64,000 bases of DNA, from contig CAZISM010000001.1 of assembly GCA_964541895.1 (NCBI GenBank), positions 22,796 through 86,795 of the forward strand, read 5' to 3'. The notes under the pieces were generated by a model. It saw only the letters and a list, made by a program, of their open reading frames with translations, was not told the DNA's origin and made no database searches. Positions 1-64,000 of this stretch are shown here, piece after piece. The first letter of the stretch is position 1, and each line of letters starts with the position of its first letter. This stretch comes from an uncultured Cytophagia bacterium. GTDB lineage: Bacteria; Zhuqueibacterota; Zhuqueibacteria; Residuimicrobiales; Residuimicrobiaceae. The position numbers and the translations under genes are program-made.

Positions 1-680
1 AGGCTGGGCTCGATGGTCCATTCGGACCAGACGCCGGCAGCAGGCACCGCTTCTGCATCGCGGGAGTCATACACGGCGCCGAGGCGGATGTAATTGGTAA
101 AGCCGCCCTCTTTGCCGTACGGCGGCGCCTGTTGAAAAAGCGACGGCAAGGGATAAGAGGAGATGCGATTATGGAAAATACCCACTCCGGTAAGCGCCCG
201 CCACTGGCTCTGCCGAATCGGCCGCTGCATGTTCACCATCAACGCGCGCCATTGCTGATGGACCCTATTATACTCTTCGCTGATAAAGCCGGGAGCCTCG
301 GGAGAGGACCATTCCGGTGCATAGCGCGGCTGATTGCCGAGTCCATAATAGTCTTGAGCGGACAGGTTTTTGTATTCGAAACGAACATCGAGCCTGGAAC
401 GGCGGCCCCAGACCTCCGGCAGATCCAGGAACAGATAGAAATCGGTCTTATCCTTGGTCGATTGGGTATAGTTCATCAGAACATGCCAGACATAGGGCTT
501 CCGGCTGGCGTTGCCGAATTGATAGGCGAAAAGTTTGCCGCCGTATTCCATACCCTCTCCATTGGAATAGGCCAGACTGGGTACCGGCAATATGGTAAAA
601 CCGTGCGGAGATTCTTCAGCGGGCGCGGAGGTTGCCAGGCCGCTGCAAAGAGTCACCACCAGCAGCAAACGGATATACAT
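1..680 (-). CDS. Secreted protein of unknown function (partial, runs off the window's left edge); signal peptide MYIRLLLVVTLCSGLATSAPA
   Basis: Manual reverse-strand translation from ATG at 680-678 is stop-free to position 1. N-terminal signal peptide. Not in the ORF track because it runs off the window's left edge. The overlapping + ORF 132..698 has no recognisable features. Confidence 0.5.
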   Translation of the reverse strand, partial: MYIRLLLVVTLCSGLATSAPAEESPHGFTILPVPSLAYSNGEGMEYGGKLFAYQFGNASRKPYVWHVLMNYTQSTKDKTDFYLFLDLPEVWGRRSRLDVRFEYKNLSAQDYYGLGNQPRYAPEWSSPEAPGFISEEYNRVHQQWRALMVNMQRPIRQSQWRALTGVGIFHNRISSYPLPSLFQQAPPYGKEGGFTNYIRLGAVYDSRDAEAVPAAGVWSEWTIEPS

Positions 681-686
681 AAGGGC

Positions 687-1796
687 TCAGGCCTTTAAAA
701 AGATTTTTTGTCTGTAGAGAAAATAGAGGAACAGCCATTTCACGCACAAGGTGGCCGCGATATAAAACGCAGGTCGGAAATCGCCCAGAAGATGGACGAA
801 ACCATGCACAAAAATATCGGTGATGGTGCTGAAGCGAAACAACGCCTGCACGAGATAAATCGTAATGGCGTTCATGCCGATCACCGTAAAGGCGAACGAC
901 CAGCGCTGCACGCCTTTGACATCGATGATCCAGTAAAAGAGGCTGAGCAGGAGCAGGCTCCAGCCGCCGGCAAAGAGGACATAGGAGCTGGTCCAGATCA
1001 GCTTGTTGATGGGGAACACCAGATCCCAGATCAGCGCCAGGCCGAGGCTGGCCAGCCCTGCCAAAACCATGAATACGGTTTTGCGTTCAGGGGTATGGCT
1101 GGAGCGCAGCCAGTGGCCGGTCAGAACGCCCATCAGGCAGGTGGCGATGGCCGGCAAGGTGCTCAAGAGTCCTTCATTGTCGCCAAAGGTAAAGCAGCAA
1201 AAGCGGCCCGGTAAGAATTCCCGGTCCAGGTACGAGGCCAGGTTCGCCTCCGGGGTCAACACGCCGGCGCCATAACCGGGCACGGGAATCAATACCATAG
1301 CCAGCCAGTACAGCACCAGGATGCCGGCAAAGATCCAGCCCTGCGTTTTCGGTTTGCTGTTCATGGCAATGATCGAGGCGGCTCCATAGCTGATGCCGAT
1401 TCGCTGCAGAACGCCGGCCCAGCGCATGCTGCCCCAGGTGAAATGAAGCAATCCGTTAACCAGAAAGCCGAAAAAAACAAGTTTGGCGGTACGAACGAGA
1501 ATATGTTTGTAGAGCGTTTTTTTATCCGACCCGGTCTGAACTCTTTTCGCCATGGCAAAGGGGATGCTGGCGCCGACGATAAAAATAAAGAGTGGAAAGA
1601 TGAGATCATAAAAGGTGAAACCGTGCCACTCGGAATGTTCGAACTGCTGCGCCAGATTCGATGCCCAGGGGGTGTTGATCAGCTTTAGCAAGGCGCTGCA
1701 GAGCGCTTCGCCTCCCATGATCCAGAACATATCAAATCCACGCAACGCATCGATCGAGTGTATGCGTCCGCCAGGTACCGACATCGTGTGGGCCAT
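687..1796 (-). CDS. DUF1624/DUF5009 acyltransferase-family integral membrane protein (HGSNAT-like)
   Basis: 369 aa, multiple TM helices. N-terminal SIDALRGFDMFWIMGG motif is typical of this family. Confidence 0.75.
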   Translation of the reverse strand: MAHTMSVPGGRIHSIDALRGFDMFWIMGGEALCSALLKLINTPWASNLAQQFEHSEWHGFTFYDLIFPLFIFIVGASIPFAMAKRVQTGSDKKTLYKHILVRTAKLVFFGFLVNGLLHFTWGSMRWAGVLQRIGISYGAASIIAMNSKPKTQGWIFAGILVLYWLAMVLIPVPGYGAGVLTPEANLASYLDREFLPGRFCCFTFGDNEGLLSTLPAIATCLMGVLTGHWLRSSHTPERKTVFMVLAGLASLGLALIWDLVFPINKLIWTSSYVLFAGGWSLLLLSLFYWIIDVKGVQRWSFAFTVIGMNAITIYLVQALFRFSTITDIFVHGFVHLLGDFRPAFYIAATLCVKWLFLYFLYRQKIFLKA

Positions 1797-2146
1797 AGCA
1801 GGGCCTCCCGGATTGGGTTAGAGTGTGGATTGCAGTTATATTTGTATGAACAGGATTACTATGACGCGAGGAGTGCGTCAAAGCGGTCTTGTTTGCATTG
1901 CACCTCTGTTTTAATGCAAAATGGGCAAAAAGTGTCAGAGACCGCTTTGGTCCGGAGTATGGCATAATGAGGCGTAATATAGTTACTATTATCCATCCTT
2001 GCAACTCTTGTTTTCGACCGGGCCGGGAATATTGTGGAGATCATCTATAAAAAGCTTGATATTTCATAAAAGTTTATTAACTTTATTGAAAATTTTGGGG
2101 ATAACACCAATTCATTGTTTGGCTGTTTGACAGAGGAGAATGAAAC

Positions 2147-3637
2147 ATGGAAAAAGCTCCGAAACTGCTGTTCTGGGCGTGCTTTATCGCTCTGGTCGCC
2201 ACATCGTTCGGATTTATTATTCGCGCCAATTTGATCGACACCTGGGCCACTCAATTCAATTTGAGTGAAACGCAGAAAGGCGAAATTCTCGGCGTCGGAT
2301 TGTGGCCTTTCGGCATCAGCATTGTGCTGTTCAGCCTCGTGTTGGACAAGATCGGTTATGGCCGGGCCATGGTCTTTGCCTTTGTCTGCCATGTCGTCTC
2401 CGCCATCATCACCATTTTCGCCAATGGTTACTGGGCGTTGTATATCGGACAGCTGATCGTTGCTCTGGGCAACGGAACGGTGGAGGCTGTCATCAATCCT
2501 GTTGTGGCCACCATTTTTAACAAGGACAAAACCAAATGGCTTAATATTCTCCACGCCGGCTGGCCGGGTGGCATGGTTCTGGGTGGCGTGATCATGCTGC
2601 TCATGGGACCTGCCGTGGATTGGCGCTTGAAAGTCGCGCTCATTTTTATTCCGGCCGTTCTCTACGGCATCATGCTGCTTCGCTGCACCTTCCCGGTTCA
2701 GGAAAGAGTCAAGGCCGGCGTCTCCTACAAAGCCATGTTGCAGGAAGCCGGCATACTCGGTGCGGCCATCATTATCATCATGATGACGCGCGAAGTGGGC
2801 CGCGTATTTGATGTGTCGCTGACGGCGCAGATTGTGGTCATTGCCGTATTGACCATTTCGTATGCCGCCTATGTCCGTTCGCTCGGCCGCGCCATGTTTA
2901 TCTTTTTGATGCTGATCATGATCCCGCTGGCCACCTGCGAACTCGGCACCGACAGCTGGATCACCGATCTGGTTAATCCGGTTATGAGCAAAATTGGCAT
3001 TCAGCCGCTCTGGGTGCTGGTGTACACGGCGTTTATTATGATGGTGTTGCGTTTTTCCGCCGGCCCGATTGTGCACCGCTTGTCGCCTCTGGGCATGCTC
3101 GCCTCTTGCTCGTTTATCGCTATTTTAGGCCTGATCTTTTTGTCCAAAGCCGCCGGCATCATGATCTTTGTGGCCGCCACGGTCTATGGTCTTGGTAAAT
3201 CCTTTTTCTGGCCCACCATTCTCGGTGTGGTGGCCGAGCGCTTCCCCAAGGGGGGCGCCATCACCCTGAACACCATATCCGGCGTGGGCATGCTCACGGT
3301 GGGTGTGATCGGTGCCGCTTTCCTGGGCAACATTCAGGACAAACACATCGACACGGTATTGGCGAAAAACAGTCCGTCGGTGCACGCTCAGGTTGTCGGT
3401 GAATCCAAATCCAGCGTCTTCGGCTCCTACCGCGCTTTGGATCAGGAAAAAATAGCCGCCCTGCCGGAACAGGATCGGCAAAGCATCACCGACATCATCA
3501 ACGAGGCTAAAAAAGGCGCCCTCTTCACCGTTGCCATTTTTCCGGCCATCATGCTGGTCTGCTTTATCATCCTGATTATTTATTTCAAATCCAAAGGCGG
3601 TTATACCGTGGTACATCTTGAAGAGGTAAAATCCTGA
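2147..3637 (+). CDS. MFS-type transporter
   Basis: 496 aa, about 12 predicted TM helices, glycine-rich helix packing. Own terminator downstream. Confidence 0.8.
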   Translation: MEKAPKLLFWACFIALVATSFGFIIRANLIDTWATQFNLSETQKGEILGVGLWPFGISIVLFSLVLDKIGYGRAMVFAFVCHVVSAIITIFANGYWALYIGQLIVALGNGTVEAVINPVVATIFNKDKTKWLNILHAGWPGGMVLGGVIMLLMGPAVDWRLKVALIFIPAVLYGIMLLRCTFPVQERVKAGVSYKAMLQEAGILGAAIIIIMMTREVGRVFDVSLTAQIVVIAVLTISYAAYVRSLGRAMFIFLMLIMIPLATCELGTDSWITDLVNPVMSKIGIQPLWVLVYTAFIMMVLRFSAGPIVHRLSPLGMLASCSFIAILGLIFLSKAAGIMIFVAATVYGLGKSFFWPTILGVVAERFPKGGAITLNTISGVGMLTVGVIGAAFLGNIQDKHIDTVLAKNSPSVHAQVVGESKSSVFGSYRALDQEKIAALPEQDRQSITDIINEAKKGALFTVAIFPAIMLVCFIILIIYFKSKGGYTVVHLEEVKS

Positions 3638-3683
3638 ACCGGATCTGCAATCGCAAATTCGATGGATAACTCAGGAGCATGAT

Positions 3684-3728
3684 AGGGCGTGTGCGGTCCG
3701 TTCCCGGCAGCACACGCCCTGCTTTTGG
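3684..3728 (+). terminator. Rho-independent terminator (11-bp perfect stem agggcgtgtgc/gcacacgccct plus T-run)
   Basis: Read directly: stem 3684-3694 pairs with 3710-3720, followed by gcttttgg. Confidence 0.6.
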
Positions 3729-3910
3729 GTGGCGGAAGGCCGGTACTGTGCGGCACGGTCAGGGGGAAGCTGCCTCGTTTTGGCAGAGGAGGCAGGCCTG
3801 CACCGCCGGCAGGGGAGGGGCTTGTTGATTTTTCACCTGACGAGTGATAACGCACCATCTCGGAACTTTGACTCTCCATCACACCCGGTCTCGATGCCAT
3901 AGGAGGTTTC

Positions 3911-5146
3911 ATGGGTACAAAATTCAAACTCGGAATGATGATGTTTCTGCAGTACGCCATTTGGGGAGCCTGGTATCCTGCGCTGTCGGCTTATCTGCAG
4001 CAGCACCTTGGTTTTTCCGGCACTCAAGTTGGAGTTATTTACAGTTTAATGCCTTTGGCGACCATTGTGGCCCCGTTTTTCGGAGGCCAGCTGGCCGACC
4101 GCTATTTTTCAACGCAGAATGTACTGGCGGTCTTGCAGCTGATCGGCGGCGTGTTTCTGCTCGTTACCTCCGGCATTGACGATTACACCTCGATGATCTG
4201 GATGATGCTCATCTATTCCATGTTATACACTCCGACATTGGCATTGACCAATTCGCTGACGTTTCATCATTTGACCGACTCTGAGCGGGAGTTCGGCTGG
4301 GTGCGCGTAGGCGGCACGATCGGCTGGATTGCAGTCGGCCTGGTGCTGTCCGGGTGGAGGGTATGGGCAGCCAAGGATCCGTCGCTGGCGCTGCCAGGTG
4401 ACACTCTTGTCCTGGCCGGTATCATGTCCATCATCATGGGCTTCTTTTCTTTCACGCTCCCGAAAACGCCACCTCAGAAAAAGAGCGGCAGCCCCCTGGC
4501 GTTTTTGGAAGCGCTCAAGATGCTTAAAAATCCCAATACCCTGGTCTTTTTTATATTGACCTTTGTTGTAACCACCGAGCTGATGTTTTACTATGTGCTG
4601 ACCGGCCCCTACCTGATTTCCCCCAAGATCGGCGTATCCAGCGAAATGCTTTCCGGCATCATGGTGATCGCACAGGTGGCGGAGATTTTCGTCATGGCCA
4701 TTCTGCTGCCCTATTATCTGCCCCGGCATGGCATGCGCAAGACTATGACCCTGGGCATCCTGGCCTGGCCGATCCGTTACATTATTTTTGCCATTGGCGC
4801 TCCCAAGTGGCTGGTGATCGCTTCGCTGTCATTGCACGGCTTCTGTTATGTTTTTTTCTTTACAGCGGCGCAGATTTACGTCGATACCATCGCACCCAGG
4901 GATATTCGCGCTTCAGCGCAAAGCCTGTATGCCATCATCAATCTCGGCCTCGGCATGTACGTCGGCAGCCTCTTTGCCGGCTGGGTTCAGAACGTCTTCT
5001 CTGATTTTGATACCGCCGGCCGGTTGATAAGCACAAATTGGACCCAGGTTTTTATCGTGCCGATCGTCCTGACCGTGGTTTGCGCAGCGGTTTTCCTGCT
5101 GACGTTTAAGGAAAAAAAGCAAGAGCCCAACACCACGAATATCTAG
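3911..5146 (+). CDS. Nucleoside:H+ symporter-family MFS transporter (NupG/XapB-like)
   Basis: N-terminal FLQYAIWGAWYPALSAYL resembles the Nuc_H_symport signature (FLQFFxWGxW). 12-TM protein. Confidence 0.7.
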   Translation: MGTKFKLGMMMFLQYAIWGAWYPALSAYLQQHLGFSGTQVGVIYSLMPLATIVAPFFGGQLADRYFSTQNVLAVLQLIGGVFLLVTSGIDDYTSMIWMMLIYSMLYTPTLALTNSLTFHHLTDSEREFGWVRVGGTIGWIAVGLVLSGWRVWAAKDPSLALPGDTLVLAGIMSIIMGFFSFTLPKTPPQKKSGSPLAFLEALKMLKNPNTLVFFILTFVVTTELMFYYVLTGPYLISPKIGVSSEMLSGIMVIAQVAEIFVMAILLPYYLPRHGMRKTMTLGILAWPIRYIIFAIGAPKWLVIASLSLHGFCYVFFFTAAQIYVDTIAPRDIRASAQSLYAIINLGLGMYVGSLFAGWVQNVFSDFDTAGRLISTNWTQVFIVPIVLTVVCAAVFLLTFKEKKQEPNTTNI

Positions 5147-5182
5147 CAGAGTTTCAGCGCGGCGTTCGCCATCATACGGCCG

Positions 5183-6385
5183 GTGGTATTGGTGCAAGAC
5201 GGGGAGGACCTGAACATAAAAACGGAACCATCGAATCTGACCCGGCTGTTGCTGGTCGGCGGCACCATCTTTGGTCTGTACCTGTACTCCATGACTGTCT
5301 TTATGCTTGGTGTGCTGTTGCCGGAACTGACCCTCAGGTTCAGTCTGAGCGCAGCGGAGCAGGGACGGCTGTTTCTGGTTCTGAACGCCGCGATATTTCT
5401 TGCCGTATACCTCGCCGGGCCTGTCATCAATGCGATCGGCCAGCGTCCCGTCGTACTAGTCGGAGCGCTTGCTGCCGGTTTGGCTTTTGCGGCCATTGGG
5501 CAAGTCCGTTCATGGCCCTGGCTCGCTTTTGTGCTGTTTTTTCTTGGCCTGGGAGCCGGGGCCATCAATATCGCCTGCAACACCCTTATCCCTGACCTTT
5601 ATCCACAGCGGCCGGCAGTGGCGTTCAGCCTGGCCAATATTTTTTTCGGTCTGGGCGGCATCACGCTGCCGTTCATGAGTTCGTTGTGGCTGGATCGACT
5701 TGGCCTGGAACGTTTCATGGTCCTGGTCGCCTGTTTCTCTTTGCCGCCTGTTCTCTTTCTGGCCTGGGTTCGCACTCCCTGCGTTCGCAAATCCTTTCGC
5801 TTCGGCTTTGCCCCTTTTGCGGCCGTGTTCCGCCTGCCGCTCTACAGCTTTTTTGCGCTGGTATTTTTCTTTTATGGCGGCCTGGAAGTGACTACCGCCG
5901 GTTGGCTTAAAACATATCTGATCGATCATCGTCATCTGGCTGCTGCGGAAGCGGGCTGGCTGTTGACCGCCTTTTCCTGCACTCTGCTGGTGGGCCGACT
6001 GGCAGGGAGTTATGTTCTGGCGCGGGTGGCGGAGATAAAAGCAGCGCTCTGTGCCGCCGCAGTGACAGGGATTGGTCTGTTGGTATTGACCCATGCGGAT
6101 CAGCTGCTATGGATAAGGTTCAGCATCGCGGTTACCGGGCTGGCGTTGGCTCCCATTTTCCCGGCTGCGCTGGGCCTGGTCAGTAAGCTCTTTAAAAACA
6201 ATAAAGACATGGTAATTGGCACACTGCTGGGTTGGGGCATCTTTGGCGGTGTCGTCACGCCTTACTTGCTGGGGCATCTGGGCGGCGATATGCAGTACAC
6301 CCTGGCGGTTGTCACATGTCTATTTATTGTACAACTGATGCTTAGTTATCGGCTCCAGGCGGCTGATTTAGAATATGCTGAATAA
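5183..6385 (+). CDS. MFS transporter
   Basis: 400 aa polytopic membrane protein, 36 nt downstream of the previous MFS gene; likely co-transcribed. Confidence 0.75.
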   Translation: MVLVQDGEDLNIKTEPSNLTRLLLVGGTIFGLYLYSMTVFMLGVLLPELTLRFSLSAAEQGRLFLVLNAAIFLAVYLAGPVINAIGQRPVVLVGALAAGLAFAAIGQVRSWPWLAFVLFFLGLGAGAINIACNTLIPDLYPQRPAVAFSLANIFFGLGGITLPFMSSLWLDRLGLERFMVLVACFSLPPVLFLAWVRTPCVRKSFRFGFAPFAAVFRLPLYSFFALVFFFYGGLEVTTAGWLKTYLIDHRHLAAAEAGWLLTAFSCTLLVGRLAGSYVLARVAEIKAALCAAAVTGIGLLVLTHADQLLWIRFSIAVTGLALAPIFPAALGLVSKLFKNNKDMVIGTLLGWGIFGGVVTPYLLGHLGGDMQYTLAVVTCLFIVQLMLSYRLQAADLEYAE

Positions 6386-6677
6386 CTCAAAAAAAAACTT
6401 GCATTTTACATTTGCATATACTACATTTAGTCGTATGTTTATCGGTAGTATATGTTCAATTTTGGGCATGTATACCCACTTTTTCAGAATCGCAGCTATA
6501 GAGATTGCAGCGACAGATCTGCGACTCTGCACCCGCCGTTATTTGCATCCATTGTGTTCAGATAGTGCACCTTCGTTTGCCTCCAGTGAACTTTACAATT
6601 CGTATGTACTCTGCGCCGAATGGAGTATGTGTCCAACGAACTTTACATTTTCTGAATTATAGACTGGACCACGACCT

Positions 6678-7793
6678 TTGGCTACGATCGAACAACAATG
6701 GCCCCGTCCGCATACACGGGACATGCGTGAAGAGCTCTATCAGACTCTTTTTGAGCATGCAGGCATTGCGGTGGCGGTGGTGCGTCAGGATGGTCTTTTG
6801 TTGACGGTCAATCGTCAGTTTGAACTGCTGAGCGGATTATCGCGTGCAGAGCTGGAAAATCGAAAGTATCTGTTCGATTTTTTCCGTCTGGATGACCGGC
6901 CTGCTCTTGAATCCTGTTTGCGCCGCAAGTGCGACCATACAGAGGGCGGCGGCTGCTATTCGGAAGGGCAGTGGCAGGCGAGCGAGACCGAGAGCCGTCA
7001 TGTACAGCTGAATATGAGCGCCATTCCACGTACCAACGAATCCATCGTGTCGATCACGGATGTGACGGAGCTTCGCCAGCTGCAATTTCAACTGGCACGG
7101 TCCAAGCAGCTGGCCGAGATCGGCGAGCTGTCAGCGGCCATTGCGCACGAAATCCGCAATCCGTTGGGCGCCATCAACACCTCGGTGGAGGTTCTGCGCA
7201 ACAGCCTGCAGCTCTCCGGCGAAGATCACGATCTGATGAACATTATCCAGGAAGAAACGCGCCGCCTGGACCGGATCGTCAAGGATTTTCTACACTTTGC
7301 CAGACTAAACCGGATGAGAATTGCCGCGGTCGATCTGAATCAACTCATTCGGGAAACGTTGTTTTTATACAAAAACACGCTGCAGGGAGGCATCCGGATC
7401 GAAATTGACCTTTATGCCGAGCTGCCGCTGCTCTACGGCGATGAAGATCACCTGCGCCAGGTGATGATCAATCTCCTCGTCAACAGCGTGGAGGCCATGC
7501 CTCATGACGGGTCGCTGACCATTCGTACTACTGTGCTAAAAGTAGAGTCGTTGAAAAGTTTCATCCAGATCCTGATTCAGGATACCGGATTGGGGATAGA
7601 ACAGAAATATCTGCATAAAATTTTCAAGCCTTTCTTTTCAACCAAGGAAAAGGGTGTTGGGATGGGACTCGCCATCTGCGAGCGAATTATTCATAATCAT
7701 GGCGGAACGATTGATGTCACCAGCGACGTCGGCAAAGGGACAACGTTTGTAATAACGTTGCCGGTCAATCACGCCATCCCCGTGGAGGAGTAG
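6678..7793 (+). CDS. Cytoplasmic PAS sensor histidine kinase (NtrB/PilS-like); TTG start at 6678, alternative ATG at 6723
   Basis: H-box ELSAAIAHEIRNPL, N-box LLVNSVEAM, G-boxes DTGLGI and GVGMGLAICERII. No TM segments. Cys-rich PAS segment. Confidence 0.85.
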   Translation: MATIEQQWPRPHTRDMREELYQTLFEHAGIAVAVVRQDGLLLTVNRQFELLSGLSRAELENRKYLFDFFRLDDRPALESCLRRKCDHTEGGGCYSEGQWQASETESRHVQLNMSAIPRTNESIVSITDVTELRQLQFQLARSKQLAEIGELSAAIAHEIRNPLGAINTSVEVLRNSLQLSGEDHDLMNIIQEETRRLDRIVKDFLHFARLNRMRIAAVDLNQLIRETLFLYKNTLQGGIRIEIDLYAELPLLYGDEDHLRQVMINLLVNSVEAMPHDGSLTIRTTVLKVESLKSFIQILIQDTGLGIEQKYLHKIFKPFFSTKEKGVGMGLAICERIIHNHGGTIDVTSDVGKGTTFVITLPVNHAIPVEE

Positions 7794-7800
7794 GAATCCT

Positions 7801-9129
<1,329 letters not shown>

Positions 9130-9175
9130 CAGCGTTTCGATAAAACAGGGCCGGCCTGCCGCCGGCTGTGATGAC

Positions 9176-9207
9176 AAAGGGCGACTCACCAGGTCGCCCT
9201 TTTTTTG
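9176..9207 (+). terminator. Rho-independent terminator after the NtrC-like gene (gggcgac/gtcgccc stem plus T7)
   Basis: Read directly in sequence. Confidence 0.6.
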
Positions 9208-9351
9208 TGTGCCTGCCGCCTCCTCCTTCCATATACCCTTTTCATTTTGAAATGGGGCCATTTTAAAATGAAATGGTCCAGCCGAATTCCTCCATTTTCT
9301 TTAAATTGCCGTTATTCGTAAGTACTATTATAAACAATGATATGTGCGTAT

Positions 9352-9380
9352 TTGCTCAAAGTGGCATTTTTTGGCATAAT
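9352..9380 (+). promoter_or_regulatory. Sigma-70-like promoter: -35 TTGCTC, 17 bp spacer, -10 CATAAT
   Basis: Hexamers at 9352-9357 and 9375-9380 in an AT-rich intergenic region upstream of the CheY-like gene. Confidence 0.4.
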
Positions 9381-9477
9381 CATTGATAAGACATAGAGTG
9401 GTGATGCGAGGGCGATGGGATGGACAAACACTACTAACTATCTGGTTTCTCCCCCGGCTTTGTGGATTGGGAAGGTC

Positions 9478-9867
9478 ATGTTACGTATCCTTATAGTCGA
9501 TGATAATCGCAACTTTCGCACCTCTTTAACCATCGGTTTACGACGAGAAGGTTTTATGGTGGAATCCAGCGGCAACCCGGTCGAAGCGTATTCTTTGATT
9601 CAGGAGAGATTGTTCGACGCTCTGTTAACCGATTTGCGAATGCCTTACATTAGCGGGTTTGAGTTGGCGAAACTGGCCAGGCGTCAGCAGCCCAATATTG
9701 TAGTCGTTCTGCTTTCGGCGTATGATTTCAAGGATATGCTGGCAGAGCCGTCTGTGGAAAGGGATTTCATGAAATTGTCTAAACCGTTCGATATGCAGGA
9801 GCTGCTGGGCCTGCTATCTGCAAGAAAACAGGCAACAAAAAGGGAACATCATTTAATTCACCAGTAA
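9478..9867 (+). CDS. Single-domain CheY-like response regulator; likely start 9478, ORF track gives 9415
   Basis: MLRILIVDD..LTDLRMP..LSAY..KLSKPF receiver motifs. No output domain. GGAAGG RBS before 9478. Confidence 0.75.
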   Translation: MLRILIVDDNRNFRTSLTIGLRREGFMVESSGNPVEAYSLIQERLFDALLTDLRMPYISGFELAKLARRQQPNIVVVLLSAYDFKDMLAEPSVERDFMKLSKPFDMQELLGLLSARKQATKREHHLIHQ

Positions 9868-9899
9868 GACCCATTAAACCTAACTAAAAGGAGTGAACA

Positions 9900-10313
9900 A
9901 TGGGACAGCAACAACTCTTATTAATCGTTCTGAGCGTCATCATCGTCGGAATCGCGGTGGTAGTCGGTATCAACATGTTTGGCGCTTCGGCCGCTTCTGC
10001 CAACCTGGAAGCCGTGTCGAATGATCTGCTGACCTTGGCTTCGGCCGCCCAGCAGTACTATGTAAAACCATCCTCCATGGGTGGTGGTGGCAATTCCTTT
10101 GCCGGCTTGTCTGCTGATGCGGCTGGCGTTGCCAAGCTGACCCCAAAAGCTTCCAACGACAATGGCACGTACAGTGTCAAGACCGCCGGCGACGCTACCA
10201 GTGTGGTTCTTTCAGGAGTTGGCAAGCATGACGGCGATGGTGATGATACCAACTGCACGGTGGACGTTACAGTGTACAACGATCACATTGCCACCACGAT
10301 CGTGAGCCGTTAA
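9900..10313 (+). CDS. Candidate major pilin-like protein (N-terminal hydrophobic helix, non-canonical leader)
   Basis: 137 aa. AGGAG RBS. N-terminus MGQQQLLLIVLSVIIVGIAVVVG followed by a Gly/Ser-rich secreted domain. Position matches pilS-pilR-pilA synteny. Strong terminator follows. Confidence 0.55.
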   Translation: MGQQQLLLIVLSVIIVGIAVVVGINMFGASAASANLEAVSNDLLTLASAAQQYYVKPSSMGGGGNSFAGLSADAAGVAKLTPKASNDNGTYSVKTAGDATSVVLSGVGKHDGDGDDTNCTVDVTVYNDHIATTIVSR

Positions 10314-10358
10314 GCCCAATACCCGCATACACGACACAAGAACCAGACGGGCTAACAG

Positions 10359-10394
10359 AGACCCCGGCCTTTGTACAAGACCGGGGTCTGTTTT
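10359..10394 (+). terminator. Rho-independent terminator (9-bp perfect stem agaccccgg/ccggggtct plus gtttt)
   Basis: Read directly. Typical attenuator placement after a highly expressed pilin gene. Confidence 0.65.
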
Positions 10395-10510
10395 AAAACG
10401 GCGATGAGAAATAAGGGATGCGGTCGGGCAGGGTGCAAGGAGCACGTGAAGTGGGTTATGCCGGCGGGGGCCGGCGGTGTGGTGGTATTCATTGATGAAA
10501 GAAGCGAATC

Positions 10511-11851
10511 GTGCGCGAATTTCGATATACAGGTCTGAATCTGCAGGAGAAACGGGTTATCGGCTATTTTGAAGCCGAAAACCTGCGGCAGGCCAAAAAA
10601 AGAGCAGAGATCATAAGCCGGCAATACGGCTTTCGCCTTACGGCTGTGCAAGCCAAGGCCGTCTTCCTCTATAAGGTGCAAGGGCGGGGCGGGGAGTGGC
10701 TGCGTGGGGAGCAGGAAGCATATACCCGGGAAGAGGTCGACCTGGCTCTGCGGCGCATGGGATTTGATCAGGTGTACGTGACCAAGCTGGTTCTCAACCT
10801 GAGCGGTAAACCCCCCTATTCTGATATAATAACGTTCATCCGACTCTCCGCCGATTTGTTGAAGGAAAAGCTGCCCTTTGACGAAATTCTGACTCTCCTT
10901 GAATCCGATATGTCCAATCGCGCCATGCGGCGCACGGTCAAGGAAATTCTTGCCGACTTGAAAAACGGCAAAGACGGCGAAGAAGCGTTCAATCGCCAGG
11001 CCAACAGTCTGGGAAAATTTCCCGCGCGTATGCTGGGGGTGGCCTCAAAAAGTGGTAACATGGCGGAGGTGTACGAGAACACAGCCAAGTTTCTTGAGAG
11101 GGATTATGAGTTTCGCAAGAGTCTTCGCAGTGCGCTGTTGCAGCCGTCGATCACCGTTTTGGCCCTGATGGGCGCGGTGGTGTTCTACATCGGCTATATT
11201 TTCCCCAAGACGGCGCAGCTGTTTGAAGACGTCGGCGCCAAGCTGCCGCCCATGACCCGGGCCAGCCTGGACCTCAGCCATTTTGTCCAGAACAACCTGA
11301 TGCTGATCATTATCACGATCCTGGCGCCCCCTGTGCTGTTCTGGCTTTTTATCCGTTCCGAAAAGGGGCAGATTCTGTTTGGTAAATATTTTATCAAAAT
11401 GCCCATCATCGGTTCGCTGTTTCATAAAATTTCCATAGAAATCTTTTGCCGCGTTTTTCATTCCATGTACAGCGGATCCGGTGAAAACATCGAAGTCATC
11501 CGTACGGCCGCCGAAGCCTGCAGAAACCGATACATGGAGAAGCGGATCAAGGAGGTGGCCATTCCGATGATGATGCGGGACGGCCGCGGCTTTGTCGAAT
11601 CGCTTAAATCCACCAACGTGTTTACGGAAAACGCGTTGAACCGTTTGAATGCCGGAGCGGAATCCGGAACATTGAAAAAGGTCACCTATCAGATAGCCAA
11701 TTTTTATGAGCGGGAAACCACCTATCGCATGCGTACGATCGTCGACTGGATTCAGATCCTGATTGCCTTTTTTATCATGATCGTGATGACACTGTTGACG
11801 ATTGTATCCTCGGAGACGGCGGTGGTGCAACCCAAAATGCCGGGAATGTAG
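10511..11851 (+). CDS. pilC: Type IV pilus inner-membrane platform protein PilC (GspF family); GTG start
   Basis: Two T2SSF repeats, three TM helices, PilC-like N-terminus FRYTGLN..G.FEAEN. Confidence 0.85.
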   Translation: MREFRYTGLNLQEKRVIGYFEAENLRQAKKRAEIISRQYGFRLTAVQAKAVFLYKVQGRGGEWLRGEQEAYTREEVDLALRRMGFDQVYVTKLVLNLSGKPPYSDIITFIRLSADLLKEKLPFDEILTLLESDMSNRAMRRTVKEILADLKNGKDGEEAFNRQANSLGKFPARMLGVASKSGNMAEVYENTAKFLERDYEFRKSLRSALLQPSITVLALMGAVVFYIGYIFPKTAQLFEDVGAKLPPMTRASLDLSHFVQNNLMLIIITILAPPVLFWLFIRSEKGQILFGKYFIKMPIIGSLFHKISIEIFCRVFHSMYSGSGENIEVIRTAAEACRNRYMEKRIKEVAIPMMMRDGRGFVESLKSTNVFTENALNRLNAGAESGTLKKVTYQIANFYERETTYRMRTIVDWIQILIAFFIMIVMTLLTIVSSETAVVQPKMPGM

Positions 11852-11853
11852 TC

Positions 11854-13638
11854 ATGCAAACCAAAGCCCCTGTTCCCAATGCGGTCATGGAAAAATTGTC
11901 CGGCAACGGCTTTTTTACCAAAGAGCGTCTGGAACAGGCCTTTAAAACCCTGGCCCAATCCTCCGGGCGACGATCGCTCAGCGACATTCTTATCAACGAC
12001 CTGGGCTATGATCGTCATACGGTGATGCAAAAGCTGTGCGAAGTGTATGCCTTTCGCGAAATCCGTTTGAATCCGGCGGCGCTGTCGGAAGGCTGGGTTA
12101 AATTCATCCAGAAATATTTCAAGTCGCTGGAGGAAAAGAACAAGAAGGCGTTCATCGAGCAAAAGATCATCCCCTTCGGATACAGTGAACGCAATCGGGA
12201 TGTGCTGATCTTCATCACCCCCGATCCCACCGTCCGCCGGGTGGCCGAAATTCTGCACCAGGCCGGCGTGGTCAAGTTTGAGCTGGCCTATGCCAAGCTG
12301 GAAGAGGTCAACGATCTGTTGACCAAGACGATGACCAGCGAAAACGAATACCTCAACAAGCTCAAAGAGGCCAGCAACGAGATCGCGCTGCAAAAGCTGG
12401 ATGAGGATGAGAAGGGGATTGATGAAGACGAGCTCAACGCGGCCATCAATAAAAGCCTGCTAGTCAATTTATTCGAGGCCGCTCTGATCGAGTCGGTCCG
12501 TCGCGGCTCCAGCGATATTCATATTATCCCGCGGGAGCACAACCAGACCGACATCTATTTGCGCGTCGACGGTCGCCTGCAACTGTGGCATCGACAGGAT
12601 TCGGTAAAGCCGGAGGCCTTTCTCGCTGTGGTCAAGGACCGTACCAAAAACGTCGATCGCTTTGAATGGGAGACGGCTCAGGACGGTTTCATACAACGGC
12701 AAATTGACAATTACACCATCCGCTATCGAGTTTCCATTTTACCCATTGTCTCCACCGCGCTGGCCCGCAAGTACGAGAGCGTCGTCATCCGTGTGCTCGA
12801 TGACCGCAAAGTGATTACCGATCTGGAGAAGCTGGGATTCGACGACTATGCCAAAAAGGAATTTGTCAAGGCGATCACCAAGCCGCAGGGCATGGTCATT
12901 CTCACCGGTCCGACCGGATCCGGAAAGAGCACCACCCTGGTGGCCGCTCTCAGCCAGGTCATGACGCCGGAGCTCAATATTCTGACGGTCGAGGATCCGG
13001 TGGAATACAACATTCGCGGCGCGCGGCAGCTCAAGCTGGGTAACAAGATGAACTTTGATCAGGCCATCCGCAGTATTCTTCGCCATGATCCGGATATCGT
13101 GATGGTCGGTGAAATCCGTGACGCCAAGACGGCGGAAATCGCCATCAAACTGGCCAACACCGGCCATCTGACCTTCAGCACCGTGCACACCAACGATGCC
13201 GCCAGTGTGGTTTCACGATTGTACAAGATGGGCATCGAGCCGTTTTTGATCGCCTATGCCATCAACCTGGTGGTGGCGCAGCGTTTGATCCGAATGCTGT
13301 GCAAGCATTGCAAAAAGCCGATCGAAAAGCTGGATCCCTCGATTCCGCTCTCCATGGGATTCAGCGAGGAAGAAGTTGCCCGAGCGCAGTTTTATCAGAC
13401 GGTCGGGTGTCCTAAATGCCGCAACGGCTACGCCGGCCGCAGCGGTATCCATGAAGTGTTGACCTTTACCAATCCGATTCGGCGTCTGATTTTCGAGGCC
13501 AAGGGAGAGGTCAACGAAGAGGCGATCAGAGACGAAGCGGTCCGAAACGGCATGTCCACGCTGCGTGCCGCCGCCCGGCGCCGCGCGCTGTTGGGACAAA
13601 CGACCCTGGAAGAGGTGGCCGCGGTGACCACCGAATAG
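11854..13638 (+). CDS. pilB: Type IV pilus assembly ATPase PilB (GspE family)
   Basis: T2SSE_N-like N-terminal domain. Walker A GPTGSGKST. Asp/His boxes. Tetracysteine CKHC..CPKC motif. Confidence 0.9.
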   Translation: MQTKAPVPNAVMEKLSGNGFFTKERLEQAFKTLAQSSGRRSLSDILINDLGYDRHTVMQKLCEVYAFREIRLNPAALSEGWVKFIQKYFKSLEEKNKKAFIEQKIIPFGYSERNRDVLIFITPDPTVRRVAEILHQAGVVKFELAYAKLEEVNDLLTKTMTSENEYLNKLKEASNEIALQKLDEDEKGIDEDELNAAINKSLLVNLFEAALIESVRRGSSDIHIIPREHNQTDIYLRVDGRLQLWHRQDSVKPEAFLAVVKDRTKNVDRFEWETAQDGFIQRQIDNYTIRYRVSILPIVSTALARKYESVVIRVLDDRKVITDLEKLGFDDYAKKEFVKAITKPQGMVILTGPTGSGKSTTLVAALSQVMTPELNILTVEDPVEYNIRGARQLKLGNKMNFDQAIRSILRHDPDIVMVGEIRDAKTAEIAIKLANTGHLTFSTVHTNDAASVVSRLYKMGIEPFLIAYAINLVVAQRLIRMLCKHCKKPIEKLDPSIPLSMGFSEEEVARAQFYQTVGCPKCRNGYAGRSGIHEVLTFTNPIRRLIFEAKGEVNEEAIRDEAVRNGMSTLRAAARRRALLGQTTLEEVAAVTTE

Positions 13639-13688
13639 TCGCCGGCCAACGCTTTCCTGACGTTAACGAATGACAAAGGATGCGGTTC

Positions 13689-14645
13689 ATGTCTGACATA
13701 CTTGTGGTGGATGATGATCCCGAAATACGGAGCTCGTTTGTGGAGATATTGCAGACGGCGGACATGCAGGTCGACACCGTAGCCGATGCGGATGAGGCGG
13801 CCAACAAAATCAAGGCAAAAAACTATGAGCTTATTCTGGTAGATTTATTGCTGCCGGGAGAGATCAACGGCATGTCTTTGATCGAATCCTTCCGCGCCCT
13901 GGTGGCCCAATCGTATATCATTGCCTATTCCGCCTACAGCGGACGTACTATTGCTGAAAAAGCGTTACGGGCCGGCGCCAACGGCTTTGTCCCCAAAGCC
14001 TATTTGAAAGATCATCTTCTGCAGACCGTTATGAATGTGTTAACCGGCCCCAAGGGCAAGACCATCCTGCCGGGCCCGGCGGCCGCAGCGCCCGAACCGT
14101 CGCCGGCACCGGCTCCTGCACCGGCTCCTGCACCGTTTTTGGAGACCAGGCCGGCCCAGGATGTAGTGCCGCTGCTGTTTCTTAACTTGCCCCGTCAACA
14201 GGTGCAGGAATTGCTGACGCTGGCTGACCAGCGTACGCTGCCGCGCGGCGATTCGTTCCTGGTGCAAAGCCAGCAGAATATCGTCACCATCGGACGCGGC
14301 CAGGCCGATCTGCTTTATCGCAACAGAAAAATAGGACAAATGAACGAAGGCGAAACCATCGGAGAAGCTTCCTTTTTCGACACCAGCAATGACAACCATG
14401 TATTCGCGCTGGTAGCAAAGAATGACTGCGTTTTGTACCTGTTTAATAAAAGCGATCTGAAAAACTATTTTAAGGATCATGGCAGAAATGTAACGCTTCG
14501 ATTCGCAGCCAACATCGTGTGGAGTGTTTCCAACACCATGATGAAATGCGTTAAAGAGCTCTATCGGACGGACGAAGTGCCGGTCAAAAGTGAATCCCTG
14601 TTTGAAAATAGAAAACCATGGTCGGCGGAGGTTCTGGTCAATTGA
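13689..14645 (+). CDS. Response-regulator receiver fused to a cyclic-nucleotide-binding (CAP effector) domain, no HTH; ORF track start 13680
   Basis: REC motifs ILVVDDD and LILVDLLLPG. (AP)n linker. cNMP-binding motif GETIGEASFF. No DNA-binding region at the C-terminus. Confidence 0.8.
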   Translation: MSDILVVDDDPEIRSSFVEILQTADMQVDTVADADEAANKIKAKNYELILVDLLLPGEINGMSLIESFRALVAQSYIIAYSAYSGRTIAEKALRAGANGFVPKAYLKDHLLQTVMNVLTGPKGKTILPGPAAAAPEPSPAPAPAPAPAPFLETRPAQDVVPLLFLNLPRQQVQELLTLADQRTLPRGDSFLVQSQQNIVTIGRGQADLLYRNRKIGQMNEGETIGEASFFDTSNDNHVFALVAKNDCVLYLFNKSDLKNYFKDHGRNVTLRFAANIVWSVSNTMMKCVKELYRTDEVPVKSESLFENRKPWSAEVLVN

Positions 14646-15907
14646 CGGAGAACAGCCAACATAAGGACAATGGCCTGTACCGGTTCGCGCCGGAGGGGGT
14701 GGAGCTGTTCGAACGGCTCATCCGTCGGGTACCGCCCGATCTCGAAGGCTACGATCGCCAGGAGCAGCTTGCCCGGTTGATGGCTGAATGCACCCACGAA
14801 CAACGGCGGCTTTTGCGCGCGGTTGTTGATGGCTTTCTGCTGCATATGCGTCGGTTGGAAGCTTCGGATATTGAAATCGGCGGCGCCCATGCCGGCAGTT
14901 CCATATGGCTCCGCATCCAGGGCCGTAAAATGGCACGGCCGGAAATGGGCAAATGGAGCCTGCCGCAATCCGATGTGCTCATCCATGCGCTGTTGACCGC
15001 CAAACAGAGCGAGCGGCTGCTGAGAAATCGAGCCGTCGATTTTTCCTATGCCATGGAAAAAGAGGGTGCCACGCTTCGCTGGCGCGCCTGCGCCTATTTT
15101 GACCTGGGTGTTCTGGCGCTTAACATGCGCACCATCTCTCACAAGGTGTTTCCGTATCAGAAATTGAATATACCGGATCCTATTACCAAGAGCCTTTCCC
15201 TGGCCCATGAAAAACAGGGATTGATCCTGTTGACCGGCATCACCGGATCCGGAAAAAGCACCACCATGGACAGCATCATCGACGCCAACAATCAAACGGT
15301 CGATGGCCATATTGTTATCGTCGGGGACCCCATTGAGTATATTCATGAATCCAATCGATGTATCATTCGCCACCGGGAGGTGGGGCGCGATGTGCCTTCC
15401 TTCAAGGACGGAGCGGTGCAGGCGCTTCGCCAGGATCCGGATATCATCGTCATCGGCGAAATGCGCGATCCGGAAACCATCATGACCTGTCTGGAGATCG
15501 TCGATACCGGCCACAAAGTGTTTTCCACGCTGCATACCGGTTCTGCCGTGGAAACCATCGACCGCATTGTGGCAGAATGCCCCGGCAATGAACAGGATCG
15601 TGTGCGGAATCGGCTGGCGGACGTGTTACGGGTGATTATCTCCCAAAAGCTGATTCCAGGCACCGAAGGCAAACTGGTGCTGGCTAAAGAAATTTTATTG
15701 GTATCGTCGCCGGTTCGCGCCGCCATTCGCAACCGCAATACACACGAAATCTATCAAATGATAAGCGAATCCGGAAAATGGGGCATGATGACCCTGGAAC
15801 AGGATCTGCTGCGGTTGTGGAAAATGCGTCTCATCACCGAAGGCGATGCCTTTGACTACGCCAACAATAAACGTCGCATGCAGGAATTGATGTATCAGAG
15901 GGTGTGA
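14618..15907 (+). CDS. pilT: PilT-like type IV pilus retraction ATPase with about 55-aa N-terminal extension; alternative start 14780
   Basis: Walker A LLTGITGSGKST. GEMRD Asp box. His box HTGSAVETIDR. ASDIEI corresponds to the PilT N-terminal ASDLHL. Overlaps the upstream gene by 28 nt if started at 14618. Confidence 0.85.
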   Translation: MVGGGSGQLTENSQHKDNGLYRFAPEGVELFERLIRRVPPDLEGYDRQEQLARLMAECTHEQRRLLRAVVDGFLLHMRRLEASDIEIGGAHAGSSIWLRIQGRKMARPEMGKWSLPQSDVLIHALLTAKQSERLLRNRAVDFSYAMEKEGATLRWRACAYFDLGVLALNMRTISHKVFPYQKLNIPDPITKSLSLAHEKQGLILLTGITGSGKSTTMDSIIDANNQTVDGHIVIVGDPIEYIHESNRCIIRHREVGRDVPSFKDGAVQALRQDPDIIVIGEMRDPETIMTCLEIVDTGHKVFSTLHTGSAVETIDRIVAECPGNEQDRVRNRLADVLRVIISQKLIPGTEGKLVLAKEILLVSSPVRAAIRNRNTHEIYQMISESGKWGMMTLEQDLLRLWKMRLITEGDAFDYANNKRRMQELMYQRV

Positions 15908-15913
15908 TCAGTT

Positions 15914-17470
15914 ATGAAAAAGTATGCCCTGGGCATATATATAGACGGCACGGTGTTGCACGCGGCTCTGTTGAGCAAGCAGACCGGCCGTCCCTATATC
16001 GAAAATCTGGAACGGTTTCAGCTGTTCGGTCCGCTCGAGCAGCGGGAAATCATCGAGCAGCACAAGCGGGCCGTGGCGGGCAATGAGACGGTGCTGAAAA
16101 AGGATGATCCATTCGGCCTGGATGCCCTCTTCAAGCGGACCGATTCCATCATCAGCGATACGGAATCCAAAAACAACATCGACGTCATCTTTAAGATACT
16201 GACCACGTTCTGCCCGCGGGGCACACAGATCGCCTTCAATCTGTCCGAAGTCTTTACGTTCTACAAGCATCTGCCGCCGATCAAGGAGGCGTCGGGGCTC
16301 AAGCACAAAAAAGCCGTATGGCAGGCGTTCACGGGTGAAATGCACTCGGAGCCGAAGAATGAGAACGTCGGCTCTTTTTCGCTGCCGGATCAATCGGTTT
16401 TTGCCCTGCTCCACAACGACCCGCTGGTGTTTTCATCGCTGCTGATGGATGCCATCAGCATGCTGCATTCGACACCGCCCAAGATAAAGTTGGTGGATTC
16501 GGTGGAATTCGTGCTCGCGCACGAAATCATGCATACCTTTCAGTTGACCGATCAGGATCATACGGCCGTTATCCTGTTCTCCAACAACTGCACGCGCATC
16601 TTTTTTATGCGTGGCCATCTGATTCATACGGTGTTACCGACGATTTATGAAGGCTCCGAATCCGAGACGGTCTGCGATACGGCGTTCGCCAAAATATTGT
16701 TCGAATTCGACACCGGCAAACTGGTGGCCTTGAACCGTATCATCCTCGCCGGGGATGCAAGCCGGATGAGGGCGGAAACCTATTTTCGTGACAAATGGCC
16801 GGCGGCAACCGTCACTCGCCTAGAAATGGTCCGTCCGGTTCTCAATGAAAAACTGGAAGCCATGGAGGGGCGAATCTCGGCGTTCTCCGTCCCCATCGCC
16901 CTGGGCCTGAAAACGCTGGATGAGCATCCGAAAGCGCCTTATGATCATAATTTTTTACCGTCTCGCATCAAGGAAAAGCAATCGGTGTATCGAATCGCCT
17001 GGCACGGCGTGCTGCTGCTCTCGATTCTGTTTCTGTTTGTCATCTTTATGACCTACCAGTCGGTCCGCAGCAGCCAGAATCTGAGCCGGGCCCGAAGTGA
17101 AGGCAAATTGCTCTCTGTGCAGTTGATGGATCTGCAGAATGTGGCCAATGAAGTCGACAGCCTGCGCGCGAAAATCAGTATCCTCGAAAAGGGCACGGCG
17201 TTGATCGATTCCCTTAACAAGAACACCATGCGATGGACGCCGGTTCTGCGTTCTTTTTCAGAAGCCTTTGATAAGGCAGGGCCGTTTTCGATCGTCAAGG
17301 CGGAAACCAATAACAGCAGGCAAATGATCGTTACCCTCGAAGTCAATCGGGAAGAGCAGGTCGCCGCCCTGGAAAGAGTGCTGCGGCCCTTCACCGTCAC
17401 CAGCGTGCTGCGCAACCAGGAAGCGGACGATCGCTGGATGCAGGTCGAATTTACGTGCATGATAAACTGA
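15914..17470 (+). CDS. PilM-PilN-like fusion: actin-like cytoplasmic domain, one TM helix, periplasmic coiled-coil domain
   Basis: N-terminus YALGIYIDGTVLHAALLS is PilM-like. TM helix near residue 355. Coiled-coil and PilN-like periplasmic domain follow. Confidence 0.6.
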   Translation: MKKYALGIYIDGTVLHAALLSKQTGRPYIENLERFQLFGPLEQREIIEQHKRAVAGNETVLKKDDPFGLDALFKRTDSIISDTESKNNIDVIFKILTTFCPRGTQIAFNLSEVFTFYKHLPPIKEASGLKHKKAVWQAFTGEMHSEPKNENVGSFSLPDQSVFALLHNDPLVFSSLLMDAISMLHSTPPKIKLVDSVEFVLAHEIMHTFQLTDQDHTAVILFSNNCTRIFFMRGHLIHTVLPTIYEGSESETVCDTAFAKILFEFDTGKLVALNRIILAGDASRMRAETYFRDKWPAATVTRLEMVRPVLNEKLEAMEGRISAFSVPIALGLKTLDEHPKAPYDHNFLPSRIKEKQSVYRIAWHGVLLLSILFLFVIFMTYQSVRSSQNLSRARSEGKLLSVQLMDLQNVANEVDSLRAKISILEKGTALIDSLNKNTMRWTPVLRSFSEAFDKAGPFSIVKAETNNSRQMIVTLEVNREEQVAALERVLRPFTVTSVLRNQEADDRWMQVEFTCMIN

Positions 17471-17471
17471 T

Positions 17472-18434
17472 GTGGTCCCTATGTCCTACGCTGTACGAAA
17501 TACGTTGATTATCGCCACAATTTGGGCTGCCATTTTATTTTGCGGCATTTATTATATCTACGGCGTGCAGCAAAAGCGCGAACGGATTCAGCTGGTCGAT
17601 AACATGGGTAAGCGAAAACGGCTGGATGATCTGCAGCGGCTCAAGCAGGACCGTACGGTGCTGCAAAACGAAAAAGCACGGCTTTTGGAGCTGAGTTCGG
17701 GCCGAATGGGCGTTCTGGCCTCACAGGAGTCGCCGGGCGAAACCTACGATTATCTGTTGCGGGAGATGCGCAGGAATCGCTTCGACCTGCAGTTCAGTCT
17801 GGAAATGAACCGTGAAGATTCGTACATGGGAGTGCTGCGGCGGACCTATACGCTTAATGGAGCAGGCGCTTTTACCGATCTGTATTACCTGATGTCCTAT
17901 CTGGAGAGCGGCCCTCTCTTTTATGATATCCACTCCGTAAAGCTCGAACGGGCCAATCGCACCGCGCAGGAGAAGCGGGCCCACCGCAAAGGCCATGTCC
18001 AGTTCACGCTGACCCTGGCCGGCTTTAACCGCCACGAAGGCCCGAACATCGCTTCCGTGGAACGGACCGGAACCTTGCCGGAGCGCATCGCTGAAATGGT
18101 CACCAATAGGGAAGTAAAGACCGTCTTGCCGGACGCCGCGCCGGCGGCTCCGGAGGTGACGGCGCCCGCCAAAATGGCCCAGGAAACAAAGCCGGCGCCA
18201 CGCATCAACAGCGATGGGCTGCCGGAGGTGGATGAAGCGTGCTCACTGCTGGCGGTGACAGCCCAAAGTGTGCTTGTACGCGATCGCCGCGGATCTACCG
18301 TTCGATTGCGGGCCGGGGACCGGGTTTGGCAGGGACGGGTGGCGGAGATACATCCGGCGGACAAACGCGTCGTATTTGAAATTAATCAGAACGGAAATGC
18401 CGAACGCTTTTCGCTTACAACGACCATTAAATGA
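17472..18434 (+). CDS. PilO-PilP-like fusion: N-terminal TM + coiled coil + PilO-like domain, Ala/Pro linker, PilP-like beta domain
   Basis: TM NTLIIATIWAAILFCGIYYIYG. C-terminal VLVRDRRGSTVRLRAGDRVWQGRVAEI resembles PilP. Confidence 0.55.
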   Translation: MVPMSYAVRNTLIIATIWAAILFCGIYYIYGVQQKRERIQLVDNMGKRKRLDDLQRLKQDRTVLQNEKARLLELSSGRMGVLASQESPGETYDYLLREMRRNRFDLQFSLEMNREDSYMGVLRRTYTLNGAGAFTDLYYLMSYLESGPLFYDIHSVKLERANRTAQEKRAHRKGHVQFTLTLAGFNRHEGPNIASVERTGTLPERIAEMVTNREVKTVLPDAAPAAPEVTAPAKMAQETKPAPRINSDGLPEVDEACSLLAVTAQSVLVRDRRGSTVRLRAGDRVWQGRVAEIHPADKRVVFEINQNGNAERFSLTTTIK

Positions 18435-20168
18435 GTGACGATCATGTGGAAAAACATCGTTCAAGCCATTGCCATACCCGTCATCATGTCGGCGCAATGG
18501 CTTTTTGGCCAAAATGAATTGCCCAGGGAGTACGTTCCGGCTGAGGAGATGATCAGCCTGAACAGCAACCTGGATTTCATTTCAGCGCTGGATCTCATCA
18601 GCGAGTATTCGGTTCGTTTTACCGGAAAACCGCTATTTGATCCCACCCGGCAGGAGGGAGCGATCGGCATAGAGATCTCGACCATGCCCTGGGAAAAGGC
18701 GCTGCAAGCCATTTTGAGCCGGCGGGGACTCTGGTATAACGAGCGCGATCACTTTTTTCAAATCGTAACGCCGGTCGAAAAGAACCAAAAAGAGGAAAAT
18801 ACCGTCCCGGACGACATCAAGTTCAAGCTTGGCCATCGCGAAGTAAAAATTGAAACTATATTTTTTGAAGGCGATCGAAAGGCCCTGTCGGAAATCGGCA
18901 TCGACTGGACCAGCTTTTACGACGGCAAGGTGGATCTGACCGCCAGTCAAATGACCGCCCTGAACGTGTCCGAAGATATGTTTACTACCTCCGTCAAAAT
19001 ACCCAAATCGCTGTTCAGCGTGGACATTAAAGTGTTACTCAAGGTGCTGGATTCACAAAATATCGGACGGGTGATTGCACAACCGCAAGTGACGGTAACA
19101 GAGGCCAATGAAGGCAAGATTCAGGTAGGTCAGGATTTTTCCATAAAGACCAGGGACTTTGCCGGCAACTTGATCGACCGGTTTTTCAGCACCGGCACCA
19201 TCCTTCAGGTCACGCCGTACCTCTATTTTGATGAAAGGCGTGTGCCGGTGATTTTTATCAAGGCGCATGTAGAGCGCAGCCAGGCGTTTCCAGACGTCGT
19301 CAGCACCATCATCAAAAAGTCAGAGGCCAATTCCTACGTGCAGCTGTTCGATGCGGAAGAAACCATGATCGCCGGACTGTATTCCACGGAAAACAATCAC
19401 CTGCGCAAAGGCGTTCCGATTCTCAAGGATCTGCCCTGGTGGCTGCTGGGCCTCCGTTACGTGTTCGGCTTTGAGCGACAGGAAGAAGTGCAGAAAGAAT
19501 TGATTATTATCCTCAAAGCCAGCCTGCTGCCGGAGGTGTACTCCCGACTCGACCAGTACAAATCCTCGGCCAAACCGAAAACCATGGAAGACAAGCTGAA
19601 TCGATTCCGACAGCCTTTTCTGAGACCAGGAGCCGGGCTTCCCCAAAGCACACCGCCGCCAGAGTCCAAAACGCTCATGAACGATCAGACCGCTCAGGAC
19701 CCGAGCGTTGCACCGACCCCGGAGGCTGTGGAAAAATTTTCCAGCCTCCAGGACCAGGGACCGGTTCAGGCCGACATGGTTAGCGACACCCAGGAGGCGC
19801 CTTCGAAAAAACTGCGACCGGTAACGGAGAGCGAGGGAAGCAAATCAATTTCGGCACCCTATTTCCCCGATTTTACGCCGGTGACAAAAACGGAAAAGAT
19901 CGCGCCCCCGGAGCCGGCCGGCGATGTCTACAGAGGCGTTATCAGTAAAGTGGTCAATGATATGGTCGTCATCGAGTGGCATCGCGGAGCGGATCCTGCA
20001 GCCCTGCCGCTGCAGGATTTAACCGTATTCCGCCGAATGGCGGACAGCAAGCAGTACCGGGCCGTTGGCAAGGTGGCCATGGTTCGGACCATGGAGGCAA
20101 AAACCGTCGCCCGATGCAGGCCGGGCTCTGTTATCCTGCCAGGCGATCAGGTGGTCGTTAAATTATAA
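18435..20168 (+). CDS. pilQ: Secretin (PilQ/GspD family), compact, with Pro/Ser/Thr-rich linker and extra ~80-aa C-terminal domain
   Basis: Secretin motifs RVIAQPQVTVTEANEGKIQVGQ and KGVPILKDLPWWLLGLRYVFGF. About 110-aa low-complexity linker, then a beta-rich C-terminal domain. Confidence 0.8.
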   Translation: MTIMWKNIVQAIAIPVIMSAQWLFGQNELPREYVPAEEMISLNSNLDFISALDLISEYSVRFTGKPLFDPTRQEGAIGIEISTMPWEKALQAILSRRGLWYNERDHFFQIVTPVEKNQKEENTVPDDIKFKLGHREVKIETIFFEGDRKALSEIGIDWTSFYDGKVDLTASQMTALNVSEDMFTTSVKIPKSLFSVDIKVLLKVLDSQNIGRVIAQPQVTVTEANEGKIQVGQDFSIKTRDFAGNLIDRFFSTGTILQVTPYLYFDERRVPVIFIKAHVERSQAFPDVVSTIIKKSEANSYVQLFDAEETMIAGLYSTENNHLRKGVPILKDLPWWLLGLRYVFGFERQEEVQKELIIILKASLLPEVYSRLDQYKSSAKPKTMEDKLNRFRQPFLRPGAGLPQSTPPPESKTLMNDQTAQDPSVAPTPEAVEKFSSLQDQGPVQADMVSDTQEAPSKKLRPVTESEGSKSISAPYFPDFTPVTKTEKIAPPEPAGDVYRGVISKVVNDMVVIEWHRGADPAALPLQDLTVFRRMADSKQYRAVGKVAMVRTMEAKTVARCRPGSVILPGDQVVVKL

Positions 20169-20244
20169 CTATCGTGTCCTTGTGGCATGCGACGAGGCCG
20201 CACATCATATTGTGTGGTAACACGTTAAACCGGGAATGGTCATC

Positions 20245-23200
20245 ATGAACAGAAAAATTCTGCCGGCTATTCTGCTTACCCTGGTTGGGTTGTGGAGTTG
20301 TGGTGGTGAGAAAGAACAGATTACCAGCAGTTATGCCGTGGATGATTTCCAGGCCGCTCAGATCCGTATTTTGGCGGACGGGCTCGCATCCACTACGCTT
20401 ACCGTTCTGGTCATGGATAGTGTTAACATGCCGGCTGCCAATATTCGGGTCTTTTTCAATACCAGCGCCGGCACCATAACCAAACAGAGCGTCACTTCAG
20501 AGTACGGCAAAGCGACCGCCACGCTGACGGGTGTGGCCAGCGAACTGGATATCACAGCGGTTGTTACAGCCACGGTAATTGACAGCTCCGCCCTGAAGAA
20601 AAGCATTCCTTCTCTATACCGGCTTTCTTTCGCCGGCGAGCCCGGAGAGGCGATACCGTCGTTAAAAAAGGCCGGAGCCGAACCTGGTCCCAGCGCAACT
20701 GTCGAAGTAACGTTTGCAGGCATTTCGTTTTCTTCCGAGCTGGAGAAATCCGTTTTGCCGGCCGATGGAATCAGCCAGGGCCAGGTGCAGATCATCTTGC
20801 GGGAAACCGTTACGGGCAAAAATATCGCCGGCGCGAAATTATCCCTAAGGGCTCGCAAGATTCACATCGTCGGTGAAACCATCACCTCGGAACGTGGTCA
20901 GGCGGAAGTGGCCTTTACGGCCGTCAGTCAGGCCGGCGACGACACGCTGTACATCGACTATGGAGCTTTTAAAAGCAGAGTGCATGTGCTCAAGTTTATG
21001 GCCACCAGACTCAATCTGACACCCGTTCACAGCAAGTTGAAATCGGACGGCAAAAGCCGCACCTCGCTGACGGCTCAATTGGTCAATCATGCCAATAATC
21101 CCGTGGTCGGGGCGACGATTCGCTTTACCTGTGATCAGGGCGTCATATCGGGAACCGCGGTTACCAACAGCCAGGGTGAAGCCATAGCCGAGCTGACCAG
21201 TGCAGCCGCCAACCGTAACGACGTTAAAGTTGTTGCCGATTTTAACGGCGTGCTGGATACGGCATGGGTGGATTATGTAAGCTCCACGGCGGCATGGTTG
21301 GAGCTCTCTTCGGAGGCGGCTGTCCTGCGAGACGGTCAGACCAAATTGACGATGAAAGCGGTGCTGACCGACGATTATCAGCTGCCGGTCGCAGATGCCT
21401 TGATCCGGTTTTCCACTTCTATCGGCAGCGTGGACAGCGTGGTAAAAACCAACAACGCCGGTGAAGCGATGATCCGATATATGCCGGATGCCGGCGAGAG
21501 TGACGTTGTAGCCGCCATCACCGCCAGTCACGATCTGCTGCGCAAAACCAGAACGGTCAAGCTGACCGGCATCAGTTTCAGCTCTGATTCTGCACCGGAT
21601 TCTATCCTGGCGGACGCCAGATCGCAATCCACGATTTCGGTGCAACTGAAAACGACCACCACCCATACGGCGCTGACGGGCGTACCGGTCTATTTTTCAG
21701 CCAGCAAGGGCCGTATCGATAACATGGTGACAACCGACCAGTACGGGATAGCCAGGGCAACGCTGACCTCCAACACGACACCCGGCTCCAGTTCCATCCT
21801 CATCACTGCCGCCGGCTTGAGTAAAACCGTAAACGTTTTTTTCCTCGGTTCTGTCGCCCAGAAAATGACCATACAGCCGCTGGGCAGCCAAAAGCCGGCT
21901 CGCGATGGCATAACTTTGCAGTCCTTCCAGATTCGTCTGCTGGACAATTTGAATAATCCGCTGGCGGATCGCAAAATTGTACTCTCCTCGCTGTACGGTC
22001 GCATCGACAGTCTGGCGACCACCGGCTCCGATGGCACGGCCGTCGTGCAGTATCGGCCTGACGCCAACAGTGCTGATGTGACGGAAACCATCACCGCCCG
22101 CTGCGGGGATCTGGCTACCAACCTGTCGTTCAAGCTGTATGGCATCTCTTTGGCGCTCTCGGTCAGTCCCGACTCACTGCCGGCAGACGGCAAATCCACG
22201 GCAGCCGTCACAGCCCAGTTGAAATACACCTCGGCCAATACGGTGATCCAGGGTGCCACCGTATCGTTCAGCTCTTCTCTGGGCAGCATTCCAACAGCCA
22301 GCGTCAGCGACGGGCTGGGAGTGGCGACCACAAAATTCACGGCGCCGATTACCGCCGGCCTGGCCACTATAACGGGCACGTATGGCGGATTGTCCAAAAG
22401 TGTTTCTGTTAAATTGGTGGCGGACACGCCGTCCACCATTCTGTTGTCGGCGGCACCTGAATTCATCTGGGTGACAGAAACCGGCAACCTGGATTTGACT
22501 TCCATCACGGCAACGGTGCTGTCCACCACCGGCGAAATCATCGGCAACGAGACCGGTCTTCGTTTCGCCATTCGCAACGGTCCCAACGGCGGTGAACAGA
22601 TCACTCCGTCCAGTGGCGCTTCCAGCCGCGAGACCTCGGTACTGCGCACGGTGCAGGGCCGGGCGCGAGCGACGCTGAAATCCGGCATCCGCTCCGGTAC
22701 GGTTGAAATCCAGGCGTATCTCGCCGAGCGGCCTGAAGTCATTTCAAGGAAATCACTGATTGTGATCCGGTCCGGACCGCCCTATATCTATGTCAATCCG
22801 GCCAACAAGAACGATTTCACCACACACATGACGCTGGCGACCGATTATCTGAATCTGTACGGCTGGAATTTTGTCAATACCTTCAACATCAGCGTGTACG
22901 TCGGCGATAAATACAACAATCCGGTCGAAGAGGGCACCACCGTCTATCTGACCACAACGGCGGGCATCGTCACCACAGATGTGAAAACCAATGCGGTAGG
23001 GAAAGGTACCGCGATTCTGATGACAACCAATCCGCGGGCCTACGTCAACCCCAAAGACGGCACAGCCCTGTCACCGCTGCGGATCCCGAATCCGAACGAT
23101 GCCGGATTGATGTTGCCGAACGCTCTGCCTACCTTTGAGGGCTGGCGGGTCAAAGATCTTTTCGATCATACCGGCGAAGGGGATGGCTGCCTGACTCTGC

Positions 23201-23610
23201 TGGCCTATACTCATGGCAAGGACCAGAAATCGCAGGATGCGGTCGTGTTTTCGACTCACAACCTCATCACCAGCGCCGGCATGTATGTCATGGAGGTGAC
23301 GTCTTCGAAATCGGAGTTGCGTCTGGGCGAGTCCACGGTGATCAATATTCTTCTCTACGACATCAATGGCAAACCGCCTTCGGCCGGATCTTCGCTGACC
23401 GTGAGCGCCACGGCAGGCAAGATTTCGGAGGCCAATCTCATGCCCTCGGGCGATCAATACGGTTATGGCGCCACCCGCTACAGTACCACGCTGGTGAACA
23501 CGCTCGATCCGTTGCAGGATAAAGCCACTATATCTGATGTCAATGTCCGTTTGAACAGCCCCAACGGCATGATGAGCCGAACGATCGGCATCCAGCTCTA
23601 CATCAATTAG
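20245..23610 (+). CDS. Large Ig-like (Big_1) repeat lipoprotein of about 1120 aa (invasin/intimin-type repeats); ORF track start 20236
   Basis: Lipobox LVGLWSC. At least eight ~100-aa repeats with Big_1 signatures (TLTAQL..VVGATIRF, AAVTAQLKYT, ISVQLKTT). Confidence 0.8.
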   Translation: MNRKILPAILLTLVGLWSCGGEKEQITSSYAVDDFQAAQIRILADGLASTTLTVLVMDSVNMPAANIRVFFNTSAGTITKQSVTSEYGKATATLTGVASELDITAVVTATVIDSSALKKSIPSLYRLSFAGEPGEAIPSLKKAGAEPGPSATVEVTFAGISFSSELEKSVLPADGISQGQVQIILRETVTGKNIAGAKLSLRARKIHIVGETITSERGQAEVAFTAVSQAGDDTLYIDYGAFKSRVHVLKFMATRLNLTPVHSKLKSDGKSRTSLTAQLVNHANNPVVGATIRFTCDQGVISGTAVTNSQGEAIAELTSAAANRNDVKVVADFNGVLDTAWVDYVSSTAAWLELSSEAAVLRDGQTKLTMKAVLTDDYQLPVADALIRFSTSIGSVDSVVKTNNAGEAMIRYMPDAGESDVVAAITASHDLLRKTRTVKLTGISFSSDSAPDSILADARSQSTISVQLKTTTTHTALTGVPVYFSASKGRIDNMVTTDQYGIARATLTSNTTPGSSSILITAAGLSKTVNVFFLGSVAQKMTIQPLGSQKPARDGITLQSFQIRLLDNLNNPLADRKIVLSSLYGRIDSLATTGSDGTAVVQYRPDANSADVTETITARCGDLATNLSFKLYGISLALSVSPDSLPADGKSTAAVTAQLKYTSANTVIQGATVSFSSSLGSIPTASVSDGLGVATTKFTAPITAGLATITGTYGGLSKSVSVKLVADTPSTILLSAAPEFIWVTETGNLDLTSITATVLSTTGEIIGNETGLRFAIRNGPNGGEQITPSSGASSRETSVLRTVQGRARATLKSGIRSGTVEIQAYLAERPEVISRKSLIVIRSGPPYIYVNPANKNDFTTHMTLATDYLNLYGWNFVNTFNISVYVGDKYNNPVEEGTTVYLTTTAGIVTTDVKTNAVGKGTAILMTTNPRAYVNPKDGTALSPLRIPNPNDAGLMLPNALPTFEGWRVKDLFDHTGEGDGCLTLLAYTHGKDQKSQDAVVFSTHNLITSAGMYVMEVTSSKSELRLGESTVINILLYDINGKPPSAGSSLTVSATAGKISEANLMPSGDQYGYGATRYSTTLVNTLDPLQDKATISDVNVRLNSPNGMMSRTIGIQLYIN

Positions 23611-23642
23611 CATGGGCGTCAACGGGGGATACACGTGGAATT

Positions 23643-24131
23643 ATGAATAATGCAGAAGTTATTCTTACGATAGGCTCGCTGGTGCTGCTGACGCTTTTTT
23701 CGTTGTCCTTGAACGGTTCCATCGTTCAGGATAACATCCAGATGTACCAGAGTGCCCAGGTCACTGAAGCGCTGGTACTGGCTCAACGCTTCATCGAAGC
23801 AGCCGAGACCGCTCAATTCGACGAAAACAGCAGCGCCACCATACCCTCGTCGTTTTCGTCGACGCTCGGGCCGGAAAACGGCGAAGTCTATCCCAATTTT
23901 GACGATATCGATGATTATAACGGGCTATTGATTACGCAGAACTGGGGAGGCAGCATTTCCTTTACGGTCCGCATCCAGGTGTATTATGTTTCAGAGTCGT
24001 CGCCGTTTACTCAGACCCTATTGCGCACGTATAAAAAGTTTATGGAAGTGCAGGTGACCTCGGCCCAGGATGTAACCGTTAACGTGAAACTGGAACGCCT
24101 GTTCGCTTTTCACTATTTCTTTGTAGAGTAG
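23643..24131 (+). CDS. Minor pilin/pseudopilin-like protein (N-terminal TM helix, non-canonical leader)
   Basis: 162 aa. N-terminus MNNAEVILTIGSLVLLTLFSL. Tandem with two similar genes after the secretin. Confidence 0.5.
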   Translation: MNNAEVILTIGSLVLLTLFSLSLNGSIVQDNIQMYQSAQVTEALVLAQRFIEAAETAQFDENSSATIPSSFSSTLGPENGEVYPNFDDIDDYNGLLITQNWGGSISFTVRIQVYYVSESSPFTQTLLRTYKKFMEVQVTSAQDVTVNVKLERLFAFHYFFVE

Positions 24132-24134
24132 TCT

Positions 24135-24722
24135 ATGAATTCGCTCCTGTACATCACCGTTGGATTGATCATTATCGGCATGCTGACGCTGTTGCTCATA
24201 CAAATGGACACCACCGTTAAAATCCATTCCACCTTCATGGTTCATGCTATGGCGAACGGAGGCAACCTGAATGTCATTAGCCGCATCCTGGAGTTTGATC
24301 TGCGCAAAATCGGCCATGGCCTGCGCGCGCCTTTGCGCGCCATCCATGTCGCCGACAGTTCCAGAATCCTGTTCTCGTATGACCAGCAACCGTTCAGCCT
24401 GTTCGACTCCATTCGCGTGGATTACCAGTTGAGCGACAATGCGGTTACGCCCAATCCAAGAGACAAGCTGCTGACCCGGACGGTGAACGGCAATCGACAA
24501 ACCCGGATCTCCATGGGCGTGACCCGGTTGCGCTTTCGCTATTTCAACCAGTCCGGCACCGAGCTGCCGACGCCGGTGGTGTCGGATTCCCTGTCAAAAA
24601 TCAAATCCGTTCGACTGCTCCTGGCCATCCAGAATACCGAGAGCATCAACGGCAAGTATGCAACGGCGTATTACAGCACCCAGATTTCGCCGAAGAATCT
24701 TTTGGTCCGTTACGGACGTTGA
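24135..24722 (+). CDS. Minor pilin-like protein (PilW/GspJ-like architecture)
   Basis: 195 aa. N-terminal helix LLYITVGLIIIGMLTLLLIQ. 3-nt gap to previous gene. Confidence 0.5.
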   Translation: MNSLLYITVGLIIIGMLTLLLIQMDTTVKIHSTFMVHAMANGGNLNVISRILEFDLRKIGHGLRAPLRAIHVADSSRILFSYDQQPFSLFDSIRVDYQLSDNAVTPNPRDKLLTRTVNGNRQTRISMGVTRLRFRYFNQSGTELPTPVVSDSLSKIKSVRLLLAIQNTESINGKYATAYYSTQISPKNLLVRYGR

Positions 24723-24733
24723 GGTAACCGATC

Positions 24734-26002
24734 ATGGGACGATACTCCTCGATGATGGTCATCATGCTTTTCATGGGCGTTCTGTTCATGCGCCTGCAAA
24801 CGCAAAACACCATCGTGCAAGGCTGGAATCAAAAGATGGTGCAGTACAATCGACTGCGGGTTCACAATATTGCCAATGGGGGCGTCACCAATGCGCTGAA
24901 CGCTCTGACCCTGGACGTGAACGCCTCTGCAGCGGTAAGCAATGTCAGTCTGGCCGGCGGCACTTACTCCTACTCCTTCGCGCGCAAGGAGCAGGATGCC
25001 ACTTTGGGGGTTACGGATATCCGCGTCACCGCCATCGGCCGCTATCGCGATTTGAACGACACCGTTGTCGTACTGCTGACCCGCCCCTCATTTTCGCGCT
25101 ACGCTTATTTTACCAATGACGAAGGAACCATCTGGTTTCAGACCGGCGATACACTGACCGGCCCGGTTCATACCAACGGCTATTTCAATATGCAAGGCTA
25201 TCCGGTCTTCTATGGTAAAATAACCAGTCACGGAGTATACAGTTCCTCAAGTCCGTACCGAAAGTATTCGTCTGGCGTTACCAGCCCGGCTTTCGACGGT
25301 GGCTCGGAGTGGGGGGTGCCGACGCTGGAAATGCCAACCGTTATTCCTGCCGATTTGAAAGCGGCGGCGCAATCGGATGGTCTCTATATCGGCACCTATT
25401 CCTATGTATGGATGGAATTCCTGAGCAACGGCACCGTCAAGGTGGCTAAATCCAATTCCAGCAGCACGCCCTCTTCCGGTTCGTATGTCAGCTATGATCT
25501 GAGCTCTTTGAACGGTGTGTTCCTGGTGGAAAAATCAGGCACCACGCCCGTCGTACATGTGAAAGGTACGGTCAATGGCCAGGTAACGGTTGCCTCCTCA
25601 GGTAACATAAAAGTGACGGGCAATCTGCTGCTGGCGGATAATCCGCAGACCAATCCCGCCTCGGACGATATCGCGGGTTTGTGTGCGGCAAAAAATATCA
25701 TTGTAACCAATAATTCGCTGGATGATGATCGTATCATTCAGGCCACCTGCATGACCATGAACACCTCCGTTTCCAGTACAACCAATTTTAATGTGGAAAA
25801 CTACAGTACAACCCGGTACGGCACTCTGAGCCTGCTGGGAGGGCTGATACAACGGGGTCGTGGAGCAGTAGGTACGGTGGGTACGGCCACCACTCGAAAA
25901 GGATATATCAAGGATTATGTCTGGGATTCCCGGCTGCAGGACATAGCACCGCCCTATTTCCCCATGCTCTTTGTGCTGCGCAAAATATCCTGGTATGATT
26001 AA
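24734..26002 (+). CDS. PilX-like minor pilin/pilus assembly protein
   Basis: 422 aa. N-terminus MMVIMLFMGVLFMRLQTQNTIVQGWNQ resembles the PilX_N helix followed by Q/N-rich segment. Large beta-rich body. Confidence 0.5.
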   Translation: MGRYSSMMVIMLFMGVLFMRLQTQNTIVQGWNQKMVQYNRLRVHNIANGGVTNALNALTLDVNASAAVSNVSLAGGTYSYSFARKEQDATLGVTDIRVTAIGRYRDLNDTVVVLLTRPSFSRYAYFTNDEGTIWFQTGDTLTGPVHTNGYFNMQGYPVFYGKITSHGVYSSSSPYRKYSSGVTSPAFDGGSEWGVPTLEMPTVIPADLKAAAQSDGLYIGTYSYVWMEFLSNGTVKVAKSNSSSTPSSGSYVSYDLSSLNGVFLVEKSGTTPVVHVKGTVNGQVTVASSGNIKVTGNLLLADNPQTNPASDDIAGLCAAKNIIVTNNSLDDDRIIQATCMTMNTSVSSTTNFNVENYSTTRYGTLSLLGGLIQRGRGAVGTVGTATTRKGYIKDYVWDSRLQDIAPPYFPMLFVLRKISWYD

Positions 26003-26048
26003 AAGAGGGTAGCAGCCCGAGTCCCCGGCGGATTGAACGACAGACAGG

Positions 26049-26095
26049 AAACGCCCGGAGCGGTCGCAGAGTGCGACAGCATCCGGGCGTTTTTG
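26049..26095 (+). terminator. Rho-independent terminator ending the pilus gene array (aaacgcccgga/tccgggcgttt stem plus T-run)
   Basis: Read directly. Confidence 0.55.
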
Positions 26096-26146
26096 AGTTA
26101 GTCAGAGATTCACGCCGTCGGTTTTGGCACACGGCGCGGCCGGCCG

Positions 26147-27646
26147 TCATGGCATGATGATCACCACATCGATGCGGCGGTTTTGCATGCGACCTTCGGA
26201 TGTTTCGTTGTTGGCAATGGGGCGGCTTTCACCGTAGCCGATCGCTTCGATGTTTTCCGCTGCGGTGGCTGCATTGGCGATAAAATAGGAGCGAACCGAT
26301 TCGGCGCGTTGGCTGGAAAGGCGTTCATTATAGCGCTCATCGCCCACATGGTCGGTGTGACCTTCGATGATCACTCTGGAATCCGGATATTCGCGCATGG
26401 CCCGTTCCACTTTGGCCAACAGGCTAAAGTACTCTGGTTGAATTACGGATTTGCCGACCGGGAAGGTCAGGCCGATCAGGCGCACGATCAAATGCTGTCC
26501 GTCCAGCAATACCGACGCTTCGTTGGCGTTGAACATGTCGCGCACCTTGACGATGCGGGCTTCGCGCCGCTGTTTCTCTTCCAGCTCTTTCTGCTTGGCC
26601 AGCAGCTCACCCTGCAGTCCGGCCTCTTTTTGTTCAAAAGCCAGTTTTTGATTTTCCGCCTTTTCCGTAAGGGCCGTGATTTGATTTTTAAAAGCGGCTT
26701 CCTGTTTCAGATAGCTCTGTTGATTTCGTTCTGATTCCGCATGAAGGTCTCGCAGATCTTTCAGCAGCGAGCTGCGCTCTTCTTTCAGACTTTTGATGGC
26801 ACTGACCATGTTCTGCGTGGGCCGGCTTAGTACGGTATCGAACGTGGCGACAAAACTGAGCTCCCTGGCCACAGCTGTCAAAGCATCTTCGTACTGGAGT
26901 ATGATCTCTTCGCTGGTACGCTTCTTCTCCTTGAGATAGCGGGTGATCTGCAGGGCATGGCGCGCCTCATAGGTGGCCTTTTCCGCTTTTTCTGTGGCCT
27001 CGGCTACAGCATGGCGGTTTGAGTTGAGGGTTTCCTCGGCCAGCGTCAGCAAGGATTTGGCCGTGGCAAAGGTTTTGGGTGCCTGCTTGTCCGCTTCCAT
27101 CTTTAGCGCCATGGCCACCGCCTCACGGGCCGGTCCGATGACGCTGATTTTGATGGCCACCAGTTCGGAATCGCGGTAGCGGTTGGCCGCTTCCAGCGCT
27201 TTTTGTTTGGCCTTTTGGCTGTCCCCATTCTCAACCGCTGCGCCGGCTTCTTTAAGGGACAGCTCGCTTTTATTGAACTCGTCGAGCGCCACTTCCGGGG
27301 CGCGGGCGTTTAAAGCATCTTCGCGTGCTTTCAGGACCTCCTTGAAAAGGGTTTGACCGTTCCAGAGCGCCAGTTCTGTCTTTTTGACATATTCATTCAT
27401 TTCCTGCAGCCGTTTGCGCACTTCGGGCGCTTCCTTACCTTTTCGAAAATCCTCCAGAGCACGGCCATACAGGGTTGAAACCTGTTCAAAGGCATTAGGT
27501 GACAACAGATCGGCATGCTGTTTTTTCAACTCGGAGATTTTTTTATCCGGCTCCGTGAACAGCAGTTTGAAAAGTTCGTTGTTTTGCGCCGGCAGCGCCC
27601 ACACCAGGCCAAGCAGGCCTGCCACTACCAATAACCGCTTCGACAT
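26147..27646 (-). CDS. OmpA-family peptidoglycan-binding protein with long N-terminal coiled-coil region
   Basis: Signal peptide MSKRLLVVAGLLGLVWALPAQ (GGAGGTGG RBS). C-terminal OmpA_C domain: EGHTDHVGDERYNERLSSQRAESV..RRIDVVI. Confidence 0.85.
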   Translation of the reverse strand: MSKRLLVVAGLLGLVWALPAQNNELFKLLFTEPDKKISELKKQHADLLSPNAFEQVSTLYGRALEDFRKGKEAPEVRKRLQEMNEYVKKTELALWNGQTLFKEVLKAREDALNARAPEVALDEFNKSELSLKEAGAAVENGDSQKAKQKALEAANRYRDSELVAIKISVIGPAREAVAMALKMEADKQAPKTFATAKSLLTLAEETLNSNRHAVAEATEKAEKATYEARHALQITRYLKEKKRTSEEIILQYEDALTAVARELSFVATFDTVLSRPTQNMVSAIKSLKEERSSLLKDLRDLHAESERNQQSYLKQEAAFKNQITALTEKAENQKLAFEQKEAGLQGELLAKQKELEEKQRREARIVKVRDMFNANEASVLLDGQHLIVRLIGLTFPVGKSVIQPEYFSLLAKVERAMREYPDSRVIIEGHTDHVGDERYNERLSSQRAESVRSYFIANAATAAENIEAIGYGESRPIANNETSEGRMQNRRIDVVIIMP

Positions 27647-27844
27647 AGCCACCTCCATGTTAATTGGCACAAGAAGAAATTACCATTTTTATCTTTGTAA
27701 AGCAAGCATTTATGATATACACCGCTGTGCGCCTACCTATTCCATAACATAGATGGTGCAGCTTGTGTTCCAGAATTTCAAAAATGCGCTATATTTTTCC
27801 GGCTAAAACTCTTATATTAATTTTACTGTGGAAAGGATCGTGTA

Positions 27845-29611
27845 ATGGCGAACATACGGATAAAATTGCTCCGGCTGGCCGGCCTCTTTTTGATATCAGG
27901 TGCCACTGTAGCCGGTCAGCCCACCCGATTTGAGCTTACACAAGGGGCCGAGACCGCCAATCTGGATGAAACCTACGACTATTTCAGCCGGCTGGCACGC
28001 GCATCCATGCAGGCCAGGTGGCTGTCGTTCGGGACCACACCGGAAGGGCGTGCCATGAATATGCTGATCGTCTCCGCAGATGGCTGCTTTACGCCGGAGC
28101 AGGCTCACCGCCGTCGAAAACCCATCATACTGGTTCAGGGCTGCATCCATGCCGGCGAAACCGAAGGCAGTGATGTGTGTCAAATGCTGGCGCGCGATCT
28201 TGTTGTCCGAAACGCCTACCCGGACCTTATGGAACATTTAATCCTCATTTTCATTCCGGTGTTCAACGTTGACGGTTTTTTTCGCTTCTCACCCTATCAT
28301 CGCATAAACCAGAATGGTCCGCGTGAAATGGGATGGAGAGCGACGTCCACGCGTCACAACCTCAACCGTGATTTCATAAAGGCCGACACACCCGAAATGC
28401 GGCAGTGGCTCAAGATGTTCCACAGCTGGCAGCCGCATCTCTTTTTTGATTGTCACACCACCGACGGCCAGGATTTTCAATACGTTCTTACTTATAACAT
28501 CGATACCCATCCCGAGTATGGCGGCGCTGTTTCGCAGTGGGCGAAGGACGATCTGCTGCCGCCATTGCGGCGTGCCCTTGGTCGGCGTGGTTTGATAACA
28601 GGACCCTATGCCGGGCTGATCGATGAAAAAAAGCCGGAACAGGGTATGCTCGGCGGCGTATGGCGGCCTATGCTGTCCAACAGTTTTGCCACGTTATGCA
28701 ATCGTGCCGGTTTTTTGATTGAGGCCCATTCCCTCAAGCCCTATAACCAACGCGTCCATGCCACCATGGATCTCATCCTGGAGAGTCTGCATCAACTCTG
28801 CGCAGCGCCGGACGGGCTGGTACAGGCGGTACAGAATGAAGACGCCAAGGCTGGTCGCTGGGCTGGATCAGCAACTGCAGCGATCCCGCTGCAGTTTAAG
28901 ACCTGTATGGACCGGTACGACACTTTAACCTACTACGGTTATAAAACCGAATATGTCAGGGGTGTCATCAGCGGACAAACGTATCCGGTTTATACGCAGC
29001 AACCGCAAAATACGGCCAGCAAGTACTATAATGATGTGGAAACGGTGGTCTCGGTTCAACCGCCGCTTGGCTATATCGTACCGGCGCAATGGACGGCGGT
29101 GTTGGATGTTTTGGCGGCCCATCAGATCCCGCTGCTGCGTTTGCCGCGACCCATCTCACAGACCTTTGAAATGTACCGTTTGCAGGATGTCCGCTTTCGA
29201 ACTAGTTCCTATGAGGGCCGACAGACGGTGACCTGTTCTGCCCAGTCGGTTCGGGTAAACAGCACCTTTGATGCTGGCGACGTTTATGTTTCTCTTAAAA
29301 CACCTAAAGCTAAACTTATCATGTACTTGCTGGAGCCACAATCTCCGGACGCTCTCCTCGCTTGGGGCTTTTTTAACACCATCTTTGAGGATAAAGAGTA
29401 TTTTGAAGAGTATGTCATGGAGCCCATGGCGCAGCAGATGTTAAAAATAGATACAACACTGGCAAAGCGTTATTGTCAAAAACTTGCACAGGATTCACTG
29501 TTTGCCGCATCTGGTCGCGAACGCCTGCGCTTTTTTTATGAAAAATCACCCTATTTTGACGAAGAAAAGAATCTATATCCAGTGGCGCGGGTAGTGAATG
29601 CCATTGAATAA
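27845..29611 (+). CDS. Secreted M14-family zinc carboxypeptidase
   Basis: Signal peptide. Zn ligands HAGETEG (HxxE). NLNRDF motif. Downstream His in FFDCHTTDG. Confidence 0.75.
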   Translation: MANIRIKLLRLAGLFLISGATVAGQPTRFELTQGAETANLDETYDYFSRLARASMQARWLSFGTTPEGRAMNMLIVSADGCFTPEQAHRRRKPIILVQGCIHAGETEGSDVCQMLARDLVVRNAYPDLMEHLILIFIPVFNVDGFFRFSPYHRINQNGPREMGWRATSTRHNLNRDFIKADTPEMRQWLKMFHSWQPHLFFDCHTTDGQDFQYVLTYNIDTHPEYGGAVSQWAKDDLLPPLRRALGRRGLITGPYAGLIDEKKPEQGMLGGVWRPMLSNSFATLCNRAGFLIEAHSLKPYNQRVHATMDLILESLHQLCAAPDGLVQAVQNEDAKAGRWAGSATAAIPLQFKTCMDRYDTLTYYGYKTEYVRGVISGQTYPVYTQQPQNTASKYYNDVETVVSVQPPLGYIVPAQWTAVLDVLAAHQIPLLRLPRPISQTFEMYRLQDVRFRTSSYEGRQTVTCSAQSVRVNSTFDAGDVYVSLKTPKAKLIMYLLEPQSPDALLAWGFFNTIFEDKEYFEEYVMEPMAQQMLKIDTTLAKRYCQKLAQDSLFAASGRERLRFFYEKSPYFDEEKNLYPVARVVNAIE

Positions 29612-29855
29612 TAAATTATTTTAAAAAATGCTTGCTTATTGATCATTTTATGCATACCTTCCATAGAGGCCATAACATTTCGCTATGGTTAGGGGTTAGC
29701 TAGCTTACGCTCTCGGGAATTTTGGTCCTCACCATCTCATTTCACAGCATCTCGCATTCGCACACTTTGTAGAGCATCCCAAGTCTTTGCACACCGTTCA
29801 ATTTCCAATCACAGTGACGTAATTGTCAAAGGCATCGTATTATCAGGGAGGCACT

Positions 29856-31466
29856 ATGGTGTTGCGGCGAATGTTTCATGCGGTCGCAGGTGTTGCTTTT
29901 GTTTTGATGATGACGCTTTATGTTTCATGCGGCTTGAAGCAGACATCAGACCCATTGTCGGCAACGAATTTCATGATCAGCGAATCGAGTTCGTTGCACG
30001 ATTTTTCCGGAACGGAGCGTATCAACTATTACTACGGAGAAACCATCTATCTGTCGCTGGATAAGCTGTATCCGGAATGGCAGACGCTGATCCGGGTCAG
30101 CAAAAACGGCGTGCAGAATTACAACGGCGACCGTTACATCAGTTCGCTGGTAGCGGTCAGCGACCGGTTCGGTCGCATCAGCAATCTGGAAATCTGGTAC
30201 AACGTGGGTATCGACGTCAACGGCCAAACCAGAGATGTGGCCGGGCAATACACGGTACAGATCCTGCAGACCAGCCAAAACAATCCCTGGAAAAATTTTA
30301 AAATCCCGTTTACGGTCTCCAATTCGGTCCCACCGCAAGCGCACGTGGATGTAAAGAGAAGCGATGGCACCTATTTGGGCAACGGCGTCCTCACCGGCCA
30401 GGATATTTACGCGCAGGGGGGTGGATTTGTGCCGGCAGCGAACGTTCGCCTGACCATCGTCAGGGACAAAGATCTCTATAGCAGCGGCGATCCGCTGGTG
30501 GATGAAAGCGGCGGCGCTGAAGAGATCACCGTCACTGCCGCGGGCGAGGTTGCGCTGACGAAAATCTGGTCGGCCGCCGGTTTAATCGGCGTCTACGATC
30601 TGGTGGCGGATACGCCGCCGTTCGGCCAGTTCAATATCGGTGACGTGGTTCAGCAGTCCCTGTCCGCCGGATTGATCATCCAGTCGGCGCCTAGCCTGAC
30701 GGATATCGTTATGGATATCGCCTGTGATGGCAATGGCATCCATCAGAACATTTTTTCCAATCTGGACGCGCTCTATGCCAAAGCCAATCCGTTGGTTCGC
30801 CCGTCAGGATTGACCACCATGGGGCATGTCAGCCACAGCGGCATTTTTGTCAGTCCTCACAAGCCGGTCTGGAACAGCGGTGATCGTTTGGTGCATATCG
30901 AGACCGTAGGCAGTATGAACTCGGCGATTGAAGCGCTGGTGGATACCAGTTCAGGCGCTCTGGCTTTGACGCTGGTACGGGGGGCGGCCAAGGCCGGCTA
31001 TCGCGAGCCTCTGCGGCTTTGGGCGGGCGATTACGATGTTATTGTCGACATCAACAATAACACCCTGTACGATCCGGGAGTGGATTTGCTGGACGGTGGT
31101 TCGCAGGTTGGATTTACGATCCCCGGTACACCGCCGGCCGTAAAGATGATTTTCTACGCTCTGCCCGACCTGGATCTCTCGAACCATACGCCCATGCGCG
31201 TTGTTCTATTGCGCGGAAATGGCAATCCGATTGTGGGCGCGACCGTAACTTTTAATGTCGGCAAAGGGCCGGGATCCGTATCGCCCACCAGTGTGATCAC
31301 CGACAGCGAAGGCATGGCCACTACCTATTTCACCGGTGCCGAGCAGGGGCAGTGGTCCATCGTTCGCGCCCTGGTTTCCGTCGATGGGATCCAGTATGTA
31401 GCGAGAATTTCGGTCTGGGGCGACCTCACCTATACTCATAATCAGGGCATCATTTTAGGCAACTAG
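29856..31466 (+). CDS. Lipoprotein of unknown function with C-terminal Ig-like (Big-like) domain; ORF track TTG start at 29823
   Basis: GGGAGG RBS before ATG 29856. Lipobox LYVSCG. C-terminus VVLLRGNGNPIVGATVTFNVGKG..TDSEGMATTYFTG is Big_1-like. Confidence 0.65.
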   Translation: MVLRRMFHAVAGVAFVLMMTLYVSCGLKQTSDPLSATNFMISESSSLHDFSGTERINYYYGETIYLSLDKLYPEWQTLIRVSKNGVQNYNGDRYISSLVAVSDRFGRISNLEIWYNVGIDVNGQTRDVAGQYTVQILQTSQNNPWKNFKIPFTVSNSVPPQAHVDVKRSDGTYLGNGVLTGQDIYAQGGGFVPAANVRLTIVRDKDLYSSGDPLVDESGGAEEITVTAAGEVALTKIWSAAGLIGVYDLVADTPPFGQFNIGDVVQQSLSAGLIIQSAPSLTDIVMDIACDGNGIHQNIFSNLDALYAKANPLVRPSGLTTMGHVSHSGIFVSPHKPVWNSGDRLVHIETVGSMNSAIEALVDTSSGALALTLVRGAAKAGYREPLRLWAGDYDVIVDINNNTLYDPGVDLLDGGSQVGFTIPGTPPAVKMIFYALPDLDLSNHTPMRVVLLRGNGNPIVGATVTFNVGKGPGSVSPTSVITDSEGMATTYFTGAEQGQWSIVRALVSVDGIQYVARISVWGDLTYTHNQGIILGN

Positions 31467-31667
31467 CCGCAAGTATCATGTTAAAGGGCGCTGGTGTCAT
31501 TCCAGCGCCCTTTTTTTATGCCTATCCGGCCCGGCACCAGCAGGCCGCCCTTGGCGGACTAACAGATATCTTGCAGGCAAGACGCACCGGACAGGCGTCG
31601 CTGGTCAGGGCGCCGCCGGTCCGGTGGTGTGATTGTTGGTGGATGAAGCCCTGGGGATCGCGGCAGA

Positions 31668-32921
31668 TTATTCGTAACGAAGCGCGATGATGGGATCCAG
31701 GCTGGCTGCTTTGCGAGCCGGATATATTCCGAAAAACAATCCGACCGCGGAAGCAAAGCCAAAGCTGTAGCCGATGGAGGAGAGAGAGATCATGGTATTC
31801 CACTGCGCCCAGGCGGACAGCGCATAGGACACGGCGATGCCGGTCAAGATGCCGATGACGCCGCCCGAGATGCTGATGGCAACGGATTCCACGAGAAACT
31901 GCAGCAGAATATCGCTACGCCTGGCGCCGATGGCTTTGCGAATGCCGATTTCACGGGTACGTTCGGTCACGGACACCAGCATGATGTTCATGATGCCGAT
32001 GCCGCCGACGATGAGTGACACGCCTGCGATGGAGGCCAGCAGAAAACCGAAAGCCCGATTCGTCTCCTGAAAAGTGTCGATAATATCCGACTGGTTGCGG
32101 ATGTTGAAATCGTTATCCTGCTCGCGGCTCAGGCGATGCTGTCGTCGCAGGATTTTCTCAGCCTGTATAAAGGCTTCTCCGGTCATGGTTTCGTTCAGAA
32201 CCTTGATCGTAATTCCGGTAAGGTAATCCGCACCGAAGAGGCGGTTCTGTGCCGTGGTGATGGGAATCAGAATTTGGTCGTCATTGTTCATCCACCCGGT
32301 CTGACCTTTCTTTTCCAGAATGCCGAGGACGACATAGTTGTCCTTGTTGATGCGGATGATTTCTCCGATGGGCGATTTGTCGCCGAACAGATTGCTCTGT
32401 ACTTCCACGCCGATGATGGCGACGCGCTGGTAGGTGTTCACTTCGTCCTGAGTGAAATAGCGGCCTTCTGTCACTTTGGTGTTGCGCACCGTCTCATACT
32501 CCGGCACCGTGCCGACGATGGATGAGTTCCAGTTGTTGCCGCCCCATTGCACCTGGGCGTTGCGGCTGAACTCGGGGATGACAAACGCGGCCAGAGTGCA
32601 TTTCTCCTGCAAGGCTTTCAGATCTTCATCCTTGAGTCGAACGCTGCTGCCGAATCCGAAATGGACATGTCCGGACCGCGAAGAGCCGGGTCGCACGAAA
32701 AGCAGGTTCGACCCCAAAGACTGTATACGATCCGCTACGGCGCGCTGGGCGCCGGCCCCGAGAGCCACCATGGTGATGACGGCGGCCACGCCGATAATAA
32801 TACCCAGCATGGTCAGGGCGGCGCGCATCTTGTTGGCCGTCAGAGAGGAGAGCGCGATGTTGACGCTCTCCATGATCTCAGAGTAGAGATATTTTTTGTT
32901 TTTATTCATGTGTTTGCTCAT
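31668..32921 (-). CDS. ABC transporter permease, MacB/FtsX family (MacB periplasmic domain + FtsX), without ATPase domain
   Basis: N-terminal TM helix LTMLGIIIGVAAVITMVAL. Large periplasmic domain. C-terminal four-TM FtsX region. Start taken 11 nt after the HlyD stop. Confidence 0.8.
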   Translation of the reverse strand: MSKHMNKNKKYLYSEIMESVNIALSSLTANKMRAALTMLGIIIGVAAVITMVALGAGAQRAVADRIQSLGSNLLFVRPGSSRSGHVHFGFGSSVRLKDEDLKALQEKCTLAAFVIPEFSRNAQVQWGGNNWNSSIVGTVPEYETVRNTKVTEGRYFTQDEVNTYQRVAIIGVEVQSNLFGDKSPIGEIIRINKDNYVVLGILEKKGQTGWMNNDDQILIPITTAQNRLFGADYLTGITIKVLNETMTGEAFIQAEKILRRQHRLSREQDNDFNIRNQSDIIDTFQETNRAFGFLLASIAGVSLIVGGIGIMNIMLVSVTERTREIGIRKAIGARRSDILLQFLVESVAISISGGVIGILTGIAVSYALSAWAQWNTMISLSSIGYSFGFASAVGLFFGIYPARKAASLDPIIALRYE

Positions 32922-32931
32922 CCTGCCCGGT

Positions 32932-34293
32932 TTATCGAGGTCCGCCGCCAGAGCCACCGCTTTGACTGCGAAAGCCGGCGTTCATACCGCTCATTTGCGT
33001 CATGCGCTGGCGAAATTGATCGCTGGCCTGCTTGGCTCTGGAGAAAAAGGTATACATGACCTCGTCTCCCTCCTGCAGACCGCTGATTACTTCTGTGTGA
33101 TCGAAATTGGCAACTCCGGTTTCCACCATACGGGGGCGAAAGTCCTCGCCTTGCTTCAGGATAACACCTCGGCGGAGATTTTCATTGTCAACCCCGCCGC
33201 CTTCGTTCGGCCGGCCCTCGCCACGGCGTTCACCACCCTGGGCCGGACCGCCTTCCGGCTGGCGTCGTCGTCCGCCTTCCGGACGGCCGCCGGGGCGGCC
33301 TTCATTACGCGCTCCTGGCGTGGTTGTGCCCATGGCCATCCGAAGCTTGCTCATTTCCTGCATCAAATCGGATCGCGTCATCAGCGCTTCATTGGGGAGG
33401 AGGAGAACATTCTTTTTATCCGCCACCAGGATTTCCACTGAAGCGTTCATGCCGGCCTTGAGCAGACTGCCGGGATTGTTAACCATAATGGTCACCTCAA
33501 AGGTGGTAACGTTGGACGTGACCTTGGACTGTGCGGCAATTCGCAGCACTTTGCCCCTGAACAGCTGATTGGGATAGGCATCGGCCGTCACTTTGGCCTC
33601 CATACCGGCCTGAATTTCACCGATATCCACTTCATCCACATCGGCTTTCACATACACCTCTTTCATATCAGCCACCGTGGCGATGAGCGTGCCGCCCGAT
33701 ACGTTGGAAATGCCTGAGGAGATAATCTGACCCACCTCAACATTTTTGGTCAGAACGACGCCGGTAATGGGAGAACGGACAATGGTCTCCTTCAAACGGA
33801 TATCGCTGTTATCCAGATTGATGCGAGCCCGGACCAGCTGGGCGTTGGCCTGCACCACCGCCAGGCGGGCCTGATCGAATTCGGCTGCGGAAATCAAACC
33901 TTTATCGTAGAGCTCGTTGCTGCGCTGGAAATCGCTTTTCGCCTGTTTCAGGTTGGCCTCGGCGACCTCCAGATCGGCGACAGCCTGATCGTAGGCGTTT
34001 TTGGTATCCTTTTGATCGAGGCGAGCGATCAGATCGCTTTTGGCGACGAGATCCGATTCCTCTATGTTTAATTCTTCGATTTGGCCGCTGGCTTTGGATT
34101 TGATCTCGACCTTGTTGATCGGCTGGATAATGCCGGTGGCGGAGACGATCACGGACAGATCTCCGCGCGTTACTTTTTCCGTTTGCGGCACAAAGGCCAT
34201 CGGGGCGGCACCAGGCTGCGAAGTACCTTTAAAGAACCAGAAAGCTGCGACGGCCAGGATGCTCAGGCCGCCTAGCCAATACCACTTTTTCAT
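32932..34293 (-). CDS. HlyD-family periplasmic adaptor (membrane fusion protein) with Gly/Arg/Pro-rich C-terminal tail
   Basis: N-terminal TM. Coiled-coil hairpin. Beta-barrel/lipoyl-like regions typical of MFP. About 120-aa low-complexity tail. Confidence 0.8.
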   Translation of the reverse strand: MKKWYWLGGLSILAVAAFWFFKGTSQPGAAPMAFVPQTEKVTRGDLSVIVSATGIIQPINKVEIKSKASGQIEELNIEESDLVAKSDLIARLDQKDTKNAYDQAVADLEVAEANLKQAKSDFQRSNELYDKGLISAAEFDQARLAVVQANAQLVRARINLDNSDIRLKETIVRSPITGVVLTKNVEVGQIISSGISNVSGGTLIATVADMKEVYVKADVDEVDIGEIQAGMEAKVTADAYPNQLFRGKVLRIAAQSKVTSNVTTFEVTIMVNNPGSLLKAGMNASVEILVADKKNVLLLPNEALMTRSDLMQEMSKLRMAMGTTTPGARNEGRPGGRPEGGRRRQPEGGPAQGGERRGEGRPNEGGGVDNENLRRGVILKQGEDFRPRMVETGVANFDHTEVISGLQEGDEVMYTFFSRAKQASDQFRQRMTQMSGMNAGFRSQSGGSGGGPR

Positions 34294-34328
34294 GAACGGC
34301 TACTCCTCTTTAACTGTTTTATATGGAA

Positions 34329-34721
34329 CTACTCCTGTCTGGGCGGAGGTCCAGGGGGTTGGTTCGGTGGTGTTTGTCTGCTGGAAAATTCGTCAAATTT
34401 TTTTTGCTGTTCCTCGGACAGTATTTTTTTGAAATGGACGCGAAAGTCTTCACGGACCTGACGGTATTGCGGTCCGACCGTTTCTCTGATTTTGTCGTGT
34501 TTGGCCTTGAGATCAGCCAGGAGCGTTTTCAATTGTGTTTGCTGATCAATGGTCAGGTTCAACTCTTTGCTTAAACGCTCGACAAAATCCGGGCGGTGGC
34601 GGCGATCAAAGCCCGGCGGCATGTGCCTGGAGAAGAGAAAGCGGTCTCCCAGCCAGCCCGCCACAAAACCCAGAACAAATACCGCTGTCAGGCTGATAGC
34701 AGCCGCGCGTTTGGAATTCAT
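34329..34721 (-). CDS. Spy/CpxP-like periplasmic protein (LTXXQ motifs)
   Basis: Signal/TM at N-terminus. Motifs LNLTIDQQTQL and ILSEEQQKKF. Pro-rich tail. Overlaps the anti-sigma gene by 4 nt. Confidence 0.6.
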   Translation of the reverse strand: MNSKRAAAISLTAVFVLGFVAGWLGDRFLFSRHMPPGFDRRHRPDFVERLSKELNLTIDQQTQLKTLLADLKAKHDKIRETVGPQYRQVREDFRVHFKKILSEEQQKKFDEFSSRQTPPNQPPGPPPRQE

Positions 34722-35197
34722 TTAAATTCTCCTGCAGATAAGGACGACTGAACGTTTAATGCAAAACGCAAGGCCTGATCATCGCTGGCGAGCGGTTCGA
34801 CCGGCTCCTGGAACGTAGAGAGCGGATCGTAGGTGATCAGCTCGCTGCCGGCATCCGTTTTGATTTTCGTGCCCGGCCAGATGATCAACAGCGCCCATAT
34901 CACCAGCATCACCGCTGCGGCACGCCAGACAAAGGGCCGCACCACTTGCACCAGCCCGGCCCAGATGGTATCCTGATCGGCGCCGCGCAAGCGAGCCATA
35001 ATACGGGTGGAAAAAAAGGGCGATACATGAATCCGGGTGTGCGTCTGCAGCTGCTGTCGGACAAAACGCATCTGTTGCAGCGCCTGCCGACACTGTTGAC
35101 ATTCGGCCAGATGCTGTTTGATGTCGGCTGCCTGCACTTCGGAGAGCCGGCCGTCAAAATACTCGGATATCAGCAAGGTGGGATGCGCTTGTTTCAT
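34718..35197 (-). CDS. Anti-sigma factor (zf-HC2 zinc finger + single TM)
   Basis: HLAECQQC motif (HxxxCxxC). TM helix AAVMLVIWALLIIW. 4-nt overlap (ATGA) with the sigma gene. Confidence 0.7.
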   Translation of the reverse strand: MKQAHPTLLISEYFDGRLSEVQAADIKQHLAECQQCRQALQQMRFVRQQLQTHTRIHVSPFFSTRIMARLRGADQDTIWAGLVQVVRPFVWRAAAVMLVIWALLIIWPGTKIKTDAGSELITYDPLSTFQEPVEPLASDDQALRFALNVQSSLSAGEFK

Positions 35198-35769
35198 ATC
35201 GCTTCCTCCATGTACTCCTTTAACATATGAGCGAGCTCTTTACGGGCTCTGAACAAACGCGATTTGATCGTACCCATGCGCCATCCTAACAGTTGAGCGA
35301 TCTCTTCATAGGTGAACTCTTGCAAGTCGCGCAGCACCAGCACCTGACGAAGCGGATCCGGTAAACGGGCGAGCGCGTTATGAACGAGCGCGGCCCGCTC
35401 CTTCTGTTCCAGGTTTGCCAGGGCATCCGGTTGTGGATCAATATATTCTATTTCCTCTTCATCGACCGGATTATGAAATGAACCCATAATCTTGCGCACC
35501 TTGCGCTTGCGCAGTTGATCGCGACACAAATTCATGGCGATGCGGAAAAGCCAGGATCGAAATGGTGCCCGGAATTCATACTTTTTTATAGCCAGGAAAG
35601 CACGCAAAAAGGTGTCTTGCGCCAAATCTTCAACCAGATGTTTGTCTCCGAGCAGCGCAAAAATAAAGCCCTGAACGGCCTCCGCGTGGAGGTCTATCAG
35701 TCTGCTTATGGCGGTTGCATCGCCCGCCTGGCTTGCTAAGACAAGATCATGATCGTCAATTGGATCCAC
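35194..35769 (-). CDS. ECF (RpoE-like) sigma-70 family factor; GTG start
   Basis: Region 2 (DLAQDTFLRAFLAIKKYE) and region 4 (YEEIAQLLGWRMGTIKSRLFRARKEL). Confidence 0.85.
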   Translation of the reverse strand: MDPIDDHDLVLASQAGDATAISRLIDLHAEAVQGFIFALLGDKHLVEDLAQDTFLRAFLAIKKYEFRAPFRSWLFRIAMNLCRDQLRKRKVRKIMGSFHNPVDEEEIEYIDPQPDALANLEQKERAALVHNALARLPDPLRQVLVLRDLQEFTYEEIAQLLGWRMGTIKSRLFRARKELAHMLKEYMEEAI

Positions 35770-35903
35770 AAGACCGGCTCATTCTTTTCATAATAGACGT
35801 GCGGGCAAGGTTAAAGTTCTCATAAACGAGAAAATCGGCTCTTTCATTTTGCGGGCAAACGCGTTTCGCTGTTAGGCGGTAAGCCATTAAATTCATAAAA
35901 GAC

Positions 35904-35932
35904 TTGACAAATAGGGCAATCTTGGCTAATTT
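35904..35932 (+). promoter_or_regulatory. Sigma-70-like promoter candidate: -35 TTGACA, 17 bp spacer, -10 TAATTT
   Basis: In the 362-bp divergent intergenic region upstream of the LPP20/CsgG-like gene cluster. Confidence 0.3.
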
Positions 35933-36131
35933 AATGATAATTAATCTCCGCACGGAGTGATTTTATGCTGTAATAGTATGAAAAAATTGGAATAATTGCA
36001 AAAACTTTCTGTTCTAAACTGTGTAGGCCTGCTTTTTGTGAGCCGAATCACCCCAAACGGTTCCTGGGGGTCGTAAAATAACCCTGTCGTTCAGAAAATA
36101 CCTTTACACACATTAACGGGAGGACACTCGC

Positions 36132-37037
36132 ATGAAGCTCCATCGGTTGTGGATGCTCGCCATTGTTATCATGGCCGTAGTGATCGGTAACAGCTTTGCA
36201 CAAAATGTGAATCAACAAGTAGGTAGCAACGGCACTGTGGACTGGTCCAATCAGATTATCCGTTCGACAGGTATCGGATCGCCCAATCCCAATATGCCTG
36301 AAACCGCGCAGCGTGCCGGCGCCATCGATGCCGCAAAAAAGGCGGCCTTGCGGAATTTGCTCGAAACCGTCAAAGGCATGACGCTGGATGCGGAAACAAC
36401 AGTTAGAAATTTCATGGTCGAGAACGACGTCATCAATACGCGCGTCGCCGGCGTGGTTCGCAATTTCACGGTTGTGGATACCAAGTACATGTCCACCGGT
36501 GATATCGAAGTAACGGTGGAAATGCCCATTTCCGGGGCGCTGGCCGATGCCTTGCTGCCGCAAGGGATGGGCGGGATGACCCTGGGGCCTGTGAGCGGTA
36601 CTGTCTGTCCGTGCTGCGGACAGCCGTGGCCGGCGGGTCGGCCGGTTCCCAGCGGCATGACCCTGAATCAGCCTCCGGCGGCGACAACGGCCGGAGGAGC
36701 CTTTACCGGTCTGATCATCGACGCCAAAGGCCTGGGGATTCGCCCGGCCATGGCGCCCAAAATTGTGGATGAATCCGGTCAGGAAATTTATGGCAGCAAG
36801 TTTGTCAGCCGCGATTGGGCGGTGCAAATCGGCATGGTCGGTTACGACAAAGATGTCATGCGCGCCCGCAGCAATGATCGCGTGACGGCGAATCCGCTGG
36901 TGGTCAAGGCCATCAAGGCCTCCGGCCCCAACAAGGCCGACGTGGTGGTGTCCGCTGCTTCGGCAACGGCCATTCGAAATGCGGCGTCCACGCAAAACTT
37001 TTTGGACAAATGCAAAGTGATGTTCATCGTGGATTAA
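36132..37037 (+). CDS. Secreted LPP20-domain protein (LPP20/FlgP-like N-domain plus unknown C-domain)
   Basis: GGAGG RBS. Signal peptide. RAGAIDAAKKAALRNLLETVKG..GDIEVTVEMPI matches LPP20-family motifs. Paralogous N-domain in 38274..39488. Confidence 0.65.
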   Translation: MKLHRLWMLAIVIMAVVIGNSFAQNVNQQVGSNGTVDWSNQIIRSTGIGSPNPNMPETAQRAGAIDAAKKAALRNLLETVKGMTLDAETTVRNFMVENDVINTRVAGVVRNFTVVDTKYMSTGDIEVTVEMPISGALADALLPQGMGGMTLGPVSGTVCPCCGQPWPAGRPVPSGMTLNQPPAATTAGGAFTGLIIDAKGLGIRPAMAPKIVDESGQEIYGSKFVSRDWAVQIGMVGYDKDVMRARSNDRVTANPLVVKAIKASGPNKADVVVSAASATAIRNAASTQNFLDKCKVMFIVD

Positions 37038-37055
37038 CTTTGACGGGAGAAAAAT

Positions 37056-38204
37056 ATGAAACGTCTTTTTGTATTGTGTTCGGCTCTGGCCTTGCTTCTG
37101 GCCATCGTTGGCTGCGGACCCAAGGCCATCAAGGAAGCCTCGGTTCTGGATACGCCGGAAAACCACTATAATCAGGGCATGCGCGAGCTGGATCGCGGCA
37201 ACCTGGACAATGCGATGGGCGAATTCCAGCGTGCGCTGGCGCTGAATCCCAATTTTCCGGAAGGATTTGCCGGTCTCGGACTCGTGTGGGCCAATAAGGG
37301 TGATTTTAAAAAGGCCTATGAAAACGTCGACAAGGCGCTGGACAAGAACGACAAATCTCTGGACAGCCGCGTCATTAAGGGCCGCATCATCGTGATGGAA
37401 CGCAAAGGGGATGACTGGATCGACAAAGCAGTGAAAGAATTCGACAAAGCCAGCGAGATCAATCCCAATTCGCCCAAACCCGTTTTTTACAAAGGGGAGG
37501 CGCTGAAAGCCGGTTACCGTTTTCTCGATGCAGCCAACGCCTATAGCCGGGTCATCGCCATGAAGGGCGACTATGCGGCTGAAGCGGACAAATCCTGGTC
37601 GCTGGTGCAAAAGATACAGCGAGCCGCTCCTGGCACCAAAGTCGGCGCCAAAATCGCCCTGATCGACGAAATCGATCGCGCCGATGTGGCGGTCCTGTTT
37701 ATGGAAGAGCTGAAACTTCTGGAGATCATCAACAAAAAACGCCCCAAAACCTATGACACCGGTTTCAAGGCGCCCGATGATCCGACCAAAATGCAGACCT
37801 CGCAAACCGTGCAAATGGCCGATGTGACGGATGTAGCGACGCATTGGGCCAAAAACTGGATCAACGACATCGTGAAAGCACGCGGCATGGAGGTTTTTCC
37901 GGATCATACCTTCCGTCCGGATGAAAAAATTTCCCGCGCCGATTATGCCATGATGCTGCAGAACATTCTGGTCATGGCCACGGCCGATGAAACCCTGGCG
38001 ACCAAATATATCGGTACCGACTCGAGATTCCCGGATGTCAACGCCAGCCATTATGCCTACAACGCCACCTGCCTGATGGCCGATCGGGGTATCATGTCAG
38101 CCGACAAGATGACCGGCGCCTTTGACATCAACGCCCACGTTTCCGGTGCGGATGCATTATTGATTATTCGTGATTTTCAAAACGCCTTGCGAATGACTTT
38201 TTAA
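37056..38204 (+). CDS. TPR-repeat lipoprotein with two C-terminal SLH-like domains
   Basis: Lipobox LLAIVGCG. TPR repeats (LALNPNFPEGFAGLGLVW..). C-terminus has two SLH-like segments (FPDHTFRPDEKISRADYAMML; FPDVNASHYAYNATCLMADRGIM). Confidence 0.65.
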   Translation: MKRLFVLCSALALLLAIVGCGPKAIKEASVLDTPENHYNQGMRELDRGNLDNAMGEFQRALALNPNFPEGFAGLGLVWANKGDFKKAYENVDKALDKNDKSLDSRVIKGRIIVMERKGDDWIDKAVKEFDKASEINPNSPKPVFYKGEALKAGYRFLDAANAYSRVIAMKGDYAAEADKSWSLVQKIQRAAPGTKVGAKIALIDEIDRADVAVLFMEELKLLEIINKKRPKTYDTGFKAPDDPTKMQTSQTVQMADVTDVATHWAKNWINDIVKARGMEVFPDHTFRPDEKISRADYAMMLQNILVMATADETLATKYIGTDSRFPDVNASHYAYNATCLMADRGIMSADKMTGAFDINAHVSGADALLIIRDFQNALRMTF

Positions 38205-38273
38205 ATTCCAGAAAGGCGGCGGAGGCGGACCGTGAAAGAGGCCCGTCGCCGCCGCTTCTGCCGAGAAACGGAG

Positions 38274-39488
38274 ATGACTTTGAGCAGAAAACCGCTGTAT
38301 GTGATCCTGTTGCTGGGCATGCAGTTGGCCTTTGGTCAAACCGGATCGCAGCAGGTGCAGGCCACCGGCATGGGGGCTATCACCTACAACGATGTTGCGG
38401 CGGCGCGCGATCGTGCCTTGCAGGACGCTTTGCGCAAAGCCGTGGAACAAACGCTGGGCACGTTTATCGACTCCCAGACACGCGTTGAAAACTATATGGT
38501 CGTTGAGGACCGGATTCTGAATTGGACCCGCGGCTATGTCAACAATTATCAGATCGTCGCTGAACGGAAAGCGGCCGCGGACATGTATGAAGTCACCGTG
38601 AACGCCACCGTGGATGTCGGCGACCTTTCCAAAGACATGAATGCGCTGCAGAATCTGATTCAGAACATGGGCAATCCACGGCTCATGTTTCTGGTGGATG
38701 AAAAAAACATCGGCGATACGTTTGACCGCTACCACTATTTCGCCGTTGATATGACGGCCACGGAAACGGTTCTGATGAATAAATTCATGGAGAAAAACTT
38801 TGAGGTCGTGGATCCGTCGACCGTTCGCGCCAACAAGGAACGCGATGCGGTCATGGCGGCCATCAACGGTGACAACAGAGCGGCGGCGGCCATTGCCAAC
38901 GCGCTCGATGCGGAGGTGGTCATCACCGGCAAAGCCGTGGTTACCGTCGCCAGCGGTGTAAATCTGGCCGGTATGAAATCGTGTCAGGCCAATATCACCG
39001 CCCGTGTTATCGACGCCGATGTCGGCAGCGTTCTGGCCACCTCGATGAAAAACGCCGCCTATCCCCATATCGACGAGGTGACCGGCGGCAGCAAGGCGAT
39101 TGAAAAAGCGGCCGGTGCGCTGGCCGACGAACTCATCGCCAGAATCACTGAAAAATGGCGCAGCAAATTCTATCAGGCGGCCACCGTCAAGCTGCTGGTC
39201 ACCGGTTTGAGCAGTTATACCGATGCTTCCAACTTTCGCGGTGCGCTGCAGTATCTGGGGCGCGGCATCAAAGCCGTCAACCAGCGCAACATGAACGCCG
39301 GCGTGGGTGAATTCGATGTACAGATCGCCGGCAATGCCGATCAGTTGGCGCGCGAGCTCGATCAACGCAAGGTGACTAATTATTCAATCGTGGTAACAGG
39401 GGCGACCGCCAACAAGGTAACGTTAAAAGTGGTTCATGAAAACACAGGCGCTGCTCCTGCAGCTGCTGATACCCTGCGGCAAAATTGA
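38274..39488 (+). CDS. Secreted LPP20-domain protein with central CsgG/LpoB-like alpha/beta domain; ORF track GTG start at 38232
   Basis: Signal peptide MTLSRKPLYVILLLGMQLAFGQ. N-domain paralogous to 36132..37037. Central RLMFLVDEKN..NALDAEVVITGKAV pattern resembles the CsgG/TolB-N/LpoB fold. Confidence 0.6.
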   Translation: MTLSRKPLYVILLLGMQLAFGQTGSQQVQATGMGAITYNDVAAARDRALQDALRKAVEQTLGTFIDSQTRVENYMVVEDRILNWTRGYVNNYQIVAERKAAADMYEVTVNATVDVGDLSKDMNALQNLIQNMGNPRLMFLVDEKNIGDTFDRYHYFAVDMTATETVLMNKFMEKNFEVVDPSTVRANKERDAVMAAINGDNRAAAAIANALDAEVVITGKAVVTVASGVNLAGMKSCQANITARVIDADVGSVLATSMKNAAYPHIDEVTGGSKAIEKAAGALADELIARITEKWRSKFYQAATVKLLVTGLSSYTDASNFRGALQYLGRGIKAVNQRNMNAGVGEFDVQIAGNADQLARELDQRKVTNYSIVVTGATANKVTLKVVHENTGAAPAAADTLRQN

Positions 39489-39578
39489 CCGGTGTATCAG
39501 CTCTACGCACTCTTTTGCCGCCGTGATTCCAGCAAGGAGTCAGACTCTGACAGAGAAGATTTATAAGTGAGGTGTTCC

Positions 39579-40481
39579 ATGCGCAAAGTAATTGCTTCAA
39601 TTTTTATCCTGATGGTCGCCGTGACCATCGTAGCCGCCCAGGGGAAGAAACGAGTCGCTGTGTTTACTTTCGAGGACAAAACGGCGCATACGTGGCACTG
39701 GTGGACCGGGCAGCCGGTGGGGGAGGGGATGGCGGATATGCTGATCACATCCCTTGTAAAGACGGGAAAATATACCGTGCTGGAGCGAACACAGATCGCC
39801 AAACTGATGGAAGAACAAAAGCTGGGCCAGACCGGTGCCGTCACGCCGGAGAGCGCGGCCAAAGTGGGGCAGCTGCTCGGCGTCGAACTGGCCATTATGG
39901 GTTCGGTAACCGAATTCGGCTATTCCAAGAAGGAGGTAGGGGGTGCTCTTAAAAAAGTAGGCTTTGGTGTAGGCGTAAAAAGCCAAAAAGCGACCGTTGC
40001 GGTTGATGTTCGTTTTGTCAATACCAGCAGCGGCGAGATCATGTCCGCGGAATCGGTGCGTGAAGAAGAGTCTTCCAAAGGGATTTCCCTGGACACCCAG
40101 AAATTCGATTTTGACAATCAGAGCCAATTCGACGAGTCCATCGTCGGCAAGGCGACTCGCAAAGCCATTGACAAGATGGTCGGCCTGATCGACGGTGCCT
40201 CTGCCAATGTGTCGTTCTCCGCCAAAATCATCAAAGCCGATGGTCAGATCTTTATCAATGTCGGCGCCGCATCCGGCGTTAAAGTCGGTGATGTGTACAC
40301 CGTGTACCGTAAAGGGGAAGATTTGACCGATCCGGATACAGGCCTGTCGCTGGGCGCCACCGAAAGCAAAATCGGCCGCATCAAAGTGGTCGACAATAAC
40401 ATCGGCAACGGCAAGGCCTCCTCATGTGAAGCCATCGAAGGATCCGGATTTCAGAGGAATGACCTGGTAAAACAGAAATAG
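39579..40481 (+). CDS. CsgG-family protein (curli-type outer-membrane secretion channel homologue); ORF track GTG start at 39567
   Basis: KRVAVFTFEDKT..GEGMADMLITSLVKTGKYTVLERTQIAKLMEEQKLGQTGAV..VGQLLGVELAIMGSVTEFG is the CsgG N-terminal signature. Signal peptide has no lipobox Cys. Confidence 0.75.
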   Translation: MRKVIASIFILMVAVTIVAAQGKKRVAVFTFEDKTAHTWHWWTGQPVGEGMADMLITSLVKTGKYTVLERTQIAKLMEEQKLGQTGAVTPESAAKVGQLLGVELAIMGSVTEFGYSKKEVGGALKKVGFGVGVKSQKATVAVDVRFVNTSSGEIMSAESVREEESSKGISLDTQKFDFDNQSQFDESIVGKATRKAIDKMVGLIDGASANVSFSAKIIKADGQIFINVGAASGVKVGDVYTVYRKGEDLTDPDTGLSLGATESKIGRIKVVDNNIGNGKASSCEAIEGSGFQRNDLVKQK

Positions 40482-40561
40482 CGGCAGCAATGAGCTGAAC
40501 GGGCATGGAGGAGTTGATGCAGCGTGCGACTCCTCTTTTATTTTATGGAGAGTCAGGAACT

Positions 40562-41305
40562 ATGAACATGGGCAAACAGGTGTGCATGATTCTCATGGCG
40601 ATGGCCCTGATCTGGAGTGGAACGGCGCCGGCGGCTAAACCGATCGGAACCTTTGCCTTTATCCTCGGCGGTCCGCAGGATGTTCAAGTGAAAAGCAAAG
40701 GCGGAGCGGTCTGGAATTCGGCCAAGCTGGGACTGACGGTGAGCGACGGCGACTGGATCAAGACCAAAAAAGAGTCGCGTTGTGAAATCAAACTGGCGGA
40801 CAAGAGTCTGATTCGCCTCGGTGAGGAAACCGAGTTTGAATTTACGGCGGCGAATATCACGGCGCAGCAGCGCAACGTCAAGGGCGATTTGAAAACCGGT
40901 CAGGTTTATCTTAACCTGAACACAAAAACGTCCAGCAAAAGTCAGTTTCAGATCAAGGCGCCTACTGCGGTCTGCGCAGTCCGGGGCACCATTTACCGCA
41001 TCGATGCAGACTCGACCACCCAGTGCACCGTGTACGACGGCACCGTGGACGTAGGGCCGGCCAAGTTGTGGGGTCAGCCGGTCAAGCGGGAAGGTAAAAG
41101 CCTGCAACCCTATCAGGTGCCGGGTCCGTCGCAGGTACCGGGTCCGTATGAAGTGAGCCTGGATCAATGGGTACAGATTGTCAAGGGATTCCAGATCACG
41201 GTGCGCCGGGACGGCAAATTCGCTAAAACACAATTCGATGCCCAACAGGATGCCGGGGACGAGTGGGTCAAGTGGAACAAGCAACGTGATGGCATGGTGA
41301 AATAG
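40562..41305 (+). CDS. FecR-domain secreted protein
   Basis: Signal peptide MNMGKQVCMILMAMALIWSGTAPAA. FecR-like beta segment (CEIKLADKSLIRLGEETEFEF..VRGTIYRIDAD). Confidence 0.65.
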   Translation: MNMGKQVCMILMAMALIWSGTAPAAKPIGTFAFILGGPQDVQVKSKGGAVWNSAKLGLTVSDGDWIKTKKESRCEIKLADKSLIRLGEETEFEFTAANITAQQRNVKGDLKTGQVYLNLNTKTSSKSQFQIKAPTAVCAVRGTIYRIDADSTTQCTVYDGTVDVGPAKLWGQPVKREGKSLQPYQVPGPSQVPGPYEVSLDQWVQIVKGFQITVRRDGKFAKTQFDAQQDAGDEWVKWNKQRDGMVK

Positions 41306-41316
41306 CGACACGGACT

Positions 41317-42552
41317 ATGGCCTCTTCCAAATTCGAAAAGATTGACAGCATCATCGTCGTATTCCTTTCTCTGCTCTTCGCTCTTTTTCTATATGAAATG
41401 CGACTGGCGCTGATACCGCCGTTTCTTACGATCATCCTGGTCATTTTACTGCTGCCGCTGCGGCAGCACGCCTATGTTCGCTATATCATCGGTGTGGTGA
41501 TCGCCATATTTGTCTTCTGGTTCATGCGTGAAACCAAAGCCATCATCGCGCCTTTTGCCATCGCGCTGGTATTGGCCTATCTTTTTGACCCGCTGGTCAC
41601 CGCATTGGAAAAAAGACACATTGCGCGCCTGGCCAGCGTATCCATTATTGTGGTTTCGACCGGGTTGATTTTCGGCAGCCTGCTCTATTTCATGATACCC
41701 CGCATGTTCGCGGAAATGCGCGATTTGCTGGTGTTTATGCTCGGGACGCCCACCCGTTTGACCGAATGGTTGAAAGCGGATGGCGCCGAGTTTTTTAAGA
41801 GTCTAGGCATCGATCCGGTGCAGGTGGAGGCGTACATTGCCGCCAAACTGCCGCTCAAGTACTACCAATGGCTGGAAGCGGCCCTCAACTGGGTTATGGC
41901 ACTGCCCAAAAACGCGCCGCGTATTTTCAGCGGCCTGGTCTACGCTGTTCTCATTCCTTTTCTGTTTTTTTATATTCTCAAGGATTTCGACAAGGTCAAG
42001 CGCTGGACCAAAGAGCTGCTGCCCATAGAAAGCAGCTGGGTGGTCAAAGACTATCTGGACCGCATCAATGCCATCATCAGCGGCTTTTTTCGCGGCCAGC
42101 TCATCGTCTGCCTGACGGTTGGAATTTTGACTACGCTGGTGTTGCTGATTCTGCAGGTGCAATATGCCGTTTTGCTCGGCCTGCTGGCCGGCGCGCTCAA
42201 CATTGTGCCCTATGTCGGGCTGGGCATCACGCTGTTTATCGGTCTGCTCATTGGCTTAACCGGGCCCAATCCGATGGTCACATCGGCAAAAATCGTGTTT
42301 GCCATCGAAGGGGTTCGCTTGCTGGAGGGGTCGTTTATTGCCCCGAGAATCGTCGGCGATCGCGTCGGGCTGCATCCGGTTTGGGTGATCTTTTCCATCC
42401 TGATTTTTGCGCATCAGCTCGGCGTTCTGGGACTGGTGATTGCCGTACCGCTGGCAGCCAGCTTGAAGATATTTATCTCCATAGGCATTCGAAGTTACCG
42501 AAGAAGGGTCTGGCGCCGGCCAGTGCGGAAACATGAAGATACGTCGCGTTGA
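41317..42552 (+). CDS. AI-2E family transporter (PerM/YhhT, UPF0118)
   Basis: 8-TM protein. Conserved C-terminal GLLAGALNIVPYVG..GLLIGL motif. Confidence 0.8.
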   Translation: MASSKFEKIDSIIVVFLSLLFALFLYEMRLALIPPFLTIILVILLLPLRQHAYVRYIIGVVIAIFVFWFMRETKAIIAPFAIALVLAYLFDPLVTALEKRHIARLASVSIIVVSTGLIFGSLLYFMIPRMFAEMRDLLVFMLGTPTRLTEWLKADGAEFFKSLGIDPVQVEAYIAAKLPLKYYQWLEAALNWVMALPKNAPRIFSGLVYAVLIPFLFFYILKDFDKVKRWTKELLPIESSWVVKDYLDRINAIISGFFRGQLIVCLTVGILTTLVLLILQVQYAVLLGLLAGALNIVPYVGLGITLFIGLLIGLTGPNPMVTSAKIVFAIEGVRLLEGSFIAPRIVGDRVGLHPVWVIFSILIFAHQLGVLGLVIAVPLAASLKIFISIGIRSYRRRVWRRPVRKHEDTSR

Positions 42553-43804
42553 ACCGAAATCAGCCGCCGCCAGGGCGGGATTTCGCGACGGGGATGATAT
42601 ACTGGAAATCAACGGTTTTGCCATTCGGGATGAGATCGATTTTTACTATCATGCCGCCGATGATGACCTCGAATACCTCGTCCAACGACACGATCGCAGG
42701 TTCATGATTCCCGTTCCGCTGGCCATACACGGCGGCTTTGGCCTTGAATTTGAGGGCATGGACTATCGCCACTGCGGTAACAACTGCATCTTTTGCTTTG
42801 TGGATCAAAATCCTTCCGGTCTTCGGCAACCGCTCTATTTCAAAGATGAAGACTACCGGCTTTCATTCCTGTACGGCAACTATGTCACGCTGACGAACGT
42901 TTCCAAGAATCAGATGCAGCGCATTGTGGATCAGCGGTTGTCGCCGCTGTACATCTCTGTGCATGCCGTTGATCCCCTGGTCCGGCAAAAAATGCTCGGC
43001 CTGCGGCGAGACGACCGTTTGCTGGAGAAAATGGCTTTCCTGGCCGATCACCAAATTCAAATGCACACCCAGCTGGTGTTGTGTCCGGGCTGGAATGACG
43101 GTGCTGTGCTGGAAGACAGCCTGCAAAAGCTGGCCGGTCTCTTCCCGGCTGTGCAGTCCATTGCCGTGGTGCCGTTGGGCTTGACCCGACACCGTCAAGA
43201 ACTGCCGATGCTGCAACCGGTAACCCGGCCACACGCCCGTCGCATCATCACCCAGGTGGAACGCGCCGCCGTCCGATTTAAAACCAAGCTTGACTCTTTT
43301 TTTGTCTACCTGGCGGATGAATTCTATATCAAGGCCGGCCATGAGATACCCGCAAGTGAGCGCTATGACGATTTTCCGCAGATCGAAAACGGAGTCGGCA
43401 TGTGTCGTCGGTTTCTGCAGGATTTGGCCAGAGAGAGACGGTATTTCCCGAAAAAAAGCAAAAAGACGAGCGCACTGATCGTAACCGGGCTGTCGGCGGC
43501 GCCTTTTCTACGCCGACACCTGCTGCCGGCGCTTGACACGGTTCGCGGTTTCTCGGCCGAGGTGGTGCCCATACGCAATCGTTTTCTGGGCCCGCGCGTC
43601 ACCGTATCCGGACTGTTAACCGGACAAGATATATATAATCAATTAAAAGCCCGTCACGACAGCGATCTTGTTTTTTTGCCGCCGAACTGTTTGAATGAGG
43701 ACGGACTTTTTCTGGACGACTGGACACCGCAGCAGCTGCAGGACCGGCTTGGTGTCCCTGTTAAGCAACCTTTACGTTTGAGAGACCTGGTTAAAACCCT
43801 ATGA
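42533..43804 (+). CDS. PDZ-domain + DUF512 radical-SAM-like protein (CxxxCxxC)
   Basis: N-terminal PDZ (AGFRDGDDILEING). HCGNNCIFC cluster. Overlaps both flanking genes. Confidence 0.65.
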   Translation: MKIRRVEPKSAAARAGFRDGDDILEINGFAIRDEIDFYYHAADDDLEYLVQRHDRRFMIPVPLAIHGGFGLEFEGMDYRHCGNNCIFCFVDQNPSGLRQPLYFKDEDYRLSFLYGNYVTLTNVSKNQMQRIVDQRLSPLYISVHAVDPLVRQKMLGLRRDDRLLEKMAFLADHQIQMHTQLVLCPGWNDGAVLEDSLQKLAGLFPAVQSIAVVPLGLTRHRQELPMLQPVTRPHARRIITQVERAAVRFKTKLDSFFVYLADEFYIKAGHEIPASERYDDFPQIENGVGMCRRFLQDLARERRYFPKKSKKTSALIVTGLSAAPFLRRHLLPALDTVRGFSAEVVPIRNRFLGPRVTVSGLLTGQDIYNQLKARHDSDLVFLPPNCLNEDGLFLDDWTPQQLQDRLGVPVKQPLRLRDLVKTL

Positions 43805-45123
43805 ACAAAAAAATACCCGTCGTCGCCATCGTGGGTCGCCCCAATGTGGGCAAATCGACCCTTTTCAACAGAATCATTCAAAAGCGCGAAGCCATAGTCG
43901 ATGACAAGCCCGGAGTCACGCGAGATCGCAAGCAGGAACGGGCTGACTGGATCGGCGTCGCCTTTGAGGTGGTGGACACCGGTGGGTATGTGACCGGTCG
44001 AGAAGATGTGTTTGCCAATGCCATTCGGGAGCAGGTCCACTATGCTCTGCAGCAGGCCGATGTCGTCGTCCTGGTCGTCGATATCACCACCGGTGTGACC
44101 GCGATGGACCTCGATATCGCCCGGCTTTTGCACAAAGCCACTCTGCCGGTGCTCCTGGCGGTTAACAAAATTGACAATGAAAAGAGAGAGTACGACCTCG
44201 GCGAATTTTACAGCCTGGGCCTCGGCGAACCGATTCCCGTATCCGCTATGAGCGGTAGGATGATGGGGGATTTTCTCGATGCCGTTGTGGGCCAATTGCC
44301 CCATCGGCCGAAACCGGAAGAAGAAAAAGGGGCGGCCTTGAAACTGGCCATCATCGGCAGGCCGAATGTGGGCAAGTCGTCTTTCATTAACGCTATCCTG
44401 GGCGAGAACAAGCAAATTGTGACCGATATCCCGGGCACCACTCGCGACAGCATCGATACGCGCATGCGTTATCAGAATACCGAATTCGTTCTCATCGATA
44501 CGGCCGGATTGCGCCGTAAGGCGCGCGTCAAAGAGAATATCGAATATTTCAGCACGGTTCGAACGCACAACGCCATCAAGCGATGCGACGTAGCCGTCGT
44601 CATTCTGGATGCCACTGAGATAATCGCCGACCAGGACAAAAAAATCATGGAAGCGGCCCTCACCGCAGGCAAAGGCGTGGTGGTGGCGGTCAATAAATGG
44701 GATCTGATCGAAAAGGATACGCTCACTGCGCAGAAATTCCGGCAGCAACTGCAGGAATCGGTCCGCGACATGCAATTTCTACCGATCTTGTTCATCTCGG
44801 CCAAGGTGCAGCAGAGAGTGTTCAAGGTTCTTGATACGGCGTTGCAGGTTTTTGAAGAGCTGCACAAACAGCTTAAAACAGCCGAGCTGAACAAATTTCT
44901 CGAAGCCGCCGTTGAGCATAACCACCCGCCGGCCTTTGGCGACAAGTGGGTTAAAATCAATTATGTGACGCAAACAAAAGTCAAGCCGCCGCTGTTCAGC
45001 TTTTTTACCAACGAGCCCAGAGGCATTCCGCAGAATTACCGCAACTATCTGGAAAACCTGCTGCGCGAACAATTCGGTTTTCTCGGCGTTCCCATTCGTT
45101 TTGTATTTCGAAAGAAAAACTAG
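43801..45123 (+). CDS. der: Ribosome-associated GTPase Der (EngA): two GTPase domains + KH-like C-terminal domain
   Basis: G1 motifs [12 protein letters not shown] and [16 protein letters not shown] and DTAG G3 motifs. NKID and NKWD G4 motifs. Confidence 0.92.
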
Positions 45124-45125
45124 CC

Positions 45126-46838
45126 ATGCGGTATGATTTGTGTCTGCTGCTCCTTGTGGGCGGATTATCAGCGCTCCCGGCCAAAGATACGGCTCTGCAA
45201 CGAATCGAATCTGATTTTGCGGCCGGCATGCTTTCGCGTGCGCGAGCCGTGGCCTATCAGCTGCAGGCCATACGCGAGCCGGAGAAATTGCCGGACCCTT
45301 ATCGCTCACTGGACGCAGGCCTGACGCGTGAGGCCACTCGCCTGAAAAACGAAGCCTTGTCGCTGATCGACGGAGCCCTCCCGCAGGAGCGGGAACTTTT
45401 GCAGCAGGTCCTGCTGCGGCCGGAGCTGCCCCTGAGCCTGGTCAGCAGCGGCGGCCATTTTAAAATCCATTATACCCTGGAAGGTATCAACGCGGCGACG
45501 CCGGATTTTGTGCAAGCTGCAGCCGCGGCGTTTGAATATTGCTGGAGGGTGGAAGTGGAGCAGTTGGGCTTTCAGCCGCCGCCGCCGGATGATGTCGATG
45601 GCCCAGAGATTGATGTATATGTTCTTCAATATGGAGATTACGGTTCCACCACACCGGATCGTCCCGTGCCCTCCACGCCGCAGGAGGACTATACGTCGTG
45701 GATTGAAATGGATAACGATTTTATCCATACCCCCACCAGAGGGCTGGATGGCATGCGCGTAACCGCGGCCCACGAACTGTTTCACACCATCCAATTCGGC
45801 TACCGCTCTTATCAGACCACGACACAGTCTTCCGTTTACTTTTACGAAGCAACGGCCGCATGGATGGAAGACGTTGTATACGACGACATCAACGACTATC
45901 TGAACTATCTCAAATCGTTTTTCCGCTCTCCGGAGATACCGTTTACAAGCGCCAACGGCACCGTCGAATATGGTCGGGCAATATTTTTTCACATGCTGTC
46001 AGAAAAATATGATACCGGCATTATGAAAGCCATCTGGGATGAAATGAGAACGACCGAACCCCTGGAGGCCTTGTACACAGTGCTGGTTCGCCGGGGCAGC
46101 AATCTCAATATGGCGCTGGCGGAGTTTGCCGTCTGGAACTGCCATACGGCGACGCAGGCAGACACCAGCCGCTTTTACTCAGAGGGACATCTGTTTCCCG
46201 CCCTGACGGCCAACACCTCTTTTGAACTGACCTCGTCGCTGGCGATTTCCGGGACCGCAGCGCCTCTATCAACGCATTATTATAAAATCACCAGCCAGGC
46301 CGGCCTGGCAGATATTCTGGTGTCACCGTCGCTTTCCGATCCTTTTAATGCCGTTTATGCGCTGTCATGGCAGAACTGGACCGCTACCCCCTTGTCAGAC
46401 GTGCTGGCCGGCCCCACCAGCAAGAACCTCGCCAGCGTGTCCGGCAGCGCCCCGCTCTGGATCATGCCGATTTATACGCGATCGCCCTATACCGCCGGCC
46501 GTGATTTGTCTTTCACCTTTGCACTTAACCTTGGTGAGGAAAAGTCGATCTCATCCCAAATCGTATTGGCCTATCCTAATCCATTTCGGCCGCCGGCTGA
46601 TCGCAAATTGACCATCGCCTTTCTGATCCAGACCGCAGAACAGGTCTCTGCCAGCATACTGTCCGAGCAGGGGATTGAAATCTGGTCCCAGTCTTTGGGC
46701 GCGTGCCCTAAAGGCTGGAACAAATGCGAGTGGGACGGCAAGGACAGAAGCGGCCGTTACGTGGCATCAGCCATTTATCTATTTATGATTCGTACAGCTT
46801 CCTGGACCGAGGTGTGCAAATTTTCTTACCTCCGTTAG
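45126..46838 (+). CDS. Secreted HExxH zinc metalloprotease with T9SS (Por) C-terminal sorting domain
   Basis: Signal peptide. TAAHELFHTIQFGY motif. C-terminal AYPNPFRPP..WDGKDRSGRYVASAIYLF matches the TIGR04183-type CTD. Confidence 0.75.
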   Translation: MRYDLCLLLLVGGLSALPAKDTALQRIESDFAAGMLSRARAVAYQLQAIREPEKLPDPYRSLDAGLTREATRLKNEALSLIDGALPQERELLQQVLLRPELPLSLVSSGGHFKIHYTLEGINAATPDFVQAAAAAFEYCWRVEVEQLGFQPPPPDDVDGPEIDVYVLQYGDYGSTTPDRPVPSTPQEDYTSWIEMDNDFIHTPTRGLDGMRVTAAHELFHTIQFGYRSYQTTTQSSVYFYEATAAWMEDVVYDDINDYLNYLKSFFRSPEIPFTSANGTVEYGRAIFFHMLSEKYDTGIMKAIWDEMRTTEPLEALYTVLVRRGSNLNMALAEFAVWNCHTATQADTSRFYSEGHLFPALTANTSFELTSSLAISGTAAPLSTHYYKITSQAGLADILVSPSLSDPFNAVYALSWQNWTATPLSDVLAGPTSKNLASVSGSAPLWIMPIYTRSPYTAGRDLSFTFALNLGEEKSISSQIVLAYPNPFRPPADRKLTIAFLIQTAEQVSASILSEQGIEIWSQSLGACPKGWNKCEWDGKDRSGRYVASAIYLFMIRTASWTEVCKFSYLR

Positions 46839-46868
46839 GCAGGTGTACAAAAATTGGACAAAAACCGC

Positions 46869-46897
46869 TTGACAAAGCTCTTTTTTATTTCTAAATT
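46869..46897 (+). promoter_or_regulatory. Sigma-70-like promoter candidate: -35 TTGACA, 17 bp spacer, -10 TAAATT
   Basis: Read directly. Lies about 300 nt upstream of the next gene inside a 353-bp AT-rich spacer. Confidence 0.3.
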
Positions 46898-47084
46898 CAA
46901 TAAATAGGCAATATTGTGTCACAAGAACGTGATAAAAGCCAGATGTACTCTTTCGAAACAGTGGTGCAGTAAAAGCAGGCAAAAAAGGGTCAGTTTGCAC
47001 AGCAGCAGATAGTTCTCAATACGTAGTGATGGTATAACTCATTTATAAACAACATCTGCACGAACCGCTCCCGGTGCAGCCACC

Positions 47085-47100
47085 TGGCATTATTATTGCA
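47085..47100 (+). promoter_or_regulatory. Sigma-54 promoter: TGGCAT-N5-TTGCA (-24/-12 elements, canonical spacing)
   Basis: ctGGcattattatTGCa: GG and GC exactly 10 nt apart. About 90 nt upstream of ATG 47192. Confidence 0.6.
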
Positions 47101-47191
47101 ATGCACTATCAGGAGAATTATATCGGGCAGGGCAACTGACGGTTATGAGCAATTTAACACCATTCAAGCCTTCTGATAGGGGAAGCGACCT

Positions 47192-48496
47192 ATGAGGTAC
47201 AAGTTAGTCGTTCTATTCGTGTGTGCCATGGCCTTTGTGACCCAGGCAGCAGATGCACCCAAAGAGAAGGAAGCAAAGCTGGGCATCGGCCTTAATGCGG
47301 GCGTGCAAAAACCGTATTGCGACGTTCTGCACACCGGTTTGGCACCGGCCGGCGAAGTAATGATGCGCCTGCTGTTAGGCAAAATGTTCAACATCTCTCT
47401 TTCTGTAGGTGGAGGCCTGCTGAGTGACGGCTTTTCCTATTCCACCTTTAAAACGACGATGGCGGTGGCGGATTTAAAGCTTAACGTCAATCTGAGCACC
47501 ACAGGCCGCATGCGACCATACCTCTCGGTGGGTGCCAGCGGCTACAGCTTTGATTATAAAAAAGAAAAGCCGTGGGCGATCGGCTTGCCCGGCAATGAGG
47601 GCAAGCGTTTTACCTCCAGCGCTGTTATCTTTGGCGGCGGCGTCGAGTATTTGACCTCGCCGAAATTTGCCATCAACCTCTTTGCCGATTACCGGCATAC
47701 ACCGACTGATTTGCTGGATGGTGCCGAAATCGGCAAAGCCAAGGACGGCTATCTCAACGGCAGAGTCGGTTTCACCTATTATCTGGGCGGCCGTTCCATC
47801 AAAAAAGCCGGCAAGCCGGAGGACGATCTGATCGCCCTGCAACAGGGTGAGGCCGGCGATCTGAACGCAGTGAACAAGGACAAATTGGCGACCTTTGAAG
47901 CCAAGCTCGACAAACTGGAAGCCGGTGACGCCGACCTCTCCATGGAGTCCTATGTGCGACTAAAGTCGCGCGTGGACGAACTTGGCCAGTTGATAGAGAG
48001 CAAAGAGAAAGAGCTGGACGATCTGCACTCGGCGCTGGATTTTAAAAATCGCCGCATCGCGGATCTGGAATCTTCGCTGCAAAAGGCAACAAGCGTCGGC
48101 ATTCCTGCCGGCAGCGTGAGCGTGACGGACTTTAGCCCGGCCTACGATCAGGCTCTGCGCAATTTCTACAGCCGCAACTACAACGAAGCCATTGCCGTGT
48201 TCGAACAGCTCAAGATCAAATATCCCAACCATGCCCTGGCAAGCAACTGCCAATACTGGGTGGGAGAGTGTTACTTTGGCATGCAGAACTATCAGCAAGC
48301 CCTGGACGCATTTCAAGGTGTTTTCAACTGGGCCAATTCCACCAAAAAGGATGATGCAACCCTCATGCTGGGCAGGTGCTATCTCAACCTGAAAGATCAG
48401 GAAAAAGCGCGCGGCTACTTTAAGGGGGTCATCGACGATTATCCGGATAGCGAGTATCGCGAAAAAGCCAGACAATGGCTGAATAGAATAGGCTGA
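47192..48496 (+). CDS. Outer-membrane beta-barrel (OmpA-N-like) fused via coiled coil to YbgF/CpoB-like TPR domain
   Basis: Signal peptide. Beta-strand-rich N-terminal half with aromatic-ended strands. Coiled coil (KLDKLEAGD..IADLESSLQK). C-terminal YbgF-like TPR (NYNEAIAVFEQLKIKYPNHALASNCQYWVGECYF). Confidence 0.7.
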   Translation: MRYKLVVLFVCAMAFVTQAADAPKEKEAKLGIGLNAGVQKPYCDVLHTGLAPAGEVMMRLLLGKMFNISLSVGGGLLSDGFSYSTFKTTMAVADLKLNVNLSTTGRMRPYLSVGASGYSFDYKKEKPWAIGLPGNEGKRFTSSAVIFGGGVEYLTSPKFAINLFADYRHTPTDLLDGAEIGKAKDGYLNGRVGFTYYLGGRSIKKAGKPEDDLIALQQGEAGDLNAVNKDKLATFEAKLDKLEAGDADLSMESYVRLKSRVDELGQLIESKEKELDDLHSALDFKNRRIADLESSLQKATSVGIPAGSVSVTDFSPAYDQALRNFYSRNYNEAIAVFEQLKIKYPNHALASNCQYWVGECYFGMQNYQQALDAFQGVFNWANSTKKDDATLMLGRCYLNLKDQEKARGYFKGVIDDYPDSEYREKARQWLNRIG

Positions 48497-48501
48497 AAAT
48501 T

Positions 48502-48538
48502 AAAAAGGCCGACCTGTAACAGAGGTTGGCCTTTTTTC
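48502..48538. terminator. Bidirectional rho-independent terminator (A5-ggccgacc/ggttggcc-T6)
   Basis: Read directly, between convergent genes. Confidence 0.6.
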
Positions 48539-48575
48539 TTAAGGGCTTGCAAGCCCACCGCGGATGGGTGGGCGG

Positions 48576-48758
48576 CTATTTCTTCTCCCCATATTTTTCC
48601 ACAAACGACCTGATCTCGTCAAGGTGCTGCAAAATCAGTTTTGCTTTTCCCACACCAAAACTGAACGGAAACCGTTCACCCGGATTCAAGGTCAGCACCG
48701 GGTTCCCTTTGTATTCGCCCACGATCGGGCCGGCAGGTTTTTCTTCCTGATCGCTCAT
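48576..48758 (-). CDS. Small hypothetical protein (60 aa) immediately downstream of the cyclase gene
   Basis: Co-oriented, 11-nt gap after the cyclase stop. No recognisable domain. Overlaps two + strand ORFs of similar size. Confidence 0.35.
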   Translation of the reverse strand: MSDQEEKPAGPIVGEYKGNPVLTLNPGERFPFSFGVGKAKLILQHLDEIRSFVEKYGEKK

Positions 48759-48769
48759 AGGATTTCCTC

Positions 48770-50881
48770 TTATTTATGTTCCATGTCATAGACGCCGTTC
48801 CAGTTATCCGGAACGGGATTTTCCAGATTATTCAGACAACGGCCGGTATACAGGCGGGAAGGGCCATCAGAGGGAAAATAGCGCAACACCCTGCGGAATT
48901 GACGCAAGGACTCTGCCCAGCGTCGCTCCCGGTACGCCTGTACGCCTTCGCCGAAAATGTCAACGATAAACTCCTGTTCGATGTCAGGCAGGGTCTTGAT
49001 GCCACGCAATTCGTAGATCCGGAGAGGTTTGCTTCTTCCCATCACCCGCACCAGATCCAGTTCACGAACGCAGACCAGATCCTTGACGGGTTCATAGGTT
49101 TGCTCGCTGATGATGATGGTGGTTTCATAATACTTGTTCAGACCTTCCAGGCGGGCGCCCACGTTTACCTCGTCGCCGATTACTGTGTAGTCGAACATCT
49201 GGCGCGAGCCCAGGTTGCCAACGATCACTTTGCCGCTGTTGATGCCGATACCGATGTTAAAGTATTCCTTGTAGTCAATGGACCAACGCTTCTGTATCTG
49301 CCGCAGGTTATCCACCATATCCAAAGCGGTCCTGCAGGCCCGTTCAGCATGATCCGCGTAGAAATAGGGGGCGCCATACACCGCCATGATTTCGTCGCCG
49401 ACAAATTTGTCGAGGGTGCCGTCGTATTTAAAGATGATCTCGACCATTTCAGACAGATATTCCTGCAAGCGATGAACGACCACTTCAGGTTCATGGGTTT
49501 CTGAAAACGAAGTAAACCGTCTGATATCGGAAAACAGCACGGTCAATTCCCTGCGCTCTCCGCCATAGGAGGGCAACTCGCCGCTGCTGAGCATTTTTTC
49601 TACCACGCTGGGGGCAACATACTGCTGAAAGGTTTTGCGAATACGGGCTTTTTCTCTCTGTTCGGTAACCGTCTGGAAGGCCAGTCCGACAATGTAGGTG
49701 AATAGCACGGTGAGTACCGGCATGACCAGGTTGAGAACGGTACGGTAATGAATGAAGAGAAGATACCCGGCCGTAACCGCCAGGAGCCCCAGGCTGACGC
49801 TGACAAAAAGTGCGCGAAACGGTTTGAGGGACAGGGTGACCGCGCTGGTCAACAGGGCCAACAGGATCACAAGAGTGGCTGTTAGCCACAGGGGGGCATC
49901 GCGCAGAAACGCATGGTGAAGCAGCGTATTCAAGGCATTGGCGTGCATCTCTACGCCCGGCAATTTTTGTCGCTTGCCGCCATGCTCAAAAAAAGGGGTG
50001 TATTTGTTATCCTGCAATTCTTCCGCCGAAGCGCCGACGAACACTATTTTGTCGCGAAAGGTGTTCCACAGCAGATGCTGTTCAAAGACATCGGTATCTT
50101 CATCTTCGGCGAGATCAAACTCGGCGTCATCCAGAAGAGTGGAGAGTGAATAAGTTCTGAACGTCTGTGCCGGACCTGCGAAATTGACGTACATGGTGTT
50201 ATCCGAAACGGTGGGCACCTGCAGCGGTCCGTACTGAAAAAAGCCTCCGGCCACCCGGGGCGGCGCCAGGCCGGGACGGACAGCGTGCAGGGACAAAAAG
50301 GCCTGCACAGCCAGCGGGAAATAGGGGCGGTCTGGCATCTGCTGAAATAGCAAGTATTGCCGGATAAAGCCGTCTGCATCTTCGACGACGTTGACCAGGC
50401 CGATGTCAGCGCCTGTGGCCAGCAGGGGCGCGACGGGCTTGAGAATAAAGTGGTTGTTGACGCTGCGGCGACTCTGATCCAGGACCACCTTGCCGGCCAG
50501 TATGACGTTGCCTGCTCCGGCAACGGCGGCGGCCAGCGAGTCGTCTTCCTGCGGGTGTTCCCGGCTGGGCTCGGTGAACTCTACATCAAAGACGATCAGG
50601 CGGGCGCCGGCCAGCTGCAGGTTGTGGATCATGCGCGCGAAATAGGTTCTCGGATAAGGCCATTTGGTCGGCAGGCTTTTCATGCTTTCATCGTCGATGG
50701 CCACAATAACGATAGAGGTATCGGCTGACGCGTCAGCTCCGCGCAGGCTGAAAAGAGTATTGATAGTACGAAGTTGAAAGTTGCGTGATACACCCAGTGA
50801 AGAGAGGGCCGCGGCCAGCATTAATCCGAGAGAGGCAAACCGCAGAACGTTAAAAGCCAGTTTTGTCGCCTTTTTGCTCAT
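48770..50881 (-). CDS. CHASE2-domain membrane sensor fused to class III adenylate/guanylate cyclase
   Basis: N-terminal TM, periplasmic CHASE2 region, three TM helices. Catalytic domain motifs TVLFSDIRRFT, FVGDEIMAVYG, GIGINSGKVIVGNLGS. Confidence 0.85.
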   Translation of the reverse strand: MSKKATKLAFNVLRFASLGLMLAAALSSLGVSRNFQLRTINTLFSLRGADASADTSIVIVAIDDESMKSLPTKWPYPRTYFARMIHNLQLAGARLIVFDVEFTEPSREHPQEDDSLAAAVAGAGNVILAGKVVLDQSRRSVNNHFILKPVAPLLATGADIGLVNVVEDADGFIRQYLLFQQMPDRPYFPLAVQAFLSLHAVRPGLAPPRVAGGFFQYGPLQVPTVSDNTMYVNFAGPAQTFRTYSLSTLLDDAEFDLAEDEDTDVFEQHLLWNTFRDKIVFVGASAEELQDNKYTPFFEHGGKRQKLPGVEMHANALNTLLHHAFLRDAPLWLTATLVILLALLTSAVTLSLKPFRALFVSVSLGLLAVTAGYLLFIHYRTVLNLVMPVLTVLFTYIVGLAFQTVTEQREKARIRKTFQQYVAPSVVEKMLSSGELPSYGGERRELTVLFSDIRRFTSFSETHEPEVVVHRLQEYLSEMVEIIFKYDGTLDKFVGDEIMAVYGAPYFYADHAERACRTALDMVDNLRQIQKRWSIDYKEYFNIGIGINSGKVIVGNLGSRQMFDYTVIGDEVNVGARLEGLNKYYETTIIISEQTYEPVKDLVCVRELDLVRVMGRSKPLRIYELRGIKTLPDIEQEFIVDIFGEGVQAYRERRWAESLRQFRRVLRYFPSDGPSRLYTGRCLNNLENPVPDNWNGVYDMEHK

Positions 50882-50918
50882 GTTGCCCTGTTCAGAGAGT
50901 GCGCCGCGGCGAGCCGGA

Positions 50919-53501
50919 CTAGAAATATTTATCGTATCGAATCCGGAAGAGTTTATCCGTATAAGCGCCCGTGCTGCTGTTGGCCGTCGTCTTCATATTG
51001 ATAAAGTCGGCGTCTGCTTTGAGGGTATGTTGCCTGGCTATGGTGAAGGTTAATCCTAATCGCGCCTGATCTCGATCCAGAGAACCGATCGCCGCAGAGG
51101 CACCAGCCATACGAATCCTTCTGCCATCAATGTACGAAGTTAAACGATCCCGCACAATAGCATATTCGGCGGCGCCGCCGATCATGGTGTAGTCGAGTTG
51201 GCCCTGCTGCAGCGCTCCGTTGTTCTGGTTGGTGGCATAGCTCAACGTCGCCTTGAGCGGGAAAGAAAATTGTGTGGCCCACGAGATCATGGCGATGGAG
51301 GTGCTGATTTCCCGGCTGAGATAACCGGGCAAACGCGTGGCGTTGTACTCGTCGATGTTTCGGGAGGAGGTAAAGCTGAGATTCAACGTGTGCTGCAGAT
51401 CAAACAGATGCACGTCGTATCCCAATTGCGCGGAAAGATCGTTATAGATGGTGCGTTCGCGATTATCCACCAGGGTGGTATCCAGGGTAAGGCCGGTGTT
51501 GAGAATTCTGGTTTCGACCAGGGATACGCCGTTGTCGCGATGATGGTCGCGTTTGCTGAGGGTCAGTTGCGGCAAACCCATGCCGGGATAAAAGGTGATG
51601 CCATAGTTCAGAGTCTTGAGGGAGATGGCCGGATTGGCATTCTGTTCGCTGAAATTATCCAGATAATCTTCGTACCCCAGATTGACGTACAGTTTGTTTT
51701 TGAAGAGACGGATGCGGTCAGAGAAATAGAGGCCGGCGATGTCCTTGCGCAGCCAGGCGTTGGCCAGGGAAAGGTAGGCGCCGCCGATGGATTTGTAGCC
51801 CACCTGCAGCAGGTTGTGGAAATAATCCAGTTTGATGGAGCCGTCATAGGCGACAGAGCTCATTTCCAGCGGGTTGATGGGCGAGGTGCTTTCGTTAATG
51901 ACCAGATATTTTTCCAGACTTTGTGGGTCGATGGGCAGTTCCGTGTCAGAACCGAAAATACGTTTCACATCATCCGAGTTGATGGAACCGGGCGCTGTGT
52001 TGTTGGTGAGAAAACTCATGGCCGCGTTGGCCTCGATGACAAAACGGCCGCGATCGAAAACGATTTTCATGTCCGGCCCGAACACCAGGTTGTCTTTGGG
52101 CATGGTGCCGTACCTGATGGACTTGATCTGATCCTTGACCTTGATCAGGGACAGGCCCAATTGAAATCGTTTGCCGCTGCCCAGGCTGGGGCGGATGCCA
52201 ATCAGGTCCTGACCATAGGTGCCGTAGCCGGCCATAGCGATAGAATCGGCGCCACTGGCGGATTTGAGCAACAGCGTCCGTCCTTCGATGGCGCGATTGG
52301 TCTCGCCGCTGATAAAATCAACATTGATGAATCCCAGGTGCAGAAAACCGGAGAGGCCGCGCACCCGTTTGCCCCACAGAATCAGCGGATTATACATGGG
52401 ATGATTATCACCGGCGGCGATGCCCAGCCAGGAGGTATACAGGGTCATGTAATACTGGTTGCGCGGCTGATAGGTGCGATCTTCCTGCGACGTAAGATAC
52501 ACATTGCCTTGATAATGCAAACCGCCGTACTGACCGTTAAAATCAAATCCACCCGTGTAGTAGGCGTTGTCAGTAGCGTGCACCTGTTCGCTGCGGCCAT
52601 CGGCAAAGATGTGGATCTGTCTGTTTTGTTTCACCGCCGGCTTTTGTTTTTCCTCTGCCACGCGGAACGAGAGGCCGACAGGCGGGAGGTCCACCCCGGC
52701 TATGCTTCTGCCTTCGATTTCAACAGAATGTTTGCCGGGCTTTAAATGTTTGGGTTCCAGAATGACCAGGCTGGCGCTGATGGAAGCGATGGTAGTCATG
52801 TCAGCCCCGTCCAGCCAGATCTTGATCGAGCTGGAATCCACCTGTACCTCTGAAGTGATGAGACTCACGGCAATGGACAATTCATCGGCGGCTACTTCTT
52901 CATCCGGATCCGGCGACAGGAACAGCAGCGGCGAACCCGTGATCTCCGCTGCGGATTCGGATGGCGCAGGCGATGCTTGTGCTTTGCTGGAGTCTGTGCG
53001 GGCGGCCGCTTTGGATTGAAATTCGGGAAAGGCAGCCGCCTGGGCCGCCGCTTTGATGCTTGATACTTTCTCAGGCACGCTGTTTGGTTCAGGGACCGGG
53101 AGCGCTGATTCCGTGACGAGGATCTCTTCCGGCCGATTGTAGGGATTGATTTCCGGATAGGACAACACCGTCTCGTTGTCGACCGCAGCGGAGATAAAGT
53201 ACTGCATGCGCGGCGCTTTCACGGCGGCGGCCGGAATGGTGGCGATCCAGCTCGAACCCTGCGGTGTCATCTGAATCTGATGAAAGGTGGTCTCGTTGAT
53301 GTTCCGATAGTATACTCTCGCCTGATACACGCGCAGCAGAGAGGGGGTAAAATTAGCCTCCAGCGTTACCGCCGTACCGGCAGCGGCTGCAGTGATCGGC
53401 TGATGCAACAAGCGCGCTATCTGCGTCAAGCCGGAGGCCGGACATACCAGCAGAGCCGATATACTGATCCACAGTGACAACCGTTTCAGGAACATATTCA
53501 T
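50919..53501 (-). CDS. Large outer-membrane beta-barrel protein of unknown family (860 aa)
   Basis: Signal peptide MNMFLKRLSLWISISALLVCPASG. C-terminal aromatic ...IRYDKYF. Alternating amphipathic strands. Ala/Ser/Pro-rich linker after the N-domain. Confidence 0.7.
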   Translation of the reverse strand: MNMFLKRLSLWISISALLVCPASGLTQIARLLHQPITAAAAGTAVTLEANFTPSLLRVYQARVYYRNINETTFHQIQMTPQGSSWIATIPAAAVKAPRMQYFISAAVDNETVLSYPEINPYNRPEEILVTESALPVPEPNSVPEKVSSIKAAAQAAAFPEFQSKAAARTDSSKAQASPAPSESAAEITGSPLLFLSPDPDEEVAADELSIAVSLITSEVQVDSSSIKIWLDGADMTTIASISASLVILEPKHLKPGKHSVEIEGRSIAGVDLPPVGLSFRVAEEKQKPAVKQNRQIHIFADGRSEQVHATDNAYYTGGFDFNGQYGGLHYQGNVYLTSQEDRTYQPRNQYYMTLYTSWLGIAAGDNHPMYNPLILWGKRVRGLSGFLHLGFINVDFISGETNRAIEGRTLLLKSASGADSIAMAGYGTYGQDLIGIRPSLGSGKRFQLGLSLIKVKDQIKSIRYGTMPKDNLVFGPDMKIVFDRGRFVIEANAAMSFLTNNTAPGSINSDDVKRIFGSDTELPIDPQSLEKYLVINESTSPINPLEMSSVAYDGSIKLDYFHNLLQVGYKSIGGAYLSLANAWLRKDIAGLYFSDRIRLFKNKLYVNLGYEDYLDNFSEQNANPAISLKTLNYGITFYPGMGLPQLTLSKRDHHRDNGVSLVETRILNTGLTLDTTLVDNRERTIYNDLSAQLGYDVHLFDLQHTLNLSFTSSRNIDEYNATRLPGYLSREISTSIAMISWATQFSFPLKATLSYATNQNNGALQQGQLDYTMIGGAAEYAIVRDRLTSYIDGRRIRMAGASAAIGSLDRDQARLGLTFTIARQHTLKADADFINMKTTANSSTGAYTDKLFRIRYDKYF

Positions 53502-53517
53502 GGGATCCTTTAGTAAG

Positions 53518-54189
53518 CTATTTTTTCTTGAAGCGGATTTTCAATGTCTTTTTCTGACCTTCTGAATTCTGAAACTCGATGTCGAGATCCTGCTCCTCAT
53601 CAGCCAGTGCCCAGTCGGGTACGCTGCCGCCGGGAGAGGAGGAGGGCTTTTCGCCTTTTTTGGAAAATCCCATCTCACCTTTGCCGACCAAAACTTCGCC
53701 GAGTTCGTTCAACAGCTGGACCAGGCCCTCTACACCGAAAATAAAGGTCTGTCCCAGGTTGTCTACGACCGTGTAAAACTCGGTCCCTTTCACCGCAGCA
53801 ACGCCGGAAGGGGTTTGTACGCGATAGCCGGCGCCGTTGGGGGTGACCTTGCTCCACAATTCACCCACGCTTACGTACAGTTCTTTGCTGATGCCTTTTT
53901 CCTTCTTTTCGCCCTTGATTTCCACATCGGAGTTGGCGCGTATTTTCATCATCGTCTTGTCATCCAGGAACACCAGCGAAACCAGGGCGTTTTCCTGAGT
54001 GCGGATGCGATCGCCGCTATGGACACGGCTGCCTTTTTTGAGAACGGCCCAATCCTGGTTGGCTGTTTTTATGCTGGCGGAGCCGACCACCTTGAGAACA
54101 AAGGCGATTTCTCTGACCGGGGCGGCGGTAAGCCAGACAGCCCAAACGAGCATCAGAGCAGCAAGCGAAAAAGAAATTCTAGCGGACAT
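53518..54189 (-). CDS. FecR-domain secreted protein
   Basis: Start at the Met with GAGAGAGG RBS. Signal peptide MSARISFSLAALMLVWAVWLTAAPV. FecR-like beta segment. Lys-rich C-terminal tail. Confidence 0.65.
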   Translation of the reverse strand: MSARISFSLAALMLVWAVWLTAAPVREIAFVLKVVGSASIKTANQDWAVLKKGSRVHSGDRIRTQENALVSLVFLDDKTMMKIRANSDVEIKGEKKEKGISKELYVSVGELWSKVTPNGAGYRVQTPSGVAAVKGTEFYTVVDNLGQTFIFGVEGLVQLLNELGEVLVGKGEMGFSKKGEKPSSSPGGSVPDWALADEEQDLDIEFQNSEGQKKTLKIRFKKK

Positions 54190-54205
54190 ATTTACCTCTC
54201 TCAGC

Positions 54206-55342
54206 TCATTCACAGGATACATGGACAATCGTGTACTCGCCGTTTTTAATTTTAGCCAACAGAGCGAGAACCTGATCCATAGAGTAGGGTCTGCCATTGA
54301 TGGTAAAGACGCCAGTCGGCGTAAAGCCGTTGAGCGGACCGGAGGCGATCAGCAGCGCTGCCAGTTGATCACCCAGCACGCCGCCCAGCTCGGACAGCAG
54401 GAACGAAGGGGCCCCCTCGCCGCTGCTGGAGAAATCAACCAGTTTGAACGCCCAGATTTCGCCGGGCAATTCCACCTCGGTTCCGGAGGTGGCTGCCAAT
54501 CCTGTGATCTGCCAGTAATAGGTTTTGCCGCGCTCCAACGGCCACACGCCGCTGGCTGGGTACTGATAGGCGGTGGTGGCGAGAACGTCGATGCCGTTGG
54601 CCAAAGCCCGGTCGATGCGGAAGGTGCGGTCAAAACGCACCCGGTCGCGCATAACTTCTTCAGGGCTGGCGCCGGCATGCACATCCGGCAGCTTTTCAGC
54701 AATGCGCAGGCGGAATTTGTCCAGATTGGAATCCCAGCGAAACAGGGGCAACAGAGTATAAACAGGCATGGGTTCTTCCCGGCCGGCCGGGCTGCCTGGA
54801 CTGATCAGAGTCAGGGTGGAGGGATTGTCCACTCGAATCGAAATCTCGGCGTGGCTGACGTGAGAGGAATTCAATTGATGCAAATCAAAAAGAAAATAAT
54901 AGGTATCAGAGGGCAGCTTTCCCGTGGCCAGCAGACGATTTTTCAGTTCATTTCCGGCCCCTTCGATAGAATAGTCCTGCAGGCGAAATTGCTGCGCCTC
55001 GGTGAAGAGATTCTGATTGGTTAATCGAATGGCTTGTGCCGGATTCAGCGTAAAAGGCTGCGTCCGCCCGGAAGCCAGTTCGCCCATGGCATCGGAGCGG
55101 ATGGTCAGCACCAGGTAACAGGGGACCGCTGTGAGTGAAGAATTGTTCATAACAATTGAAAAAATATCACCGCTGCTGGTCCCTTTGCCCGTCAAATTAA
55201 AATCACTCAGGAAGAATATTCTCAAGCCAGGGTTCAGGAGTTGGGCTGAAATATTAACCTGCTGAGCAAAGCCTCCATGGACCATGAGGACGAGGACCAA
55301 CAACAAGGTTAATGACATGACCGGAAAACGGGTAGCGTGCAT
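54206..55342 (-). CDS. Secreted hypothetical protein; first gene of the FecR/OMP/CHASE2-cyclase operon
   Basis: Start at the Met with GGAGGGG RBS (55342). Signal peptide MHATRFPVMSLTLLLVLVLMVHGGFAQQ. No recognisable domain. Confidence 0.6.
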   Translation of the reverse strand: MHATRFPVMSLTLLLVLVLMVHGGFAQQVNISAQLLNPGLRIFFLSDFNLTGKGTSSGDIFSIVMNNSSLTAVPCYLVLTIRSDAMGELASGRTQPFTLNPAQAIRLTNQNLFTEAQQFRLQDYSIEGAGNELKNRLLATGKLPSDTYYFLFDLHQLNSSHVSHAEISIRVDNPSTLTLISPGSPAGREEPMPVYTLLPLFRWDSNLDKFRLRIAEKLPDVHAGASPEEVMRDRVRFDRTFRIDRALANGIDVLATTAYQYPASGVWPLERGKTYYWQITGLAATSGTEVELPGEIWAFKLVDFSSSGEGAPSFLLSELGGVLGDQLAALLIASGPLNGFTPTGVFTINGRPYSMDQVLALLAKIKNGEYTIVHVSCE

Positions 55343-55383
55343 AACCCCTCCAAAGGTTCGATTGCAACTATCATACATAAAGT

Positions 55384-55399
55384 TACAATTCGAATGCCA
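55384..55399 (-). promoter_or_regulatory. Sigma-54-like promoter candidate on minus strand: TGGCAT-N5-TTGTA (imperfect -12)
   Basis: Reverse complement of 55384-55400 reads ttGGcattcgaatTGTa. Correct spacing, but -12 is GT not GC. About 30 nt upstream of the 55342 start. Confidence 0.25.
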
Positions 55400-55538
55400 A
55401 AAAAATATTATTGATTTATTTATAGTTAGTGCAGGACAAGCAGGCTGGAATATGTTGTATTTTGAAATAGTGTATCATATAAATACAGATAACATTGCAT
55501 TTATAAAGTATTATTCCTATATTGTTAAGCGGGTAAAA

Positions 55539-56360
55539 ATGATATGTTTTGTTCATGATGAGCGGAAATCAGCCAAACAGATTAACAAATCCGTGTTACT
55601 ATCCGGCAAAAATATTCTGATCAGCGGTGCCTCCTCCGGGATCGGACAGGAACTGGCGAAACAGCTGGCGGCAAAAGGCAACCGTCTTTTTTTAATGGCT
55701 CGACGGCAGGACTTGCTGCACGATCTGGTGCAGCAGCTCGCGCCGCATGCGCAGGGGCATCGATATTATCTGTGCGACGTCAGCCATCGCAGCCAGGTGC
55801 AGGAGGTGTGCCGCCGCATTCTCGATGAGACCTCAGAGTTAGATCTGCTCATTTTAAACGCCGGCGTCGGCGGCGGTTTTGACAGTCTGCACATGGATGT
55901 CGACAATATGCGCTATCAGTTTGATGTCAATTTTTGGGGTGTGGTCTATCCACTGGCCGACCTGCTGCCGGGCATGGCGGCGCGCCGAACTGGCCAGGTG
56001 GCGGTGATGAGCAGTCTGGCGGGGTATCGCGGCCTGCCGCGGTCGGCGCCCTATTCGGCCAGCAAGGCCGCCTTGCGCAACCTTACCGAAAGCCTGCGCA
56101 TCGATCTGCAGCAGGCGGGCATAACGTTTTCGCTGATCTCGCCCGGTTTCGTCAAAACACCCATGACGGATCTCAATGACTTTTATATGCCCTTCATGAT
56201 GACGGTGGACAAAGCCGGCCGGATTATTATTCGAGGTTTGGAGAAGCAAAAAACAGAAATTCATTTTCCTTACCGTCTTTCCCTTTTGGTCAAGGCCGCA
56301 CGCTGGCTGCCTGACCGTTGGTACGCGCGCTTATTCAAAATAACCACATTCAGCTGGTAA
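55539..56360 (+). CDS. Short-chain dehydrogenase/reductase (SDR family)
   Basis: Cofactor motif ISGASSGIG. Catalytic YxxxK (YSASKAA). First ATG after an AT-rich promoter region. Confidence 0.75.
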   Translation: MICFVHDERKSAKQINKSVLLSGKNILISGASSGIGQELAKQLAAKGNRLFLMARRQDLLHDLVQQLAPHAQGHRYYLCDVSHRSQVQEVCRRILDETSELDLLILNAGVGGGFDSLHMDVDNMRYQFDVNFWGVVYPLADLLPGMAARRTGQVAVMSSLAGYRGLPRSAPYSASKAALRNLTESLRIDLQQAGITFSLISPGFVKTPMTDLNDFYMPFMMTVDKAGRIIIRGLEKQKTEIHFPYRLSLLVKAARWLPDRWYARLFKITTFSW

Positions 56361-56381
56361 GGAATCGCCACGGATGAACCT

Positions 56382-57248
56382 ATGAAAAAACTGGCCTTTG
56401 TTCTTTTCTGTTCTTTTTTGTTGGGATGCCGGACCACGACAGATCCTGTCGACAACCGGCTTGTCATTGCCACCAGCATTGCGCCCCTGGCGGATTTCGT
56501 TCGGCAAGTGGGCGGTGAGCGTGTACGCGTCTTCAGCATCGTCCCCTCCGGCGCCAATCCGCACACCTTTGAAATGACTCCGGACCAGCTGTCCCAGCTG
56601 GCCAAGGCGCGTGTAATGTTTATCAACGGCATCGGTCTGGAGTACTGGGCCGATAAAGTCCTTGATAACTTTATTTCGCACGGTCTTCAGGTCGTGGATG
56701 TTTCAACCGGTATACCGGTCCTGGCGGACGAAGATCACGCCGGCGGTAATCCGCACGTCTGGCTCAATCCGCAGTATGCCGCCAAGCAGGTTGAAAGCAT
56801 CCGTCAGGGCTTGTGCCGGGTTGATAGTGCTTTCGCCGCCTATTACAACCAAAACGCCGATCAGTACCTCGCCCGTTTGCAGCAGTTGGATCGCGAGATC
56901 GAACAGGAAATCAGGCAGTGGCGTTACCGCTCGTTTATCTGTTTTCATCCCTCCTGGAACTATTTTGCCGATCGTTACGGGCTGATCCAGGCGGCGGTCA
57001 TTGAAAAGCGCCCCGGTTTTGAGCCAACCCCCGGCGAGGTGGCGGAAATCATAACCCTTGTTCGCAAGATCGAAGCCAAAGCGATTTTCGCAGAAATGCA
57101 ATTTCCGCTCAAAATCAGCCAGATGATTGCCCAGGAGGCCGGCGCCATGGTGCTGGTGCTGGATCCGTTGGGAGAAGATACGGAGCATTACACCTACGTG
57201 GATATGATACGCGCGAATGTGCAAACCATGGCAAAGGCGTTACGATAA
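56382..57248 (+). CDS. Metal (Zn/Mn) ABC transporter substrate-binding lipoprotein (ZnuA/TroA family)
   Basis: Lipobox LLGCRTT. Metal-ligand histidines (NPHTFEMTP, GGNPHVWLNP). Confidence 0.75.
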   Translation: MKKLAFVLFCSFLLGCRTTTDPVDNRLVIATSIAPLADFVRQVGGERVRVFSIVPSGANPHTFEMTPDQLSQLAKARVMFINGIGLEYWADKVLDNFISHGLQVVDVSTGIPVLADEDHAGGNPHVWLNPQYAAKQVESIRQGLCRVDSAFAAYYNQNADQYLARLQQLDREIEQEIRQWRYRSFICFHPSWNYFADRYGLIQAAVIEKRPGFEPTPGEVAEIITLVRKIEAKAIFAEMQFPLKISQMIAQEAGAMVLVLDPLGEDTEHYTYVDMIRANVQTMAKALR

Positions 57249-58037
57249 ATGAACGCAGAACCCGCCGTTGATATTAAGCATCTCTATGTCGCCTATGAAG
57301 ACAAACTGGCGTTGGAAGACGTCACGTTTGCCATCGGCCGTGGCGAGTTCTGGGGCATTCTTGGGCCCAACGGTTCCGGCAAGACGACCTTGCTGCGAGC
57401 CATGGTGGGGCTGCTGAAGCCGCTTTCCGGCGGCGTACAGCTTTTCGGCAAAAGTATTAACGACCTGGGGAGCGCGCGGGAAAAAATCGGCTATGTTCCG
57501 CAACATTCGCAGATAGATATCCAGTTCCCCATCAAAGTCAAGGATGTGGTCATGCTGGGTCGTTGTGGCAAGATCGGTATGGGCAAGCGACCGGGCAAAG
57601 CGGATTGGGCGGCGGTGGACGAAGCCCTGCGCCTGGTCGATCTTGTCGATCTGGCGGATCGGCAAATCGGACAGCTGTCCGGCGGCCAACGGCAAAAGGT
57701 GTTGATTGCGCGTGCCCTCGCCCTGCATCCCGAGTTGCTGCTGCTGGACGAGCCGACGGCGGCCCTGGATGTGGGCGCCTCTGAAAGTTTTTATGCCTGG
57801 CTGCACCAGATGCATACCCGATTAAACGCCACTCTGGTGATCGTTTCTCATGATGTGGGCGTTGTCTCCCGATACGTAACCGCGGTGGCGTGCCTCAACC
57901 GGACGCTGGTGGCGCACGGACTGCCGAGCGAAATTTTGAGCCAGGATACTCTGGAAGGGATGTACGGCTGCGACGCCATGTTTTTCCGGCATGGCGATGT
58001 CCCGCACCTGGTGGTGCCGCACGTCCATCGTCACTAG
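57249..58037 (+). CDS. Metal ABC transporter ATP-binding protein (ZnuC-like)
   Basis: Walker A GPNGSGKTT. Signature LSGGQRQKV. Walker B LLLLDEP. Confidence 0.85.
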   Translation: MNAEPAVDIKHLYVAYEDKLALEDVTFAIGRGEFWGILGPNGSGKTTLLRAMVGLLKPLSGGVQLFGKSINDLGSAREKIGYVPQHSQIDIQFPIKVKDVVMLGRCGKIGMGKRPGKADWAAVDEALRLVDLVDLADRQIGQLSGGQRQKVLIARALALHPELLLLDEPTAALDVGASESFYAWLHQMHTRLNATLVIVSHDVGVVSRYVTAVACLNRTLVAHGLPSEILSQDTLEGMYGCDAMFFRHGDVPHLVVPHVHRH

Positions 58038-58090
58038 TCCTTCTGATCAGAATCGTCAGGTCAAACGTGGAAATTCTACAATACACTTTT

Positions 58091-58912
58091 ATGCAGCGGG
58101 CGGTGCTGTCGGCGACCTTGATCGGTGCGCTCTGTGCACTGATCGGCGTCTATATTGTGCTGCGCAGCATGTCCTTCATCGGCGCCGGCATAGCGCACGC
58201 CTCGTTCGGCGGTGTGGCCTTGGGCTTTCTGTTGCACATCAACCCCTTTTTTACCACCATCGTTTTTTCGACTTTGACCGCCTGGGCCATCGCGTTCGTC
58301 AGCGAGAAGCAAAAAGTGCGCGAAGACACGGCCGTGGGCATTTTTTTTGCTTCCACCATGGCGTTCGGTGTGCTCCTGATCGGATTGATGCGCGGCTACA
58401 ATGTAGATCTGTTCAGTTATATCTTTGGCAATATTCTGGCAGTCAGCCGGTTTGACATCTATGCCGGTTTGATCCTCGCTTTGATCGTCATCGGTTTTAT
58501 CGCCTTTTTTTTCAAGGAATTTCTCCTGATCACCTTTGACGTGGAAATGGCGCGGGTGCTGGGACTGCCGGTTCGTCGTTTGAACCTGCTCATGCTCACT
58601 CTGGTGGCCATGACCATTGTCATTTCCATAAAAAGCGTCGGCATCGTGCTGGTGTCCGCCCTGATCGTAACCCCGGCGGCGGCGGCCTATCTGCTCACCT
58701 CGGATTTTAAAAAAATGATGTGGCTGTCGGTGGCTATCGGCGTCGGCTCTTCCTGGGCCGGGCTCTTCATCTCCGTCGCGCTGAATCTCGCCTCCGGAGC
58801 AGCCATCGTGCTGGCGGCCACGCTGTTTTTTTTCTGCTGCCTGATGTTCTCGCCCAAACAGCGGCATCTGCGCACGCGGGTTGGCATGCTGCAACAACTG
58901 ATCAAGCGATAG
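58091..58912 (+). CDS. Metal ABC transporter permease (ZnuB-like, ABC-3 family)
   Basis: 8-TM protein. ORF track extends to 57890; ATG 58091 taken as start. Confidence 0.75.
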   Translation: MQRAVLSATLIGALCALIGVYIVLRSMSFIGAGIAHASFGGVALGFLLHINPFFTTIVFSTLTAWAIAFVSEKQKVREDTAVGIFFASTMAFGVLLIGLMRGYNVDLFSYIFGNILAVSRFDIYAGLILALIVIGFIAFFFKEFLLITFDVEMARVLGLPVRRLNLLMLTLVAMTIVISIKSVGIVLVSALIVTPAAAAYLLTSDFKKMMWLSVAIGVGSSWAGLFISVALNLASGAAIVLAATLFFFCCLMFSPKQRHLRTRVGMLQQLIKR

Positions 58913-58926
58913 CAGGAGGAGAATCC

Positions 58927-59298
58927 ATGTCCGGATCAAGCGGATCTGTAAAGCATTACTCGGAAATTCCGGCCCAGCCCTTCGGCCCGGAAGCGCCCGG
59001 CACCGCTATTCGGGTGTTATTGAGCGAGGCGCAGGACGGCGCGCCGGTGTATAGCATGCGGATGATAGAGATCCAGCCCGGCGGCCATTCGCCGTTGCAT
59101 CACCATCCCTACGAGCATGAAAATTTTATTCTGGAAGGAGAAGGTGAAGTCGAGATCGATGGCCGCTGTTACTCACTGAGGGCCGGGACGGTGGTGCTGG
59201 TGCCGGCGGAAGCAACGCATCAATACCGCAATACCGGTTCGGTTTTGCTTCGTTTTCTCTGTAGTATCCCTGTTGAAAAATATCGGAAATTAGTTTGA
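58927..59298 (+). CDS. Cupin-domain protein
   Basis: AGGAGG RBS. Cupin motifs GGHSPLHHHPYEHENFILEGEG and RAGTVVLVPAEATHQYRN. Confidence 0.75.
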   Translation: MSGSSGSVKHYSEIPAQPFGPEAPGTAIRVLLSEAQDGAPVYSMRMIEIQPGGHSPLHHHPYEHENFILEGEGEVEIDGRCYSLRAGTVVLVPAEATHQYRNTGSVLLRFLCSIPVEKYRKLV

Positions 59299-59308
59299 GA
59301 GGAGGAGT

Positions 59309-59920
59309 ATGATCACAGAATTTATCGACATGCCCAGACTGGAGCGTTGGGTGGGCCAAACGTTTCGCTTTCTGTCACCCAATACGTGGACAACGATTTC
59401 CCTCTTTGCTGCGGTTTTTGCTTTTGCCGTTGTGTGGACGGGGCATAGCACCTTGGGAGCGGCCTGTTTTGGCGTGGGGGCGTTGCTGGACGTGATTGAT
59501 GGCAAGGTGGCGCGGTTGACCGGTCGCTCGACCAGGCTCGGCGCGTTCTGGGACGGCACCGTGGACCGCTTCGTGGATATGCTGATGATTTTGGCACTGT
59601 TCAAGCTGCCGATGCCTGATTCACTGCTGCCGCAGGGTATTCTGCTCTTTTTGTTGCTTTTCACCACACTGTTACCCCCCTTTATCGTGGCCTATGCCAA
59701 CCATCGCGGTGCGGTCCCGGATCCGACGGAAAAAGTGATTTGGCGATTCGCCTTTCGGGTCGAGTACGTCATTCTTTTTGTCGCCGCCATCCTGTTGTAC
59801 GGCTTTTCGCCCCTCTGGAGTCTCTATACGGTATATGCCGCTCTTTTTCTGATGAGTGCTACGGTCATTCAGGCCATACTGCTTGTGTTCATCAAATCTA
59901 AAAATTATCCCCAACAATAA
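59309..59920 (+). CDS. CDP-alcohol phosphatidyltransferase family protein
   Basis: DVIDGKVAR..G..WDGTVDRFVD (DG..AR...G...D...D signature). Multi-TM. Confidence 0.75.
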   Translation: MITEFIDMPRLERWVGQTFRFLSPNTWTTISLFAAVFAFAVVWTGHSTLGAACFGVGALLDVIDGKVARLTGRSTRLGAFWDGTVDRFVDMLMILALFKLPMPDSLLPQGILLFLLLFTTLLPPFIVAYANHRGAVPDPTEKVIWRFAFRVEYVILFVAAILLYGFSPLWSLYTVYAALFLMSATVIQAILLVFIKSKNYPQQ

Positions 59921-59939
59921 GCGTTTTGCCCGTATCCTG

Positions 59940-59982
59940 ATAGATCGATACACCTCGTATGTTTCGAGGTGTATCGATCTAT
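59940..59982. terminator. 18-bp perfect inverted repeat with 7-nt loop (atagatcgatacacctcg / cgaggtgtatcgatctat); likely bidirectional terminator
   Basis: Read directly, between convergent genes. Unusually long perfect stem. Confidence 0.55.
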
Positions 59983-60129
59983 TTCTAACCGGACTGTGCC
60001 CGGTCGGATTTATTCCCGGCGATCCGATGCGCGAGCCTTTGGCGCCATACTATGTATGTCTTGCGCACGATGGTCTAAACAGGTCAGGCCCTGCCACGGT
60101 GTCTGACAGAGGCTTCCGGGTGACACAGG

Positions 60130-62871
60130 TTACGGTCTGCCAAAATAAAAATAGAGGGTGGCCTGATAATCGCCATCGGCACGAGTTTTTTCACTCATGG
60201 GGCCCAGGTTGTCCGGCTCGAGAAATTTCGTACCTATAGGTGCGATGGCGTGCAGAAAAGAGATGTCCAGAGCTGGAAAGCGAGACAGGCAGGACATGGG
60301 ATTGGGTCCGCTGGTCGGCGTGTAGAGAAGAAAATAGAGATCAGGGGTGGCACTGCAGATGGTGACAGGGCCGTCGGCCGTTTCCAGCACAAGCCAATAC
60401 CAGTGGCCAAAGTAACCTTTGAATTCCGGATAATCCCAGGATTGGCCGGTCACGGTGTCGTTGTATCGGTTTTGCCAGATATTGAGATGTCCTCCGGCAC
60501 GGCGATTCTTCCAGACCCGATACGGTCCCTGGCCGAGCCATTTGGCAGAGCGGATTTTTGATTCGGGACAGGAAAATGAAATGCCCATGAAATCGACCGG
60601 GCCGAAGAGCTGGTACTGGTAATCGAGCCGCAACCAGCCGCCGGGATACACGGTCCAGCGCAACGAGCGAAACGCCCCGGCATTAAAGGTGGTTTCGATC
60701 GTGCATGCATCTTCTGTGACTTTGCAAAGCGTCCGGGCATTGCGCGTATTCCCGGTAGCCAGACTTGGGCCGTTATTGAAAGAGATCTCCCGGCCGCTGC
60801 ACAGGACACGTGACAGTTTGCCATGACGGGAAAATCGAAATTCTGTTTTTCCGGCCGTTACGGTGATGGTGCTTTCGCCTTCTTCGATTTGAATGGATCC
60901 CATGCCTCTATGTACCATGGCTTGCACGTATTCGTTCGCCTCCTTGAACGAAATGGTTTTGGCCAACACCATACGTCCAGAGCCGTCGATAAAAATGATC
61001 CGAAGAGCGTCATGAGATTGAAAGAATTCAGGTAATGGCAGGGCAATGTCCCGGCTGGTATGGGGCGGGATGGATGGTAAGGGCATCTCATGGCGATAGG
61101 AAATCCAGGCCATACTGGTATCAAAGGGTGAGGGGAAGTCGACGAGTTCAAGGCGCAGGCGGCCACTGGCCAGGTCGGTAAAATCATACCGGTTTTCCAC
61201 CTTGATCTTGCCCTGGAATCGTTCATTGCCATTGATAAAATCGATATGCAGCGGAGCAAAGATTTCCTTTATGGTGAAAAAGCTGCCCTCTTTTTCCCGA
61301 TGCGGTCCGAGGATCCCGTCCGGGGCCTGATTGCCTGCTGTGTCCAGTCGATGATTGTCGTCCGTCCGCACCACCGCTTCATCCAGCAAAGCCCAGAGAA
61401 ACGCGCCGCTGACACACGGTTGGGTTCTGGTGAGATCCCAAAAGTCCTGCAGGCCGGCGCCCAGACCGCCGTCGTACAGGCCGTGCAACAGCTCTGTCGG
61501 CATCAGAAGGTCCGGGCCCTGTGCAAAGCGGCGGTTGGTTTCATACGGTTGATAGTGCGCCGTATTTATGCCGTTACTGGTTTCCCAGGGATGCAACACA
61601 ACTCTTTTTTGCGGATCCCATCTGTAAAATTCATCTTCAAGGCTGTAATTGAAACCTCCCTCATTGCCGTTGTCCCAAAACAGCACACACGGATGGTTGA
61701 CATCACGAGTCACCAGCTCTTTAACCAGGGTTCTGCCGATGTCCGTATCATAGGCCGACTGCCAGCCGGCTAATTCATCCAAAACATACAAGCCCAGCGA
61801 ATCGCATATATCCAAAAAGTGAGAATCAGGCGGATAATGGGACATGCGAACGCTGTTCATGTTCATCTCCTTGATTAAAAGAGCGTCCTGGAGACTGATG
61901 TCACGACTGAGCGTTCTGCCTGATTCCGGCCAGAAGCAGTGTCTGTTCACACCTTTGAGCAGAATCTTGCGGTCATTTAGATAAATGCCGTCACCCGGTT
62001 TTACCGCCAGGGTGCGGAAACCGATTTTTTCCCTGACGCGATGGAGCAGTTTGTGCGAGGCAAGCTCCACCGTCACATCATAGAGATAGGGTGTTTCCGC
62101 ACTCCACGTATTAATGTTCTGAATGAGCGTTTGCAGAGTTGCTTTAGCGGTTCCGGGGATTAGGGTTGTTTTAAGCGGTGCACCGACCAGGCGGCCCTGG
62201 GGTGTATAAAGCTGGGCGGTGATGGTTCTGGTCGTGGTTATATTGCCAGGAAACACATCGATCGTCAATGTGCCGTCGCCTGCGGCCGCAATAGCGCAGC
62301 GATCGATATATTCCTCAGGTCGAATCAGCAGATAGACCGGCCGGAAAATACCACCGAAAATCCAGTAATCAGCCTGGCGTTCTGCCCGATTGACAGACGC
62401 ATTATCCGACTGTTTGGCGACCCGAACCTCAAGCAGATTTTCCCTGCCAAAGTGCAGCAGGGAGTCAACCGCATAGCTGAAGCGATAAAATCCGCCGCAA
62501 TGGACCGCTCCAGCCAGACGGCCGTTTACCATCACTCTGGTCTCGGTCATGACGCCTTCAAAAACCAGATCGACATGCCGTCGCTTCCAGGAGAGGGGTA
62601 CCATAAACCGGTGGCGATAGAGACCGACTTCGTTGCCAGCCTGTCGGTCTCTGCCATAGTTGTAGGTACCAAATCCTTGCAGTTCCCAACAGGAGGGAAC
62701 CGGAATGGTGCTCCAAAAACCGCTATTCCTGCCGCTGCTGCATTGGAATTCCCAGTTCACCGTATGATCCTTGTCCCTACCGGAGAGATAAAAGATTTCG
62801 TTCTCCTGTGCCTGCGCAAAAGCGGACACGAACAGGCTCAAAGCAGCGATTTTAATGATCCTTGTAATCAT
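60130..62871 (-). CDS. Glycoside hydrolase family 2 enzyme (beta-galactosidase/beta-mannosidase-like), secreted
   Basis: Signal peptide MITRIIKIAALSLFVSAFAQA. GH2 motifs NHPCVLFWDNGNEGG. Sugar-binding, Ig-like and TIM-barrel order. Confidence 0.8.
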   Translation of the reverse strand: MITRIIKIAALSLFVSAFAQAQENEIFYLSGRDKDHTVNWEFQCSSGRNSGFWSTIPVPSCWELQGFGTYNYGRDRQAGNEVGLYRHRFMVPLSWKRRHVDLVFEGVMTETRVMVNGRLAGAVHCGGFYRFSYAVDSLLHFGRENLLEVRVAKQSDNASVNRAERQADYWIFGGIFRPVYLLIRPEEYIDRCAIAAAGDGTLTIDVFPGNITTTRTITAQLYTPQGRLVGAPLKTTLIPGTAKATLQTLIQNINTWSAETPYLYDVTVELASHKLLHRVREKIGFRTLAVKPGDGIYLNDRKILLKGVNRHCFWPESGRTLSRDISLQDALLIKEMNMNSVRMSHYPPDSHFLDICDSLGLYVLDELAGWQSAYDTDIGRTLVKELVTRDVNHPCVLFWDNGNEGGFNYSLEDEFYRWDPQKRVVLHPWETSNGINTAHYQPYETNRRFAQGPDLLMPTELLHGLYDGGLGAGLQDFWDLTRTQPCVSGAFLWALLDEAVVRTDDNHRLDTAGNQAPDGILGPHREKEGSFFTIKEIFAPLHIDFINGNERFQGKIKVENRYDFTDLASGRLRLELVDFPSPFDTSMAWISYRHEMPLPSIPPHTSRDIALPLPEFFQSHDALRIIFIDGSGRMVLAKTISFKEANEYVQAMVHRGMGSIQIEEGESTITVTAGKTEFRFSRHGKLSRVLCSGREISFNNGPSLATGNTRNARTLCKVTEDACTIETTFNAGAFRSLRWTVYPGGWLRLDYQYQLFGPVDFMGISFSCPESKIRSAKWLGQGPYRVWKNRRAGGHLNIWQNRYNDTVTGQSWDYPEFKGYFGHWYWLVLETADGPVTICSATPDLYFLLYTPTSGPNPMSCLSRFPALDISFLHAIAPIGTKFLEPDNLGPMSEKTRADGDYQATLYFYFGRP

Positions 62872-62920
62872 TGGAAACTCCAAAGCTTGCAACGGCAGTC
62901 AAAGTAATGATCAGTATCGG

Positions 62921-63997
62921 TCAGTTTATCTTTTTCGCTTTGTGCTCGCTGCCGCTATGTGAGATAGTCATGCCTTGAACATGGCCATGGCTGTCGATAT
63001 TGAACAGCAATCGCACATCAATGATGGTCGCATTGAACAGGGTCTCTGATTCGGGCGTGATTTCCACTTTGTGCTTGGGGTACATGGCCAGATACAGGGT
63101 ATTGCCTTCGCGGCTGATGTTGGTAAAGTTGTTCGGGCTGGTTTCGTATTTGCCGACATAGCGATCCAGTTTTTCCGGCGCTAAGGCGATAATCTTGTCC
63201 GGCGGCCGGGTGCAGGCATCGCCGGCCAGTTGACCTCGTTCCGGCAGTTCACGAACCCAGATGTTGCGGTATCGCACCGGATTGCCATGATCCTGCAGTC
63301 CCAGCGGCAGCTTGTCGGCGTGTTGGACATAGGTTTCCCGGCTCATCCAGGAGGTGGGGCCGTATATTTCCACATCGTCCTGCACCAGAACACCGTTGTG
63401 GATGACTGTGATGCGAGCGCGGCTGGCGAGGTTGCCTCTATCATCAAAACGGGGTCGATGAAAAATGATATCGTAGATTTGCCATTGGCCGGGCGGCAGA
63501 CAGGCGTTCACCATGGGCGGATGTTGACCATAGATAGCGGCGCATTGCCCGTCGGCGTAGGTGTGATTCTGATAGGAATCCAGAACCTGCACTTCATAGG
63601 TGGACATCAGAAAGACACCGCTGTTGCCGCGCCCCTGGCTGTGGCCTTCCGGCGGGGTGGGCGCGGCGAATTCGATGTGAAGCTGGCAATCGCCAAATCC
63701 CTGCTTGGAAAAAATAAAGCCGCTGCCTTTAACGCATTCCATGTAATCGCCGCTGACGATCCATTTGGAGGGATGGCCGTCTTTATCGCACCAGTTTTTC
63801 AGATTGCTGCCATCGAACAGGACGACGGCATCCGAAGGGGCTTTGCCGACGCGGTCCTGGGTGCTGGGGATCGCGGGCGTAATAACCGGACGCGCCGGTC
63901 GAATGGTATCGTGATTTTTCCATCGACCTGGTATTTGAGCAAAAAGAAAACCGGCACAGCCTAAAAGACAAAATGCAGCAAAGACAATTTTGTACAT
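62921..63997 (-). CDS. DUF1080 (3-keto-disaccharide hydrolase-like, LamG fold) secreted protein
   Basis: Signal peptide. Conserved NSGVFL, E..V.D, RYRNIWVREL segments of PF06439. Confidence 0.7.
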   Translation of the reverse strand: MYKIVFAAFCLLGCAGFLFAQIPGRWKNHDTIRPARPVITPAIPSTQDRVGKAPSDAVVLFDGSNLKNWCDKDGHPSKWIVSGDYMECVKGSGFIFSKQGFGDCQLHIEFAAPTPPEGHSQGRGNSGVFLMSTYEVQVLDSYQNHTYADGQCAAIYGQHPPMVNACLPPGQWQIYDIIFHRPRFDDRGNLASRARITVIHNGVLVQDDVEIYGPTSWMSRETYVQHADKLPLGLQDHGNPVRYRNIWVRELPERGQLAGDACTRPPDKIIALAPEKLDRYVGKYETSPNNFTNISREGNTLYLAMYPKHKVEITPESETLFNATIIDVRLLFNIDSHGHVQGMTISHSGSEHKAKKIN

Positions 63998-64000
63998 AAA

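Follow-up and report, generated by a model that had tools for sequence, protein, structure and literature searches.

The locus analyzed here raises three questions. Is the motif in front of the gene at 47192-48496 a sigma-54 promoter, what kind of protein does this gene encode, and does the protein belong to the Tol-Pal system? They were addressed in the window (the whole 64-kb stretch of DNA under analysis, from an uncultured bacterium) and in about 80 related loci of the same phylum, KSB1 (Zhuqueibacterota). Neither of two KSB1 genome papers deals with sigma factors, Tol-Pal or the envelope. The features are collected in Table 1.

Table 1. Features of the fusion gene, its control region and the convergent operon, with regulators encoded in the same window
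Feature	Position	Strand	Sequence	Basis
NtrC-family activator; REC, Sigma54_activat (1.4e-74) and HTH_8 domains, GSFTGA motif	7801-9129			
Receiver protein with cNMP-binding domain	13680-14645			
Second TGT-N11-ACA match	46844-46860	.	TGTACAAAAATTGGACA	pattern match only
Candidate enhancer (UAS), 17-bp palindrome-type TGT-N11-ACA	46944-46960	.	TGTACTCTTTCGAAACA	conservation, enrichment
Sigma-54-type -24/-12 promoter, TGGCAT-TATTA-TTGCA	47085-47100	+	TGGCATTATTATTGCA	exact match, PWM, conservation
Inferred 5' UTR, ~81 nt	47111-47191	+		start site inferred from sigma-54 promoter geometry
Shine-Dalgarno	47178-47185	+	AGGGGAAG	
Fusion ORF, 434 aa (barrel, stalk, TPR)	47192-48496	+		ORF translation
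Signal peptide, ~aa 1-20	47192-47251	+	MRYKLVVLFVCAMAFVTQAA	sequence; model helix aa 2-21 before barrel
Eight-stranded outer-membrane beta-barrel, aa 29-197	47276-47782	+		Pfam, AF2, Foldseek
Disordered linker (aa 198-232) and helical coiled-coil-type stalk (aa 233-241, 252-300)	47783-48130	+		model
YbgF/CpoB-type TPR domain, aa 314-433	48131-48490	+		TIGR02795, profile, Foldseek, hhalign
Bidirectional intrinsic terminator	48502-48537	.	AAAAAGGCCGACC...GGTTGGCCTTTTTT	folding
Convergent operon (unk390, FecR, OMP-like, CHASE2 cyclase, 60-aa ORF, in this order)	48576-55342	-		
60-aa ORF	48576-48758	-		
CHASE2 adenylate/guanylate cyclase	48770-50881	-		domain match
860-aa OMP-like protein (unk860)	50919-53501	-		
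FecR-domain protein (as listed by ORF tool)	53518-54297	-		domain match
unk390 (start corrected)	54206-55342	-		
Second sigma-54-type promoter	55384-55399	-	TGGCATTCGAATTGTA	57 nt before real unk390 ATG
Second palindrome copy	55471-55487	.	TGTATCATATAAATACA (+ strand) / TGTATTTATATGATACA (gene orientation)	

A predicted barrel, stalk and TPR domain in one protein

The sequence-only reading had described the protein as an OmpA-N-like beta-barrel joined through a coiled-coil spacer to a TPR domain. This three-part architecture was borne out by Pfam, TIGR02795, the AlphaFold (AF2) model and Foldseek. The predicted signal peptide is matched by equivalent hydrophobic N-termini in the homologues. 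Pfam OMP_b-brl (PF13505) covers residues 9-173 (6e-10, 40 bits against a cut-off of 28.7). The AF2 model of the 434-aa protein has a mean pLDDT of 84, with block means of 82-98 over residues 31-200. As to the number of barrel strands, which the earlier reading had left for prediction, the model shows eight, at residues 29-197. Foldseek matched the barrel to the OmpA transmembrane domain 1bxw (TM 0.72), Ail, NspA, OmpW and OmpX. Because the strand number is even, both barrel ends are predicted to face the periplasm.

Behind the barrel, the model contains a disordered stretch at residues 209-229 (pLDDT <50) and a single 49-residue helix at residues 252-300. Weak Pfam matches to coiled-coil-type families cover residues 227-297, and the homologue alignment shows a conserved heptad-like block in the stalk, MEQYVRLKSRVDEL. 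As modeled, the stalk is helical and about 7 nm long.

The C-terminal domain has seven TPR-type helices in three repeats at residues 314-433 of the model, and Pfam TPR_6 and TPR_2 also match the protein. NCBIfam TIGR02795 (tol_pal_ybgF) scored 92.0 bits over residues 317-428, a borderline pass of its 90.1-bit cut-off. In a profile comparison with the PDB, the matches were 2xev (3e-16) and CpoB 6g5s (6e-16), then BamD (2e-10). Foldseek superposed the domain on YbgF 2xev with a target-normalised TM-score of 0.85-0.88 and an rmsd of 1.7-1.8 Å. The alignment with CpoB that had been expected of the C-terminal region was obtained for the TPR domain only: hhalign aligned residues 160-262 of E. coli CpoB (probability 98%, 26% identity), and the rest of CpoB does not align. 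Taken from the model, the fusion protein is probably an outer-membrane protein with its TPR domain on the periplasmic side.

By sequence comparison, the fusion gene is a member of a conserved family. Clustering at 90% left about 110 full-length homologues, and clustering at 50% roughly 100 representatives; two paralogues are present in several genomes. The neighbours that are conserved are Der, an MXAN_6640-type protease and the CHASE2 operon. In most relatives a 175-aa gene stands between the promoter and the fusion gene and would be transcribed first; the 175-aa gene is lost in the clade of the window. Its product has no significant Pfam or NCBIfam family and carries only the name 'hypothetical protein' in databases. 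The AF2 model of this product has a pLDDT of 69 and found no Foldseek PDB match with E <1.

The promoter motif and its conservation

An exact motif search of the window confirmed TGGCAT-N5-TTGCA where the earlier reading had placed it, about 90 nt before the gene and with exact -24/-12 spacing: GG is at 47086-47087 and GC at 47098-47099, the canonical arrangement, in which these two dinucleotides of TGGCAC-N5-TTGCW are exactly one helical turn apart. The first base lies 107 nt and the last base 91 nt before the ATG at 47192. The motif was also scored, as that reading had proposed, on a sigma-54 position weight matrix (PWM), which approximates published frequencies and has a maximum of 19.1 bits. 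It reached 16.1 bits, the top score on both strands of the window; the runner-up scored 13.25 bits. On its own, the motif is not beyond chance within 64 kb. A score of 16.1 bits was reached in 36% of first-order Markov simulations of this length, and the core TGGCA-N6-TTGC has 2 matches in the window against 1.19 expected. The second core match, at 10088, was rejected, being inside a small pilin-like coding ORF. The 47085 motif stands above chance because of its placement, intergenic and co-oriented with the gene, and its conservation across relatives.

Of 77 related loci, 68 have a -24/-12 match in the 230 nt that precede the first gene of the operon; the background rate is 0.064 per 230 nt. 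TGGYAY-N5-TTGCW is kept in L001-L009 and L011, 109-156 nt before the ATG. In these 10 closest loci GG and TTGC are invariant, the spacer varies and the remaining intergenic DNA is unalignable. Across the protein family GG and TTG are invariant and the spacer is again variable; about half the family departs from the consensus at -12, with TTGT or TTGA in place of TTGC. TTGT at -12 is also present in the sigma-54 promoter of E. coli pspA, TGGCACGCAAATTGTA. Whichever gene opens the unit, the 175-aa gene or the fusion gene, the element lies before it. A sigma-54-type promoter is thus upheld by conservation across the family, by a conserved upstream palindrome and by a histidine kinase and activator pair directly upstream of one paralogue (both below), and the fusion gene would be transcribed by sigma-54. 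No rpoN turned up when the window and 80 loci were scanned for the RpoN box; its presence is presumed because activators are encoded.

The putative transcription start, about 47111, is 12 nt after the C of the -12 element. The 5' UTR that follows showed no significant fold (z = +0.34), and an Rfam scan of 46700-48800 gave only sub-threshold Thr_leader matches, on the terminator. In L004-L011, a possible anti-Shine-Dalgarno pairing was seen by eye. The terminator behind the gene is common to the fusion gene and the convergent operon (-21.5 kcal/mol, z = -4.3; 0 of 200 shuffles fold as well). From promoter to terminator, the window copy of the fusion gene would be a single-gene unit. In L001-L003 the upstream gene ends in a well-formed terminator hairpin; the window copy of this hairpin is degenerate, and because it is weak, read-through from the upstream gene is possible.

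A conserved palindrome upstream of the promoter

Activator-binding palindromes, which the sequence-only reading had suggested looking for, yielded one candidate at 46944-46960, TGT-N11-ACA, at distances conserved among relatives. Counted from first base to first base, it lies 141 nt before the -24 element, and when the upstream regions of the window clade are aligned it forms an island of conservation. In 67 loci we searched the DNA between 230 and 50 nt ahead of the promoter. TGT-N11-ACA was present in 35 of them versus 2.5% of control windows, a 20-fold enrichment. The count rises to 45 of 67 when N10 is also allowed; N10 versions were found in 10 loci. The distances to the promoter cluster in three ranges, 101-112, 131-153 and 183-199 nt, and the right half-site RATACA is strongly conserved. 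A second match, at 46844-46860, is 241 nt upstream of the promoter and overlaps the weak terminator of the upstream gene; no conservation of it was seen in the clade alignment. The palindrome at 46944-46960 is our best candidate for an enhancer, to which an activator may bind.

The same module before the convergent operon

The operon that converges on the fusion gene has a putative sigma-54-type promoter and a palindrome of its own (Table 1). Here the palindrome is 88 nt upstream of the unk390 promoter. In L081-L084, L092 and L093 the equivalent promoter lies 43-58 nt before the gene. Promoter and palindrome precede the convergent operon in all seven loci examined, where the fusion proteins are 40-100% identical to that of the window, and in 7/7 a TGT-N11-ACA site precedes the corresponding promoter by about 82-107 nt. 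The synteny of operon and fusion gene is conserved down to 36% identity and persists where the upstream genes differ. No sequence in the PDB matched unk860 or unk390, NCBIfam gave nothing significant for either, and Pfam gave no family for the two ORFs as listed. Judging from the shared motifs, the fusion gene and the convergent operon most likely form one inducible envelope regulon, in which the two units would be co-regulated.

Comparison with known systems

The fusion protein shares with CpoB/YbgF (6g5s; Xanthomonas YbgF 2xev) a homologous C-terminal three-repeat TPR domain and a helical stalk before it, and both proteins are expected in the periplasm. Unlike CpoB/YbgF, it has an N-terminal integral 8-stranded barrel, its stalk is without sequence similarity to the CpoB trimerisation domain, and its gene is not encoded with tol-pal and sits behind what appears to be an activator-dependent sigma-54 promoter.

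The sequence-only reading had called CpoB normally soluble. This is right for Proteobacteria; elsewhere, a signal for lipidation at the outer membrane is reported for 82% of CpoB proteins (Mol Biol Evol 2025, PMC12204202). It had also presented the barrel as an unusual tether to the outer membrane. Because of this high proportion of lipidated CpoB outside Proteobacteria, outer-membrane anchoring is not unusual, and only the integral barrel as an anchor is. PorE of Bacteroidota is a CpoB-TolB-Pal-like fusion lipoprotein (PMC12204202). Like the lipoprotein CpoB of non-proteobacteria and like PorE, the fusion protein would hold a CpoB-type TPR domain at the inner face of the outer membrane, in an FCB-group neighbourhood. 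Unlike them, its anchor is predicted to be a transmembrane beta-barrel and not an N-terminal lipid, and it has no TolB-like or Pal-like domains as PorE does.

OmpA, the best fold match of the barrel (TM 0.72-0.73), has the same order of signal peptide, 8-stranded barrel, flexible linker and periplasmic module. In the fusion protein, however, this module is a helical stalk with a TPR domain and not the peptidoglycan-binding OmpA_C. The TPR domain also matches BamD/YfiO profiles and structures (TIGR03302, 48.3 bits; 3qky, 2e-10; Foldseek). Yet 48.3 bits is far below the TIGR03302 cut-off of 81.4, and whereas BamD is a lipoprotein with five TPR repeats, the fusion domain is shorter, with 3 repeats, and no lipobox is conserved. 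One homologue is named BamD in its database entry.

The PspF-sigma-54 control of E. coli pspA offers a further parallel, as many family members have TTGT at -12. As in the pspA envelope-stress operon, a putatively activator-dependent promoter stands over an envelope-related unit, whose first gene in most relatives encodes a small helical cytoplasmic protein. The 175-aa protein, however, shows neither sequence nor fold similarity to PspA. We take the Psp analogy as a lead and not as a finding.

NtrC-/NifA-type enhancers have the forms TGCACC-N5-GGTGCA, of 17 bp, and TGT-N10-ACA. The palindrome resembles them in its position 100-200 bp upstream of -24/-12, its 17-bp geometry and its TGT...ACA ends, and differs in its half-sites, TGTATT/RATACA, and its N11 spacing.

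Alternative explanations

Which regulator, if any, acts at the 47085 promoter? We consider it highly improbable that the motif arose by chance or serves another factor, with the gene transcribed by the housekeeping sigma factor or through transcripts that run on from the metalloprotease gene upstream. The core pattern at chance level, the 36% of simulated windows that equal its PWM score and the weak upstream terminator would fit this. So would a sigma-70-like TTGACA-17-TAAATT at 46869-46897, which we rejected as the main promoter: its TTGACA is the loop of the terminator hairpin that is well formed in L001-L003. Against chance, both half-sites are held at fixed spacing in 68 of 77 loci amid otherwise unalignable intergenic DNA, the element keeps its place before the leading gene of the unit, with the 175-aa gene or without it, and in L046 a kinase, an activator, the promoter and a paralogue lie in a row. 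Activators also occur near family members in L085 and L079, and the GAFTGA or GSFTGA motif is intact in the activators of the window and next to family members. The NtrC-family activator noted earlier at 7801-9129 is indeed encoded in the window, complete with receiver, AAA+ and HTH domains and GSFTGA. The hinted link between it and the 47085 promoter found no support, and that it fires this promoter seems to us very unlikely. Its gene has a PAS kinase of its own as neighbour and is separated from the promoter by 38 kb. Immediately after it comes another sigma-54-like site (9372), which precedes a receiver gene, a pilin-like ORF and T2SS/T4P-type genes, as in a PilR-like arrangement; the repeats in front of this site, at 9243-9278, are unlike TGT-N11-ACA. 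With the activators next to family members the protein shares no more than 36-44% identity, and the HTH tails are different. It appears dedicated to the adjacent pilus-like cluster. A CRP/FNR-family cyclic-nucleotide regulator, which would tie expression to the cyclase of the operon, is a quite unlikely reader of the palindrome. CRP-type sites are TGT-N10-ACA, as in the N10 versions of 10 of the 67 loci, an adenylate/guanylate cyclase is encoded in the regulon, and the window encodes a cNMP-binding receiver protein at 13680-14645. However, the dominant form of the palindrome is 17 bp (N11) with TGTATT/AATACA, an NtrC-type geometry and not TGTGA-N6-TCACA; a position 100-200 nt upstream is typical of enhancers; and a sigma-54 promoter requires an activator site, for which no other conserved element was seen in the upstream alignment.

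The protein itself could be the Tol-Pal CpoB of the phylum, anchored by a barrel and, like CpoB of E. coli, coupling Tol-Pal-driven outer-membrane constriction to peptidoglycan synthesis. As a Tol-Pal accessory protein, CpoB binds TolA and modulates PBP1B-LpoB. We regard such a role for the fusion protein as unlikely. It would be in line with the TIGR02795 score above cut-off, with YbgF and CpoB as the best natural PDB matches in both sequence and fold, with the order of coiled coil and TPR domain as in CpoB, and with the report of outer-membrane-anchored CpoB as the ancestral state (PMC12204202). On the other hand, cpoB is beside tol-pal in about 70% of non-proteobacterial species (PMC12204202), whereas the annotated genes of the window and the gene tables of eight extended loci (L081-L086, L092 and L093) contain neither tolQRAB nor pal. 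Only the TPR domain aligns with CpoB. The stalk, with its 49-residue AF2 helix, gave no sequence match to the CpoB trimerisation domain, and the fusion protein has no Pfam match to TolA_bind_tri. BamD-type TPRs match too, several genomes have two paralogues, and a housekeeping factor of division is not expected behind an activator-dependent promoter. The barrel-less TPR relatives P0115 and P0116 were considered as stand-alone CpoB candidates; neither is near tol-pal genes, and they were uninformative. A Tol-Pal role for the fusion protein is not indicated, and the earlier proposal that the barrel tethers Tol-Pal-type coordination to the outer membrane is not sustained, with no tol-pal genes nearby and only the TPR domain aligning with CpoB.

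Proposed model and implications

Our best explanation, which we consider likely, is that a sigma-54 promoter and a palindromic enhancer drive the gene for a barrel-anchored TPR protein and that this gene is co-regulated with the convergent operon. Sigma-54 holoenzyme forms a closed complex and does not start transcription without an ATP-dependent enhancer-binding protein. It would wait in this state at 47085-47100 until an activator, as dimer or hexamer, binds TGT-N11-ACA at 46944-46960 and is carried to the promoter by DNA looping. The same promoter-palindrome module would turn on the convergent operon, giving one inducible envelope regulon. In the protein, the OmpA-like barrel would anchor the flexible linker, the helical stalk and the CpoB/YbgF-type TPR domain, all three in the periplasm. 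By analogy with CpoB and BamD, the TPR domain may be a protein-docking platform held under the outer membrane. Control of the cell exterior by sigma-54 is a known theme (Francke et al. 2011, PMC3162934).

We also put forward, tentatively and with some doubt, that the fusion protein is not part of Tol-Pal and is instead the structural arm of a previously undescribed sigma-54/activator-dependent envelope regulon of the KSB1 MAGs sampled. One activator on TGT-N11-ACA enhancers would then switch on both convergent units. One unit would provide the barrel-anchored TPR platform across the periplasm, ancestrally co-transcribed with the 175-aa cytoplasmic protein. The other would provide a sensor module of the FecR-domain protein, the large OMP-like protein and the CHASE2 cyclase, which would produce a cyclic nucleotide. 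The TPR domain would dock the periplasmic parts of the sensor module or peptidoglycan enzymes. If this is true, the regulon would be an inducible link between outer membrane and signalling, with a logic comparable to Psp or Rcs.

For the family, the database name 'tol-pal system protein YbgF' was given on the strength of the TPR domain only and is to be read with caution. The integral barrel would be a third way to hold a CpoB-type TPR domain at the outer membrane, beside the soluble and lipoprotein forms, and it bears on the recent proposal that CpoB began outer-membrane-anchored. The sigma-54-type promoters of this lineage appear to tolerate TTGT at -12. For KSB1, a phylum without cultured members or described transcription signals, the locus offers a concrete regulatory unit with a promoter, a candidate enhancer and two target operons.

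Promoter and gene organisation

A sequence-only reading had placed a sigma-54-type promoter before a gene that fuses an outer-membrane barrel to a YbgF/CpoB-type TPR domain. Both the motif and the gene were confirmed (see table). Judged by the names that homologues and related loci bear, the organism belongs to candidate phylum KSB1 (Zhuqueibacterota). The ribosome-binding site AGGGGAAG precedes the ORF. Because a terminator follows it, the fusion gene is a single-gene unit in the window. Profile searches identified its 5′ neighbours as genes for the GTPase Der and an MXAN_6640-type HExxH metalloprotease, which ends in an Ig-like FlgD_ig domain; the same domain weakly matches type IX secretion proteins. 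An envelope cluster at 36132-41305, 5′ of the Der gene, encodes in order an LPP20-like lipoprotein, a TPR/SLH protein, a FlgT_N protein, a CsgG-like protein and a FecR-domain protein, and is kept in L081, L083, L084 and L086, four of the extended related loci. At 34718-35769, the minus strand encodes a sigma factor of the ECF type together with a zf-HC2 anti-sigma factor.

Features of the fusion gene, the convergent operon, the pilus-type unit and s175 (window coordinates unless a related locus is named)
Feature	Position	Strand	Remark
Candidate enhancer palindrome TGTACTCTTTCGAAACA	46944-46960		first base 141 nt before first base of promoter
Sigma-54-type motif TGGCATTATTATTGCA	47085-47100	+	read from sequence
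Fusion ORF, 434 aa	47192-48496	+	begins 91 nt past last base of motif
Strong bidirectional terminator	48502-48537	both	fold -21.5 kcal/mol, z = -4.3
Second sigma-54-type site TGGCATTCGAATTGTA	55384-55399	-	57 nt before true unk390 start
Second palindrome TGTATTTATATGATACA	55471-55487		88 nt farther upstream than unk390 promoter
Repeats CATTTTGAAATGG, CCATTTTAAAATGAAATGG	9243-9278		after activator gene
Sigma-54-like site TGGCATAATCATTGAT	9372		before receiver gene
Receiver gene	9415-9867
Pilin-like ORF (MGQQQLLLIVLSVIIVGIAVVVGINMF...)	9901-10305		missing from 150-aa ORF list
s175 (examples)	L013 5340-5870; L024 5387-5914		in about 55 of loci L010-L078

Conservation of the promoter

We scored the window with a sigma-54 weight matrix that approximates published frequencies. 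The site before the fusion gene had the top score, 16.1 bits (runner-up, 13.25), but 36% of first-order Markov simulations attained this value. The core pattern matched twice against 1.19 expected, and one match falls within a coding ORF. On window data alone, the motif is not beyond chance.

What decides for the predicted promoter is comparison with 80 related loci. The ten closest (L001-L009 and L011), whose proteins are 51-67% identical, have TGGYAY-N5-TTGCW at a distance of 109-156 nt 5′ of the ATG. When their upstream regions were aligned with that of the window, the element formed an island of identity with invariant GG and TTGC and a varying spacer, between flanks that could not be aligned. 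Within the 230 nt 5′ of the unit's first gene, TGGCAY-N5-TTG was found in 68 of 77 loci, compared with a background of 0.064 per 230 nt. In many lineages the -12 element reads TTGT or TTGA and not TTGC. Read directly from the K-12 genome, the sigma-54 promoter of E. coli pspA is TGGCACGCAAATTGTA, and TTGT at -12 therefore has a characterised precedent. We consider the promoter very likely to be real. It is an ordinary member of its class and fits the known theme of sigma-54 governing the cell exterior (PMC3162934).

Two other motifs were seen nearby. An inverted repeat, CTGCAC-N12-GTGCAG, lies directly 5′ of the -24 element at 47055-47078 and is not kept in the clade alignment. In L002 and L003, another strong -24/-12 match, TGGCAGGAATATTGCA (16.6 bits in L002), occurs 418 nt 5′ of the fusion ATG, within the 3′-terminal part of the MXAN_6640-type gene.

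The sequence-only reading had advised a search for activator-binding palindromes in 46.84-47.08 kb, and in this interval the clade alignment showed another island of conservation, TGT-N11-ACA. Of 67 loci, 35 have this palindrome 50-230 nt 5′ of the promoter, as against 2.5% of control windows; the count rises to 45/67 if N10 is also allowed. Its consensus approaches TGTATT-N5-RATACA, and its distances upstream of the promoter form three groups (101-112, 131-153 and 183-199 nt). With the geometry of an activator enhancer, it is a candidate for such a site; that it serves a CRP-type regulator is a minor alternative.

A probable lost operon partner

About 55 of the 80 loci have a conserved ORF of 175 aa (s175) 13-270 nt 5′ of the fusion gene, and the -24/-12 element is then mostly 56-91 nt 5′ of s175 and not before the fusion gene. 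All sources name s175 "hypothetical protein". It has no significant family in Pfam or NCBIfam, and its all-helical but weak model gave no fold match. The protein is probably cytoplasmic. As first gene it recalls pspA of the psp operon in position, with no sequence or fold similarity. In a neighbour-joining tree, the window and the ten closest loci form one clade nested among s175-bearing clades, so loss of s175 with retention of the promoter is the most likely history of this clade. The window and the clade's 21-kb loci were found to contain neither a copy nor a remnant of s175.

Fusion protein and the Tol-Pal reading

The three-part description of the protein holds. Pfam matched OMP_b-brl (aa 9-173) and TPR repeats, and TIGR02795 (tol_pal_ybgF, NCBIfam) scored 92 bits, just above its cut-off of 90.1. 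An AlphaFold model built with 39 homologues (mean pLDDT 84) begins with a signal helix and eight strands (aa 29-197). A disordered stretch follows, then a helix of 49 residues (aa 252-300) and, at aa 314-433, seven TPR-type helices. In Foldseek, the barrel matched the OmpA transmembrane domain, Ail, NspA, OmpX and OmpW, and the TPR domain matched Xanthomonas YbgF 2xev (TM 0.85-0.88, rmsd 1.8 Å). Since both ends of an even-stranded barrel are on the periplasmic side, the helical stalk and the TPR domain should lie beneath the outer membrane. The architecture recurs: it is present at full length in ~110 clusters at 90% identity and, at 50% clustering, in roughly 100 of the best 150 representatives. 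Two cysteines are conserved in the family, at aa 43 (47318-47320; barrel region, QKPYC context, in most members) and aa 353 (48248-48250; TPR, NCQYW context, invariant in 39 sequences).

The earlier proposal that the fusion tethers Tol-Pal-type coordination to the outer membrane fared less well. In its favour, the best natural PDB sequences for the family profile were YbgF (3e-16) and E. coli CpoB (6e-16), with BamD behind at 2e-10. However, the likeness to CpoB is confined to the TPR domain: the profile alignment covers only residues 160-262 of E. coli CpoB, and it leaves the stalk unaligned with the trimerisation domain of CpoB. Tol-pal genes are absent both from the annotated parts of the window and from the gene tables for the eight extended loci, so the genomic context also differs from that of CpoB. 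A Tol-Pal role is thus unlikely. The premise that CpoB is normally soluble is right for Proteobacteria; a 2025 study reported an outer-membrane lipidation signal on 82% of non-proteobacterial CpoB and described PorE, a lipoprotein in which CpoB-, TolB- and Pal-like parts are fused (PMC12204202). The integral OmpA-like barrel seen here is apparently a new form of this anchoring theme. Our full-text literature search found no title or abstract describing a barrel-anchored CpoB, although such absence is not proof.

A regulatory module shared with the CHASE2 operon

Convergent to the fusion gene on its 3′ side are a 60-aa ORF and genes for a CHASE2 adenylate/guanylate cyclase, an 860-aa protein, a FecR-domain protein and a 378-aa protein (unk390). 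The operon and the fusion gene stay linked down to 36% identity, even where upstream genes differ. Profile searches gave no known family for the 860-aa protein, which starts with a signal peptide and ends in an aromatic residue, or for unk390. The 60-aa ORF at the operon end (48576-48758, -) has no Pfam or NCBIfam family and is 53-83% identical across loci.

The start of unk390 given by the ORF tool (54206-55378, -) is too far upstream. Based on orthologues and the ribosome-binding site GGAGGGG, the true ATG is at 55342, and the corrected 378-aa product has a signal peptide. Similarly, the listed FecR ORF (53518-54297) exceeds its orthologues in length by about 35-40 codons.

A second predicted promoter and a second palindrome precede unk390. 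The same pair is present in all six other loci readable there (L081-L084, L092 and L093; fusion proteins 40-65% identical to that of the window). A conserved box, AAATGCAA, lies just 5′ of the unk390 palindrome at about 55490-55500 and also in L081, L083 and L084. The two convergent units thus have the same regulatory module and one common terminator, and co-regulation by one activator would be the simplest reading.

Candidate activators

The NtrC-type activator gene at 7801-9129, whose link to the fusion promoter the sequence-only reading had hinted at, is real, but the link is unsupported. The gene is preceded by its own PAS kinase gene and followed by a terminator, different repeats and a sigma-54-like site. 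This site precedes the receiver gene and the pilin-like ORF, after which come T2SS/T4P-type F, E and secretin genes. The unit at 9243-10305 looks PilR-like in arrangement, and the activator looks committed elsewhere.

In L046 (1960-6310), genes for a histidine kinase and an activator, a promoter and a fusion paralogue stand in a row, with TGGCATATTAATTGTA between activator and paralogue. The L046 genome also holds an s175-type copy (L036), and several genomes have two paralogues. L085 and L079 encode activators within a few kb of a family member. These activators and that of the window are mutually only 34-44% identical, and their HTH tails differ. For these reasons, and because the window activator looks committed elsewhere, we assigned none as the cognate regulator. 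From the existence of activators we infer that the genome carries rpoN.

To the promoter and fusion gene, this analysis adds a conserved candidate enhancer, a 175-aa operon partner that was most likely lost, and a putative regulon shared with the CHASE2 cyclase operon. The fusion system is of moderate interest, as a conserved, uncharacterised envelope module of an uncultured phylum that is made of known kinds of parts.

Follow-up and report, generated by a model that had tools for sequence, protein, structure and literature searches.

Five co-directional genes (g1 to g5) are encoded on the minus strand of the window, the whole 64-kb stretch of DNA that was analysed. All five ORFs reported in the initial annotation exist, and the intergenic gaps, given there as 11-38 nt, measure 16, 16, 37 and 11 nt. 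A ribosome-binding site precedes each gene and a single terminator-like hairpin lies 3' of g5; judged by their spacing alone, the five genes would form one operon. The genes, their domains and the neighbouring features are as follows:

40505-41305: second FecR paralogue
47192..48496, plus strand: convergent outer-membrane protein gene (Pfam), a possible associate of the module
48502..48531, minus strand: likely intrinsic operon terminator (by-eye reading)
48576..48758, minus strand: g5, 60-aa ORF (RBS AAGAGGA)
48770..50881, minus strand: g4, predicted CHASE2 class IIIb adenylate cyclase, 703 aa
49028..49552, minus strand: g4 cyclase catalytic domain, aa 444-618 (PF00211, E 3.3e-24)
50919..53501, minus strand: g3, outer-membrane protein, 860 aa
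50922..52625, minus strand: g3 beta-barrel, aa 293-860 (AlphaFold model)
52659..52934, minus strand: g3 domain 2, second Ig-like beta-sandwich, aa 190-281 (all-beta, pLDDT 74-86)
52938..53105, minus strand: g3 disordered Pro/Ser/Ala-rich linker, aa 133-188 (pLDDT 30-43)
53112..53414, minus strand: g3 domain 1, Ig-like beta-sandwich, aa 30-130 (secondary structure of the model)
53518..54189, minus strand: g2, periplasmic FecR-domain protein, 223 aa (start at the ATG after GAGAGG)
54206..55342, minus strand: g1, secreted or periplasmic protein, 378 aa (start at the ATG after GGAGG)
55343..55640, minus strand: AT-rich intergenic region upstream of g1

For g1, an alternative longer ORF extends to 55378. 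The mechanically called ORF of g2 extends to 54297, a start that would overlap g1 and was rejected in favour of the ATG listed. The hairpin beyond g5 (GGCCAACCT-7 nt-AGGTCGGCC, then TTTTT) is not listed by the consensus terminator scan because its stem has one mismatch; it could be a bidirectional terminator, common to the operon and the convergent gene. The region upstream of g1 probably contains the operon promoter and holds one promoter-like match (55537-55510, minus strand), a consensus-only hit of a kind found at about the chance rate. According to Pfam, the convergent gene encodes a small OMP_b-brl barrel with a coiled coil and TPR/YfiO-like repeats. In 10 KSB1-type loci, a homologue lies just 3' of the module and is likewise convergent, a synteny that could be explained by the shared ancestry of closely related genomes.

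The gene order g1-g2-g3-g4 is strictly kept in the testable related loci, which come from MAGs with labels that include KSB1, Calditrichota and Neomarinimicrobiota, so that the cassette spans several little-studied bacterial phyla. The CHASE2 cyclase is present in 40 of 41 testable loci, the FecR gene (g2) in 40 of 40 and g1 in 36 of 36, while the identity of the g3 barrel falls as low as 25-27% and the flanking genes vary from MAG to MAG. All of these loci were collected through g3 similarity, and the conservation thus describes one orthologous group and not all 6303 remote relatives. With very low E-values for the homologues of each protein and the order kept across distant relatives, the arrangement is far beyond chance. 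The proposed linkage of a FecR protein and a giant barrel to a CHASE2 cyclase is therefore borne out in several candidate phyla, and the position of the cyclase directly after g3 in 40 of 41 loci argues for direct functional coupling. The exception, locus L044, carries g1-g2-g3 but has no adjacent CHASE2 cyclase; hence, the trio can exist without one next to it. The small gene g5 is more restricted: an ORF 68% identical to it follows the cyclase in locus L001, an HMM detects it in 7 loci (E 1e-23 to 1e-43), and it is absent from the other related loci. It is an accessory gene confined to a KSB1 subclade, encoding a predicted cytoplasmic protein of unassigned fold that has no match in Pfam, NCBIfam or the PDB.

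By hydropathy, g1, g2 and g3 each have one N-terminal hydrophobic segment resembling a signal peptide. In g1, two beta-sandwich domains of FN3/Ig-like type come next, then a small alpha/beta domain at the C-terminus; no Pfam or NCBIfam model matched the protein. In g2, a weak MtxA_N match (PF24045, E 2.4e-6, below the cut-off) precedes the FecR domain (PF04773, E 1.6e-11), followed by an acidic linker and a C-terminal beta-hairpin whose motif, L[DE]IEF...K.LKIRY, is kept in the orthologues. Neither an anti-sigma domain nor an internal TM segment was found in g2 by Pfam and hydropathy.

The giant outer-membrane barrel of the initial annotation is reproduced in the AlphaFold model of g3, which shows 28 DSSP strand elements and thus 26-28 membrane strands, as well as one 50-residue helix-bearing loop (aa 500-549). 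The barrel carries the invariant motif GD..P.YN.LILWGKRVRG (aa 364-382). In the model, connections from odd to even strands are long, averaging about 12 residues, and those from even to odd strands are short, at about 3.5; from this canonical loop/turn topology, both N-terminal Ig-like domains are predicted to be periplasmic. The domain 1 module is repeated 17-20 times in tandem in the giant PKD/beta-helix proteins P0093, P0111, P0166 and P0173, and the linker that follows it is poorly conserved in alignment A1. As for the class of the barrel, no Pfam or NCBIfam model matched g3, including Plug, TonB_dep_Rec and STN; it is neither TonB-dependent nor BamA-like, and it belongs to a previously undescribed family, in the sense of one that has no model in these two databases. 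Its closest structural neighbours are MtrB, chaperone-usher pores and TonB-dependent transporters, and the best Foldseek match, MtrB, is a weak one at fold level only (8% identity, TM-scores 0.39/0.49).

The cyclase g4 matches PF05226 CHASE2 (E 1.3e-53) and PF00211 Guanylate_cyc (E 3.3e-24). A first TM segment leads into a periplasmic CHASE2 domain (aa 21-345), three further TM segments (about aa 326-400), the catalytic domain and a TPR-like tail. The best PDB matches of the catalytic domain range from E 5.5e-36 to 6.6e-25, and it aligns with the class IIIb enzymes CyaB of P. aeruginosa (E 1.7e-35) and CyaC of Spirulina (E 6.6e-25), with which it shares the Asp/Asp metal, Lys/Thr specificity and Asn/Arg transition-state pairs. 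The sensors differ, with CHASE2 in g4 and MASE2 or GAF/PAS in the CyaB/CyaC class. The six canonical class III residues (D452, K492, D496, T566, N573 and R577) are all present and do not vary among 41 orthologues; the specificity residues are intact and not degenerate. Given the invariant Lys492/Thr566 pair of adenylate cyclases, where the guanylate cyclase Cya2 has Glu/Gly at the aligned positions, the product of g4 is predicted to be cAMP; of the two outputs suggested initially, cAMP or cGMP, the second is not predicted. Met562 of g4 (Leu in the KSB1 clade) replaces an extra active-site Arg of CyaB, CyaC and Cya2, a substitution that could reduce or alter activity.

The closest known system is NsrA-CyaK of Sinorhizobium. 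The S. meliloti barrel protein NsrA is needed for signal perception by CyaK and CyaD1/D2 (PMC7529298, PMC13001267), and the signal for NsrA-CyaK is an external protein (PMC7529298); by analogy, this provides an experimental precedent for the trans-envelope signalling proposed here. In both systems, a CHASE2 class III adenylate cyclase with cAMP as output (predicted for g4) is encoded directly after a barrel and a FecR domain, nsrA lying directly upstream of cyaK, and the two barrels are of similar size, about 570-600 residues. The homology extends to g2, which is 26% identical to the N-terminal FecR module of NsrA over 183 aa (E 2e-16), and to g4, of which 82% aligns with CyaK at 30.6% identity. 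However, NsrA is one 1190-aa polypeptide in which FecR, TPR and barrel are fused, whereas FecR and barrel are separate genes here; g3 bears Ig-like N-terminal domains in place of the TPR repeats, and the conserved FN3-like protein g1 is an extra component. Relatives of the NsrA barrel match PF00593 TonB_dep_Rec, and homology between it and g3 is undetectable in sequence (hhalign probability 0.2%); the analogy between the barrels is therefore architectural. The hosts also differ, with Alphaproteobacteria on one side and KSB1, Calditrichota and Neomarinimicrobiota on the other. TPR repeats recur in the product of the convergent gene and in a Campylobacterota cluster (PMC9239204).

FecR-type proteins adjoin CHASE2 sensors elsewhere too. 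Published descriptions pair a LysM-FecR protein with a CHASE2 histidine kinase in the BiofilmReg system of Burkholderia (PMC5192318), FecR and TPR proteins with a PDE and a CHASE2 cyclase in Campylobacterota (PMC9239204), and MtxA with a CHASE2 cyclase in Magnetospirillum (PMC4439547). As described there, all three encode a secreted FecR-type protein beside a CHASE2 receptor, and g2 has the weak MtxA_N match noted above, but the three clusters lack a g3-type barrel and g1, the output in Burkholderia is a histidine kinase, and a mechanism is demonstrated for none of the pairings.

We consider it reasonably probable that g1-g4 constitute a four-component trans-envelope sensory module with cAMP as its output, and the cassette most likely carries a cell-surface signal into the cell. 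In this module, g3 would be an outer-membrane barrel of 26-28 strands whose two Ig-like domains reach into the periplasm on a flexible linker. The NsrA N-terminal module has its homologue in g2, which would be a soluble FecR-domain protein of the periplasm, while g1 would be a tandem FN3-like periplasmic protein and g4 the CHASE2 class IIIb adenylate cyclase of the inner membrane. A cue acting at or within the outer membrane (perhaps a ligand or macromolecule, or a disturbance of the surface) would alter the g3 complex, and the change would cross the periplasm through protein-protein contacts of g2, g1 and the g3 Ig-like domains, those of g2 being probably made through its conserved C-terminal hairpin. 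At the CHASE2 domain, the signal would relieve inhibition of the cytoplasmic cyclase dimer, and cAMP would rise and act on a downstream receptor. When CyaD1 is deprived of CHASE2, its cAMP synthesis becomes constitutive (PMC5498481), which indicates that CHASE2 is inhibitory. The g3 barrel probably contains an occupant, a protein plug or threaded partner, as in the MtrAB, LptDE and RcsF-OMP complexes. In these wide barrels, which include the 26-strand porin MtrB sheathing MtrA, the partner inside links the periplasm to the surface; the module differs from them in having no cytochromes, LPS-transport genes or lipoprotein.

The g1/g2/g3 complex might instead be an envelope-integrity monitor that informs the CHASE2 cyclase of disturbances in the outer membrane or periplasm and is not a ligand receptor. 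This reading, possible but unlikely in our view, takes as its model RcsF, a protein threaded through outer-membrane proteins that signals damage to LPS or to the outer membrane. It would account for the several non-enzymatic beta-sandwich proteins, for a very wide barrel requiring an occupant, and for the broad conservation of the module in free-living, uncultured lineages, surrounded by housekeeping genes with variable flanks; no ligand-binding domain of known type was found with Pfam and NCBIfam. Sequence does not separate it from ligand sensing, but NsrA-CyaK, the sole characterised architectural relative, senses an external protein signal (PMC7529298). A role of g1-g3 in transport or secretion, whether as a channel for uptake or for export and surface display of g1, seems distinctly unlikely; g3 would then be no receptor, and the cyclase would do no more than share their regulation or track their load. 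In favour of such a role, the best structural matches to g3 are barrels that serve translocation, its domain 1 module occurs in giant surface-like proteins, L044 retains the trio with no adjacent cyclase, and in Azospirillum a CHASE2 cyclase adjoins a secretion barrel of the ShlB/FhaC type. Against this, Pfam and NCBIfam reveal no energiser in the module (no TonB box or plug, POTRA, chaperone or ATPase), the cyclase is immediately next in 40/41 loci across phyla, and FecR domains are known for signalling and interaction, not for transport. The FecR domain beside a large outer-membrane barrel also recalls FecA-FecR-FecI, in which information likewise passes from the barrel through a periplasmic FecR domain to the inner membrane. 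A classical system of this type, with a TonB-dependent transducer, a FecR anti-sigma protein and an ECF sigma factor, is nonetheless barely conceivable here and effectively refuted by domain content: g2 has no cytoplasmic anti-sigma domain or internal TM segment, Plug, TonB_dep_Rec and STN domains are all missing from g3, and no ECF sigma gene was called in the scanned window flanks or in the gene-called related loci. The conserved partner is the cyclase, and the output is a second messenger where the Fec system releases a sigma factor.

The initial annotation had suggested a pilus motor downstream of the cyclic nucleotide, an argument drawn only from two genes about 35 kb apart, which we do not retain. 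In other bacteria, cAMP regulates type IV pili (Vfr/CyaB in Pseudomonas), and the candidate receptor gene (13680-14645) lies between two T2SSE ATPase genes, with T2SSF and a secretin at the same locus. This receiver-cNMP gene exists, but its cNMP domain scores 26 bits, under the Pfam cut-off of 27.5, its match to PKA-R reaches only E 0.007, and the Arg expected in the phosphate-binding cassette is replaced by a His when the protein is aligned with PKA-R and PKG. Conserved linkage between the cyclase module and this gene was seen in none of the related loci. We thus find it highly unlikely that cAMP from g4 controls a type IV pilus/T2SS-like motor through this protein; a window of 64 kb also covers too little of the genome for any receptor to be called the only one. 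The second FecR-like paralogue is present as reported but is not the head of its operon, since a CsgG-like gene (39567-40481) lies 23 nt upstream of it.

As the initial annotation had it, ORF calling places five co-directional minus-strand ORFs within 48576-55400, and their tight spacing was borne out, with gaps of 16, 16, 37 and 11 nt between g1 and g5. Start codons were taken as those placed after Shine-Dalgarno-like sequences.

Features of the module and its 3' flank (window coordinates)
54206-55342, minus strand: g1, FN3-like protein, 378 aa
53518-54189, minus strand: g2, FecR protein, 223 aa
50919-53501, minus strand: g3, barrel protein, 860 aa
48770-50881, minus strand: g4, CHASE2 cyclase, 703 aa
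48576-48758, minus strand: g5, small ORF, 60 aa
48531-48502, 3' of g5: hairpin followed by a T-run, spotted by eye

A 300-nt AT-rich stretch lies upstream of g1. Promoter and terminator consensus scans returned matches at chance level and were left out of the evidence. Two long antisense ORFs lie inside the module, one in g3 (51198-52745, plus strand, 515 aa) and one in g1/g2 (53999-55024, plus strand, 341 aa); given that the minus-strand genes they overlap are conserved and all have homologues, both probably arise from codon composition, and we treated them as non-coding.

The contexts of related loci, found via similarity to g3, were obtained by exact protein look-up and a scan of one genome per species, and HMMs of g1-g5 were run on the six-frame ORFs of these loci. 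In total, 45 related loci were gathered, two of which are the same contig. The FecR/barrel/cyclase order, whose conservation in relatives the initial annotation had put forward as a check, is indeed maintained: the CHASE2 cyclase gene directly follows the barrel gene in 40 of the 41 loci with enough downstream sequence, the FecR gene directly precedes it in 40/40, and g1 stands before the FecR gene in 36/36. This order persists among loci whose barrel identity to the window g3 falls as low as 25-27%. The metagenome-assembled genomes concerned are labelled candidate division KSB1, Calditrichota, Neomarinimicrobiota and 'Deferribacteres', with 'Cytophagia', 'Lentisphaeria' and 'Gemmatimonadota' among the third-party assembly labels; the named relatives of the window proteins are KSB1, which makes this lineage the most likely origin of the window. 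Since the flanking genes vary between clades, the four genes g1-g4 constitute a module rather than background synteny. The sole exception among the 41 testable loci is L044:4077-8784, where g1-g2-g3 occur without an adjacent cyclase and a divergent PAS-HD_5 (HD-GYP-like) gene is found upstream. The fifth ORF, g5, is limited to seven KSB1-type loci and had no match in Pfam, NCBIfam or PDB.

Upstream of the module, both the window (55284-57248, plus strand) and a related locus (L001:2919-4565) carry a divergent SDR gene together with a znuA/ABC cluster for zinc uptake; as the flanks differ in other clades, we regard these neighbours as lineage-level synteny outside the module. In 21 loci of the Neomarinimicrobiota-type clade, a co-directional REC-PglZ gene with the architecture of PorX is located about 60 nt downstream of the cyclase and is followed by tsaE and tsaD (for example, L003:11190-12758 and L046:8521-10095). 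The window lacks this gene, which in that clade may belong to the module as its fifth member or encode an output partner.

The initial annotation had left the barrel class open between TonB-dependent, BamA-like and new. Profile searches and structure prediction place g3 in neither of the first two classes, and it belongs to a family without a Pfam or NCBIfam model: no match was obtained in either database at E <= 0.1, PDB sequences gave none, and the POTRA plus 16-strand Bac_surface_Ag/ShlB arrangement of Omp85/BamA/FhaC barrels is missing. An AlphaFold2 model built on 29 homologues reached a mean pLDDT of 76.7, with the barrel mostly at 80-92, and is divided as follows.

Predicted organization of g3 (AlphaFold2 model)
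Start of protein: signal-peptide-like N-terminal helix
aa 30-130 (window 53112-53414): Ig-like sandwich 1
aa 133-188: disordered Pro/Ser/Ala linker
aa 190-281: sandwich 2
aa 293-860: beta-barrel with 28 DSSP strand elements

As two of the DSSP elements are just six residues long, the barrel would have 26-28 membrane strands. In the model, the segments joining an odd strand to the next even one span 2-50 residues (mean about 12), compared with 2-7 residues for those joining an even strand to the next odd one. This alternation of long and short segments is the one usually seen with extracellular loops and periplasmic turns, and from it we infer that the N-terminal domains and the C-terminus would face the periplasm. 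The protein ends in ...RYDKYF, the aromatic signal typical for outer-membrane proteins. The nearest fold, through a weak match, is MtrB which, together with the width of the barrel, suggests that a protein may occupy the lumen.

A word-index search returned just 28 relatives of g3, an artefact of that tool: when profiles were searched exhaustively, 6303 cluster representatives were recovered at E <= 1e-3, part of them matching through the Ig-like domain alone, and 773 at E <= 1e-30. No genuine hit was obtained with tblastn of g3 against all PLSDB plasmids. Pfam has no separate model for the first Ig-like domain, which gives only a weak GlgE_dom_N_S signal. Among the profile hits, this domain recurs in 17-20 tandem copies in four proteins of 3000-4000 aa (P0093, P0111, P0166 and P0173); P0093, the one scanned for other domains, also contains PKD, Big_7 and beta-helix domains.

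The hydropathy profiles of g1, g2 and g3 each show one hydrophobic segment, which is N-terminal and signal-peptide-like. Nothing in Pfam or NCBIfam matched g1. The FecR domain of g2 was identified with PF04773 (E 1.6e-11), along with a weak MtxA_N/DUF7354 match. In all g2 orthologues, the C-terminus consists of an acidic linker and, after it, a conserved motif of two strands, L[DE]IEF...K.LKIRY (window 53518-53590), and this C-terminal hairpin may be a docking element acting by beta-augmentation. Signalling of the Fec type was considered and rejected: domain and hydropathy scans of g2 detected neither a cytoplasmic anti-sigma domain nor an internal transmembrane helix, and g3 has no Plug, TonB_dep_Rec or STN domain among Pfam and NCBIfam matches at E <= 0.1. 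No ECF sigma gene was found in the scanned window flanks or among the called genes of the related loci.

The CHASE2 domain of g4 (PF05226, aa 21-345; E 1.3e-53) reached 182.6 bits, where the cut-off is 26.3. A crude Kyte-Doolittle scan gave hydropathy peaks at aa 8-30 and three more at about 326-400, with a weaker one at 116-134 inside CHASE2, so that the topology is the one expected for a CHASE2 receptor: a transmembrane segment, a periplasmic domain, three transmembrane segments and a class III cyclase domain at 444-618 (E 3.3e-24). The catalytic domain aligned best with Synechocystis Cya2 and its engineered adenylate-cyclase variant, P. aeruginosa CyaB and Spirulina CyaC (E 5.5e-36 to 6.6e-25). 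Metal-binding D452 and D496 and transition-state N573 and R577 align with CyaB, CyaC and Cya2. The specificity determinants are intact: K492 in GTLDKFVGD and T566 in DYTVIG, positions occupied by Glu and Gly, respectively, in the guanylate cyclase Cya2. All six residues are invariant across 41 g4 orthologues and make up a class IIIb adenylate-cyclase signature, and the predicted product of g4 is therefore cAMP. The output had been given as cAMP or cGMP; the K492/T566 adenine pair favours the former, and the guanine type (Glu with Gly or Cys) is not what g4 carries. Just before DYT, a further Arg that aligns in CyaB, CyaC and Cya2 is replaced by Met562 in g4 (codon 49196-49198), by Leu in most KSB1 orthologues and is Arg in the Neomarinimicrobiota clade, a clade-specific difference in the active site. 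This Arg is presumably the phosphate/bicarbonate-contacting residue of sAC-like enzymes.

The closest parallel is found in Sinorhizobium meliloti, whose CyaK shares 30.6% identity with g4 over 82% of the latter (E 5e-60). On pSymB, a gene encoding a 1190-aa protein annotated as 'FecR domain-containing protein' lies directly upstream of cyaK and overlaps its start; the protein comprises a FecR domain (aa 66-160), TPR repeats (about aa 417-587) and a C-terminal barrel. We take this gene to be nsrA, from the published description of its product. The NsrA barrel is described at aa 600-1200 (PMC7529298), which fits the 1190-aa protein. In both systems, a CyaK-homologous CHASE2 adenylate cyclase gene adjoins that of an outer-membrane component, and the FecR module is homologous: aa 1-284 of NsrA and g2 are 26% identical over 183 aa (E 2e-16), which makes g2 closer to the NsrA N-terminus than to the FecR paralogue encoded elsewhere in the window (22%, E 8e-10). 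However, this module is fused to the barrel in NsrA and is a separate protein here. Homology between the two barrels was also considered and rejected, as hhalign gave a probability of 0.1% with NsrA as a single sequence and 0.2% with a 28-sequence NsrA-barrel profile; relatives of the NsrA barrel match PF00593 (TonB_dep_Rec) and g3 does not. By analogy, the module would relay signals from the outer membrane to its CHASE2 adenylate cyclase in the manner of NsrA-CyaK, with split components, a non-homologous barrel family and an extra conserved partner. The concept of such a relay is already known; the split parts, a barrel family without a Pfam or NCBIfam model and the extra partner are new.

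Other FecR and CHASE2 associations have been described. In the Burkholderia BiofilmReg operon, the gene of a CHASE2 histidine kinase accompanies that of a LysM-FecR protein, and P. aeruginosa PAO1 has a related operon for a FecR protein and a kinase (PMC5192318). In Campylobacterota, a CHASE2 cyclase gene clusters with those of a phosphodiesterase, a TPR protein and a protein with a FecR domain (PMC9239204), and in Magnetospirillum mtxA is followed by a CHASE2 cyclase gene (PMC4439547). In S. meliloti, cyaD1 is paired with the FecR protein SMc02177 (PMC5498481), and among all these FecR/CHASE2 pairings it is only in this species that a pathway has experimental support. A different arrangement was observed in Azospirillum sp. 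B510 (pAB510c 488419-502467), where the CHASE2 adenylate cyclase gene is flanked by those of a 233-aa hypothetical protein without a Pfam match and of a ShlB/FhaC-type POTRA barrel, the latter located after the cyclase; a beta-helix repeat protein gene is found nearby. With the Azospirillum pair, the outer-membrane barrels that adjoin CHASE2 cyclases come from at least three families unrelated to each other (NsrA/TonB-like, ShlB/FhaC-like and g3-like).

The interpretation given in the initial annotation is partly supported and has been sharpened: the reading of these genes as a trans-envelope signalling unit agrees with the conserved gene order and the NsrA-CyaK precedent, whereas the pilus output attached to it is unsupported. 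In the proposed mechanism, an event at the outer membrane would alter the g3 complex, and g2, g1 and the tethered Ig-like domains that g3 carries would hand the change on to CHASE2 in the periplasm, relieving its inhibition of the cyclase and raising cAMP. An inhibitory CHASE2 is assumed because CyaD1 without CHASE2 is constitutively active (PMC5498481). The g2 C-terminal hairpin, which comes after the acidic linker, would be the candidate docking element; both this docking and a protein occupying the lumen of g3 are features that we infer. More specifically, the module could be an undescribed multi-phylum receptor in which the 26-28-strand barrel sheathes or threads g2 or g1 and passes a surface event mechanically to CHASE2, a tentative proposal that we consider possible and still rather doubtful. 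If true, CHASE2 domains would generally sense protein partners of interchangeable outer-membrane barrel families and not small ligands, which would answer what these domains perceive. That the module is instead an envelope-integrity sensor seems unlikely to us, and that it serves transport or secretion, with the cyclase co-regulated, seems very unlikely.

Sensor domains of the CHASE2 type are widespread in bacteria, and the literature considered (PMC5192318) identifies no direct ligand for them. From the one case that has been worked out, S. meliloti NsrA-CyaK, an outer-membrane protein seems to be what CHASE2 responds to. The cassette described here realizes that idea independently and is strictly conserved; its barrel is of a different, apparently undescribed family, it has an extra conserved partner, and its hosts, KSB1, Calditrichota and Marinimicrobia (SAR406), are uncultured lineages that are abundant. 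As its components are encoded separately, they are open to genetic and biochemical dissection, and the module offers a clean route to testing what CHASE2 domains sense. Should the relay model hold, it would point to a general outer-membrane barrel/FecR adaptor/CHASE2 principle for converting an envelope signal into a second messenger, and would provide a first function for a barrel family of hundreds to thousands of members.

The axis proposed in the initial annotation, from an envelope cue through a cyclic nucleotide to the pilus, depended on a receiver and cNMP-binding-like (REC-cNMP) protein encoded at 13680-14645 (plus strand), with a T2SSE ATPase gene on either side and with T2SSF and secretin genes in the same locus. 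Its cNMP domain scored under the Pfam cut-off, its match to PKA-R reached just E 0.007, and in the alignment with PKA-R and PKG a His occupies the position of the phosphate-binding-cassette Arg; judging from these features, it may bind neither cAMP nor cGMP. None of the related loci links the module to a pilus system, and control of the pilus is speculation. Regarding a second cNMP/CRP receptor in the window, phmmer searches with an approximate E. coli CRP query and with the REC-cNMP C-terminus matched the query protein alone, a crude probe that does not imply absence.

Two further loci in the window are of note. The product of a gene convergent to the module (47192-48496, plus strand) combines a small OMP_b-brl barrel with a coiled coil and TPR/YfiO-like repeats, and a homologue is found just downstream of the module in ten KSB1-type loci. 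It could be a sixth module component, an idea based on the TPR repeats also included in NsrA and in the Campylobacterota CHASE2 cluster. The second FecR paralogue was said to head its own operon; in fact, a CsgG-like gene (PF03783, E 5.5e-39) precedes it by 23 nt, and the stretch (39567-42552, plus strand) continues from the FecR gene (40505-41305) to an AI-2E family transporter gene. In this CsgG-like/FecR gene pair (39567-41305), a FecR protein stands beside another outer-membrane secretion-channel family.
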